From Macrostomum lignano (taxonomy: Eukaryota), in contig NIVC01003375.1 of assembly GCA_002269645.1 (NCBI GenBank), forward strand, positions 37,132-101,131: a stretch of 64,000 nucleotides of DNA, in the 5' to 3' direction. The position numbers and the translations under genes were made by a program. Of the stretch, positions 1-64,000 are shown piece after piece; positions within the stretch are counted from its first letter, which is position 1; each line of letters begins with the position of its first letter. The notes below the pieces were generated by a model. It was not told the DNA's origin. It searched no databases and worked only from the letters and a program-made list of their open reading frames with translations.

Positions 1-180
1 CTGAGTTAAAAATGTTTCTGATAGTTTTGTAGCATTGCAACTTGAACTTCATTTGACACTGTAAATTACTGCGCTCTCACAGCTGTGCTGTCGGTGCAAT
101 ACCAGCTTTTTAATGTAAATGAAAAATTTCATCATTTTAAATTAATTTATTGTATTCTTCAGTTTTCAAATTTCTTTAAA

Positions 181-586
181 ACAGACAGACAGACAGACAG
201 GCAGACAGACAGACAGACAGGCAGACTAACAGACAGACAGACAGACAGACAGACAGGCAGACAGACAGACAGACAGACAGACAGACAGGCAGACAGACAG
301 ACAGACAGGCAGACAGACAGACAGACAGACAGGCAGACAGACAGACAGACAGGCAGGCAGACAGACAGACAGGCAGGCAGACAGACAGACAGACAGGCAG
401 GCAGACAGACAGACAGACAGACAGACAGGCAGACAGACAGACAGACAGACAGGCAGACAGACAGACAGACAGACAGACAGGCATACAGACAGACAGACAG
501 ACAGACAGGCAGACAGACAGACAGACAGACAGGCAGGCAGACAGACAGACAGACAGACAGACAGGCAGACAGACAGACAGGCAGGC

Positions 587-627
<41 letters not shown>

Positions 628-628
628 C
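181..628 (+). repeat. (AGAC)n microsatellite with AGGC variants
   Basis: Direct reading of the sequence. Confidence 0.97.
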
Positions 629-1093
629 ACCGACAGCAGATGCATAAAGCTAACCCAGAAAATCTCACAGCAACATCGATGAAGCAGCAATGTTCTAAAC
701 AGCAGCAGCAGTCATTGGGACAATTATCAGATTGCGCTGACCCTTTTATCCCTAACAGCCCTCAATTGTTTCCAAAGTGGAAAACTTTCAAGCTCTCAAG
801 CGGAACTGATGGCGGGCCTGATTGAACATGTCAGGTCAGTTCGATTCTTCGCATTTAATGCCGGCCCTAATGGCAGTGAAATTCGGATCTTGAGAGTCGC
901 TGATTGGCTGGCCGAGGGCTGCAGCTCTCCCGGTTGCACGCCGGCCGTGTCACCATGCAGCAGCGCGGCGGCCCATAAATACGGGGGCGGTTCCCTGGAG
1001 ACCACCTCAGCGAACTCCAGCGATTTTATTCACCTGCGAAGCTGCAGCTGAAGAAAGAGCGCAATAAAGTAATTGAAAAATTTTATTGGTACA

Positions 1094-4000
1094 ATGAGGC
1101 ATCCGATTGCAGCGCAGCTTCTGACTGCATTGAGTCTTCTCTGCATTGCTTACGGTAATAAACTGCTTTTTTGGTTGCCGAGCATCCCACTGGGACGATG
1201 GGTCAATTTTAGTTCAGTTAGTTCAAGTTAGTTCAAGTTTTAGTTCAATACCAGCTATTGCAGATTCAATACCAGCTGTTGCAGATTCAATACCAGCTGT
1301 TGCATTTTCAATACCAGCTGTTGCAGATTCAATACCAGCTGTTGCAGATTCAATACCAGCTGTTGCAGATTCAATACCAGCTGTTGCAGATTCAATACCA
1401 GCTGTTGCAGATTCAATACCAGCTGTTGCAGATTCAATACCAGCTGTTGCAGATTCAATACCAGCTGTTGCAGATTCAATACCAGCTGTTGCAGATTCAA
1501 TACTAGCTGTTGCAGATTCAATACCAGCTGTTGCAGATTCAATACCAACTGTTGCAGATTCAATGCCAGCTGTTGCAGATTCAATGCCAGCTGTTGCAGA
1601 TCAGTTGCATTTTTCCTCCCAATCCCACAGCAGGCAGCCCCGCCGGCCACTGCGGCAACCAGGACGGGCCACTTGGCATGATTTCGGGCGAAATCCGCGA
1701 CTGGCAGGTGACGGCTTCGTCCAGCTTCCCGGAGAAATTCTCTTGGGGCCCGGTTGCCAGGGGCATCACGCGCGACTCTACGGCCGTGACGGGCGGGCCT
1801 GGTGCCCGCAGTTCAACAGCCGCAGCGAGTGGCTGCAGATCGCGCTGGGCACGGAGGCCACGGTGACGGGGGTCATGACCCAGGGCCGCGGCGACGGCAA
1901 GGAGTGGGTCACCGCGTTCGCCGTCAACTACAGCAGCGACGCCATAAGCTGGCGGACGGTGCTGGACGAGGCTGGCAGGCCGAAGGTGAGAAGCCGAAGC
2001 TGGCAGGCCAATGCCGCTCTCTCCCATCCTTATGCTGCCCTCTTGCACTGATGGCGTCAAATTCAACTGAACTTCCAGATATTCGAAGGCAACGTGGACT
2101 CGTATTCGGTGAAGCACAATCTCTTCCAGCGGCCGTTCTCGGCCGAGTTCGTGAGGCTGCAGCCGCTGCAGTTTCACCGCCATCCCAGCATGCGAGTGGA
2201 GCTGCTGGGCTGCCAGCGTGAGTTCGCCAACAGTGGCAGTTTGCTGTTTTGTTATGATTGCTAGATTTACAGACCCGTAATAACCACCAGTCCCGGCTGT
2301 CCCAATTATGGATTGCGCGCAGTCACAAGTCCCGGATCAACTTATCAGACTGCGCAAGTCCGATGCAGGAGACTGGGACTTTATTATCGAGGCTGAATGG
2401 CAAGCCCTGTGCGCTGCTTTGCCAGTCTGGCCGATAAAATTGCTGCTTTTTCAAGTGCATTTCTAAGGATATTATTTGGCTCCCAGGCGAAGGCGGGCAT
2501 AAAAAGTCGTATCTTAAAATAACGAATACTGTTGGGATTACTGGGACCGGTATCTTTGCCTGCAATGCTGTAATGAACCAGCATCAGGGCTGTAATGAAC
2601 CAGCGTCAGGGCTGTAATGAATCAGCATCAGGGCTGTAATGAACCAGCATCAGGGCTGTAATGAACCAGCGTCAGGGCTGTAATGAACCAGCATCAGGGC
2701 TGTAATGAACCAGCATCAGGGCTGTAATGAACCAGCATCAGGGCTGTAATGAACCAGCATCAGGGCTGTAATGAACCAGCATCAGGGCTGTAATGAACCA
2801 GCGTCAGGGCTGTAATGAATCAGCATCAGGGCTGTAATGAACCAGCATCAGGGCTGTAATGAATCAGCATCAGGGCTGTAATGAACCAGCATCAGGGCTG
2901 TAATGAACCAGCATCAGGGCTGTAATGAATCAGCATCAGGGCTGTAATGAACCAGCATCAGGGCTGTAATGAACCAGCGTCAGGGCTGTAATGAACCAGC
3001 ATCAGGGCTGTAATGAACCAGCATCAGGGCTGTAATGAATCAGCATCAGGGCTGTAATGAACCAGCATCAGGTCTGTAATGAACCAGCATCAGGGCTGTA
3101 ATGAACCAGCGTCAGGGCTGTAATGAATCAGCATCAGGGCTGTAATGAACCAGCATCAGGGCTGTAATGAATCAGCATCAGGGCTGTAATGAACCAGCAT
3201 CAGGGCTGTAATGAACCAGCATCAGGGCTGTAATGAACCAGCATCAGGGCTGTAATGAATCAGCATCAGGGCTGTAATGAACCAGCATCAGGGCTGTAAT
3301 GAACCAGCATCAGGGCTGTAATGAATCAGCATCAGGGCTGTAATGAACCAGCATCAATGCTGTAATGAACCAGCATCAGGGCTGTAATGAACCAGCATCA
3401 ATGCTGTAATGAACCAGCATCAGGGCTGTAATGAACCAGCATCAATGCCGTAGTGCACCAGAATCAATGCTGTAATGAATCGGCATCACTAGGATCCATT
3501 TGAAATATGCATGAGTCCAGAGTGAAGTGCAGTGAAGGCAAACACTAATGACATCAACCCGATCATACTGACTGCCGACAGCCTGCAAGAAGTCGCTGGC
3601 TCAGCCGCCGTTCGCTCGGTTGACGGCCTCCAGCTCTCGCGGTCGGCGTGCAATGCGAACCTGCGACGCTTCGTACGGACACCTGTTCACTAGCAAGGCC
3701 TGGTGCGCCAAGCGGGTGAACAGTGAGTGACTTTACAATGTTTTTGTTGCGATGGCAACTGGGCTGGTCACCAATAGGTATAGTGCTAAGTAGGTTACAG
3801 GTAGGGTACAGGTAGTACAGGTAGGTTACAGATGTATGTTACAAGTAGGTTACAGGTTTAGGTTGCAGGCAGGTTACAGGTGTAGGTTACTGGTAGGTTA
3901 CAGGTGTAGGTTGCAGGCAGGTTACAGGTAGGTTACAGGTGTAGGTTACAAGTAGGTTACAGGTGTAGGTTGCAAGCAGGTTACAGGTAGGTTACAGGTG

Positions 4001-7000
4001 TAGGTTACAAGTAGGTTACAGGTGTAGGTTACTGGTAGGTTACAGATGTATGTTACAAGTAGGTTACAGGTGTAGGTTGCAGGCAGGTTACAGGTGTAGG
4101 TTACTGGTAGGTTACAGGTGTAGGTTGCAGGCAGGTTACAGGTAGGTTACAGATGTAGGTTACAAGTAGGTTACAGGTGTAGGTTGCAGGCAGGTTACAG
4201 GTAGGTTACAGATGTAGGTTACAAGTAGGTTACAGGTGTAGGTTGGAGGCAGGTTACAGGTAGGTTACAGGTGTAGGTTACTGGTAGGTTACAGGTGTAG
4301 GTTGCAGGCAGGTTACAGGTAGGTTACAGGTGTAGGTTACAAGTAGGTTACAGGTGTAGGTTGCAAGCAGGTTAAAGGTAGGTTACAGGTGTAGGTTACT
4401 GGTAGGTTACAGGTGTAGGTTACTGGTAGGTTACAGGTGTAGGTTGCAGGCAGGTTACAGGTAGGTTACAGGTGTAGGTTACAAGTAGGTTACAGGTGTA
4501 GGTTGCAAGCAGGTTAAAGGTAGGTTACAGGTGTAGGTTACTGGTAGGTTACAGGTGTAGGTTACTGGTAGGTTACAGGTGTAGGTTACTGGTAGGTTAC
4601 AGGTGTAGGTTACTGGTAGGTTACAGGTGTAGGTTACTGGTAGGTTACAGGTGTAGGTTACTGGTAGGTTACAGGTGTAGGTTACTGGTAGGTTACAGGT
4701 GTAGGTTGCAGGCAGGTTACAGGTTACAGGGTACGAGGTTAGCTGAAACAAACCAAGACCAAAACTGTGCAGCCAGCTCGAACAGAGCCGCCACCCACCC
4801 CCCGACCACGGATTTTAGGCGAGCAGTGGCTGGAGGTGGACCTCGGCCCGCCCGCTAGAGTTACCGGCTTGGTGACAAAAGGACGCGGCGATGGCAGGAA
4901 GGACACCTGGGTGACGTCTTACAGAGTTGCCTACAGCAACGACGGACTGTCGTGGGCCCTGTACAAAGACGCGAACCATCTTATGCCCAAGGTAAACGGT
5001 AGTTTAAGAACATTTTTGAAAGCAGCGGCTTCATTTTTATAGCTATCGAATGGACAGCAGACATGCAGTTCATTAGCAGACCACAAGGCAAGCAGTTGGC
5101 TCTGCAGTTATGATCCGAGCGTCTGGCACAAACGCGGAGGGTCGCCCACTTAGAATCATGGCTCTCACGCTGGCAAGGCGAAACTCGATCGGGCTCTGCG
5201 ACATGAATATCGGTCGGCATCTTCATCTCTGTCTCCCCCATTAGCGAATTCCGTGCATGCCAATAGGCGAGCGCACGGATTTCTCGAAGACTGGCCGCCA
5301 CGCATTTGCGCAATCCGTTATGCGCTCGGGGCAGCGCGCAACAAGTTAAAAATGCAAACACGGGCGGCCGGAAGCATCGATAAGGAGAGGATCGGCGGCG
5401 CAAGGCAAGGCAAAGTTCAGCGACATTCCACCGCCAATGCGGATGATCCCAAAGACGCCAGGGCGAGGCCAGCAGATGAGGATAGAACAGAAAGTAGACA
5501 ATTTTACTCGCAGCCATTTTAGCGATCATTTCGCAGTCTAATAATGGTCCATTACATTTCTTCGCATTCCTATTGCTGCTTTCGAGGCGTCATTAAGCTC
5601 TTCGATAGAGTACTTCGAAAGGCTTGGGGGGACTCGAATATCTCTGGCTTAATGGTTATTGCGAGATAATGAGGCCATGTAGCGATTCGAGTGTTGCAGT
5701 CGTGGGCGATTCGCTCGCGCCCAAACTCGCTTCCATATTTTATCTTTGCCGCAACTCTGGCAACATTCGACTTCGCATTTGAACTGCACTCGCACTAAAA
5801 GCGATCCAAAGACTTTCGTTTCTTCTGCTTGGCTCTGCTGGCCCCATATTGCACCGATTGATAGATGCCAAGGATATTGCAACACCGTCATTTTGTGCTA
5901 GTGGGAGCAGGTAGGACACGATGAAGTGGCCACTAAAAGGCTTTAATTTCTGCTTTTGTGTTGCCGCACCAACCCGCAGCTGTTCCGCGGCAATCACAAT
6001 CGGAACAGCGAGCGGGTGCACTACCTGTACCGGCCCTTCACCGCCCGCTACGTCCGCTTCCACCCGGTGGACTGGCACGGCGGTATCGCCATGCGAGTTG
6101 ACGTCCTCGGCTGCCACCAGACGGACTCGTGCGCCAGCGGCAGCGGCGGCGCCTTCTTCCGCGTCAGCAATTCCAGCCGCTGCCTGGCCAACCTGGCCTT
6201 CAACAAGCCGACCTGGATGGGCAGCGACGCCGCTGCCGGCGGCGGCAAGCACCGGAGGCGGCAAGTCGCCGACAGTCCCGACGGAATCACCAGCTGGGAC
6301 AAAACCGAGACCATCGGCAACAGCTGCGTGCAGGTGTCGCCCGACGCGTCTGTGGTGGGATGGCTGGTCGATCTACGATTGAAGATGCTAGTACAGGGTG
6401 TACTACTCACGGCCAGTAGGAATATCTGCGTTTTGTTCTTATATTTATGTTATACTCAATTGTAGGGCTTTCAAAACGGATTAGAGTGCATGTGTTTCAA
6501 GAGGGTTTGCTTTTCACAATAGACTGCAGAGGACGTGGCGAAATGCCTGAGTCTCAGTCAGGGTGCTCATTAAACTTTAATTTCTTCACAGACGGCACCC
6601 TGGCCGGTCCGCAGCGAAGACTGGAGGTGTACGTGGCGAGGAGATCGCGCCAGGTGATCAAGTCTGGCCGGTCGCACAGGCGCAGGATCGGGGCGAGAAA
6701 GTTTCTGTGCGGGATTGATCAGGCTGGCGCTGGCGCCGGAGCGCGTCCGCACGATCGGGTATGCTGCCTGCGTGTCTGTCTGCTCTCCCTGTGTCTGCTC
6801 ATGCTCACCCTGTGTCTGCCTGCTCACCCTGTGTCTGCTCATGCTCACCCTGTGTCTGTCTGCTCACCCTGTGTCTGTCTGCTCACCCTGTGTCTGCTCA
6901 TGCTCACCCTGTGTCTGTCTGCTCACCCTGTGTCTGTCTGCTAACCCTGTGTTTTTCTGCTAACCCTGTGTTTGTCTGCTCACCCTGTGTCTGTCTGCTC

Positions 7001-8757
7001 ACCCTGTGTCTGTCTGCTCACCCTGTGTCTGTCTGCTCACCCTGTGTCTGTCTGCTCACCCTGTGTCTGTCTGCTCACCCTGTGTCTGCTCATGCTCACC
7101 CTGTGTCTGTCTGCTCACCCTGTGTCTGTCTGCTCACCCTGTGTCTGTCTGCTCACCCTGTGTCTGCTCATGCTCACCCTGTGTCTGTCTGCTCACCCTG
7201 TGTCTGTCTGCTCACCCTGTGTCTGTCTGCTCACCCTGTGTCTGTCTGCTCACCCTGTGTCTGTCTGCCCACCATGTGTCCGCATGTTCATTCTGTTTAA
7301 TCCCACTCATTCTGTAACCATATGTTCACTCTATCCGTTCACTCTGTGCCTGTCTGTCTGTCCATCTCACCCTGTCTGTCCACTCAACCTGTCTGTCCAC
7401 TCAACCTGTCTGTCCACTCAACCTGTCTGTCCACTCAACCTGTCTGTCCACTCAACCTGTCTGTCCACTCAACCTGTCTGTCCACTCAACCTGTCTGTCC
7501 ACTCAACCTGTCTGTCCACTCAACCTGTCTGTCCACTCAACCTGTCTGTCCACTCAACCTGTCTGTCCACTCAACCTGTCTGTCCACTCAACCTGTCTGT
7601 CCACTCAACCTGTCTGTCCACTCAACCTGTCTGTCCACTCAACCTGTCTGTCCACTCAACCTGTCTGTCCACTCAACCTGTCTGTCCACTCAACCTGTCT
7701 GTCCACTCAACCTGTCTGTCCACTCAACCTGTCTGTCCACTCAACCTGTCTGTCCACTCAACCTGTCTGTCCACTCAACCTGTCTGTCCACTCAACCTGT
7801 CTGTCCACTCAACCTGTCTGTCCACTCAACCTGTCTGTCCACTCAACCTGTCTGTCCACTCAACCTGTCTGTCCACTCAACCTGTCTGTCCACTCAACCT
7901 GTCTGTCCACTCAACCTGTCTGTCCACTCAACCTGTCTGTCCACTCAACCTGTCTGTCCACTCAACCTGTCTGTCCACTCAACCTGTCTGTCCACTCAAC
8001 CTGTCTGTCCACTCAACCTGTCTGTCCACTCAACCTGTCTGTCCACTCAACCTGTCTGTCCACTCAACCTGTCTGTCCACTCAACCTGTCTGTCCACTCA
8101 ACCTGTCTGTCCACTCAACCTGTCTGTCCACTCAACCTGTCTGTCCACTCAACCTGTCTGTCCACTCAACCTGTCTGTCCACTCAACCTGTCTGTCCACT
8201 CAACCTGTCTGTCCACTCAACCTGTCTGTCCACTCAACCTGTCTGTCCACTCAACCTGTCTGTCCACTCAACCTGTCTGTCCACTCAACCTGTCTGTCCA
8301 CTCAACCTGTCTGTCCACTCAACCTGTCTGTCCACTCAACCTGTCTGTCCACTCAACCTGTCTGTCCACTCAACCTGTCTGTCCACTCAACCTGTCTGTC
8401 CACTCAACCTGTCTGTCCACTCAACCTGTCTGTCCACTCAACCTGTCTGTCCACTCAACCTGTCTGTCCACTCAACCTGTCTGTCCACTCAACCTGTCTG
8501 TCCACTCAACCTGTCTGTCCACTCACTCTGCTTGGCACAAGCTTTAAATGCACGCAATTTGAGAGCCCCAAACAATTTTTGTCTATGGTTCAAAACTAGC
8601 CAATCACAATCCGCAGCTTCAGAGCACAATGGTCGCCTGCGGCAAGCCGATGTACGGTCGGTTCATCTACATCGAGGCGAGCACGGGCGGGACGGTGGCC
8701 AGCCCGGGCTCAGCCGGTGCTCCGCCATCGGCAATGTGCAATCTTAGAGTCTACTGA
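1094..8757 (+). CDS. Secreted tandem discoidin (F5/8 type C, FA58C) x2 + F-type lectin (FTP)-like protein, ~537 aa, 8 exons
   Basis: Exons 1094-1154 (MRHPIAAQLLTALSLLCIAY, signal-peptide-like), 1631-1985, 2079-2217, 3582-3722, 4819-4991, 5980-6415, 6592-6758, 8617-8757 (TGA). All introns are GT-AG with matching phases. FA58C motifs: GPLGMISGEIRDWQVTASSS, AWC, EWLQIALG, VTGVMTQGRG, FVRLQPLQF..PSMRVELLGC; second copy EQWLEVDLG..RYVRFHPVDWHGGIAMRVDVLGC. FTP-like: NLAFNKPTW, WLVDL, CGKPMYGRFIYI..CNLRVY. One base missing at ~1745-1752; exon sum 1613+1=1614 nt. Confidence 0.88.
1246..1602 (+). repeat. 21-bp minisatellite (TCAATACCAGCTGTTGCAGAT), ~17 copies, intron 1 of the discoidin gene
   Basis: Direct reading; gives IPAVADS repeats in the ORF track. 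Confidence 0.95.
2565..3480 (+). repeat. 22-bp minisatellite (GGGCTGTAATGAACCAGCATCA), ~40 copies
   Basis: Direct reading; intronic. Confidence 0.95.
3788..4735 (+). repeat. ~24-bp composite minisatellite based on GTAGGTTAC
   Basis: Direct reading; TCNLPVTY periodicity on the minus strand. Confidence 0.93.
6772..7270 (+). repeat. 19-bp minisatellite (TGCTCACCCTGTGTCTGTC)
   Basis: Direct reading; starts just after the 6759 donor. Confidence 0.93.
7371..8526 (+). repeat. 17-bp minisatellite (CCACTCAACCTGTCTGT), ~68 copies
   Basis: Direct reading; no unit variant noticed. Confidence 0.97.
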
Positions 8758-9634
8758 GCTCGGCGACTTTGGCACCGCCGTCTCACTCTGCTGTATTGTG
8801 CGAACTTGCGAGTAGTTCAAGTCTGGCAACTAGAAACTTGAGAAGTTTGACGCACCTAGAATTCGCTTTGCATGCCTTTCTGCTTGAGCAAAAATTGTAA
8901 AAAAAGAACAACACGAACGCAATATTCGGGCAATTTTGCTAAATATATTGCGCAACCTCAGCTCAGTACATGAGTGTCTTCTAAAAATTATGACTCGCTT
9001 TAACTTCAAGTGCTGTTAAAGTTTTTATGTAAATTAGCTCGTTTTTACTGCAGTTGTTGGAAGTGCATACAGAGAAGATGCTTTAAATAATTTTAAGAAA
9101 AAGAGGCCAGTTGGTTTTGGTAAATTGTAAAATGCCTGAAAAACTGAAGATGATGACTGGTAGCTCATATATATTATATTAAAAAATGAATAATTGCAGG
9201 ACAGATGAGAAACCTAAAAAAACTCTACCTGTTAATCAGTGCATCAATGGTGTCTGGCTTTTCCTGAAACAAAAGTTTTTGTGATGCCCACTACAGCAGA
9301 CTATCGTAGAAGATGCGAGTAGAGTTGAGACAGAAGAAGTTATGAATACAGGTAACTTTTTGGACAATGTCGCTCTCATATCATCTCGAATCCTCTGATT
9401 CAGAAGTCTCCGGTTGGTGCAGATGCTGCAAATGACAGGCTGACAATGCAGATTCAAGGTTGACAACTGCATCAAAACAAGCAAAAATGATCGAACCATT
9501 TCGCTTACCTGCATAGGCACAGATCTTCCCAGCGCAGAAAAGGCGAGTCTTTCGCAAGTTGTCAGCATTCCATTCTGAAACAGGAGCGGCACAGATGAGC
9601 TTTACAAATGGCAGGTGCAACTGAGGCTTTAGCT

Positions 9635-12600
9635 TCAGCTTACCCGAGACTTGTACTCTCGAAGGAACTCGTCAAAAAGTCTGCTGGCAGCGATGCAGTC
9701 TCTGTGCTTGTGCACCAGGCGGACCAGCAGCTCATCGTCCTGCCAGTAGTTCAGCGCCATCTGAAGCTCCTGTGTGTCAGGCTCGCTGCTGTTGAGCAGT
9801 TCTTCAAACAGAGCAGCACGACTGCTTGGACTGCTCAAGCCGAACTCCAGCTGCAAAGTCTTCATCAGTGCGTCGAAGTTCACGTAGAAGTAGTTCGTAT
9901 AGGAGTAAGTTGGAGCTGGGAAAGCTTCACTGATGTGGCAGGGCAGAAATTCGAAGACCGGCTTTTCGTTAAACTTGAAGCAGAATTTCATGGCAGAGTC
10001 GGTGCTTTGAAGGTGATTCCAAATTAGCACTTTTGCTTCATCAACAGATAGGGGTTGGTCACGTGGACAGTGAATGTCTCGACTGCCACGCTGGAGGCTT
10101 ACTTCAGCATCCAAGCGCAATGGTAGTCCGAATTTCAGACACATCAGGGCTCTCAGGCATTCCCTTGTCGTTCTGGCACAATCTGGTAATCTGTTGATCA
10201 AATTCTCCACGATATTTTGTGTTTCAGCCTCTATGTCGGCAGCATCTTCAGCCAGTTCCGCAATCACACGCTTGATGATGGGGTAAATTTTGTGGCACGG
10301 CAGTTTGACTGCTTCGTCCAAATAAGAAGACGTGTCGGATGTTGAGATGAGAATTGTGAAAGGGTGAAACCTGATCACGCCGCCCGAGGCTTGGATTCGC
10401 AGAATACTTTTGTACTTTGCGAGCAGGTCCGGCAAATCTGACAGCACACCTGTCACCACGCGACTGATCACCTCTTTGGACTGGTGATCGCCGCGCAAGT
10501 ACACTGCGGCGTCCCGCAGGAAGAAGTGCCTCATGCACTCGCTCCTACTCTGCGTCACCGTTCTGAGACCGTCTTGCAACAGCTGTAGTGACCGTCGAAC
10601 TAGCAGCAGCAAGTTTTCTGGCTTCCAGAGCTCTTTCGGAGTCTCGTCGAGCATATAGAAAAGCAGGTTTTTAGCATGGTAGGTCTTTATTCCAGTGGCT
10701 TGCTTTGCTATCACTTTCTTGATGAGGTACTTTAAGACGATAAACAGCTGTCCTTGAACAGTGGAGAGGCGCTGCATCACTGCTCGCTCGAGATGCGTGG
10801 TGCTGACGCGCATGCGGCTGCCAGCCATTCCCGGCGGCGAGGCCGAGACTGCATGGCACTCCGAGTTTTGCAGGCAGCCGCGCAAGGCCTCAAGCATAAC
10901 GTCTGGCATGCGAGACCGATAGGAGGGCTGCAGCACCTGCGCTGGTGGGTAGTTGCAGCACGGGTGGGCTCGAATCTCATCGATTGCGGGGCACAACGGC
11001 GATCCCTCGTTCATTTGATTTGGCCTCGTAACTGAAGTGATGGTGGGAGTTGTGATGGTGCCAGCTGCTGTAAAACTGTTGTAGTGAATTCGGGCATTTT
11101 TCTTTTGCAGCCCCATTCATTACTGTCTGAGGCTGAGAATAAATGCCGAGGGTCTCATCCTCATGCCAACAGCTATAACCGGCTTGCTAAGAGTTCGCAT
11201 GACTGATTGGCTTGGTTACCGTGCAAGCGTGAGTAGCTCCTGCTGCTCCCTGATGCTATACTACGGAGGTGGAACGGGAGCTCCTGATTGAGACCCGAGG
11301 GCAAGAACTGTAGCTGGGTGCTTGGGAGCTGGGTGCTGAGAGCACAAAAAAATCTATCCGTGTATGGAGTTGAAAAGTATGATACTCGTACAATGTAGAG
11401 TGGTTGGTGACTTTAGGAGAATTCACTAAGCTCACCATTGATGAGAAACTCGACATGTCCATTCTCGTAACGAACCGGAGTGCATTCGTTAGGGCAGGTG
11501 GTGCTGCTGTCCGAGTCAAGCGAGCTGACAATATGCAGCTTTGTTCCGGCCAAAATTCTTGTGATGTCGATGTCAGAGTCGTCATCGATCCGACCATCGA
11601 TTCCCGTCAGACTGCTGCCCCAACCGTCGGCAAAGCTTCCAAAGACGAAGAAGTCCCTGCACTCGCACCTCAGTCTGATCAGGTCTTGAAGAACTGCGCC
11701 TGAGCCTACCTGTAAAGTGGCTACTGCTTGGTTGAATCCCGCATCAGACATGGCGGAGGACAGTATGACTGAGAGTCGCCTGTCCTCTTTCGCCACATCA
11801 GTAAATTCGTCGCGGAATTCGATGTCCTGCCGACAGGAACCAGCAGCTGTCTGACAAGTCTTCGGATTCCAGAAGAGCTCGATGAGGTGAAACTGGCCAA
11901 ATGCTGCTGCAAAGTGAAGAGGTGACCAGCCATCTTTGTCAACAAGTTCTACATTAGCCCCTGCTTCAATAAGCTTAGCAACAACATCAGTTGGCCCGCC
12001 TTGCAGCATGGCCACATGAAGCGGAGTCCATCCATCGAATTCGCGAATGTCAATTTGACAGCCGGCCTTGATCAGAACTTCGGCAACTGCGGCTTTGCTC
12101 TGCTGGGAAACAATGTGCAAGGCGGACCAACCGATGTTTTCCCTGAGATCGATTTCTGCCCCAGATTCGATCAGCATCGAGACGACGTCAGCATGGCCGT
12201 GATTAGCTGCGAACTGCAAAGGCGAATCGCCTGCGTTCTCTTGCATGTCGACGTCTGCACCATTTTCTATCAGCAGCGATACAATGCGATCGTAGCCGTG
12301 CTGAGCTGCCATGAAAATTGGCGAATCTCCACTCGAGTCAGGACTGTTGACATCGGCCCCGGCGGAAATTAGGACGGCCACGACTTTGGCGTGACCACTC
12401 ATCGCTGCACTGTGTAGGGGTGTCGATTGGTTGCCATCTGAGCACTGAATATTTGCTCCTGCCCGAATTAGCGCCTTCACCACAGTCACGTGCCCATTCT
12501 GCGAGGCGTAGTGGAGAGGAGTCATTTGACGATTGTTGCACGTATCAACCGAGCTGTCGCTGGCGATAAGAGCTGCAACGATATTATCAAGTCCATCTTC

Positions 12601-13380
12601 TGCCGCGACGCCAAGCGCCGACCAGCCAATCGAATCTGTAGCATTCGCACTGGCTTGAGCTGCCAGCAGAACCGAAACAAGCTCGGCATTTCCTACCAAC
12701 ACCGCATTTTGCAGTGCCGATATCCCGTCATCGTTTGCAAGATCGACATCCGTCATGTTGGCTATCAATAAGCTGACTACCGAAGGATTGCCACCCAGAA
12801 CGGCAGCTTGAAGGATAGTGTTTCCCGCGGAGATGATAGCTCGCTCTCGGCGATTATTGCTTGCCTGACGACGACCAACATTGCTAACCGGAAAACAAAC
12901 GTCTGTTTGAAAGTTCAAGTCCGCCCCGGCCTGCACTAGAGCCACTGCAGCACTAAAATGGCTGTTGAGGGCGGCTGCGAATAGCGACAAGTTTAGTTGC
13001 ATCTCCGACACAGGGCAGATCTCAGATAGGAGGAGCTGCACCATCTCGGAATTGCACAGGGCAGCAGCCTCGGTCACTGGGGTCTCACCGGACAATGTTG
13101 CGAGGTTTGAATCCGCCTGAGCTGCCACCAGCAAGCGCAGAGCTTGCAGATGACCTCGGCGGACTGCCAAATGGACGGCCGTTGATCCGTCTGTTGTGGT
13201 TGCATCGACATCAGCCATGGCTTCGATCAGGGAGCGAACCGTTTCAATTTCATTGCGCCACACTGCCGAATGAAGTTGAGTCCATCCGGTAGCTGGGTCT
13301 CTCTCTTCTGGACTGTTCTGCTCATGCAGCCACTTGCGAACTGATGAAGTCCGAGTCTCTGCATTGACGTCGGATTGCAT
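9635..13380 (-). CDS. Ankyrin-repeat + cGAS-like/Mab-21 nucleotidyltransferase (cGLR) protein, ~1125 aa, 2 exons
   Basis: Exon 1 13380-11436 (donor G|GTGAG, phase 1); exon 2 11067-9635 (acceptor TTTTACAG|, phase 1; alternative NAGNAG acceptor 3 nt downstream); total 3378 nt in frame. ~14 ankyrin repeats (e.g. GWTQLHSA, MTPLHYAS, GWTPLHVA). NTase motif FGSFADG...DSDIDIT; third acidic residue in IDEIRAHPCCNYP; Mab-21 C-lobe motifs MRVSTTHLER, LKYL, IKTYHAKNLLFY, MRHFFL. Confidence 0.88.
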
Positions 13381-14599
13381 TTTTTCTAAATTTCACCTTA
13401 GATAGAGTGAGCAGCTCAAGCAGCAACGTATGCAATGAGCACGGGACAACTACTCTATTTATGCTTGAGGCGAGAGAGGACAATAGAAATCATGAACGGC
13501 TTCCTCAAGCTACAATATTTTGCGATCTGAGTGGCGTACTTCCAGTCTGGAATGAGCATTTTATTGTGGTACGCGTTGTCTACACCCTACTCTGATAGTG
13601 TACAATTGGCTTGCAACCTCAGTGCAAGCATGCCGTAAACAGTGGATCTAAAATTAAGACGCATACATTATTTTTACGAAAAAATTTTCTGTCTTTTTCC
13701 TGTGCTAAATGCTTTTCAGCATAATTGGTTGAAGTACGAAGGCCATCCAGTTGACTGTTTGCCAGAAATTGCTCGCAGCAATGGAAACATCAGATTGCAG
13801 GGTTTTGCGTTCGCAACTGCGCAGTTCAGTGACGATCTTGAATGCGCCTCTTTCTCTCAATATTCCAGCTGTAGTGCAGACTCCAGTGAGGACATGGCGT
13901 ACCTTAAAGGTTGGGCATGGATACTAATATTGGACTACTGTCAAAAGCAATTTACACCCAATCAGTTTTTGAAATTATAAATTCCCTCGATAATGTACTT
14001 TTTAAGAACTGCGAGCCTTTATAAGATTTTTTTCCAAGAAACAATTGGCTCACAAAGTGAAGATTTAGTAGAGGTGTTGAATACTCAGTGATAATTACTA
14101 GTAGCTTAATTGAAGCCACTTTATCTTGTCAGTTGTCAGCTCGTTCGGCCCCAGGACTTCCTACCGGGCATTCGAGTATAAGATCACCTGAAACTTATTA
14201 GTAAAATAATTAGCAGAAACAACACTAATGTTATTTGTCAATTTTTGACTAAGTACTGCAGAAACAGTAAATATGATTATTAAGAGCTCTAATCAGGTAA
14301 GCGATACGCAATGCGGTCTATTTATTGTATTAAAAACCGATCTGTGCAAACTGCGCGATAGTGAGATGAAGAATGACAGCAGCTGATTAATGCGGGATAA
14401 TGACAGACTGGGAGACGGTAAAAATTATTTAATTATTGCCAGCCGAAGAGCCGAGATGGAGCACAGTGTCGCAGCTAACAATACGCTAACATATGCAAGC
14501 AGATATTCATTTCTGTTTAACTTGGTTTCTTAAATCAGCAGCTCGGAATATTGCTGGAAGGATTGCAATTCACTGCAAGATGAGTTTGATGAGAGCAGG

Positions 14600-14825
14600 T
14601 GAGGCGAGAAATGAGATCTGAAATGATATGGAAGGAAAGGGAGATAAGATGTGAGGAGAGAGATGAGATGAGATGTGAGGAGATAGATGAGATGTGAAGG
14701 GAGATGAGATGTAAGGAGACAGATGAGATATGAGGAGGGAGATATGTGAGGGAGATGAGAGGTGAGGAAGATGAGATGTGAAGAGAGACATGAGATGCAC
14801 AGGGACGGATTGAGATGAGAGGTTT
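14600..14825 (+). repeat. Degenerate (GAGAT)n simple repeat
   Basis: Direct reading. Confidence 0.8.
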
Positions 14826-15409
14826 GGATAGGTCGTATTCAATACAAAGCAAAGCAGCAGCCCAGCGAGACAAAGTGAGCAGCCATAATTATCGCAAAAT
14901 AATGCCAGAATAGAAAAAGCAAAACAAAGGCGCGAGAGATCCGACTGTTGACGAGGCCATATTGCAAGCCAAGCTTGAGTGAGCTGGTTAGACAGGAGGA
15001 TTAAATCCCGCGCAAAGGAGTTGTGGAGACTCAAAAGAACATGCCCTATCTAGCAAAGGCTTGCTTTAAATAAAAGTCTGTAAAAACAAGAGAATAGAGA
15101 AAAACTGTTGACTCAGAATACGCTCGCAAAAAAAAGCATGAGAAAGTCGCAAAGTCACTTAGGAATTCAGCTTGAGCTACCTGTAATCTGCCCAATTCCA
15201 ATAAGATAGAAGATTATTTTACAAAAAAGCAAAATCTAGAACTACGACTGTCGATCGCTGTTATCTGAATCCTGAATATCAGGCTTATCAATAGCTTCAC
15301 AAAAAAGATCAAAAGAGATGCCGCTTTGAGCTCCAAATAGAACTAAACACTGAGTTTCTGATTAGAATCAGAACAGATCAAAAGAAACACCGACAGTCTG
15401 GCAGAAAGA

Positions 15410-16166
15410 TCAAAGGCTGCGGCCGCCAGCAGCCGCACTGGCGCCGCCAAAGAGAGCCGCCTGCAGGTCGGCCAGATGGTCGAGCTCGCGGTCTTCAACA
15501 ATGCGGAACTTGGCATTGAACAGCAGGCAGTGCCTGGTCACGGTGTTCAGGTGCGGCACCAGGTCGAGGCGCAGCACGGCGTCGTAATGCGCTGAGTAGA
15601 TGTGCGCCAGAATGTGCAGCAGGTGGCGCAGCACGCAGCCAGAGGCGGAGTGCAGATCGTGCAGGAAGGCCTGGCCGTAGCGGGTGGGGAACTGGCCGAG
15701 CAGCTCCTGGCACTGGGCCAGGGCGCTGTCGATCTGGTTGCGGGCGTTGGCGCGGGCCTGGAGACACCAAACAGAGTTCGAGTTAGTTTAAACCCTGGTA
15801 TTATTTAAACACCTGCGGGCCTCTCACCTTCTTTGCTTTCTCCTCGGTAACTCCAAAATTGACGCCTCCAGGGCCAGTAAACCGATCGCAGGTGCAAAAA
15901 TCGAACACAGCCTCAAACAGGGTGCCAACATTTTCATACAGGGCGGTCACGTGAGTGGCGATCCATTCGTTCTGCTGGAGCAGCAGTGGCTGGTCGAGAA
16001 GGCTGTCCAGGTCTGCACTCAATGAGATCTGCTTGGACGCATACTCAGTCTGGGTGTAGAGTCTGGACTCGTCTGGCCCAGCTGTAGAATTGGAGCCAGA
16101 ATTGCCATTAGAAGCAATTGCAGCGCCTCCTGGCTTGCCACGAGCTTTGCCAATGAGCCAGTCCAT
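15410..16166 (-). CDS. MOB2: MOB kinase activator, MOB2-like, 228 aa, 2 exons
   Basis: Exon 1 16166-15828, 70-nt GT-AG intron, exon 2 15757-15410, phase 0. Motifs LDQPLLLQQNEWIATH, FCTC, FPTRYG, VLRHLLHILAHIYSAH, HLNT resemble the Mob1/phocein family and the MOB2 subfamily (FPTKYG...HVLAHIY). Confidence 0.85.
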
Positions 16167-17138
16167 GTTGACTGTTGCGGCTAATTGAACTGCTAGATTA
16201 TTGAGTTACTGCACTGAAAAGAGTTACTGCACTTTATAGAGCTATCAAAGCTATGTAGCCATGAACAATATCAATATTGTATCCAATAATATATCCAAGC
16301 TGAGTCTAGTATATATGACGTTAAAGTAGTTATTACTTTTTTCAAACAATACACAAAAAAAGCTTAATTTGAAATTAATAAAACTATTCCACAATAGTTA
16401 ATATTTTAACAATAGATATTAGAGTTCCATTATAGCTATAGATATAGCTAAAAGAAACTAGTCTATTGGATATGACAAATTTTAGATAAAATATATAAAT
16501 GCTTAAAGGTTATAGGAAAATATAGTTCCATATCTGATATTAGCAAAAATAATAAATAACTAAGATCCTTGAAGCCCTTTATTTAATAAGCAGGAGAGTA
16601 GAAATGAATGAATGCTACTAGTTTTAAACCTTTATAATTTTATAGGAGCTTTTAATTATTTAGGGTCAAGGTCAAATATTTAATTAACAATTTTCTATAC
16701 ATGTATATTTAATATTTATCCTATACTAGACAAATAAAAGCAATATTGTTTTCCCATATTAGATGAATAGTCAACATTATCTTTTCTTTTTAATAGACTG
16801 CACCTATGCAATATAAATTATACAATATAATGTGACTTGACTATGTATTCATATTTATATTGTCAGAATGTCAGTTTGGACCATTTTGCTTTTATCTATA
16901 TAGGCTCACATGAAGCTAAGAGACAATACCAGTTTTAAAGCCTGTTGTGTGACAAGCTAAAATATAAAAGAACCTTAAGAGGTCTGGAGTGAAGGAAGTA
17001 CACAATTATTTTGGAGCACCACTTGACAACTTGTGCAGCTTAGGCTAGGGCCTATTTTAAATTCAAGACATAACAATGGCATTGTTGTCTTGAAAGAACC
17101 TGTAAGAGCTTCCCTAGATAGAAGAAAAATTTGAGGCC

Positions 17139-17829
17139 TTGATCAAGTGGTTTGAAACCATCTGCAAGAGATCTAGCGTGAAGGATGAGAAAAAGGAAAG
17201 GTTTTCATCTAAGACCAACTTTTTTATAAGCCTTATGGAGGAAACTGCCTACAACAAGCTGCAGAATCTAGTCACTCTGGCAAAGCCAGAGAAAAAGACC
17301 TTCAAAGAATTGAAGGATGAAATTGAGAAGCATGTTGTGCCACAGAAGAAACTGGTTATAGCTGAACACTACAAGTTTAACTTATTAAAGCAAGATGAAT
17401 ATGAGTCAATGGCAGATTTTGAGAATAGGTTATGTGCCCAAGCAGACCAATGTCAATGATGTCAATTTGGAGATTTCCTACAAGAAGCTTTGAGACAAAT
17501 TCATGGCAGGACTGCGCAGTGAGTCTGTGGTGAAAAGCTGCTTATCAAAGACCCACTGACCCTGGAGGCTGGAGCTGGCAGTGGAGACTGCCACAGTGCA
17601 AGAGCAAGTAAGCAAAAGTGCCTTAAGCACTAATGGAAAGGTGGAAACAGTCAGTGCAACTAAGGGCAGAGTACGACAACAAAACAGGGCCCAAGCTCAA
17701 GGACGCACATTCAGTAAGGCTTGCAATTTCTGTATAAAGAGGCACCCGCCAAAGGCATGCCTTGCATATGGAGCAAAATGTCGAAAAAGTGGGAAAATTA
17801 ATCATTTTGAAGCTGCATGTAAGCTGTAA
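17139..17829 (+). mobile_element. Degenerate Ty3/Gypsy LTR-retrotransposon gag fragment
   Basis: WFET..., LKDEIEKHVVPQKKLVIAEHYKF..LKQDEYESMADFENRL..QADQCQ, then after stops/frameshifts a zinc-knuckle-like CNFC..H..AC..YGAKCRKSGKINHFEAAC. No pol or LTRs seen. Confidence 0.75.
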
Positions 17830-18160
17830 ATCTGCTAGCGGACATTTTCTAAACAAAATCAAAATCTGCTAGAGCTAGGCCTAGCAGTAGCAGGACTAAA
17901 TAATTATCACGAGAGTCATCAGTCATGATCATTGATTAAAATGTAGCTTCTTAGCAAAGCTCATAGAAATATTATGAATAGGATGATCTATTCGTTGCAA
18001 ATACTGTATAACAAACAGTGTTTCATCGTTCAGGATTGGGCAGTCAGTGTTCCATTGACCATTTTATTTAGGAGACCAAGAAATTATTATGAACCTTATG
18101 AACCCTTAAGGTTCATTATGAAGGTCATTATAAGGTTATTATGAACCCTCCAAACAGTCC

Positions 18161-20030
18161 ATTTCGGCGACAAGTCATTTCGGCGACAACCATTTCGGCG
18201 ACAAGTCATTTCGGCGACAACCATTTCGGCGACAATACTTTTGAACAAATTTATTTAAATTTATTAAATCAAATAAAAGAAGTCACAAATCCGTCAAATC
18301 GGCAGAAGCGCGGAACAAATCGGCAACAAATGTAAGTAAAAGATTAAAAGTAAGATTAAAAGTAAAATACCTTACTGTTCCACAGGGGCATTCATGCAGC
18401 TGCAAGCGAGCAGAAGTCCCTCTAAAGTCCTGGTGCTGGCCTCATACTCCGCCCAGAGACGGAAGTAGGCCTCCTGCCTTGCATGCACTGCTGGCCGTGC
18501 GTCCCGACGAGTGGCACCCTGGCTAAGTAGCGCTGCATCAATCTCAACCTGGTGGGCCTCCTGGTACAGCAGCTTCAGCAGCAAGTAGAACTGCACATTA
18601 GCCCTCATAGCACGGCGCTATAGCTTGTTGTGCCAGCCCTCAGTATCATTGTTTGTTCTAATGGCTAGCCGATAGACTGAGAGCTCCTGCACTCGCCAGC
18701 TGGAGCCGCAGATCCACGTGCCCTGGACGTAGTCACAGAGGCCATTCAGTTCAACATCGGTGACCGTGCTCCGCAGTGTATAGAAGGCATTCGCGATTCT
18801 GTTGCCAGGCAGAAATGGCAATGCCATGAGTTGTCAGCAGAACGTCTGCGTGTCGTCATCATTCGAGTATGCTGGTGCGAGGCCAGTGGTGAGGATGCGG
18901 CGGTAGATAGCCTGGGTGAAATGAAAGGCACAACCATGCCGCGTAGCTGTTGGAAACTCGGTGTGTATTGCTCGCCACACCGCTGCCTCGTAGTCCATCA
19001 TGCACTCAGATGGCCGGCCATAGAGGACATCACGGGCGAAAATGAAGACTAAGCGGTAGTCCTCGTAGCCTCTATCAGACATTAGCACCATTAGCAATGG
19101 CACCTGCTTTAAGTGCCCTTCAGGGCCGACAACAAATGTGTGCAGTGAGTACAGCTGCTGAAATGGCGCTGGTACAACACTGAATGTGCCGTCCAGTTAC
19201 CAGTTTGTCGCGCGTCGGAGATAGTGTAGCATTGCGGGTGTTGCCATCAGCAGATGTCGTCGACCAGGTTCTCTGATGTCATGCACGACAAAGTTCTCAG
19301 GCACCGAGGCATGCAATTTGAAATTGATGTCGGCCGGTTCCTCCGGTCAGTCTGCCGCACGCTTGCGATTGGCAGCAGCTCCTCGCATGCAATCTGTGGC
19401 GCCGACGTGAAGAGCTGCTGCTTAGGCCCTAGCTCGCGCTGCAACAGCCTGGCGCAGCCTCTTCCTCTCAGCAGGCCGGTACTGCTCCTCATGGTTGTGC
19501 TGTGCGGGGCCTGGCGTGAACAGGTTGCCTCGCTGAGTCACTGTGGCCTTGCATGTCGCCTTGGCATTACGCGTTGTGCACCTCCAGTACACCACCTCTC
19601 CTCGTCTGCGGCTGATGACAAAAGTAAATCTGCTGTCCACAACAAGCGAGTCCTTGCCTCTGGTTGAACCGCCACGAACAATTTCGAATGGTACTGCAAT
19701 TCGTGGTGCGAGATGTTGAGGCGGGGGTACTTCTACTGGGACAGCACCTTGCCGTTTCTGTTCTTGCCAATCAATTCGCTCAGGGTCAGGCTGCTCAGGC
19801 TCAGGCTGCTCAGGGTCAGGCTGCTCAGGCACTGGCCATGAGCACAGGCTGCACAACCAGTCGAAGCTCTCCAGTCTCTGTAGCTGGCGGTAATGCTGCT
19901 GTGTCACGCCGCTGTTGCAGGTCCTATGCTGCCACCTGGAACATTCGTCACATTGCAAATGCACTCGTCCACCATTCTTGGAAAAAGGCATTTGTAAATT
20001 TTTAAACAACAACTGTAACAAGTAAAACTA
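18161..20030 (-). mobile_element. Degenerate Mutator-like (MULE) transposon: PHD finger + FLYWCH + MULE transposase
   Basis: PHD-like CDECSRWQHRTC..WLCSLC; FLYWCH-like YWRC..CKATV..HNH; MULE core LDGTF, MMDYEAAVWRAI, GCAFHFTQAI, RTNNDTEGWHNKL. Premature stops (e.g. TGG TAA CTG GAC ~19197; TGC TGA ~18832; TAG ~18619). Five CATTTCGGCGACAA repeats at 18160-18235 look like a subterminal repeat. Confidence 0.85.
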
Positions 20031-20392
20031 ATGCGTACTAAAAATAAAATACTTATGAACTGTTTTAACTTTAAGCCTAATTTAAAATTTCAATTAAGTT
20101 TAAAAAATTGTTTCTAAGCTCTAACGTTTGCTTGGGCTAAATCAGTAGTAGTTTTGTCTTGATCAGTTTACATTGCTAACTTCACTACCAGAGTTACAAT
20201 CCAGAGTGTAAAAGTCCGCAAATTGATAACTCGTAATTAAACCATAATCATTTTGATCTCTCTCAGCTCGATCGAATTGACCCATATTAGTCTACAAACT
20301 CAAGTAAAACAAAGTCAAATTTTGTTTCTAATTTTAACTTAAATTTATATAGACGTATAGTCCTATAGACTCCAAGTTTTCTAGCTGGAAAA

Positions 20393-23300
20393 ATGAGCAA
20401 CCCAACTTTTGAAGCTGCATTAGCTAAAGCAAAACAGGTAAGGCATTGGGAAGTCTGTTATAATATACTTTTGTAAACTTTCACAAATTTCATGTCCTTG
20501 CAACTTGTCTGTTATTGCTAGGTAATTAACAGGTAGCGGGCTTATGGATCCAGAGAATTTTGAATGAACTATATGAACTATAACTTTTGCCAACACATTT
20601 TCTGACACATCTTTTGACACTTTTTACAACTCTTAAAATGTTGCAAAAGTGTCAGATGTGTCCAAAAATGTGTCAGTAAAAGTTATACAAATTTTTTAAA
20701 GGGGGTACAGATTGCCCATAGTCCGGAAGGTGGCCTTTACGCCGGAATTTTCCGGCGTAATTTTGCACTTGCTGACAATCTTGGCATACATTTGGCATAT
20801 AGAATATTCAGGTTCAACATGAAGTGTAAACAACCGGCGTACAAGAAATAGAAAAGTTCAGGGCTGATGCAATCGTGTAATTAAATATCAATTAACCAAA
20901 GCTCTTCTGAATATAAACAGTTAACAAAACAGAAAATATTAACAAAATTTACGAGAAAAACAAAATTAAAACAAAGAATATTAGTTTTTGGAAAAAATCA
21001 GCCATTTTCAAGTAAATAATTATTTTTAAGTTTTAAAAAATACAAATTCTTTAAAAAGTTGGCGTATAAACAACTTTTGACTTAGCGTAAAAAATTTTTG
21101 AACTTTACGTCGGCGTAAAATTGAAAAGACACGAATTTTCACTCCGGCGTACGCCTGCCATGATCCGGACTATGGCAGATTGCTTAAGTACATATATATC
21201 ATATATTATATACCATAGGCCTAGTCCGGATCATGGCAGGTGTATGCCAGAATGAAAATTATGTTTTTTCAATTTTACGCGGAAACTAAAATTGTTTATA
21301 TGCCATTTTTTAACATATATATATTTTTAGGAACTCAAAACTTTTACTAAACTTTAAAACAGCTATTTTTGCTAAAAACTAATATTCTTTGTTTTAATTT
21401 TTATTTTCTCGTGATCATATTCATATTTTCTATTTTAGTTTTCAATTATTTTTAAAAAGCCTTCAACGTTGGTTGTAGTATTCCGCCATAAGGAGGGTCC
21501 ATGTACCATAGCCATAGCCATAAGCAAAACTATGGCTTATTCCAATTCTCCATATTCTGTAGCCGTAGGGACCCCAAAATTATCATATTCCCATAGTCCC
21601 TATAGCTATAGCTATAGTTTTAACAAAAAGTCTAGAAAACAAAATATTTTGAATCAAAAAGATAACCTAGTGCTTAAAAAACTACAAATTAAAAAAATAA
21701 AAAAAACACTCAATTGCCCTTGTAAGATTATATTTTGTCTTTTTTAGAGCAACAATACTTAATCGTTACTGAAAGTACTAATGCTAAACTTTTTCACATT
21801 AATTAAAATTAGAGTTTGCTAGTGTTTTATTGTACTTTTTTAGATATATTTCTAAGTTTCTAGGTGGATAATACAGTTTACTAAAAGTATCTTGTTTTAT
21901 TCTACCTGTTTCTAATATTTTTTCTATTTTTTAATATTAATAACTATGGCTACAGGAATTTACAGAATGTGACAGCAACTACCATATTTCTGTAGTTATA
22001 GCCATAAGAGCAGCTAGTTACCGTAGGTATATCTATAGCTGCCATAGGCACCTATTTTACTATATTTGCCGTAGGATCCCATAGTCGTAGCTACAGCTAG
22101 TTGGAACACTAGTTGGTTGATATTTAACTACACAATTATATTAGCCTTGAACTTTGCTATTTTTTGTATGCCGACTGTGTACACTTCATGTTGAACCTGA
22201 AAATTCAATATGCCAAATATACACCAAGATTGTTAGCGAGAGCAAAAATTTCTAGCGTAAAGGCCACCTTCTGGACTATAGATTATATATACTATATCTA
22301 TATGTATAATAATGTATATTTTCTATAAAAATAAAAAAAATTCTAATGCAATGGAAGGAATACAATCTACTTTGGTAATAGCCACTTCAGTAACAGCTAC
22401 TTTGGTAACAAAGCAAATTTATAACTATTAACATTATATTTTCATGGTAGCTAACTTTAGTAACTAATTAGTAACTAACTATTACTTTAATAATTAACTT
22501 TTACACTATTTTATTGCCAAGTATGGTTTAACTTTCTAGTTAAACTAAATTATAATTTGTTTAAATCTGTGATTTAAATTTGTAAAAAATTTAAAGGTAG
22601 CAAAGAACAATGTCAATATACATTATAGTCCAGATCATACTAGGTGCATACCTGAACAAAAATTGAATAGTTATAAATGTATGCCAAAAAATTTAGTGCA
22701 TGCCCATTCTCAAAAATATATTGGTATTGCAACAATAAATGACCTTTTATGTTATGACAATAAATGACTTTTTTAATTGCATAATAGATAATTTGGTTGA
22801 TTTTTATGCTTTTTTGGCAATACTATTTACAAATTTACAGTATAAAATTGATACATGCAAAGATTTGTTTCAATGCTTTTAACAAGCTTGAAAAAACTAG
22901 AAAGCTTAAAATTTATACTTAATAAATAATTTTTTTTCATTTTTTTCTACTTTATAATAACATTTACATATGATTCTATAAAGTGCATGCCAGGTATGCA
23001 TGCATGCTATTTTCTTAAGAGTGATGCATGCCAACTATGCACGCCTAATTTTGAAGTGGAAGGCCAATGCATGCCCAATTTTTTGGCATATACTACATGA
23101 TCTGGAGTGTGGAATATGCAATTGTTTGAAAGTAAATTTTGAATTAAGTAATTGTAAATAAAGAAATATTAGATTTGATTAATGAAGTCACTAACTGATG
23201 TATTCTGATATATTTGATGTACAGTGTATATAGAGATTCTGATGTATATAATATTTAATTAACAGGATGTCTCAGCTTGTATGCATCTAGTATACCTGGA

Positions 23301-26300
23301 AATTAAAATAAAAATACATTATTTTAAAATACACAAAGCTTTTAGCATCAATCCAAATCTCAAAGTTTGCAAGAACATATCTCAACTATTTTTTGTCATT
23401 TTTTCTTTAAAGTTTGTTTGCAAAATCTTTTTTGAGCATATCAATCAATATGGCAAAATCAAAAAATTAGGAGCAAGTTTTTTGAAAATTCATTTTTTGT
23501 GTTTTGAAAGCAGTAAAGCTATAAAATAAATTTAGCTTAGTTTAAGAAGTTAAAATTTTTCTATCCATTATCTGTGGATATCTTATTTAAAACTATTTGT
23601 GTCCAATTGGAACTTTTCACTTGGGTCTATTCTGTTTTTAAGAATTGAAAAATATGAGACTAGCTGCATGGCCTTTGCTTTTGCTTTTTTTCAGTGGAGG
23701 AGATAACTAAAAAGATCACCAACTTGATTTGATTAGTTGGCTTAGCAGAAAACTTCTTTAAGGCAATCTGAATAGTTTTTCTTTTCAGGCTAAGTAGATA
23801 AATTAGAGTAAATTTTTCAACTGGAAACCTTGTATAAAAGGTATAGCCATAGGTGGTTTCTTTTGAAATCATAAATTTTGTACATATAGCCATAAAGAGT
23901 AGCTATTTTCCATAGACTTGTCTATAGCTTCCATAAATACAAATACATTTAGTTTCAGTAAGGTACCATGGCAAAACAAAAAATATTATCAGCATAATAA
24001 ATATAGCATTTTTCAAACCAATTGAAAAACACTGTGAAACCTATCAGTTAAACATTATAGTGCATTGTGCAGAAAAACTTTTTTACAGACATCATTTTTG
24101 GTCTCCAAAAGTTTACATTCTCAGCTGCAACCTAACAGCACAAATAGGTAAAACGAGTGATATAATAACAGTTTATGCATTTTTATAACCATTGCCATTT
24201 ATATTAAAGTTTTTGCATGAAAACAAGACACTGGTTGGTAGGAAACTGCTAAACTAGCAGCTGAGTTGAGTTCATGCGTCTTGTCCAACAGATTGCTGCC
24301 AGTCTGTCTGCCTCTGCGCCCGATGGAGGCGGAGCGGCCGCATCTGCCGACCCGACTGCAGGCGCCAAGCGCAGCTTCAACTCCAGCAACTCCGACGATG
24401 ACGACTCGCCGGCTACAAAGCGCAGCTTCGCTGGTCCCGGTGGCGACTCTGCAGCGGCAACAGCGGGAGCCGCCTCTGCTGTGACGCCCGCCAGCAGCGC
24501 CAAGTTGGCCGCCGCCGCCGCAGCAGCCGCCAAAATTAATGAGAAGCTCTGCGGCAGCGCCGCCGGCGGTGGTGCAGCTGCGGCCGCGGTGAAGCCGCCG
24601 ATGCTGATGACCTCCCTGGCTGACGCGGCCCCTGCGGCGCCCAGCCACACTGTGGAGCACAAAATCCTCGACCGCTATGTCGGCCTGATGATTGGCCGGG
24701 GCGGCGAGACGATCACCAGGCTGCAGGCAGAGTCCGGCGCCCGCATCCAGATCAGCTCGGACAGCGTGGACGGCACCCGCAATGTGACCATCTCGGGCGG
24801 GCAGGCCGAGGTCGAGCGGGCCAAGCGGATGATGGACGCCATGATTGCCGAGAAGGGTGGAGGCGGAGCCGGCGATCGGAGCCGAGGCGATCAGGCGCAG
24901 GAAAGCATCGAGATTAACATTCCGGCCTCTAAAGTTGGCCTATTGATTGGCCGAGCAGGCGAGAATATTAAAAGCTTACAGGAGAAATCCGGCGTCAAAA
25001 TGATTTTGATTCAGGACGGCACAACGGCTTCGATGTCTGAGAAGCCGCTTAAGATAACTGGTGAGTCGGAGAAATGCTACGCATGCATGCAACCGGTTAG
25101 AAGATAGAAGTTTGCTGTAGGGATTTTGGGTTCTGACGCGAATGAAATCGAGAGTCAGCCCCCAGCCAGGCAGGTGGCAAAGTCTTGTCAGTCACATACA
25201 AGATGTACAACAACCCCCGACTTTCTTATTGTGAGCCAAATCATGGTTTGTACACTACATTATAAATAAAAAATTTTGCTACTCATAATCAAGCAGGAAG
25301 CTCTAAATGATAAAGTAGTCTTATAGGAGGAAAACAGCTCGTTTTTTGGAAATTTGAAAGTTCCTTTCAGGTGAAGTAAATATATACGCTTTTATTTTGT
25401 TTAAGCCGTCAAGATTGACTTGTGTTTTAATAAACACTGGTCGGTTGCCATGGATTTTATTTAATTAACTTCTGCTGTCAGCTAATCAGATGACAGATGA
25501 ATTCACAGCAGAATGGAACAGTGGGTTAATATCATAATATTTGTAGTAATGTTTGCTCAAAACATTGGGTAATGTTAATTTACTTATATACGAGTATTGC
25601 ATATAAAAAAACTAAATAGATGATGCTTTTTAATGGTTTATTCATATTCGCTGAAGCAGTGACAGCCGTCAATCCAACTACCGGTACTTGACTTGATATT
25701 CACGCGACCCCTGGTCAGCACAAACCTGCTTGGACGCTTTGGACGCAGCAGTCCCATTGGACTCCAACGCGACATAGCGTACTGTTGGGACACGTACGTG
25801 ACAAATATTGCCTGTCGAACTTCGACATTCTCTTGCAGTACCGCTATCTGCTGAGTGAGCAGTCCGACGCCAAAGTTGAGCAGGAACACCGCTACCCACA
25901 AGTAAACAACTGCCTGAGGCCACAGCACTAGGTAGTCGCTAATTCCGCTGAATTCACCCAAGGTAAAGGTGTAACGGAACGTCCGACCCAAATAGTCCAT
26001 CGCGCAGACCCAGGAGAAGCTCTGGCAGGTGACGTAAGGCTGATTGAGCAGCATAGTGAAGCCAACAAGAAGCAGAGGCAGGCAGATGATGTATATCAGC
26101 GTTACGCAGGCATTAAGGCAGTGCAGCACATAGAACACAGTTTGGCAGTGACCGGCCATCTTGCAGGCAAACAGCAGCATCATCATCACCATGAACTCTG
26201 TATCGATTATAAATACAAGCTGCAGTCTCACAGACTCCACAAACCAGTCACTGCCCACCTGGAAATAGCTGCCTGGGTCCAGAAAAAATAGCTGCTCCAG

Positions 26301-29300
26301 CACTAGCGCTGCGATCTGGATGCCAAAGAATCCTAGCATGACGCCCTCAAATATGCAGCCCCGCAGAGTTGCGAAGCCCTTAATCCATAGCAGGCCCTTC
26401 CATCTCTGACGCATCAGCTTCGGCGTGGCGTAGTGATTGATGAATCCGGCCGCAATCCAGTACAATCCGGCAAGAATTGTAAACACCTGGATTGATATTC
26501 TAATGTAAAATAAGTAGCGATAGCTTGCAATGAATTCAGGGGACACGACATCAATAAAGGCCAAGCTGTAGTTCTTCTGGCCCGGGATTTTCACCTGCAC
26601 GCTCGAGTTGAAGGTGTTCATAGTAAATATTCTGATATTAAGTGTGGCCAGCAGGAAAATAAACGTCAGCGTGTTGAACGCCAGCGAAATCAAAGTGGCC
26701 AGTTGGTACTGCGCATTGTTGCCGATGCTGCTAAAGTACGCTTGTGCAACAGGACTTTTGAAGAAGCACAAGTAACTTGGTGGCAGTTTGTCTCCAATGA
26801 GCTGCTGTGCGCTTAAAACGAATTTCACGAACGGAGACTTTAGGAAGCGATCTCCACCAGAGCTGGAGTAGCGGCTGAGGTCGACCTCCTCGACCAGCAG
26901 GCTCGGGTCGGTCGGGTGCTCCCGCTCCCTGATCAGGTATCCGGGCGCATTGGCGAACGCTGTCGCCAGGTGGAAGCAGTCCCTGGCCGCCGCGTACTCC
27001 AGCGGTGTCAGGCAGTCGGCCGTCAGCTCTTCGCTCAGCAGCCGAGCGCACGCGTCCGGATGGCGGCGCGACAGTCTGGCGAAGAGCCGAGCGAGCTGCG
27101 CCTCGTCAGTCGGGCTGGCCAGGCTGGAGCAGCAAAAGTCCACCAGGAGGAACAGGGCGCAGCGGGCGCGGTCCCACAGACCGAGGCTGTCGACCAGCTC
27201 GACTGCTCGGCTGGCCAGCTCGTCGTCCCGAGCGAGCAGCACGAAACAGAACTGTGACAGCTTGGGCTGCCGATCTGCCGCCGAGCTGTAGTCGGCGGCG
27301 CCGTCGCAGAATCGGCAGTCGCTGTGCCGCAGCAGCTCCGGATGCTGCTGCAGTTCTGCAGCAAATTGCGCATAGTTCCCAAAGTGCAGCAGCTCCATGC
27401 TTCTATCTTGAAGCTCCATTGCCGATATCTCGTCGGCATCCTTGATTTCTAGTATTTCATCCTTGCTGTTGCCTTCATTCCAAGCCAATTTTCTTGCCCT
27501 GTTGGTAGCCGCACCTTGGACAGCGCTCTTAGTCTCGCCCGAATTCGACATTGATTCTCTGCAGCCGTCGATTTATAAAAGCCAATATTAGCCTTTTAGA
27601 CTGGCTCATCGTCACTGCATTTATACTGTGCTGTTGGTCAGCAATAACGGTTTACATATATGGCCACTTCAGTAAATTGGATTTGCATCGAGTGCCTACT
27701 TTAGAATGAGTTGAATGCTCTTGTACGTGACAAATAAGCAGTTAGTCATTGTCATTGTTGATCGGGTATGATGTAGTTAGCTTAGCTGGGCGACAGTTTC
27801 CATCAGCTAATGAGCTTGATTTGGATTAGTTAATCTGGACTGCTGTGCTAAATAGAAATCGACAAAGTAGTCATTGACATCGACTGCAATGTTCTCGTGA
27901 GCAATTCTCTCGATGCTTTGAGCAGACTCTATTTCCATGGAAACATTGGCAACTGATCAATTTGGTCGCAGAAGTATTCTGCGTGGTATTGGAAAGATAA
28001 AGAATTAACTGTCAGCGCAGCGATGTGAAAAAATGTCAGGCAGTGGTGCAAAGTCGTCAGAAGTGAAAAAACGCCCCCCCCCCCCCATTTAAAATTAGGC
28101 ACCCCCGATCGGTTAAACTACGCTCGCGATCTGGTGATGGAGCTGCTCAACTCCAAGGAGCAGCAGCCCTCTGGCGGCTTCGGCCAAGGCGCTGGCGGGC
28201 CCAGGGGACCTGGCAGTTTTGGCGGCGGCGGCGGTGGCGGCGGCTATAGCGGCCGTGGCGCTTTCGGCGGCAATCACTACGGCGGCAGCAGCGGCTACGG
28301 CGAGAGTTTTGAAGAGATTAAAGTGCCTCGCCGATGTGTTGGCGTTGTCATTGGCAAGGGCGGCGAGATGCTGCGCAAGATTAATCAGGACACCGGGGCC
28401 AAGGTGCAGTTCAAGCAGGAGGGACCAGGTGATCGAGACCTGCCCGAGCGCACTCTGCAGGTAAGCTTGCAAGCTGTCTTTACAAGCTATCAAGACCAGT
28501 GTTGCCTCGTGTAGTTCCAGCGCCTTCATTTCATGATAACAATTATTAGAAATGTAGTATCGAACCGTCCTTAAAATCACATTTTTATGGTTAAAAAATC
28601 GCCCCTTTTTCTTCTCAATGAAACTTCATTATAGAGCTCTCTTGTGCTGTTCGCAATTACAATTGAGCCCCTAGATATTGGCTTGGAAATTGGAAACCGC
28701 CGTTCCATTACCCTTCACCACCGCCCTAATACCCTTCACCTCCCCATTACCCTTCACCACCGCCCTAATACCCTTCACCTCCCCATTACCCTTCACCACC
28801 GCCCCAATACCATTCACCTCCCCATTACCTTTCACCGCCGCTCATTACCTTTCATTGCCGCCCCATCACCCTTCACCGCCGCCCCATCACCCTTCATTGC
28901 CGCCCATCACCCTTCACCGCCGCCCCATCACCCTTCACCGCCGCCCCATCACCCTTCATTGCCGCCCCATCACCCTTCACCGCCGACCCATCATCCTTCA
29001 TTGCCGCCCCATCACACTTCATTGCCGCCCCATCACCCTTCATTGCCGCCCCATCACCCTTCATTGCCGCCCCGTCACCCTTCATTGCCGCCCCATCACC
29101 CTTCATTGCCGCCCTATCACCCTTCATTGCCGCCCCATCATCCTTCATTGCCGCCCCATCATCCTTCATTGCCGCCCCATCATCCTTCACTGCCGCCCCA
29201 TTACCCCAACGCAGATCTCCGGCAACGTGCACTGTGCTCAGATGGCCGTAGAGCGAGTTCACGAGCTCATCAACGCTGTTATGAACGGCGAAATGCCCTC

Positions 29301-31203
29301 GGCTGATCGGTCTCGCGGCGGCGGCGGCGGCGGCGGCGGCCCGGACAACCGGCCGGCCACGTACGCCATACCGGCCGAGAAAGCCGGCCTGGTCATCGGG
29401 AAAGGCGGCGAGACGATCAAAGAGATCCAACGCGTGTCCGGCGCCTACGTTGCGATCCAACGGGAACCGCCGCCTAACGATTCTATCAAGGTGTTCGATA
29501 TTCAGGTATGCAGAGAGCAGCCAAGAACACCCCCATCCAGTAGTCAAGAATACCCCATCCTGTAGCCCAGAATACCCCCATCCAGTAGCCCAGAATACCC
29601 CCATCCAGTAGTCAAGAATACCCCATCCTGTAGCCCAGAATACCCACATCCAGTAGCCCAGAATACCCCCATCTTGTAGCCGAGAATACCCCCATCCAGT
29701 AGCCCAGAATACCCCCATCGTGTAGCCGAGAATACCCCATCCAGTAGCCAAGAATACCCCATCCAGAAGCCCAGAATACCCCAATCCAGTAGGCAAGAAT
29801 ACCCCAATCCAGTAGCCAAGAATACCCCCATCCTGTAGCCGAGAATACCCCATCCTGTAGCCGAGAATACCCCATCCTGTAGCCGAGAATACCCCTACCC
29901 AGTAGCCAAGAATACCCCCATCCAATAGCCCAGAATACCCAAATCCAATAGCAAAGAATATCCCTTTTCAACACCCAAGAATGCCCCGATTCAGTAACCG
30001 AAAATACCCCATCCAGTCAAGAATACCTCATTTAGTAACGAAGTACTTTCTAGTAGCAAATTACCTATGTTTATTACTTATTAGTTATTACATTGGGTTT
30101 TTATCTAAGTTCTGACTGGTCGGCATGGGCATTGTTGCTTGCCTCTGTCTGTGGGTCAGTTTTCGCCTTGACTTGTTGCAGCGCCACAAAGTCCATGCCA
30201 AGCAGTTGCTGGAGTCGTTATCGCATCTCATCTTTGTCTCTGTGTATTTTTCATTGCAGGGCAGCCAAGCTCAAATAGCGGAAGCTGTTCGCCTCATCTG
30301 CGAGAAAGCCGGCCTGCCCCATCAGAGCCAGCAGGGTGGACAGAGCTATCAGCAGCCGTATGGCCAGCAGCAGTACGGCGGCGACTCGGCTGGTTACTAT
30401 GGCAACAACGGCCAGGAGCAGCAATTGCAGCAGCAGCAACAGGAGCCGCTACCAGCGCCGCAGTACAATGACCAGACTGGCCAGATGGACTACAGCCTGG
30501 CCTGGGCTGAGTACTATCGCCGCCAGGGCATGGACAATTACGCCGATGCCATCCTGCAGCAGGCCGGCCAGCAGCCTGCCGGCTCATCGGCGCAACAGCA
30601 GCCGCAGTCGCAACAGCAGTCGGTACGCTTTCACTTGATTGATCGGCTTGAGAGATGGTAGATGCGGTAGCAGAGGTGCTAGATGGGGTAGGAGAGGTGC
30701 TGGATGGGGTAGCAGAGGTGCTGGATGGGGTAGGAGAGGTGCTGGATGGGGTAGGAGAGGTGCTAGATGGGGTAGGAGAGGTGCTGGATGGGGTAGCAGA
30801 GGTGCTGGATGGGGTATGAGAGGTGCTAGATGGGGTAGGAGAGGTGCTGGATGGGGTAGCAGAGGTGCTGGATGGGGTATGAGAGGTGCTAGATGGGGTA
30901 GGAGAGGTGCTGGATGGGTTAGGACAAGGAAAGGTGCTAGATACGGTAGGAACCGTGGAAAGAGAACTAAGAGAAACATACCCATTCTGCCCGCCATTCC
31001 TCATCAAAATGCAGTCCACTCAGCAAGATCAGTGGCAGCAGTGGCAGCAGTGGCAGCAATACCAGCAGCAGCAACAGTCCAATGGCAGTCAGCAGGGCTG
31101 GGGCCAGAGCCGCGACCAGCAGGAGTCCGGCAGCAGCGATGGCCGAAGCGGCGGTCAGCAGCAGCAGAACTGGTGGGAGAAGTCAGCCGCCGGTGGGAAA
31201 TAA
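20393..31203 (+). CDS. Far-upstream-element-binding/KHSRP/Psi-like RNA-binding protein, 4 KH domains + DUF1897-type motif, 672 aa, 6 exons
   Basis: Exons 20393-20437 (MSNPTFEAALAKAKQ), 24292-25060, 28099-28460, 29215-29505, 30260-30622, 31015-31203 (TAA); 2019 nt in frame. Four GXXG KH loops (IGRGGETI, IGRAGENI, IGKGGEML, IGKGGETI) and DYSLAWAEYYRRQG. Confidence 0.93.
20716..21175. mobile_element. hAT-type MITE, 460 bp
   Basis: 12-bp TIR CCATAGTCCGGA / TCCGGACTATGG; 8-bp TSD CAGATTGC at 20708-20715 and 21176-21183. Confidence 0.85.
21222..22279. mobile_element. Second, inverted copy of the TAGTCCGGA MITE family, split by a nested MITE
   Basis: Begins TAGTCCGGATCATGGCAGG and ends AAGGCCACCTTCTGGACTA, the reverse complement of the ends of the 20716-21175 copy; internal similarity to that copy. 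Confidence 0.7.
21476..22111. mobile_element. Nested hAT-type MITE, 636 bp
   Basis: TIR TAGTATTCC / GGAACACTA; 8-bp TSD GTTGGTTG at 21468-21475 and 22112-22119. Confidence 0.75.
22624..23109. mobile_element. Diverged relative of the TAGTCC(A/G)GATCAT MITE family
   Basis: Starts TATAGTCCAGATCAT, ends ATGATCTGGAGTG; closely similar to 46415-47315. Confidence 0.6.
25638..27551 (-). CDS. Divergent TRPV-like six-TM cation channel, 637 aa, intronless, nested in FUBP-like intron 2
   Basis: Single ORF. LTPLEYAA..VDLSRY resembles the TRPV last-ankyrin/linker region; six hydrophobic segments; pore-like TFRYTFTLGEF (cf. TRPV1 LFKFTIGMGD); S6-like VAVFLLNFGVGLL. Confidence 0.72.
   Translation of the reverse strand: MSNSGETKSAVQGAATNRARKLAWNEGNSKDEILEIKDADEISAMELQDRSMELLHFGNYAQFAAELQQHPELLRHSDCRFCDGAADYSSAADRQPKLSQFCFVLLARDDELASRAVELVDSLGLWDRARCALFLLVDFCCSSLASPTDEAQLARLFARLSRRHPDACARLLSEELTADCLTPLEYAAARDCFHLATAFANAPGYLIREREHPTDPSLLVEEVDLSRYSSSGGDRFLKSPFVKFVLSAQQLIGDKLPPSYLCFFKSPVAQAYFSSIGNNAQYQLATLISLAFNTLTFIFLLATLNIRIFTMNTFNSSVQVKIPGQKNYSLAFIDVVSPEFIASYRYLFYIRISIQVFTILAGLYWIAAGFINHYATPKLMRQRWKGLLWIKGFATLRGCIFEGVMLGFFGIQIAALVLEQLFFLDPGSYFQVGSDWFVESVRLQLVFIIDTEFMVMMMLLFACKMAGHCQTVFYVLHCLNACVTLIYIICLPLLLVGFTMLLNQPYVTCQSFSWVCAMDYLGRTFRYTFTLGEFSGISDYLVLWPQAVVYLWVAVFLLNFGVGLLTQQIAVLQENVEVRQAIFVTYVSQQYAMSRWSPMGLLRPKRPSRFVLTRGRVNIKSSTGSWIDGCHCFSEYE
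28703..29205 (+). repeat. 33-bp then 21-bp (CATCACCCTTCATTGCCGCCC) minisatellite, FUBP-like intron 3
   Basis: Direct reading; runs up to the 29214 acceptor. Confidence 0.92.
29520..30030 (+). repeat. ~22-bp minisatellite (AGAATACCCCCATCCAGTAGCC), FUBP-like intron 4
   Basis: Direct reading. Confidence 0.92.
30655..30918 (+). repeat. 21-bp minisatellite (AGAGGTGCTGGATGGGGTAGG), FUBP-like intron 5
   Basis: Direct reading. Confidence 0.92.
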
Positions 31204-34200
31204 GGTGAGTCTTTCAACTAGTTGGAGTGCAAGCATTCGCATTTCAAATGTCATAAAAGTCAGTCTTTCGACTTAGTCAATCTGAATTTTGAATTAAGAA
31301 TAGGCTAGATTAAATTTGAGTTAATGACTTCAGCAATTGGTATTCTATCGTAGTTTATAGCCAAGACTGAAATTTTTGTTTTATTTCGGTCCCAGGCCGA
31401 TACGCGCCCCACCTTCGAACTTTTCTCTCCATTCTGACCAGGTTGATGAGGCGCTGGCTTGTGTCGATGGCATAAAACACATTATAATATACAATAATAG
31501 CAACTAATAACGCATTGAAACTCCCCGCTGTCCAGAGCTACTAAATCTCGAAGCGCATATCTGAAAGATAATTCAAGCAACCCACCCCCCTCTCGTAGCT
31601 GACGCACCCCCTCATTGCAACCTAAAATTATTATTATTTTGAAATTAAATCTTCAAAACTCGCCGCAACTTGGAGTCGCTGAAAATCGGGCGGTGCAGCC
31701 AGAGACTGGCGGTCGCGGATCAGCGCCTCCCTCCTCCCCCTTCGAGGCCTTCTGGCGAGCAGCAGCGTGGAAGTAAATAATATTTGGCTCCGTATTTGTT
31801 TTTCTGTTTGCTTTTCCGTGTTTGAAATATTTCTTAAAATTTAGCAAGCATCAATTTCCGTACGCCGCCTTCACTTCGCTAATATCGTTTATTTATTTAT
31901 TGAATTATATTGTTTTACTATCGCAGTGTTTATAATTTATTGTAATTATTAATAGAATCGCATCGCACACTCGCCACGCAAATGCCCCGCATTCCCCCTG
32001 TCTCTACTGTTTCATTGGCTATTCAGCATGTTTTATCAATAGCATTCACTGAACCAATCATCGCCCTCGTACTTTTTTTCTACTTCAAACAATGTATAAT
32101 TTTATAGTATAAAGTATAAAATGGGGTGTTATACAATCCAATTATTAATTAATATCGCAGCATAATTATTTGTAGAAGGATTAATCACCATATTCCATTG
32201 TTTTAGTATTAAGGAAATTATTGTACCAATTAAAAATTGGCTGCATTCAATTCATAAAAAATTATTAACATTAGATTTATGAAATAGCTGGCGTGCAATG
32301 GGCCCTGTTGTGACAGCGGTAAGTTAAGCTTTTATTTCTAATATTATTCTATTAATATAAAAATAATTGCTCAACTCGCCACAAAAGAAATTAAATGAAT
32401 AATTTTATAATGAAATCGTTTACATAAAAAACGCACCACGCCATTCGCATGTACACTGAAAGGATCGTTAATTGCAAATCATCTCTTACAGAATTTCAAC
32501 AACTTTAACAAATTTATTACCTGAGTTTACATTGAATCGTATATCAACCTATTAGAGATAAATTTTATCCATGGGGCATAATTATTATGCAAATGTGCAG
32601 CAGCCATCGAAGGATGTCAATATGCGTGAGTTTTTCTTAGTTATTCTTAAGTCGTATCTAAATAAAATTCTCACTGACATAATTCAGTTGCTTTGCCAAT
32701 ATAAAATAGTTAAGCAAAAATTGAAATCTAAACATATAGTATTGCTTAAGTGTTGAATTGATTTATGTAGTTTGAAAATAACTTTAATATAGCATGATAA
32801 TATATATAAATACATTCTATATTATAAGTTCATTTTTTAATATAAGTATTGAACATCGTTAGTTGTCTCAGCAGTGTAACTTTTTCTTTGGGCCCGTGTA
32901 TCGTAATATTCTTAATATACTACTTCTTCTTTAGAAGCTAAGTTTTAATTCTTTTTCTCTGGCGTGAATAAACGTTGTGCAGCATTGAATTCATATGTAA
33001 TTTTTTTTCTAAACACGCTTTATAGCTAGATTAAAAACTGGCGGCTATAGACGCCTAGACTAAAGTGTAAGGCAGTCTTATTGGAGAATTAACAGTTACC
33101 ATAAATTTGAAGACACCCAGCCCTCTTTGCGTATGTACTCGAAAATGTTTATTTTAAACTTGTATTAATAAACGAAATGTTCGATAAACTGTGTTGTAGT
33201 TACAAGTTAAAACTTTTCTAAAGCATTAGCAACGTCTTTAGGTCTAATACTACGCATTCTGGTAGAAAATTGTTATAACATTGGAGGGTTTTTGCTGTTT
33301 AATATGATATATCTGTTTTCTCTAGTATTTTTGTTCCCTCCGATGCACAGTTAACTCATATTTTTATATTATAAAATTAAAAATATCAAACCTCTTTCTT
33401 TGACAAGCTTTAAAGTTCAATTAAGCTTATTTATCTATTGCCTCAATTCGTGCATGTTCAAGTAAAAAAATGTAACTTGCAAAGAAAATTTGCGATACAT
33501 TAGCGCGTACATTTACCCACAGATACTATAAACACTAGATGGGCCGCTCAGGCTAATTTTCTGGGCAAGTTTTTTATTCTACTTTCTGCTTAGTAGCAAT
33601 GAAAGGAAGCAACAGTATTATTTGCTAAATTAGACAAATCGAGTGACTGTTTTTAAGACATCGTTTTGCTAACGCCATAAACAACTAACTTGTTTTGTGC
33701 AGTAATGGTGTACATTAAGACGCGACAGACAGTGTGCAATGCCGCTATCTTTCAAAGTGGAGGAAGGGGGGTAGTCTGGAATAGGGTTAATATCAGTTTC
33801 GTATAAGGCAGGGTGAGTGGATCGATAATTTAGGCCTACTGGTGGTGGGATAGAAAATAAAGGACTGCACATAGCTAGCCTGGGTTAGGGGTGGGGTGGG
33901 GGTTGAGAGGTTGTGGGTTAGAAAATTTGGGGGTGGCGAATCGTGCTTAAATACAAGCTTATATAGATGAACAGGACAAGAGTCAGAGTTAAAGAAAGTT
34001 CGAGTGCATACTAGCTTTTCTATCTAATCTTGTACTCGAGAAATGTTTTGATTCGAACCACTGCTGTGCTCCCACTTGCACGAGCTTTGTACTAGTGCTA
34101 TTAACATCCGAGAAAGAAAAATCCGTTGCGAATGCATAAATTACCAAAAGATGACACTGGCGAAGCGCTGGCAGCAGCTACTACAGGAGCGTGGATATTG

Positions 34201-34600
34201 ATCTTTATAAACAATTAAATCACGGGGCCTCCGTGTGTTCAGCTTGCACTTTATGGACGAGGCCTACTGCTGCCTTACAAAGTGCCACGGATGTGCAAGA
34301 CATCTGTTTTCGCTGGGACGCAATCCCACACCAAGAGTTGATGCTGCCTCGGCTCGTTCAAATAGACCAGCTACCCTCTGTGCAAAGGACTGATAAACGA
34401 TGAAGAGGCAGACGACATGTACCCTCCAGTGCTGGGGCCAATTAGCAATCTATCTGCAGCCGAGCCTGCGACTTGCCTGCTGCCAGTGCTGTGGCAGAGC
34501 AACCTTCGGCTACCAGATTCTGCGCCGAGAACAGCTGTTGCGGCTGAAAGCTCTCACCTCTGCAGCCGATTCGCGGGTTCCAAGCGCTAGAGGCAAAGAT

Positions 34601-34899
34601 CAAGCGGCTGCAGCAACGATCCCGAAAGTGACAGGCGAATCAAGCGGCTGCAGCGGCAATCCCGAAAGTGACAGGCGAATCAAGCGGCTGCAGCGGCAAT
34701 CCCGAAAGCGACAGGCAAATCAAGCGGCTGCAGCGGCAATCCCGAAAGCGACAGGCAAATCAAGCGGCTGCAGCGGCAATCCCGAAAGCGACAGGCAAAT
34801 CAAGCGGCTGCAGCGGCAATCCCGAAAGCGACAGGCAAATCAAGCGGCTGCAGCGGCAATCCCGAAAGCGACAGGCAAATCAAGCGGCTGCAGCGGCAA
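34601..34899 (+). repeat. 40-bp tandem repeat, ~7.5 copies
   Basis: CAAGCGGCTGCAGCGGCAATCCCGAAAGCGACAGGCAAAT starting at 34601, 34641 ... 34881. Confidence 0.95.
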
Positions 34900-36422
34900 C
34901 TCTCGATGGTCAAGGCAAGTGCAGCGCAGTCGTGCATCCATGGACTGTGGAGGCGTGGCTAGCGCAGCTTCCAGCGGTCGACTGGGCGGCAGGGCGCTCG
35001 CAGTCAGGGGTGCTCTGGTCAAAGGATGTCATCTCATCAGCAGCTCATTGCAGCTGCACCACAAAAGTCCTGCTGCTTATCGGCTGCCTGTTACGAAACC
35101 ACTGAGGATTGGCTCCATCGGATACATCCCTGGACCTTGAAGTGGCGCATTCGCCAGTTTTTTTCATCTGTTGGGCCGTTCTGAATGCTGCCTCTGAACA
35201 AGGGCGACTGGCGACCCTGTTCTTCGACAGCACGCTGCGAGTTTCACAAACAGATGAGCTGATTAAGATGAGAAATCTTTCTATTTTGCTTCACGAATAT
35301 GGATTATGGAGTATATGATATAGCTCGTATTTGCTAAATATACAATAGTAGACTGCAATAATATAGCCTTCTATGCAATCTAAAGCATTCACAATGTTGC
35401 TTTGAATTGTGGAAAGTATAATTATAAGTTTCTTTTTGCAAAAAATCAATACAATTGCTGCATTGCATTCATCTGTTTTTTTATTTTAAAAAAATATAAA
35501 TAACGCTAAAATGTTTTTACTACTACTAAGCAGAAAGTAGAGTAAACTGTCGTGTTGTGAGGATTGGCTGGAGTGGCCTATCTAGTGTTTATAGTATCTG
35601 TGCATTTACCAACTTTGTGTTTGTGAATTGTTGCTGATTAAAATACAAATGATCTTACTTGTATTCTTGTGCTTGCAGCCTGCTGTTTAACTAAATAAGT
35701 AACTTTTTTATTTGTTTTTTTGATAGTGTACTTTTTTTAAAATACAAGGATAGCGATATTGATTAGCTTTTCGCATGACAAATTGATCGCATTCAGCTAC
35801 ATGTACGAGTAGTTATAATACACTATTAAACATGCGATAATTTATGGTTTATCCAACCCTTCAATAATATAGCTCTTGACTAAAAACTTGAAAATTGTAG
35901 TGCCCATCATTGGCTGATTTCTGTTTCAGTTAAAGTTGTAAATTTTAGTGCTGTTCTATACTACATATAGTCCAATTACACAATCTAAAAATTATCAAAT
36001 TAATTAATGTAAAATTGTCACCAAAAACGTGTACTGTTCTACTAATTACATACCCTATTAAATGGTTCGAAGCTAGTTCATCTAAAAGATCGGCTACAAT
36101 AAATCGATCAAAAGTGGCTTCAATGCTACCTGGCTATGGTACATAAATTCAATACAACTGTCGTAGTCCTTAATTCTTGCGATCCTTAACTTGTCTAAAC
36201 AAGATGGTCGGGAACCTCAATATAACGTAATTTGCACAAACAATGAGTAAAACAAACTTGGTGTGAAGACTTATTTTACTAATTGTTTGGGCTAAATATA
36301 AAACAAACTTAAAAAGAATTAGCCTGTGAAGGTGCTATTTTAATTTGTTTAAAGCGATAAAATTATACCATATCTACTTTAGATTAAAACCTTGTCACGT
36401 TCCAAGAAGTACTATCGAATAA

Positions 36423-39400
36423 CGTATTCATTTCCCGATTGACATTCAGATTCACATTCAAATTTTAACAAAGCCGCTGTAACTTTTCTTTACTTGAACG
36501 AAACGCTTTAAAATTTTACAAAAACTTTGACGCAATCAAGAAAAAAAACTACGTAAAATATCTCGGCATTTAAAAATAGACTGTACAAATTATTCACATA
36601 TAAAGTTTGTTCCTATCTCCTTAGTGTATTATTATGCAACTCAACAAAACGGCTTAAAATACACGCAGAGCTACGAAACTTTATTTTTCTCTTGACGCAT
36701 GCGAGATGCGTTGGCAAGTCAAAAATCAGCACCCTAGCTTAAAGCCTGTACGAGTTATTCACCTGCAAACTGTGTTCCTATCTCCGTAGTGTATTTTGGG
36801 GGTCCAGCTTGACATTCGCTGACAGACACTTCTACTCAACGCAGAGCTACGAAACTTTATTTTTCTCTTGACGCATGCGAGATGCGTTGGCAAGTCAAAA
36901 ATCAGCACCCTAGCTTAAAGCCTGTACGAGTTATTCACCTGCAAACTGTGTTCCTATCTCCGTAGTGTATTTTGGGGGTCCAGCTTGACATTCGCTGACA
37001 GACACTTCTACTCAACGCAGAGCTACGAAACATTATTTTTCTCTTGACGCACGCGAGATGCGTTGGCAAGTCAAAAATCAGCACCCTAGCTTAAAGCCTG
37101 TACGAGTTATTCACCTGCAAACTGTGTTCCTATCTCCGTAGTGTATTTTGGGGGTCCAGCTTGACATTCGCTGACAGACACTTCTACTCAACGCAGAGCT
37201 ACGAAACATTATTTTTCTCTTGACGCATGCGAGATGCGTTGGCAAGTCAAAAATCAGCACCCTAGCTTAAAGCCTGTACGAGTTATTCACCTGCAAACTG
37301 TGTTCCTATCTCCGTAGTGTATTTTAGGGGTCCAGCTTGACATTCGCTGACAGACACTTCTACTAAACGCAGAGCTACGAAACTTTATTTTTCTCTTGAC
37401 GCATGCGAGATGCGTTGGCAAGTCAAAAATCAGCACCCTAGCTTAAAGCCTGTACGAGTTATTCACCTGCAAACTGTGTTCCTATCTCCGTAGTGTATTT
37501 TGGGGGTCCAGCTTGACATTCGCTGACAGACACGTCTACTCAACGCAGAGCTACGAAACATTATTTTTCTCTTGACGCACGCGAGATGCGTTGGCAAGTC
37601 AAAAATCAGCACCCTAGCTTAAAGCCTGTACGAGTTATTCACCTGCAAACTGTGTTCCTATCTCCGTAGTGTATTTTAGGGGTCCAGCTTGACATTCGCT
37701 GACAGACACTTCTACTCAACGCAGAGCTACGAAACTTTATTTTTCTCTTGACGCACGCGAGATGCGTTGGCAAGTCAAAAATCAGCACCCTAGCTTAAAG
37801 CCTGTACGAGTTATTCACCTGCAAACTGTGTTCCTATCTCCGTAGTGTATTTTGGGGGTCCAGCTTGACATTCGCTGACAGACACTTCTACTCAACGCAG
37901 AGCTACGAAACATTATTTTTCTCTTGACGCACGCGAGATGCGTTGGCAAGTCAAAAATCAGCACCCTAGCTTAAAGCCTGTACGAGTTATTCACCTGCAA
38001 ACTGTGTTCCTATCTCCGTAGTGTATTTTGGGGGTCCAGCTTGACATTCGCTGACAGACACTTCTACTCAACGCAGAGCTACGAAACTTTATTTTTCTCT
38101 TGACGCATGCGAGATGCGTTGGCAAGTCAAAAATCAGCACCCTAGCTTAAAGCCTGTACGAGTTATTCACCTGCAAACTGTGTTCCTATCTCCGTAGTGT
38201 ATTTTAGGGGTCCAGCTTGACATTCGCTGACAGACACTTCTACTAAACGCAGAGCTACGAAACTTTATTTTTCTCTTGACGCATGCGAGATGCGTTGGCA
38301 AGTCAAAAATCAGCACCCTAGCTTAAAGCCTGTACGAGTTATTCACCTGCAAACTGTGTTCCTATCTCCGTAGTGTATTTTGGGGGTCCAGCTTGACATT
38401 CGCTGACAGACACTTCTACTCAACGCAGAGCTACGAAACATTATTTTTCTCTTGACGCACGCGAGATGCGTTGGCAAGTCAAAAATCAGCACCCTAGCTT
38501 AAAGCCTGTACGAGTTATTCACCTGCAAACTGTGTTCCTATCTCCGTAGTGTATTTTGGGGGTCCAGCTTGACATTCGCTGACAGACACTTCTACTCAAC
38601 GCAGAGCTACGAAACATTATTTTTCTCTTGACGCACGCGAGATGCGTTGGCAAGTCAAAAATCAGCACCCTAGCTTAAAGCCTGTACGAGTTATTCACCT
38701 GCAAACTGTGTTCCTATCTCCGTAGTGTATTTTGGGGGTCCAGCTTGACATTCGCTGACAGACACTTCTACTCAACGCAGAGCTACGAAACATTATTTTT
38801 CTCTTGACGCACGCGAGATGCGTTGGCAAGTCAAAAATCAGCACCCTAGCTTAAAGCCTGTATGAGTTATTCCAGTATTAGAGACTGTACGAGATTACAG
38901 TATTTACGCTTTCCGCCTCTGTAGTCTGGACAGTTACTAAGATTCAGGGAATTCATCTAATGGGAAACATACGACGGGATAGAAAGTTCACAAATTCGGC
39001 TCTGGTCATATAGCTGGGTCACCCACCTGAGCCTTAAAAATAATTTCTGTACGGAGTACGGACCCCCTGCCACACATCCCTTAATGAGCACGCATCGCAT
39101 CATTTTTACGCTGCTTTAGTGGGGTCCTCATGATCGGGAGTTGTTTGAGCCATCTGGTGAGGCTTTAAGCTAGGGTGCTGATTTTTGACTTGCCAACGCA
39201 TCTCGCGTGCGTCAAGAGAAAAATAAAGTTTCGTAGCTCTGCGTTGAGTAGAAGTGTCTGTCAGCGAATGTCAAGCTGGACCCCCAAAATACACTACAGA
39301 GATAGGAACACAGTTTGCAGGTGAATAACTCGTACAGGCTTTAAGCTAGGGTGCTGATTTTTGACTTGCCAACGCCTCTCGCGTGCGTCAAGAGAAAAAT

Positions 39401-39833
39401 AGTTTCGTAGCTCTGCGTTGAGTAAAAGTGTCTGTCAGCGAATGTCAAGCTGGACCCCTAAAATACACTACGGAGATAGGAACACAGTTTGCAGGTGAAT
39501 AACTCGTACAGGCTTTAAGCTAGGGTGCTGATTTTTGACTTGCCAACGCATCTCGCGTGCGTCAAGAGAAAAATAAAGTTTCGTAGCTCTGCGTGTATTT
39601 TAAGCCGTTTTGTTGAGTTGCATAATAATACACTAAGGAGATAGGAACAAACTTTATATGTGAATAATTTGTACAGTCTATTTTTAAATGCTGAGATATT
39701 TTACGTAGTTTTTTTCTTGATTGCGTCAAAGTTTTTGTAAAATTTTAAAGCGTTTCGTTCAAGTAAAGAAAAGTTACAGCGGCTTTGTTAAAATTTGAAT
39801 GTGAATCTGAATGTCAATCGGGAAATGAATACG
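36423..39833. mobile_element. Foldback-like element with long inverted arms made partly of a 176-bp tandem repeat
   Basis: Left end CGTATTCATTTCCCGATTGACATTC (36423) is the reverse complement of the right end (..GAATGTCAATCGGGAAATGAATACG, 39833). ~240 bp unique terminal arm, then 176-bp units (12.5 left, ~2.5 inverted right at 39160-39595), ~290-bp unique spacer 38872-39159. No TSD or ORF found. Confidence 0.75.
36665..38871 (+). repeat. 176-bp tandem array, 12 full units + 1 partial
   Basis: GCAGAGCTACGAAAC recurs at 36665, 36841, 37017 ... 38777 with an exact 176-bp period and only scattered point variants. Confidence 0.97.
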
Positions 39834-40942
39834 ACTATGGAAAATTACTGCAAACAAAATTACTTGAAAGTAAACGCAAGCAAAACAAAGTTTATGCAGG
39901 GCAATACCAGACAAAAAATGACACAGAAAGCATTGCTACAAAAATATACTACGACAATCAAGAAATAGAAGAAGTAAATGAATTTAAATACCTGGGAATT
40001 ATTTTTGAACCAAAAAACAGCTTTAAAAAATGTATTGAACACCAAACTAAGCAGGGATATACAGCCATGTTTTCCCTACTCCATAGGGTAAAGAATACGT
40101 CCCTAGACATCACACTCATTCGCAGACTATTCAACGCGCTTGTTACCCCCGTTATCACTTACGGTTGTGAGCTCTGGGGCCCTCTGGCTACCATGTCTGA
40201 TACAAAAGCTATTGATAATATTCAGCTGAAATTCTACAAATATCTCCTCAATCTACCAAAATTTGCTAGCAACAGTGTGATATCATCAGAACTTGAGCTT
40301 ACTCCAATCTCTCAACGAATCGCTAAAACCTACCTCATCTACTGGCTGAAGATTAGACACAAAAAACTCTGCCAAACGACTCTAGAAATTTTCTACTCAA
40401 GCACCGGCCAAAAAAATCCATGGAAAATGAATGTACTAAAGAAACTAGAAAGTATAGACCTAAAAGCACTAACTGAAGATAAACTTTCCCAAAGCTTTAA
40501 TAACGAGAAATACCTAGTGAAAAAGCACCTCAAGATACACAGAGAAAGAGAACTTAGTCAAAAGCTAGAGAATCAGCAACATATTAAAATATACAAAAAC
40601 GCCTATCTCTACAAAAAAATCTGCAGGCCCGACCTTTCAGATTACTTTCCATGTACATTTAGAAACAAAAAATTCTTAACAACCCTCCTAAAACTGAAAT
40701 GCGAGATTACACCCAACTTTTTTTCTCAAGAACCATGTAAAATATGTGGAGCGCGAAATGGTTCTGACATTCTACACTACTTGACCGAATGCCCACAAAC
40801 TGAAGAGATCAGGAAAAAATACTTCTGTCAATACCTCTTAAATAGCAATCAAATACACAAGATAGGATATGCTACAAATGAAAAAAGAGTCAGAAAAGAA
40901 CTCACTGGTGTAGCTAAAATATATGAAGTCATGAATAGCTAA
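39834..40942 (+). mobile_element. 5'-truncated non-LTR retrotransposon (LINE): RT C-terminal part + CCHC-type region
   Basis: YCKQNYLKVNASKTKFM (~39840-39895, a different frame from the listed ORF), then EFKYLGIIF, LFNALVTPVITYGCELWG, CKICG..DILHYLTECP. One frameshift at ~39895-39950. 5' end abuts the foldback arm. Confidence 0.85.
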
Positions 40943-40973
40943 AACAGTTAAACAAACTGAATCAGATACATTA

Positions 40974-42278
40974 CGAGGGGCACTAGATAAGTTTTTAGCT
41001 GCGGTCAAACCGTTTATTCAAATTAGGCCATATTTTCTGAGCATATTGAATAAGAAGTTTTATCATGGTCCCCAAAGTTTCATGCACCTAATTGTCACCA
41101 TTCTCTCACTGTCGCATTTTATCTCAACAAGGTCTGTGACTCTTTCAGCACTGTAATGGAGCTCAATCGTGAACACTTTCGTGCCATGATTTTCTACGAT
41201 TTTAAGAGCGGCTTGACATTTCACCAGTGCCACGAGCGGCTGTCTGCTGCCTTTCCTAACCTTGCGCCATCCATCGCCACCGTCACCGCCTGGTTCCGGG
41301 AGTTCAAGCGTGGCCGAGACAGCTTGGAAGACGAAGGTCGAACCGGCCGACCTGTTTCAGTGACGACACCTGAAACTATCGACCGCGTGCGGCGCATGAT
41401 TGAGGCTGATCGGCGAGTGACGTATCAAACGATTGAGGCATGTCTTGGAATCTCATCGCCGACAGTCGCTTCTATCCTTCGTGATCACCTCGCTGTCCGC
41501 AAGCTGACCAGTCGCTGGGTGCCGCATTTGCTCACCACCGAGCAGAAGCAGGCCCGCATGAGCTGGTGCCAGGAAATGCTGGACAGGTTTGGCGGAGGGA
41601 CGTCGAAGTGTGTCACAGACATTGTCACATGTGACGAAACGTGGGTGTATTGCTACGAACCCGAGCGGAAATGCCAGTCGCGTGTGTGGGCTTTTGAAGA
41701 TGAAGCCCCGCCGACCAAGGTTGTCAGGGGTCGGAGCACTGGCAAGCAAATGGTGGCAACTTTCTTCCGAAAGACTGGCCACATTGCGACTGTAGCACTC
41801 GAGAGCCAGCGCACAGTGACTGCAGATTGGTACTGCACCGTCTGCCTGCCGCGTGTCATCAGCAGCCTTAAAGAGGCGCGGCCAAAGTGCGGCGTTCGAG
41901 GTCTCTGGCTGCACCAGGACAACGCCAGTGCGCACACGGCGAATCGAACTCGAGAGTTTCTACAGACGGTGGGCTTCCAGCAGCTCAGTCATCCACCATA
42001 TTCACCTGACCTGGCACCGTGTGACTTTTTTTATTTCCATTCATCAAGAATTCCATGCGAGGGTGCCGATTTTCCTCCGCCGAAGAGGCTGTTGATGCCT
42101 ATAGATCGGCCGTTGAGGGGGTATCCCACTCAGAGTGGCGCCACTGCTTTGAAACTTGGTTTGAGCGGATGAGGCGGTGCATCCAAGCTGATGGAGAGTA
42201 CTTTGAAAAGCTCTGAAAGTTTCATCTTTATAACTGTTACATGCCGACCGCAGCTAGAAACTTATCTAGTGCCCCTCG
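40974..42278 (+). mobile_element. Mariner (Tc1/mariner, D,D34D) transposon, 1305 bp
   Basis: TA TSD at 40972-73 and 42279-80. 33-bp TIR CGAGGGGCACTAGATAAGTTT(T/C)TAGCTGCGGTC with one mismatch. Transposase from 41156: WVPHLL, TCDETW, HQDNA, YSPDLAPCD with exactly 34 residues between D2 and D3. One T missing in the run at 42026-42032; corrected ORF ends ..DGEYFEKL TGA at 42216. Confidence 0.97.
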
Positions 42279-43591
42279 TAGCAGTGTAACAAATCCGCTT
42301 TTCAGTTGTTTATTCATTTACTGTTTTTTTATTCCCTATTTAAATCGTCGTTATTCGTAAAGTTCTTTCGAAGTTTTGTTTATGTTCGTTTTTCACGCTT
42401 TGATATATCACGCGCTTTCAAAAATACTACATCTTTTTTACAAACTCGCTTACCAAAGTAATCTCGCAATTAAAGCTATACCTCGTAATTTGTACTCATT
42501 TTTGTATTAATATTTATACTCGTTATTAGTTGTTAGTCGTCACTTTTCGTCCAAAAATACCGTAAAAATTCTGGCGCGCTTTCAAATACTTTATCTTCTA
42601 CAATAACTCGGCAAATCGTCTTTATAAACTTCTATTTCGAAAATTTTTCCAAATACATAGCTCTATAATATATTGGCCAAACAGGCTAATTGCCTGAGCC
42701 AAATTCTCTTACTACTCTTACTACGTTATCGAATACGCATTCTGATTAAGTCCTGTTACCACGGCACAACTGTTTGAAGAAATGCAAAAATCAGTAATTT
42801 CCTGTTTGAATAGATGATTGGTATGCATCTACCAATAGATGATATTGGTAGATGCATACCAATATCAATTTTTTTAGCGGCAATGATAAGTGACCTCTAT
42901 TGTGGTTGCAACAATAAAGGACGTTTTTTAGTAGTTGCAGATGTGCAAAACAAACAAATATATATAGAAAAACTTGCAACTTGTTATTGTTATGTTTAAA
43001 ATGCACTACAAAAAACTAAGCCTTCGACTATTTTAGCATGCAAATATACTGTTTCTTTTTGACATATAAATTATAAAAATTACTTGTCATTGACTCATTT
43101 GCAATAAAAATAAGTACAAATTCATTTCTTTACAATGCTGTCTTTTCATAAACTTTTGTCTTAATAAGACATGCCCCACTATCACGCCATGCCACATTCT
43201 ATGCTATTAAATCTGCTATTTCATGCCATAGCATGCCAATACACTACCTTTGGCATGTAATAACCAAATACATACCCATGTATGCCACAATTTTTAGGTC
43301 AAACCAAATGTATGCCAGCAGGGTTTTTTTTTGTGCGCAGAGTGTGCGTATGCACCCTAAATTTTAAAATCGCACCCTGAAATTAAAAAAGTAGGTGCGG
43401 TTTAGGTGCGGTCTTATAACCATTTTTCTTTAAAGGCTTAACCATGCTTAAGCTATTTTTTATGCACTGCCTTAAAATATGAAACAAAATAACTCTTTAA
43501 ATCCTATTAAGTCATATAGGCGATATAGCCTATAGCTATAGCCTTATGTAAGATATTAAAATATACATTCCCAGTTGTCTGAAATGTGAGC

Positions 43592-46078
43592 AATGTGAGG
43601 GTTTCACGAGAGATATTCAGACAAAGGCTCCCTAAAACACGCCCCGCACCGGGCCCCGAACTGCTACACATTATAACATTTTTTGTCAATGCAGTATTTG
43701 ATTGCAAGGAAAAGTTAAAATAGTAATGGAATAAATATCTTTATTTATTTTTTTAAATATTTTTATTTTTTATATTCTCGTTTTCATTATTTAATTATAA
43801 TATTATTATTTTATTAATATTATTATTAATATCACTTATTGTTCACCGAATTTTATATTTCAAAGTAAAAAAACTAAATTTAATAAAAACTTGAAGCTTA
43901 ACAGAAAATGCATTCTGAAGTGTCTTTAGTTATAGTCCAATTTGTTTTAATGTGTAGCGCTGCAGGGCGGTGCGGGGCGTGTTTTAGGGAGACCCATTCA
44001 GACAGACATTCAAAATGATTGTCTGTAACTTCAAACAAAATTGACCCGCTTCAACCATCTTTTTGGCAAATACTTACGCAAGTGTTGGGCGTCGAATAAG
44101 CTTTAATTTATTAACTGAAGTAAAAATCCTTCTGACATACATTGATTTAAAAATTGCTTAGCAACACTAGCTCTGATTAGAAATCACTTTACTGTTGACT
44201 AAAATTGTTTTGATCGTAGCAGCCTAAAAGCAGATACTGGATTTAAAAATGCTTCGATTTACTCTATACGCATGTCTCAGCTTTAAAATGACACCTCAGG
44301 TGTCGCAAAAGACAGCTTTGATGCTGAGATATTCGACACTAAACATGCATTGCTTTGCGCAATCTCACATTCAGAAATTTCACTGATTTTTTGTCGATAT
44401 TTGTGCAGTTGCCATGTCCTTGTTTTTCATCAGAATCTTGTCAAATTCTAGTCATGTCTATACGCATGTCTCAGCTTTAAAATGACACCTCAGGCATTGC
44501 AAAGGACAGCTTTGATGCTGAGATATTCGACACTAAACGTTGCTTTGCTCAAACTCACATTCGGAAACTTCACTGATTTTTATTCAATATTTGTTCAGAT
44601 GCTTGTCTACTTCTCCATTTATTAACCATCGCATGGAGCCTTGCTAACGTACAAGTGTATGTAGTTACAGTAAATGGGGTTTTTGTGACTCACTTAAACT
44701 TGTTTACGCATTCTGCAGCTATTCGCCGCCTTTCATTGGAGTGATTCATGGAGTCCAGTTGATAAATTTCCACAAATTGGACTGCTTCTACGTCAGATCT
44801 CAACATTTGGAACCGTCCTTGAACTATTTCAGAGTTAAGTGAGCTAATGGCATCAAATGGAAGGCTAGTGCTCGTACTTGTAAGCGAAGCAGGTTCACAA
44901 TTGAAATGGTTGTATTCATGGCCATGGGATCTAAACTGATCTGTTTTACTTTCACGATCGCTTTGGTCTCAGAAGGAGCAGCAGTTGATGGACTGAGGTG
45001 AGAAGAAGATGTGTCACGACTTGAGCTGTTTTTAGAAAATATCTTTATCCAATTAAATATTTTCATGCGGCTCCTTAGGTTGTTCCGAATTCCGAGTCTA
45101 GAAGTCAAGACAGAAAAAAAGTTAAGAACTGCTACTGTAGTCCGTAGGGATTGGAAAGCTTAGCAGTACATTAGAAATCGCCAGTTCAATCTAAAAAGTT
45201 TGAAGTACATATAGCTATTGGGTTGCAACAACAGTAGAAAAAATTCTTCTTTTTTATTTTATTCCCACCGCTTACCTCATTCCGATTTGGATAGCAGAAT
45301 TGCCACGCAAAAAAGTAAAAACATAACAATAAACTATTTGCTTCATATTAATTGCCACTGACTGTTAATAAACGCGACGTCAATTTCTCTCAATAACAGT
45401 TGGAACATGTTTCTCGTACACTCGTATATTTATTTGAACCACAAAGCAGTGAAAAAGTCATGATTGGTTGCCATATGTACAAATGTACACTCACAGACTC
45501 ACTGACTCAGGTACAATCTATGCAATATAAAGGCAGGAATCATTAAAAATCAAATACTTAAGACAGTTTAAGAGAAGTCCAGGTTTAAACTGGACATGAC
45601 TAGAATTTGACAAGTTTCTGATGAAAAACAAGGACACGGCAACTGCACAAATATCGACAAAAAATCAGTGAAATTTCTGAATGTGAGATTGCGCAAAGCA
45701 ATGCATGTTTAGTGTCGAATATCTCAGCATCAAAGCTGTCTTTTGCGACGCCTGAGGTGTCATTTTAAAGCTGAGACATGCGTATAGAGTAAATCGAAGC
45801 ATTTTTAAATCCAGTATCTGCTTTTAGGCTGCTACAATCAAAACAATTTTAGTCAACACTAAAGCGATTTCTAATCAGAGCTAGTGTTGCTAAGCAATTT
45901 TTAAATCAATGTATGTCAGAAGGATTTTTACTTCAGTTAATAAATTAAAGCTTATTCGACGCCCAACACTTGCGTAAGTATTTGCCAAAAAGATGGTTGA
46001 AGCGGGTCAATTTTGTTTAAAGTTACAGACGATCGTTTCGAATGTCTGTCTGAATATCTCTCGTGAAACCCTCACATT
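43592..46078. mobile_element. Long-TIR (foldback-like) element, ~490-bp inverted arms
   Basis: AATGTGAGGGTTTCACGAGAGATATTCAGAC + 43996-44459 is the near-perfect reverse complement of 45592-46078; part of the arm is duplicated directly at ~44455-44590. No TSD identified. Confidence 0.75.
43624..43995. mobile_element. Mutator-type MITE, 372 bp, inserted in the left arm above
   Basis: TIR CTCCCTAAAACACGCCCCGCACC / GGTGCGGGGCGTGTTTTAGGGAG; 9-bp TSD ATTCAGACA at 43615-43623 and 43996-44004. Confidence 0.8.
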
Positions 46079-46631
46079 CTAAACAAGACTCAAGAGAAAT
46101 TGCACTCTGAGCCTTAAAATCGCACCTTGAAATTTGGCACAAGGTGCGATTTCGCACCTTATCTCTGGCGAAAAAAAAAACCCAGTATGCCAGAATTTTC
46201 TAGCATGATATATGCCTTCCAATGTATAGCAACAGCAATAATTAGTAACTCTTTAACCCTAACCTTGGTCTTAGGGCTTATGCTTTAGTTTCTGTCTTAT
46301 TATTGGGCCTGGCCTAGGCCTAGGCCTATCTTTAATTGTTTTTCTAAGATATTAGGCCTATGGCTATATATTTATAGGCCATAGGCCATAGGCCATAGGA
46401 GCCATAGGACCATTGTTTGGATCATGCTAGATGCACATTTGAATGAAAATTGAATTGTTATAAATGCATGCCAAAAAATAAGTGCATACCCATACTCTCA
46501 AATCTAAGCTAGGCCCTTAGTATTGTAACAATGAATGCTGTTTTGCATTACAATAGTAAATGACCTTTTTCATTGTGTAAAATACCTTTTGGTAAATAAT
46601 TTGGTTGACTTTATATCTTTCTTATATATAC

Positions 46632-47030
46632 TAGAGGTCGGACGGGATCCCGATCCCGATCCCGAAATCTCGGGATCCCGAGGAAAATTGAATTCCCGCG
46701 GGACCAGAATCCCGACCCTAAAAAAGTCGAGATTCGGGAACAGGTCTTTCGATTAATAATTTATAGAATTAGTGATTACTTAAAGGTATTTTGCTTCAAC
46801 TTGTACGCGTTACATTATTTACTTTGTTGGTTACAAAACTTCATATCAATTTCGTTGTGTTTTACTTCTTGATCTTGACAATCTTTTCTCAATTTTGTTT
46901 AACTTTACATGGACAATACACTAAAAGACCTGATCCCGATTCCCGAATCCCGATCCCGATCCCGATCCCGAGAAAAAAATTATTCCCGATCCCGATCCCG
47001 CCCGAAGATTTCAATCCCGTCCGACCTCTA
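46632..47030. mobile_element. hAT-type MITE, 399 bp, inserted in a MITE-family copy at ~46415-47315
   Basis: Perfect 17-bp TIR TAGAGGTCGGACGGGAT; 8-bp TSD ATATATAC at 46624-46631 and 47031-47038; subterminal (ATCCCG)n. Confidence 0.92.
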
Positions 47031-47715
47031 ATATATACACTATTTATAATAGAAAATATATTTAAACATTTGTTTAAATGCTTAATTATGAGTTTAAAAC
47101 TGAATAGCTTGAAATTTATACTTAAAAATGAACTTTTCAACTGTTTTTCTACTTAATACTAATTTTTGCACATGATTCTATGAAGTGCATACCAGGTATA
47201 CACATACATCATTTTCTTAGGAGTCATGTATACCAACTATACATGTCTACCTTTTGGCATTCAAGGCCAATAGATGCTTGAATTTTTGGATATATATTAC
47301 ATGATTCAGAGTGTGGGTTCAGGGCCATGCTAGCTTAAAGCTTGTAGTAGTCAATGTATTGCTTTTTTAATTATAATGATTATAATATTAGGCCCTAGAC
47401 CCTACTGATATTTAAAAAAATATAAAACAATTTAAATAACATCTAGAGTCCAACCCAAATATAAGATCAAAAATAAAATTGATATCATGACATAAAATTA
47501 TATAAAAGTCATATTTGCAATAAAGTGTATTAGATGATATAGAGTATAATATGCTCAGAACAACATAGCAAACTTATTTCTATATACATGTATAAAGATG
47601 GCTATTTATTTATTGTGATTTCAGTCCAACATAAAAGGTACAGAAGATGCATGGTTCATTTCTGCCCTATTATATACTCTGCTAGTAGACCTATACCAAT
47701 CAAATTGTGTGCACT

Positions 47716-50700
47716 ATGAGTCAATCAAGAGTTCCACAGTGCTCACCAAGAAGAGTTGCTGAGCAAACCAGCGCTGAACCTGCATCATCCTCTGCTCAGG
47801 GTGACTTTGCTTCTGATGGTAAGCTTATGGTGTAATCTTTGTAACAGTAATGCCAATAAAGCTGGGGGCTATTGTTTTTTTTATTAGTGTTGATATACAC
47901 TGAAGTAGTCCAAGTACTTGGAAAAGCATAATTTAGTTAAACTGAATGGCTAATAAAAATTTAAAGTATATTTTGAAATTTTTATCAATCAAAGTCTAGT
48001 ATCCTAACCTGTTCGAAATTTTGAAATATCGTCATGTAGTCTCAAAGTTCTTGTCTAATAGACATCACTCAAAATGGTTTGGAATCTAACCAAGCTTACA
48101 TTTGTAGCTTTTTTGACTATAGGCATCAGCTACAAGACAGTAAAATGAGTTACAGTTGAAACATCTGTATAATTATTTTTTGACTGTGGGACAAATGGGT
48201 GCAATCGAATTAATGTTTCTACATGATGTTCTGCTTTTTTGTGCTAAAATTTACAGAAATATAGAAAATATATAGAAAAAAAACTTTGTGTATTCCGAGT
48301 CGGACTCTACTCTCTACCTTGGAGTAAAACTCATGCACCATTTTCCTCACACGAAATCTGTTCTAAACTAATTCTAGAAAGCGACCAAGAGACGCCCACA
48401 AGCGCTGCGATGCAAGAACAGCAGCAGAAGTTATCAGCTGGTGTTGGTGTTCGCTACATCACCGATGCTCTGGTGCTTCGGGTTGCCAGGCGGCAGGATC
48501 CGGTCACCGTGACCGCCGTTAACCTGTCTGGCAGGAGTGACGAGCGCAAGATTCGGGTGCGTTTTGGTTTTTTTATTCTGAGCAGCTACATGAACGGATA
48601 AGCTAACCTAGATAGATAGATCGATGGGCATGTAGATAGATAAGTCAACATGTAGACAGGTAGATAATAATACAGATAGATGGATTGGTAGGCAGACAGA
48701 CAGGAAGATAGATGAGAAGGAATGTAGATAGTTGTGTAGGCTTCTAGATAGATGGGTAGGCATGAAGATAGATGGGTAGGCATGCAGATAGATGGGTAGG
48801 CATGAAGATAGATGGGTAGGCATGCAGATAGATGGGTAGGCATGAAGATAGATGGGTAGGCATGCAGATAGATAGGTAGGCATGCAGATAGATAGGTAGG
48901 CATGCAGATAGATAGGTAGGCATGCAGATAGATAGGTAGGCATGCAGATAGATAGGTAGGCATGCAGATAGATAGGTAGGCATGCAGATGGATAGGTAGG
49001 CATGTAGAAGGATAAGTAGGCATGCAGATAGATGGGTAGGCATGCAGATAGATAGGTAGGCATGCAGATAGATAGGTAGGCATGCAGATAGATAGGTAGG
49101 CATGCAGATAGATAGGTAGGCATGCAGATAGATAGGTAGGCATGCAGATAGATAGGTAGGCATGCAGATGGATAGGTAGGCATGCAGAAGGATAAGTAGG
49201 CATGCAGATAGATGGGTAGGCATGCAGATAGATAGGTAGGCATGCAGATGGATATTTATCTACATGGGTAGGAATGTAAACAAGATGGATAGGCAGACAG
49301 ACAGTTAACCTACTAGGCATATGGATGGCTTGTATATACCCGCAGTTTATCGAGAATCTGGACAGGCTGAAAAATCTTCAATCGTTAAACCTGAGCTACA
49401 ACATCATTGAGAAGATGGAGCACCTGGAGAAGCTGACCCGTTTGCGCGAGTTGAACCTGTCTCACAATCGCATCGCTCGAATTGACTGTTTGGAATCGCT
49501 GACCCAGCTGCAGGTGCTGAACCTGTCGGGAAATCTGATTGGCAGCCTGCCAGCCGCTCTGGGACGCCGGCTCAAGTGCCTGCGGACTCTGCTGCTGAGC
49601 GACAACCAGATTGACTCTGTGAGTGCCGCTTCTGAACATTATTAGGATTTCAATTCAACTTGTGGAGCAATTTCTGAATTATGTTAGAGAATTTCGTCTC
49701 TATAAGATTCGGGCAGTTGTAGGTAAGAATTCCAGCTCCAGGCGCCAGTGCAAATTCATGATGCCATGATAAACGATGAAAGTATCTGAACCGCTCTCGA
49801 CTTGTCTTGAGGCTAAAATATGACCGACAATCATTTTTACTGATTGGAAACTATGCGCTTATTAGATGACGAGGCATTTGTCCTTGTAACTACAGCCATA
49901 TTACTCCTGCAGTTTACCCTAAACTAAAACTTGGCCCGCAGCTGTCCGAAACCGCCAAGCTGCGCCCGTTGGCCAACCTGGCCACCCTGAGCCTGGCTGG
50001 CAACCCCCTCAGCAGCTTGGAGCACAGCCGGCCCTACATCCTGTTTTGCCTGCCTGGCCTCGCCCAGCTCGACGGCCGCCCAGTGTCGCCGGCCGAACGT
50101 GCCGACGCCGACGCCAGGTTCCGGCAGGACGAGGCCGACCGGCTTCGGGCTCAACTAGAAGAGGCCGAGTTCTCAGCTGACGAGCTCCGAGCTCAGCTGC
50201 TCACCTACGAGGAGGAGGTTGGCGCGCTGAGCAAACAGGTCGACGCGGCTTTGGAGCAGCAAGCTGAGGGGGAGCAGGAGCGGGAGGAGCTGCTGCAGCA
50301 ACTGCGGCTCAAGGATGGCCTGGTGAGTTTTTATTGCAATTTAAGACCCGAGGGTAGCAGCGGCCTGTACTGTAGGACCCGAGGATAGCAGCGGCCCGCA
50401 CTGTAGGACCCAAGGATAGCAGCGGCCGGCACTGTAGGACCGGAGGGTAGCAGCGGCCAGCACTGTAGGAGCCAAGGATAGCAGCGGCTTGCACTTTAGG
50501 ACCCGAGGATAGCAGCGGCCTGCACTGTAGGACCCGAGGATAGCAGCGGCCCGCACTGTAGGACCCGAGGATAGCAGCGGCCCACACTGTAGGACCCGAG
50601 GATAGCAGCGGCCCGCACTGTAGGACCCGAGGATAGCAGCGGCCCGCACTGTAGAACCCGAGGGTAGCAGCGGCCCGCACTGTAGGACCCGAGGGTAGCA

Positions 50701-53700
50701 GCGGCCCGCACTGTAGAACCCGAGGTCCAAGCACGCCTGTCTGATGCAGATCTCTATGCACAAAGACTAATAATGATGAATAAAATCGCGATATCTGCAA
50801 ATCGCACGCTCGCACGACGGGCAAACGCAGTTTTAGCTTTGGCGTTATTGTTTAATAAAAATATTTTAACTCTTTATGTTTATTGTTTATTGTTTATCTT
50901 TATTTGCTTGAACTCCGCTTTGCCCATCCTGCAGATTATCAGTGCTTTTTGTGAAGACGGAACAGAAACCTGAATCTATTTGCAAAATAATTTTTCATTC
51001 ATAGTTTTGTTTTTCCCTCCCACCAGTCTTATTGAATTTCTTCTTGGTCTTCTGCTTCAGCTGCAAAAGAAGACAGAAGAATTGGCCAAGGCGTCTAGAA
51101 AGCATTACGAACTGGAGCAGGAGCTGGTCTTTTACAAGATGGACGAGAAATTCGGCGCCCTAGGAAAGCCGCCAGGGTCTTCGGTTGAATCGGTGAGTGC
51201 CTGGTGTGGCATTGCTGTGCCTGATGTGGCATTGCTGTGCCTGATGTGGCATTGCTGTGCCTGATGTGGCATTGCTGTGCCTTATGTGGCATTGATGTGC
51301 CTGATGTGGCATTGCTGTGCCTTATATGGCATTGCTGTGCCTTATGTGGCATTGCTGTGCCTTATGTGGCATTGCTGTGCCTGATGTGACATTGATGTGC
51401 CTGATGTGGCATTGCTGTGCCTGATGTGGCATTGCTGTGCCTGATGTGGCATTGCTGTGCCTGATGTGGCATTGCTGTGCCTGATGTGGCATTGCTGTGC
51501 CTGATGTGGCATTGCTGTGCCTGATGTGGCATTGCTGTGCCTTATGTGGCATTGCTGTGCCTGATGTGGCATTGCTGTGTCTGATGTGGCATTGCTGTGC
51601 CTGATGTGGCATTGCTGTGCCTGATGTGACATTGATGTGCCTGATGTGACATTGATGTGCCTGATGTGGCATTGCTGTGCCTGATGTGGCATTGCTGTGC
51701 CTGATGTGGCATTGATGTGCCTGATGTGACATTGATGTGCCTGGTGTGGCATTGCTGTGCCTGATGTGACATTGATGTGCCTGATGTGGCATTGCTGTGC
51801 CTGATGTGGCATTGCTGTGCCTTATGTGGCATTGCTGTGCCTGATGTGGCATTGCTGTGCCTGGTGTGGCATTGTTGTGCCTGATGTGGCACTGATGAGA
51901 CATGATGTGCTCGGTGTGGCACTGAAGGGCCTAATGCGACACTCTCTTATCCTCGCGCCATTCAGGACGACGCCGCAGAGACTGGAGCAGGCGCCACCGG
52001 CGAGAGCCCCTACGTAGGCAAGGCGCGGTACATCGCTGCGGCGGCGGCTGCTGCTGCAACAGTGGCGTTCGTGCGGTTCAGCCCGCCCCGACTGGCGGCC
52101 AGCCAGCACGAGCTGTCGACACCCGCCGGACTGGGCGGCGACGAACTGCTGCAGCCGGCGCGCAGTCCGCTGGCTGCCTCGCCGCAGCTCCTGGACTATC
52201 GGCAGCGAGTGCTGGGCGCGCTGGACCGCCGGCTGGCTCAGCGTCGGGACCAGCTGGACCGGGCCGACGCCACCCTGGCGGTGCTGCGCTAGGACGCGGC
52301 GGCGGCGGAGGCCCGGCTGAGGGCAGCCCGGCAGGCCGAGGCGGAGGCGGCCGGCTCGCAGCGGCAGTTGCGCGCACAGCTGGACGCGTCGGAGCGGCAG
52401 TGCCGCCGCCTCGGCGAGGAGCTGGCCAGGGAGCGGGCGCAGTCAACTGAGGACAAGCGGCTGGCGCTCACCGGCCAGGAGATCCGTCAGCTGGGCAGGT
52501 GGGTGGCTGATGCTTGGGTAGATTGACGGGCTGGTGAGTGATTGATGCGTTTATGGGTGAGATGGGTTGATTGATTGATTGGTTGATAGGTTGATGGGTT
52601 GATGATTGATCCATGGGTTGGTTGATTGGTTGATGATTGATCCATGGGTTGATTGATTGATTGATAGGTTGATGGGTTGATGATTGATCCATGGGTTGAT
52701 TGATTGATTGATAGGTTGTTGGGTCGATGATTGATCCATGGGTTGATTGATTGATTGATAGGTTGATGGGTTGATGATTGATCCATGGGTTGGTTGATTG
52801 ATTGATAGGTTGATGGGTTGATGATTGATCCATGGGTTGGTTGATTGATAGGTTGATGGGTTGATGATTGATCCATGGGTTGATTGATTGATTGATAGGT
52901 TGATGGGTTGATGATTGATCCTTGGGTTGATTGATTGATTGATAGGTTGATAGGTTGATGATTGAGACAGATAAGATGCATACACAGGTGGATGGATGAA
53001 CAGGTGTTTCAAATTGAAATCCAGCAGTTCCCAATGATGTTTTATTAATAACAACGATAAAAGTATCCGATTATTCATGATAGCCATTGATTTATGTTTC
53101 TGAATTAACTTACCGCTAGATTTGCATTTGATTTCACTTGTTGCTATGCCAGGCTGAGCTGTAGGTTGCCCCCCCCCCATTCCATGCTCTCCAGGCAGCT
53201 TGAGCAGCGCCAGAACGAGTGCGCCAGCCTTCGCCGCGCTCTCGCCGACGAATCGGCCAGCCGGGCCGCGGCCGAGCAGCGGGCGGCTCAGCTGGAATCG
53301 GCGGCGGCGGCTGAGGCGCCTGCGGCTGCCGCTGATGCCGCGGCCGAGATTGACAGGCGGCTGCGGGACTGGCTGGCTGAGGGCGGAGACTCAGCAGCCG
53401 AAGGCGATGGCGACGTTCGTGACGAGGCTGCGGTGAGTTCGACTTGATCTTTAGACTGGAGAACTTTGCTTTCTTTTCGAATTTCTCTGTAGTCTCTCCT
53501 TTTCTGCCGCAACTGCCCGAACTGCTGTGTCCCTAGTAGCTGGCATCAGCTCTCACTCTGGTATGGAATATATAATATATTTCAATGCATGTCTATAGTA
53601 GCTAGTATGCTACACTTCATGTTCCCTCTCCTCTCTCATCCGCTCCTCTTTCACCCAATCCCATCTCACCCACTCCTCTCACCCACTTCTGGTGACAGAT

Positions 53701-54737
53701 AGATTAGTGACGGACGGCACTTCCATCTCACCCACTTCCATCTCACCCACTCCCATCTCACACACTCCCATCTCACACACTCCCATCTCACTCACTCCCA
53801 TCTCAACCACTCCCATCTCACCCACTCCCATCTCATCCACTCCCATCTCACTCACTCCCATCTCAACCACTCCCATCTCACCCACTCCCATCTCACCCAC
53901 TCCCATCTCATCCACTCCCATCTCACCCACTCCCATCTCACTCACTCCCATCTCACCCACTCCCATCTCACTCACTCCCATCTCACCCACTCCCATCTCA
54001 CCCACTCCCCTTCCATTGTCTTTGGGAAGCCTCTCCCATCTGTTTTGCTATCGAGTGCGTTTGCTAATTCAGCAGTTTTTTTTATTTACAGGCATTTTGC
54101 AAGAGAAGTGAATCCTTTGCGCCAAAAAGCCTATATTCGAGCTGTAATTCATTATGAATCCTATTCGTAGAAAATGTAGCCAATTAAACTATGCAGCACC
54201 TTCATGAATTATTCACGCCTGTAGCTAATTGTCAACTAGATTGCTTGCTAATTCTACCAACAGCTGCACGCCATATTTAAAACCCTGCTTGTCCGCTTGC
54301 TTCAGACCGCTCCTAGCAGCGCATTTGGCAACGACAGCTTGGGCCAAGCTCTCAACCGTCTGCGCAGAGCCGTGCGGAACAGCGCCATGAGGACTGCCGC
54401 GGCCACCCCTGTGACACCCGTGACTCCCCTCATTGCCGGGGTGAGACCTGCTGCCGGGGTCTTTTCGGGTCAAATTCACTTCGATCATGCAGATGCGCAC
54501 ACATGTATCGGGCCTGTGTTCCAGAGACTGCTGGCCGAGTCCGAGGATACGGACGTCCTGTCCGCCCTGCCTTCGTCTGCCTCGGCCGCCGCTAATGCTG
54601 CCAGCTTCGACGTCTACGAGCGGAGAAGATTCGACAGGAGAGGACGGGACGGAGCGTCCGGCGACGAGGAGGGGCCGGACGACTCTGGACAGGGCGACTC
54701 GCTGCTCAACCTGGTGGGTGGACAGGTCTTGATAGAC

Positions 54738-54782
<45 letters not shown>

Positions 54783-54933
54783 GGCTGACAGGCGGACAGA
54801 CAGACGGACATCTTGACAGGCAGACAGACACTAAGACAGACAGACAGACACTAAGACAGACATCTAGACAGGCAGACGGACACTAAGACAGACATCCTGA
54901 CAGGCAGACAGACAGACAGGCAGACAGGCAGTC

Positions 54934-54978
<45 letters not shown>

Positions 54979-57900
54979 CTAAGACAGACAGACAGACATC
55001 CTGACAGACAGACAGACAGACAGACATCTTGACAGGCAGACAGACAGACAGACATCCTGACAGGCAGACAGACAGACACTAAGACACCCTGGCAGGCAGA
55101 CAGACAGACACTAAGACACCCTGGCAGGCAGACAGACAGACACTAAGACACCCTGGCAGGCAGACAGACAGACACTAAGACATCCTGACAGGCAGACAGA
55201 CAGACACTAAGACACCCTGGCAGGCAGACAGACAGACACTAAGACATCCTGACAGGCAGACAGACAGACACTAAGACATCCTGACAGGCAGACACTAAGA
55301 CATCCTGACAGGCAGACACTAAGACACTAAGACATCCTGACAGGCAGACAGACAGACACTAAGACATCCTGACAGGTAGACAGACAGACACTAAGACACC
55401 CTGGCAGGCAGACAGACAGACACTAAGACATCCTGACAGGCAGACAGGCAGACCAAACACTTGTCACGAAATCTAACTTGCTAAATTGATAAATTCCAGT
55501 GCCAGTACAGTTAGGCTTCATCATTTCCTAATTGCTTTCACAGTCTACTTCTAGCGCACGCACCCCACTATTTGCAATTCATCAACTTGTGCGCATGTCA
55601 TTATTTTTGTTATTGTCGCCTCGCAAACGCCTCTCTGAGTGATGCTGGATCAGTCTTAGGATAGGTAAAAGAAGAAGCTTTATCATCAGTATTATTCTCT
55701 CTTGCTAAGAGAGCAGCCGTGCTCAGAAAGATAGATTTGCGCCTGAGATGGCTATCTTGTGAAATAACACTAATTAGTTGCGTATTTAGTCAAACATATA
55801 CCTGCTAGGGACCGGGGCTGTTTGTGCATTCCAATATTCTGAGCAAGTTCATCACAGTTATATTGTAGTAGCTCAGCCTCTTTGTAGGTTTTATTCTGTT
55901 TAGACAAGAATTTTCAAATGCTCTCTCCGTTGACCCTTGGTGCCTGCAGTCTGCCCTGGCTGCCCTGCTCTTGCCATCTCTGCGGCAGGTGTGCGCCAGA
56001 CTGTGCGCAGCTTAGCAATTCAAATGCAGCAAATTGGATGGGGGAGAGAGGCTGGTTAGAGTCTGAGATGGGGGAGAGGAGGGTTGGGGGACTGGAGGGG
56101 CAGCGTTATTCGAAATCTTGGTATTCATTCCGCTGCGAATCTCTGTGCTTGTGTGTGTAACCAGCCCCTGTCATTCAGTGTGTTCTGCCCCGCTGTCAGG
56201 CATAAATACTCGGGGCAATGCAAACATAATTCCTATTAGTAAGCAAGACTTGTGCGCGTGTGTGCATGCAAGAGTAATAAATACAAAGCATTGAGCAGTC
56301 AAATATTGTTGTCTTCATCATCAAATTTGGCTGAATCTGAGAACCCTTCCTATTCACATAGGCAGGAGAATCGCCTCTTAGAGTTCGCCAGCCGAGGCTG
56401 AGCAGCGCTGAGCAGCTACGATTTGCTGGCGAACTGTCAGACGAAGATATCGATACTGACCTGACAGGCCAGGCTCCTAATTGGCAAAGCCAGCGGTTGC
56501 CTTGGCAACAGGAAGCCTATCCTGAGAAGCAACAGCGGTCGTCTGAGGATTTGAGACCCGTCAGACGTGCGGTGAGTCATTAATGAGAAATTTGCTGGAA
56601 TCTGACATTACCTGCTTGTGAGAATGAACAGGTGCAAGTATTGCACTGTGATTGACAGCTTGTTGCTGTGCATAGAAAATTCCGTTTTGTTACGGCTCAA
56701 ATCTTTTTCTGTAGCTGTCAGTTGCAAGGCCTCGGTGGGTCATGCTGAGCTGCTTCTGTTACTGTTTCTGTCTCCCTCGAGGTTGCCCGTCATTCTACCT
56801 GTCTGCCCCTCATCTGTGTGCCCTTCAACCTGTCTGTCTGTCCTTCATTCTGTCTGCTTCCCATTCTTTCTGTCTGCCTCTCATTCTGTCTGCCCTCCGT
56901 TCTATCTGTCTGACCCTAATTCTATCTGTCTGCCTTCCATTCTATCTGTCTTCCCGCATTCTATCTGTCTGCCCCTCATTCTACCTGTATTTTCACCTGT
57001 CCCTGTTTACAATCAATACTGACACCTCCCAATGCCACAGCTGAGAAATCCCGAATCACGTTCGCGCCAAATTTTAAGCCGCTCTCAGCGCGATCTCAAC
57101 AGAATCCGTCACATTAATTGGCCGCTATTCAATTCCAATCACGGAAGGCTGGCGGAGTTGCAAAAATTCGCAGCCCTAAAGGTGCTAAATTAACACGGCG
57201 TCACCTAAGCTGCGATTGTAAAAGCAAAGACCCCAAGTGGACCACTTCTCCTAGAAGAAGAGCTGCTGGTGAGGGGCAGGAGAGTGAGGCGTATTGTATT
57301 TTAAAGAAGCCAAATGGAAGCCAGCTCCATCCTAGCTGGTAGTGCATTGGCAACCAACCAACTCAATGAGCTGCAACAATGGATGAGAAATCTTGCCCAG
57401 ATCCCCCGTTCCTCTAACTGCCAATCTTCGTCTCCCCCCCCCACTCTCTCCCTCCCTCCCTCCTCCCTTATTGAGCTCCCGCCCCCGTCATTGTATATAT
57501 CAGAGCGGCCATTGTTCAGATTCAATATTGCATAGTGAATAAATACGCATATTTTCCAGGCCAGCGGAGCAACAGCTGCCAGGCAGCCAGAGGCGAACGC
57601 AAAGCAGCGCGGGAAATTGTTGAAAAAGCAGCAGCGGCCATCGGAGCAAATCCGTCTGCCAACGGAGGCCGAGCTGATTCTGAGGCAGCGGCAGCGGCAG
57701 ATTCAGCAGCGCCAGGCCAGGCATCCCGACATGCTGGCAGTTCGACAGTCGCGAGGCGGCGATGACCACCAGCTGGACGAAGCTGGAGACTCTGCGGCGG
57801 CGGATGCTCAGTACGAAGACGACTTCGACGAGAACGCCGAGGATGTTTACGAAGCCGCCGACTCCGCTGCTGCCAGTGCTGGTCGCGGCGGCGGGCATCG

Positions 57901-60900
57901 GCGGCAGCAGCAGCGGGTGTCGATCATCACGCAGACCCGGCCGGTGAATCCCTGGAGCTCCGATTACGACGACGACGATGACGACAAGGACAGTCAAGCA
58001 GAGCAGGACAGCCGCAGGCGGCAGCAGGCGCCGCCGTTGGCGTCCTCGTCGTTTTCAAAGTCGGCGCCGATGCCGAGACGGCCGACAAGCCTGCCGCCGC
58101 CGGGACCTTCGGCCAGTGCTGGCCGCTCTGCTCGGCACTCGCAGCAGCAACAGCAGCAGCAGCAGCACAGGCAGCCGCGGCCGCCTAAGCGAAGCCTCTA
58201 CGAGCCGATGTCCAGCGGCGAGGAGGGCGTCTTTGACGGCATCAATCGTCAGCTGACGTCGTTGAAAAAGTCGCTGAGCGACGACTTGAGACATTCGCGC
58301 CGATTGGAGGCGGCTAACGCGAGAATACAGCAGCTGGAGGCCGACCTGCGGCGGAGGGATTTGCAGGTAAGGCTGGCCGGATTAGCGATTGGAATTCGGA
58401 TCTGATTGGTGACTATCGATTCTAATATCGGTTGGATTAACTATGGAGATTAACAAATCGAATGTCAGTCGGATTAGCGATGAAAGTTAACGATTCGAAT
58501 ATAAATTGGATTAATTAGCGATTATGATTAAAGATTTGAACATTAATTTCATTAACGAATGGATTAACGATTCGAGTATCGATTTGATTAACAATAACAT
58601 TTACAAATCAAATATCAATTGGATTAGCTTTAGGGATTAGTGATGATTCGAATATCGATTATATTGGTAAGTTTAATATCATATCAACAATGTAATGCTA
58701 TTCTGTTAGCTAAAGGGTTTTTTGCAATTCGAATACTAATGGGATTAGCGATTTCTAAACCTCAGTAAGTTTTGATATAACTGTTAGTACACAATGCACT
58801 TTTTTATTTACCCAGGCGCAGCGCAGCGAACTCGAGCGAGCCCGCGAGCAGGACAGAAGCGCCTGGGAGAAGGAGATGATGTCCACCGTGTTCGAGCTCA
58901 AGCGAGCCCAAGAAACCATCGACGATCTCACCGAGCGGCTCCGCGATCGCGAGCTAACCGACGCGTCAGCCACCAGGCAGCAGTCGACTCAAGCTCAGTC
59001 TGAGTCTATGGAGCTCAACCGTGTCCTTGATGCTCAGCGAGCCGAGATCATCAGGCTCAACGACCTGCTCGACCGTCTGGTTGGAGTCCGAGGCTCGGCC
59101 GACTCCGCCCAATCTGTGCCGGACTTCGCCCAGGTGCAGCGGGACGTGTTCGCCTTGAGGCACAACTTTGCCAGGGCCACCGCGCCCTACTCTCACCTGC
59201 TGGACCCTCAGCAGCAGCAGCAGCAAGCTATGCTGTCGCCAAAGCATCGATGGAGCGTCCCGAATCTCCATAACATGGCTGCTGGAGCTCCGCCAGATCT
59301 GCATGTGAGTCTACCGATATGTAGCGCAAGTAAATTTATTTAGGAGGCTAATTGCGTGCAGATCTCTCCGATATGTAGCGCAAATAACTTTATTTAGGGG
59401 GCTAAGCACATGCGGATCGCTCCGATATGTAGCGTAAATAACTTTATTTAGGAGGCTAATCACATGCGGATCGCTCCGATATGTAGCGTAAATAACTTTA
59501 GTGCCAAATGAATATACGAATTTAGTAATAAATTTATTAATGGGCTTACGCATTCAAATGATGAAAAAGATTAATAATCACTAACAGAAACAATCAAAAA
59601 CGAAAAGCTTTATATATGCTGCTTCAAACTGTCAGTAGTATGTAATACAAACTTTAATGTTTCAGTAGAAGAATGCAATAAGAGCGGAGTAACTGCACTG
59701 CCTGAAGCCTGCACTGCATCAAACTCCGGAGCATTAACCTCTAGGTCTTCGTGCGGTTGTTTTTCTATTTTTATTCGACCATTCATTAAGTCTTTGAGCT
59801 CCGTAGCCTTCCTGCCTGCCTGCCCTGCCCACCCGCCCTTCCTCGCCGCCACTCTCTGAATGAAAGGAGGCTGCAGCAATTCACGCATAATAGAAAAATG
59901 TAGACAGAGCGAGAGAGAGACAGAAATATTGAGACAGAGCTGTACTGGACTCTTTCTATCTCAACTTGATTGTGTAGCAGATTGCGCTGGGACTCTGCTG
60001 TGGAAGAGACCTGAGCCTCTATTTAGATACCGCATCTGTTTGCTGAGCAAGCAGCTCGCCAGCTCTCGAGGAAGATGAGTTCCAAGCAGCAGAAACTTTG
60101 ATTTCTTTTTCCAATCAAACAGCCGAGCGTCAGCAACCCGGCATTCGGCATGGACCCGGCGATGTCTGCTTCTGCGCAGAGTCTGCAACAGCAGCAGCAA
60201 CAGCAGCAGCAGGGTCTGTTCTGCAACGTGCCCGAGCACCACGACCTGGAGGACTACCTGCACAGCCTGCAGGACCGAGTCGCTTCTCTCCGACGTCGCC
60301 TTCGGGAACGTCGCCGCGCCGACAACGCCGAGGCGAAGGCTGAGCTGCAACGGCTTGAAGAGGCCACCCGGGACAAGCGGACCCGGCTGCAGGACTGCCG
60401 CGACGAGCTGGACCTGCGCCGGCGCGCCCTGGAGGAGGTTCGGGCGGAGACTGCGGCGGCTGAGCGGCAGCGAGATACTGCTCAGGACCAGCTGGCTCAG
60501 GCTGAGGCTCGCCTGGCCGCCATGGCTGCTCAGCGGTGAGCGATGGGGCAATGGGTGTGATGGAATGGCTTGGGGTTCTTTAATAGGCGCCAAACCCTGA
60601 CTTGCTGGCACTAAATCTGTTTTCAGCTGGCGCCAGATCTGATGTCAGGTGGTGCCAGATCTGATGTCAGGTGGCGCCAGATCTGATGTCAGGTGGTGCC
60701 AGATCTGATGTCAGGTGGCTCCAGATCTGATATCAGCTGGAGCCACATCTGTTGTCAGCTGGCGCCAGATCTGTTGTCAGCTGGAGTCAGATCTGATGTC
60801 AGCTGGAGTCAGATCTGTTGTCAGCTGGAGTCAGATCTGTTGTCAGCTGGCGCCAGATCTGTTGTCAGCTGGAGCCAGATCTGTTGTCAGCTGGAGCCAG

Positions 60901-63519
60901 ATCTGTTGTCAGCTGGAGCCAGATCTGTTGCCAGGTGGCGCCAAATCTGATGTCTCGAAGCGCCACATGAAACAAAAATATATCAATGATCTTGAAAATG
61001 CGCTAATTCACCTACACTAGCTACTGGCCGATATGTATTGTAGTATATAAAGAGTTTGAGCATAAAAAACTGCCTCCTTAATTCCCGCGCAGCGAGCAGC
61101 AGTCGCGCGAAGAAACCCATCGGCTGGAGGAGGAGCGCGCCGCCGGCGTCAGCGCCGAGCTGCGCTGCCTGGACGCCAGCCTGGCCAAGCGGCAGGGCGA
61201 GCTGGCCGCCTGCGAGAAGCAGCTTGGCGAGGCTCGGGTAGACTTGGACACGGTGAAGCGCTTCGCGGCCGAGGCCGTGGCCAAGTCCGAGCGAGCGTCG
61301 GCCGAGTACGCCAAGCTGCTGGGCGAATGCGAGGAGTTGAGCAAGCGGTCAGCCGCCTCGGCCAGGGAGATGGCCAAGGCCAGCGAGGACCTGCAGGCCA
61401 CTAAGCGAGCCACTATGGAATTGGAGGCCGACAAGTCGGCGCTGGAGCGGACCCTGGCCGATGCGGAGACGCTGCTCAAGGCTAAGGATGAGCAGTTTCA
61501 AGAGGCCGAACGGCGCATTCAACAGGCAGAGGCAACGTAGGTTTCTCGCCATAATAACTAGTTCTAGTTACATAGAAATCAACCCTACACCTTGAGAATC
61601 AACCCTACACCTTGAGAATCAACCCTACATCTTGAGAATCAACCCTACACCTTGAGTATCAACCCTACATCTTGAGTATCAACCCTACACCTTGAGAATC
61701 AACCCTAAACCTTGAGAATCAACCCTAAACCTTGAGAATCAACCCTAAACCTTGAGAATCAACCCTAAACCTTGAGTATCAACCCTAAACCTTGAGAATC
61801 AACCCTACATCTTGAGTATCAACCCTACACCTTGAGAATCAACCCTACACCTTGAAAATCGACCATAGGCCTTGAAAATCGACCCTACACCTTGAGTATC
61901 AACCCTACATCTTGAGAATCAACCCTACACCTTGAGTATCAACCCTACACCTTGAGTATCAACCCTACACCTTGAGAATTAACCCTAAACCTTGAGAATC
62001 AACCCTACATCTTGAGTATCAACCCTACACCTTGAGAATCAACCCTAAACCTTGAGAATCAACCCTACATCTTGAGTATCAACCCTACACCTTGAAAATC
62101 GACCATAGGCCTTGAAAATCGACCATAGGCCTTGAAAATCGACCATAGGCCTTGATAATCAACCCTACACCTTTAGAATCAACCCTACACCTTGAGAATC
62201 AACCATAGGCCTTGAGAATCAACCCTACACCTTGAGAATCAACCCTACACCTTGAGAATCAACCATAGGCCTTGAGAATCAACCCTACACCTTGAGAATC
62301 AACCATACACCTTGAGAATCAACCATAGGCCTTGAGAATCAACCCTACACCTTGAGAATCAACCATAGGCCTTGAGAATCAACCATAGGCCTTGAGAATC
62401 AACCCTACACCTTGAGAATCAACCATAGGCCTTGAGAATCAACCCTACACCTTGAGAATCAACCATAGGCCTTGAGAATCAACCATACACCTTGAGAATC
62501 AACCATAGGCCTTGAGAATCAACCCTACACCTTGAGAATCAACCATAGGCCTTGAGAATCAACCATAGGCCTTGAGAATCAACCCTACACCTTGAGAATC
62601 AACCATAGGCCTTGAGAATCAACCCTACACCTTGAGAATCAACCATAGGCCTTGAGAATCAACCATAGGCCTTGAGAATCAACCCTACACCTTGAGAATC
62701 AACCATAGGCCTTGAGAATCAACCCTACACCTTGAGAATCAACCATAGGCCTTGAGAATCAACCCTACACCTTGAGAATCAACCATAGGCCTTGAGAATC
62801 AACCCTACTCCTTGAGAATCAACCCTAGGCCTTGAGAATCAACTCTACATCAACCCTACGACCCTACATCGATATTATAATTAAGCTTTAAACTGGTTGC
62901 CACTGCAGCTATCAGGAGCTGCAGCGCCATCTGGCCAGCAACTCCTATGACGATCAGCGTCTACTTTGCCGGTTGACGAAGCTAGTGGACAACTGAAGGT
63001 CAAGCGAGACGAAATGGCCTCCATCAATGCTAAAGTGAGATTTTTTGTCTAGCCGTTAGACTCGCTGAGTATGCAATGAAACCATTTTGTTAGGGTCACG
63101 GAGTCTGCAATAGAATCAGGTCACTGGGGTCTTGGGGTGTTTAGTGGAATCAGGTCACTGGGTCACCGAGTGTGTAGTGGAATCAGGTCACTGGGGTCAC
63201 CGAGTCACCGAGAAATCTCCCCATCATTCACCTGGCAGCTGGAGGCCAAGCGCAAGGAGCTGGCACAGCTGGAGCAGCTGACCGGCCAGCAGCGCGAGCA
63301 GCTCCGCCAGGCGACGCGGGACTCCCAGCTGACCCGCGAGCAGCTCGAAGGCGAAACCGCCAGGGCCACCCGCGACCTCGCCGAGTTGGAGACTCGAACT
63401 CGCGACCAAACTAGCGGCTGGCCGCGCTGCGCGAGGAGACGGCCCAGGCGGCGAGGGCGGCTAAGGCGGAGGAGGTGCGGCGGGACGCTGCGAGATCCCA
63501 GCTGGAGAAGGACAAAGAG
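47716..63519 (+). CDS. CNTRL: Centriolin (CEP110) orthologue, LRR + coiled coil; disrupted in this sequence; continues past the window end
   Basis: Exons 47716-47818 (tentative), 48378-48556, 49346-49618, 49942-50322, 51061-51192, 51966-52498, 53195-53432, 54306-54713, 56362-56571, 57560-58366, 58816-59304, 60123-60535, 61093-61536, 62909-63034, 63239-63519. Centriolin-like motifs GVRYITDAL, FIENLD..LNLSYNII, LGRRLKCLR, KHYELEQELVFYKMDEKF, ESPYVGK, FCNVPEHHDLED, LRCLDASLAKR. In-frame TAG at 52290-92; -1 frameshifts at ~62970 and ~63413. Confidence 0.88.
48610..49310 (+). repeat. 20-bp minisatellite (GTAGGCATGCAGATAGATAG)
   Basis: Direct reading; centriolin intron. Confidence 0.93.
50343..50725 (+). 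repeat. 31-bp minisatellite (GGACCCGAGGATAGCAGCGGCCCGCACTGTA)
   Basis: Direct reading; centriolin intron. Confidence 0.93.
51197..51895 (+). repeat. 20-bp minisatellite (CTGATGTGGCATTGCTGTGC)
   Basis: Direct reading; begins within the donor GTGAGTGCCTGGTGTGGC. Confidence 0.95.
52520..52960 (+). repeat. GATT/GGTT-based composite minisatellite (~35-47-bp units)
   Basis: Direct reading. Confidence 0.88.
53718..54008 (+). repeat. 15-bp minisatellite (ACTCCCATCTCACCC)
   Basis: Direct reading. Confidence 0.92.
54730..55450 (+). repeat. AGAC-derived micro/minisatellite
   Basis: Direct reading; develops into ~30-bp CACTAAGACATCCTGACAGGCAGACAGACAGA-type units. Confidence 0.92.
59312..59500 (+). 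repeat. 54-bp tandem repeat, ~3.5 copies
   Basis: CGATATGTAGCG at 59315, 59369, 59423, 59477. Confidence 0.9.
60625..60950 (+). repeat. 22-bp minisatellite (CTGGAGCCAGATCTGTTGTCAG)
   Basis: Direct reading. Confidence 0.92.
61576..62830 (+). repeat. 20-bp minisatellite (AACCCTACACCTTGAGAATC / AACCATAGGCCTTGAGAATC), ~62 copies
   Basis: Direct reading; two main unit types interspersed. Confidence 0.96.
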
Positions 63520-63609
63520 GTTCGTGGCTGACTGCGTGTCTACGATCTGATAGTAGCTGAGGATCTGATAGGCTGGCGACCCTCCCATATTTTCAGTTCC
63601 TAGGCCAGC

Positions 63610-63990
63610 CTCGCTTCCTCAGTTGCTGGGCCAGCCTATCAGATCCTCAGTTGCTGGGCCAGCCTATCAGATCCTCAGTTTCTGGGCCAGCCTCCCAGAG
63701 TGTCAGTTGCTGGGGCAGCCTCCCAGAGTGTCAGTTGCTGGGGCAGCCTCCCAGATCCTCAGTTGCTGGGCCAACCTCCCAGATCCTCAGTTGCTGGGCC
63801 AACCTCCCAGATCCTCAGTTGCTGGGCCAGCCTCCAGATCCTCAGTTGCTGGGCCAGCCTCCCAGAGTGTCAGTTGCTGGGCCAGCCTCCCAGAGTGTCA
63901 GTTGCTGGGCCAGCCTCCCAGAGTGTCAGTTGCCGGGCCAGCCTCCCAAATCCTCAGTGGCTGAGCCAGCCTCCCAAGAATCGCAGATCC
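63610..63990 (+). repeat. 28-bp minisatellite (CAGTTGCTGGGCCAGCCTCCCAGA[TCCT/GTGT])
   Basis: Direct reading. Confidence 0.92.
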
Positions 63991-64000
63991 TCAGCTTGTA

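Follow-up and report, generated by a model that had tools for sequence, protein, structure and literature searches.

The window (the whole 64,000-nt stretch of Macrostomum lignano DNA that was analyzed) contains, on the minus strand, an ORF of 655 aa (13380..11413) and an ORF of 493 aa (11116..9635), which were found to be parts of a single gene. Both were confirmed in the ORF list at the positions given in a preliminary description of the locus, which had joined them through one intron into an ankyrin-repeat-fused cGAS-like receptor (ANK-cGLR). The features of the gene are as follows:

9381..13380, minus strand: whole ANK-cGLR coding region, three exons, 1125 aa; single terminal stop in the spliced translation, which differs at 2 residues from the database model P0001
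11436..13380, minus strand: exon 1, codons 1-648 and the first base of codon 649 (ORF list)
11866..13293, minus strand: ankyrin-repeat region, ~14 repeats, residues ~30-505, acidic (pI 4.6); Pfam Ank_2, Ank
11437..11805, minus strand: portion of the nucleotidyltransferase (NTase) N-lobe in exon 1 (spine helices, beta1-GS-helix, beta2 with DID); AF2, hhalign
11635..11640, minus strand: G581-S582, GS motif of the activation loop; translation, aligned to the GS of cGAS
11566..11574, minus strand: D603-I-D605, catalytic acids one and two; translation, aligned to mouse cGAS E211/D213
11032..11435, minus strand: intron 1, 404 nt, GT..AG, phase 1; junction of P0001/P0002, homologous intron in locus L001
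9644..11031, minus strand: exon 2, with the remaining NTase core, the Mab-21 C-lobe and most of the C-terminal extension
10979..10981, minus strand: D666 (AIDEI), catalytic acid three; translation, placed on D307 of mouse cGAS by each of the two hhalign runs
10508..10744, minus strand: Mab-21_C (PF20266) match, residues 745-823; Pfam E 8e-6, 26.4 bits, cut-off 24.1
9644..10381, minus strand: family-specific C-terminal extension, residues ~866-1111, an alpha/beta domain running on into exon 3; AF2 pLDDT 74
9426..9643, minus strand: intron 2, 218 nt, GTAAGC..TTTGCAG, phase 0
9381..9425, minus strand: exon 3, 14 codons (HLHQPETSESEDSR) and the stop; identical to the C-terminal end of P0001/P0002

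The donor and phase of intron 1 agreed with the preliminary description (AATG/GTGAGC at 11436/11435, phase 1; the slash marks the splice border). The acceptor proposed there, TTTTACAG/CAG with the intron ending at 11068, is in frame, but the evidence favors CACTTCAG/TT, located 36 nt downstream, with the intron ending at 11032. In the database gene models P0001 and P0002, the sequence here is ...EFLIN-VTRPNQ..., lacking the 12 residues AAGTITTPTITS that the acceptor at 11068 would add; no paralogue in the paralogue alignment has an insertion at that position, and in the paralogue P0005 (locus L001, 38% identical) precisely the aligned codon is interrupted by a phase-1 intron. The acceptor at 11068, which has a reasonable polypyrimidine tract, was ranked second, as it is at odds with the two gene models, with the alignment of the paralogues and with the position of the intron, which is conserved; it may be used in a minor in-frame isoform. 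The stop at 9635 had been taken as the end of the coding sequence; instead, the phase-0 intron 2 (CGG/GTAAGC ... TTTGCAG/CAT, 9643-9426) leads on to the 14-codon exon 3, so that the CDS runs 13380..9381 and the product has 1125 aa. At the other end, the start ATG at 13380 is preceded, 5 codons upstream, by an in-frame stop, and the full-length paralogues align from residue 16-17 on. Given that the ankyrin repeats and the NTase are already joined inside one uninterrupted ORF (exon 1), the fusion does not depend on splicing.

The spliced product differed from P0001 by 2 substitutions over 876 aa (residues 250-1125). P0001 is a UniProt-derived, N-truncated model (98% identical in the database search) that already carries both Ank and Mab-21_C domains, and the gene, which had been called hidden, was thus already visible in UniProt. 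All named database matches were from M. lignano, and the search for a tandem paralogue within the 64-kb window found none.

The estimate of ~14 ankyrin repeats held, with Pfam matches to Ank_2 (E 1.9e-117) and Ank (E 3.7e-74) in 10-11 matched stretches; the tandem repeats show the 33-residue periodicity of an ankyrin-repeat protein. Downstream of this arm, the active-site motif reads VFGS-X20-DIDI-X58-IDE and is divided by intron 1 as had been described, with GS (11640-11635) and D-I-D (11574-11566) in exon 1 and the third Asp (10981-10979) in exon 2. In the AlphaFold2 model, the secondary structure of the N-lobe was H22-41, H46-67, E72-75, H77-80 and E98-104. The Pfam analysis that the preliminary description had suggested bore it out in part: Ank and Mab-21_C were matched and the Mab-21 NTase model PF03281 was not. 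Among 15 paralogues, Mab-21_C was matched in 14 and PF03281 in none. When the 608-aa NTase region was searched against PDB sequences by phmmer, no match was obtained, and the family profile reached E 0.01-0.08 at best, in the C-lobe only.

Relationship to cGAS was recovered by profile and structure comparison. Alignment by hhalign with a cGAS/cGLR alignment gave a probability of 96% (E 3e-9) over 300 columns, spanning residues 33-360 of a 620-aa region, the N-lobe being aligned only in the extended (low-mact) run. This places GS, D603/D605 and D666 on G198-S199, E211/D213 and D307 of mouse cGAS. The proposed Foldseek comparison of an AlphaFold model returned the expected cGAS/cGLR fold: the AlphaFold2 model (pLDDT 82.5, pTM 0.86) had 93 matches in the PDB at E<=1e-3, and the best 50 of the 93 were all cGAS, MAB21L1, Cv-cGLR1 (8gjw) or Sp-cGLR1 (8gjy), with target-normalized TM scores of ~0.5-0.56 over 360-400 columns. 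For cGAS, Cv-cGLR1 and Sp-cGLR1, the E values were 2.6e-7 to 1e-5 with a probability of 1.00.

These results were compared with the published definition of cGLRs. The motif of Li et al. 2023 (PMC9980059), h[QT]GS-X8-20-[DE]h[DE]h-X50-90-h[DE]h, is matched with deviations: GS is preceded by F and not by [QT], and a family-specific insertion of ~8 residues brings the spacer between GS and DxD to 20, the greatest length allowed. The looser rule of their final curation (a G[S/G] loop and the triad [E/D]h[E/D]-X50-90-[E/D]) is matched fully. Sequence homology extends over both lobes, as shown by hhalign and by Mab-21_C above the cut-off, with PF03281 unmatched, and predicted structural homology to cGLR/CD-NTase enzymes was given by AlphaFold2 and Foldseek. 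An ankyrin arm fused to a cGAS/Mab-21-fold NTase with an intact triad, as first proposed, is therefore upheld against the three published cGLR criteria. The protein was not placed among the bacterial CBASS CD-NTases; the PADLOC-DB defence profiles gave 0 families at E<=1.

The active site is also conserved across the family. GS is invariant in every paralogue covering it, SD[IVM]D is invariant, and D666 is found in at least 90% of the paralogues; GS and the three acidic residues are thus near-invariant among 15 paralogues that are otherwise 27-43% identical. As judged from the alignment, this near-invariance at such low identity indicates purifying selection on catalysis.

Among known systems, vertebrate cGAS (6ct9, 4k9b) shares the bilobed NTase fold, the GS activation loop, the aligned acidic triad and the helix bundle of the C-lobe at ~12-15% identity in structural alignment, and its WRxSFS-type motif is kept as MRVSTT. 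In contrast to vertebrate-type cGAS, which has a zinc thumb and a strongly basic DNA-binding surface, the flatworm protein has a gap where the thumb HX5CCX6C aligns (hhalign), it lacks the basic N-terminal tail, and its core is near neutral (pI 8.07, charge +2.4, versus 8.95 and +9.6 in mouse cGAS). The whole protein has a pI of 5.2, and the cores of the paralogues range from 5.5 to 9.4; as a proxy for nucleic-acid sensing, the core pI points neither way. Features of the flatworm protein that cGAS does not have are the 8 residues inserted between GS and DxD, the ankyrin array and the C-terminal domain. MAB21L1 (5eog/5eom) has the same fold and was among the top Foldseek matches; Li et al. 2023 (PMC9980059, Figure 1 legend) predict no functional active site for Mab21L1/2/3, whereas the triad and GS loop of the flatworm protein are complete and conserved, which separates it from that class, in which the catalytic motif is incomplete.

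The nearest named relatives outside Macrostomum, found by profile search (E 1e-12 to 1e-18), were proteins of the bivalve cGLR radiation (~700-aa 'uncharacterized' proteins of Ruditapes, Mercenaria and Sinanodonta, and the Crassostrea 'C3orf59/MB21D2-like' protein) and a protein of the annelid Lamellibrachia. The bivalve proteins have the GSxxEG...SDxD motif type in common with the flatworm protein, and one match (P0157), at profile positions 187-523, takes in part of the C-terminal extension beyond the core; they are far more distant, and mostly without ankyrin arrays. A coral, Stylophora pistillata, and other invertebrates have the same architecture, with ankyrin repeats fused to a cGLR core, and Li et al. 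2023 (PMC9980059, Figs 1C, 4C) propose that such fusions mediate protein-protein or protein-ligand interaction. The likeness to Stylophora, which belongs to another phylum, is one of architecture, and the coral and M. lignano fusions probably arose independently.

The C-terminal extension forms a conserved domain of ~260 aa. Its best Foldseek match in the PDB had E 1.1, PDB sequences gave nothing below E 0.9, and no Pfam family was matched, including among the 15 paralogues. The combination of ankyrin arm, core and C-terminal extension is common to many M. lignano paralogues.

ANK-cGLRs have undergone a large, lineage-specific expansion in M. lignano, whose members are already catalogued as cGAS-like receptors, and the gene belongs to it as one paralogue; its identity as such a paralogue, taken alone, is highly likely. 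The novelty implied in the preliminary description was thus superseded, since Li et al. 2023 had already covered both ANK-cGLR fusions and the M. lignano family, and UniProt has a model of the gene itself. That study (PMC9980059) lists ANK-cGLR fusions, with Ank domains given for M. lignano cGLRs, and several M. lignano paralogues were cloned for its screen as constructs without the ankyrin arm; none of the 15 characterized active enzymes is an M. lignano construct. The absence of the ankyrin-less constructs from the active set fits either an unknown ligand or inactivity. Two of the clones, PAA86972.1 (BOX15_Mlig012742g2) and PAA45980.1 (BOX15_Mlig022265g3), are 31-34% identical to the protein of the window over ~400 aa (E ~1e-60). 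The M. lignano clones share the motif GS[FY]x[DE]xWG..L...G......[DA]D[IV]D and the C-terminal extension (...RLPDCA...) and have Ank_2 domains in Table S2 (PMC9980059); the gene of the window is a different paralogue with a longer ankyrin array (~14 repeats). As its product was seen among the matches as an N-truncated UniProt model only, and not as an NCBI protein, it is probably absent from the published list. What is new here is one further paralogue and its corrected exon structure; the conserved C-terminal domain remains unannotated.

Taken together, the locus is an intact three-exon ANK-cGLR gene, and we propose that its product would act as a ligand-gated NTase; we give this whole statement a joint probability of roughly 0.65, and the mechanism taken alone is slightly favored. 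The gene encodes a cytosolic protein of 1125 aa with an acidic ankyrin array of ~14 repeats, a cGAS/Mab-21-fold core with complete GS...[D]x[D]...[D], and the C-terminal domain of ~260 aa. The enzyme would rest in an inactive state until its ankyrin arm, its C-terminal domain or both are bound by a ligand; the preliminary description had suggested that the arm could be a protein-ligand sensor or an autoinhibitory element. As there is no zinc thumb and the protein as a whole is acidic, dsDNA appears a somewhat less likely ligand than a protein or another molecule that is not a nucleic acid. Ligand binding may then shift the GS activation loop, upon which the core would make a second messenger, a cyclic di- or oligonucleotide, that a downstream receptor would sense.

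Other explanations were weighed against this reading. The protein might be a catalytically silent Mab-21-like scaffold or adaptor that retains the fold and signals via protein contacts (here those of the ankyrin arm and the C-terminal domain), as has been proposed for MAB21L1 and crustacean Mab21. The MAB21L1 structures among the top Foldseek matches, the lack of M. lignano enzymes in the active set of the published screen and the position of the core between two large non-catalytic modules are consistent with such a role, as are shrimp Mab21 proteins, which are reported in a 2026 paper (PMC12928593) to activate IKK-epsilon outside canonical nucleic-acid sensing. Retention of the GS loop and triad in nearly all 15 paralogues at 27-43% identity is, however, hard to explain without selection for catalysis, and Mab21L1/2/3 differ in exactly this respect (Li et al. 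2023); we consider a silent scaffold unlikely. A pseudogene duplicate, with frames intact by chance or recency, is conceivable in a highly duplicated genome, as M. lignano has many near-identical copies and P0001 and P0002 are 96-98% identical variants, the latter with an internal deletion. This is very improbable for a gene whose 3375 coding nt over three exons have no stop or frameshift, whose splice sites are canonical and whose catalytic and structural residues are intact, with just the 2 substitutions from the database model.

The core might also be an active NTase with a product that is not of the STING type, namely OAS-like linear 2'-5' oligonucleotides or the nucleotidylation of protein or RNA, acting by a non-STING route. 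The motif form GSxx[DE]G...SDxD, which resembles the motif in OAS, poly(A) polymerases and TUTases, was counted in its favor. So was the reported absence of cGAS and STING from planarians and of cGLRs and STING from the surveyed parasitic flatworms. Neither OAS nor poly(A) polymerase was found among the best 50 of the 93 Foldseek matches, Mab-21_C was the sole Pfam family matched by the C-lobe, with no match to the OAS C-terminal domain model, and the family passed the published cGLR curation, all of which make such an enzyme improbable in comparison with the proposed ligand-gated cGLR.

As regards the receptor for a messenger made by the proposed cGLR, planarians are reported to be without cGAS and STING, and cestodes among the entries of Table S5 of Li et al. 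2023 (PMC9980059) have 0 cGLR and 0 STING, so that a STING partner in M. lignano is not assured. Nothing specific on STING or cGAS in Macrostomum was found in the literature that was searched. It is a tentative and rather doubtful suggestion that this private M. lignano family, with dozens of paralogues in which a catalytically competent core would lie between a variable ankyrin arm and the C-terminal domain, senses protein ligands and signals by a nucleotide messenger to a non-STING receptor; if true, the family would represent a distinct branch of cGLR immunity, and its C-terminal domain would be a new regulatory or effector-coupling module. The triggers of orphan cGLRs are the main question left by the 2023 census, and the ankyrin-fused members are candidate protein sensors. 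Given that M. lignano is a transgenic laboratory flatworm amenable to RNAi, and that cGAS/STING losses are reported in planarians and parasitic flatworms, the ANK-cGLR family is tractable for questions of ligand and receptor.

The two minus-strand ORFs of the preliminary description were present in the ORF list, and the gene that contains them was found to comprise three exons:

Long ORF 1: 13380..11413, minus strand, 655 aa
Long ORF 2: 11116..9635, minus strand, 493 aa
Exon 1: 13380-11436, minus strand, 1945 nt
Intron 1: 11435-11032, minus strand, 404 nt, phase 1, donor AATG/GTGAGC, acceptor CACTTCAG/TT
Exon 2: 11031-9644, minus strand, from the spliced model
Intron 2: 9643-9426, minus strand, donor CGG/GTAAGC (9644/9643), acceptor TTTGCAG/CAT (9426/9425)
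Exon 3: 9425-9381, minus strand, 14 codons, HLHQPETSESEDSR and the stop, ending at 9381
C-terminal extension: 9644-10381 and 9381-9425, minus strand, residues ~866-1125 (~260 aa), 3' of the core

Splicing of 13380-11436, 11031-9644 and 9425-9381 gave a product of 1125 aa with a single terminal stop; all coordinates were confirmed by re-translation, and the window holds one copy of the gene only. Every named database relative came from the free-living flatworm M. lignano, which identifies the window as genomic DNA of that species. The donor proposed earlier (11436/11435) was correct, as was its phase 1, which follows from the exon 1 length. The acceptor first proposed, TTTTACAG/CAG (intron 11435-11068), keeps the frame open, yet the acceptor 36 nt further on was favoured by three lines of evidence. 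The UniProt-derived gene models P0001 and P0002 read ...GHVEFLIN-VTRPNQ... across the junction and lack the 12 residues AAGTITTPTITS; none of the 15 aligned paralogue sequences carries extra residues at this point, where L/A/V/I stand opposite the V of the junction codon; and in locus L001 of P0005, an NCBI-annotated paralogue of 38% identity, a phase-1 intron interrupts precisely the corresponding codon (PGY-A-SSPA, G/GTAAAT...TTTTAG/CC). Use of the acceptor at 11068 in an in-frame minor isoform is possible. The stop at 9635 was ruled out as the CDS end by exon 3, whose peptide is identical to the C-terminus of P0001 and P0002. The observation was real, with two exon boundaries corrected. P0001 is an N-truncated model of 876 aa, across which the window product differs at two residues only (A679V and W1078C). 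At the 5' end, an in-frame stop lies five codons upstream of the start ATG at 13380, and full-length paralogues pair with the window protein from residue 16-17 on. The P0005 gene (BOX15_Mlig031899g1) differs in having an additional intron between the ankyrin array and the NTase region; more ankyrin-like tblastn matches were observed at L001 4293-5710, 5' of its annotated start, so the NCBI model may be N-terminally truncated.

About 14 ankyrin repeats, as first described, were borne out by a 33-residue periodicity from residue ~30 to ~505 and by Pfam matches in the 655-aa ORF (Ank_2, E 1.9e-117; Ank, E 3.7e-74; 10-11 matched stretches), and the segment with FGSFADGWGSSLTGIDGRIDDDSDIDIT comes after this array within the same uninterrupted frame. 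The Pfam and Foldseek check suggested earlier was successful for Ank, for Mab-21_C (PF20266; 493-aa ORF, E 8e-6, 26.4 bits vs a cut-off of 24.1) and for cGAS/cGLR folds, and unsuccessful for the Mab-21 NTase model PF03281, which matched neither the window protein nor any of 14 paralogues. No match was obtained when the NTase region was searched against PDB sequences by phmmer, and the family profile reached Sp-cGLR1 and cGAS at only E 0.01-0.08, in the C-lobe only; evidence for a cGAS-like identity from sequence searches is thin.

Residues 506-1125 were modelled by AlphaFold2 with the paralogue alignment as input (mean pLDDT 82.5, pTM 0.86). Foldseek returned 93 PDB matches at E<=1e-3, the best 50 of which were all cGAS, MAB21L1, Cv-cGLR1 (8gjw) or Sp-cGLR1 (8gjy), with 360-400 columns, target-normalised TM 0.5-0.56 and probability 1.00. 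The model topology suits an NTase core, with a strand, the GS-helix, a DID-bearing strand and a later D666-bearing strand. Profile-profile alignment of the family to a small cGAS/cGLR alignment gave 96% probability (E 3e-9), and an extended run of 300 columns placed G581-S582 opposite the cGAS GS activation loop, D603-I-D605 opposite mouse cGAS E211-F-D213, D666 opposite D307, and MRVSTT opposite the WRLSFS motif. Predicted structure and profile-profile methods agree on a cGAS-like identity, and the proposal of an ankyrin-fused cGAS-like protein was supported by fold, profile alignment and conserved motif; we put the probability that the gene is an ankyrin-fused cGLR paralogue at about 0.9.

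With pI 5.2, the protein as a whole is acidic (ankyrin arm, pI 4.6), and its core is near neutral (pI 8.07, charge +2.4), whereas the mouse cGAS catalytic domain has pI 8.95 and charge +9.6. The cGAS zinc-thumb segment falls opposite a gap in the profile-profile alignment. A near-invariant N-lobe His/Cys cluster (H642, C673-C674, C706 and H708; window positions ~11457-11455, ~10960-10955 and ~10861-10853) was also observed; in the numbering of the paralogue alignment A1, H137, C169 and H203 are near-invariant and C168 and C201 mostly conserved. Judged from residue conservation, the cluster may form a metal site specific to this family, at a position different from the zinc thumb. The C-terminal extension is conserved among paralogues (FHPF, RLPDCA..ARE.LRA...LKFG, DSAWKFCF, YVNFDAL), with no match in Pfam or PDB sequences and, when modelled alone (pLDDT 74), no fold match (best Foldseek PDB match, E 1.1). 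Parts of the extension, on their own, also matched M. lignano P0114 (UniProt: GB1/RHD3-type G domain-containing) and P0148 (Ig-like domain-containing) when the profile was searched, so this domain may be a mobile module.

Elsewhere in the window, a 338-aa ORF at 41156-42172 (+) with Mos1/Tc1-mariner transposase domains (HTH_48, DDE_3, Transposase_1) indicated a mariner-type transposon copy. ORFs with two or three KH RNA-binding domains (24274-25107 (+), KH_1 E 2.8e-31) and an F5/8 type C (discoidin) domain (1146-2051 (+), E 2.7e-16) are probably exons of unrelated neighbour genes. No Pfam match was found for the 637-aa ORF 25638-27551 (-) or the 591-aa ORF 6972-8747 (+), the latter lying where GC skew and AT skew are both strongly negative. 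AT-rich blocks (GC 0.28-0.37; 20001-24000, 32001-34000 and 42001-48000), presumably intergenic or repeat DNA, alternate with blocks of ~0.50-0.56 GC, presumably gene bodies.

By published definition, a cGLR has the active-site motif, is homologous across both lobes and is predicted by AlphaFold to be structurally homologous (Li et al. 2023, Cell; preprint PMC9980059); all three were found in the window protein, whose motif departs slightly from the consensus. By analogy, the enzyme would be at rest until a ligand engages the ankyrin arm and/or the C-terminal domain, and the activated enzyme would then synthesise a nucleotide second messenger, a mechanism that we give a little better than an even chance. 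A catalytically silent Mab-21-like adaptor is unlikely: the G, S and three Asp are near-invariant among paralogues of only 27-43% identity, which is the strongest computational argument for selection on catalysis. Several M. lignano enzymes were cloned without the ankyrin arm for a TLC screen (Table S3, including #89-91; Li et al. 2023, PMC9980059), and two of these are 31-34% identical to the window protein (E about 1e-60). No active-enzyme label was found on any of those entries, and no mention of M. lignano where the 15 characterised enzymes are described. A nucleotidyltransferase that makes something other than a cyclic dinucleotide, or that signals by a route other than STING, is a quite doubtful reading. 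In its favour, a 2026 study of the planarian S. mediterranea found neither cGAS nor STING (PMC13563047). For a gene with an intact spliced frame, a pseudogene is very improbable.

When 1.84 billion representatives were searched exhaustively with the profile, 886 proteins scored E<=1e-3, and 85 scored E<=1e-30. Those sampled with names among the latter were all from M. lignano; next came proteins of the annelid Lamellibrachia and of the bivalves Ruditapes, Mercenaria and Sinanodonta (E 1e-12 to 1e-26). P0020, an M. lignano model of 1346 aa, carries two full cGLR units arranged in tandem around a short ankyrin stretch; either the protein is a multi-cGLR fusion resembling OAS2/3, or the annotator merged two adjacent genes. 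P0016 (347 aa) is 41% identical to the C-lobe and C-terminal extension of this animal family; its 1065-bp contig bears the label 'MAG: Kangiellaceae bacterium', and the most likely explanation is that eukaryotic, flatworm-like sequence contaminated a bacterial metagenome bin.

The reading of a hidden or new gene was not supported: UniProt already has a model of it, and both the family and the ankyrin fusion appear in the published census, where ankyrin-repeat or TPR modules are described for some cGLRs, ANK-cGLRs are shown in the coral S. pistillata, and Ank_2 domains are given for at least six M. lignano cGLRs in Table S2 (Li et al. 2023, PMC9980059). The window gene adds one member. Many of the matched proteins are 1000-1300 aa long, with the match beginning near residue 500-570, and several pair with the window protein across ankyrin array, core and C-terminal extension together, which argues that the ancestor of a large expansion in M. 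lignano already had this architecture.
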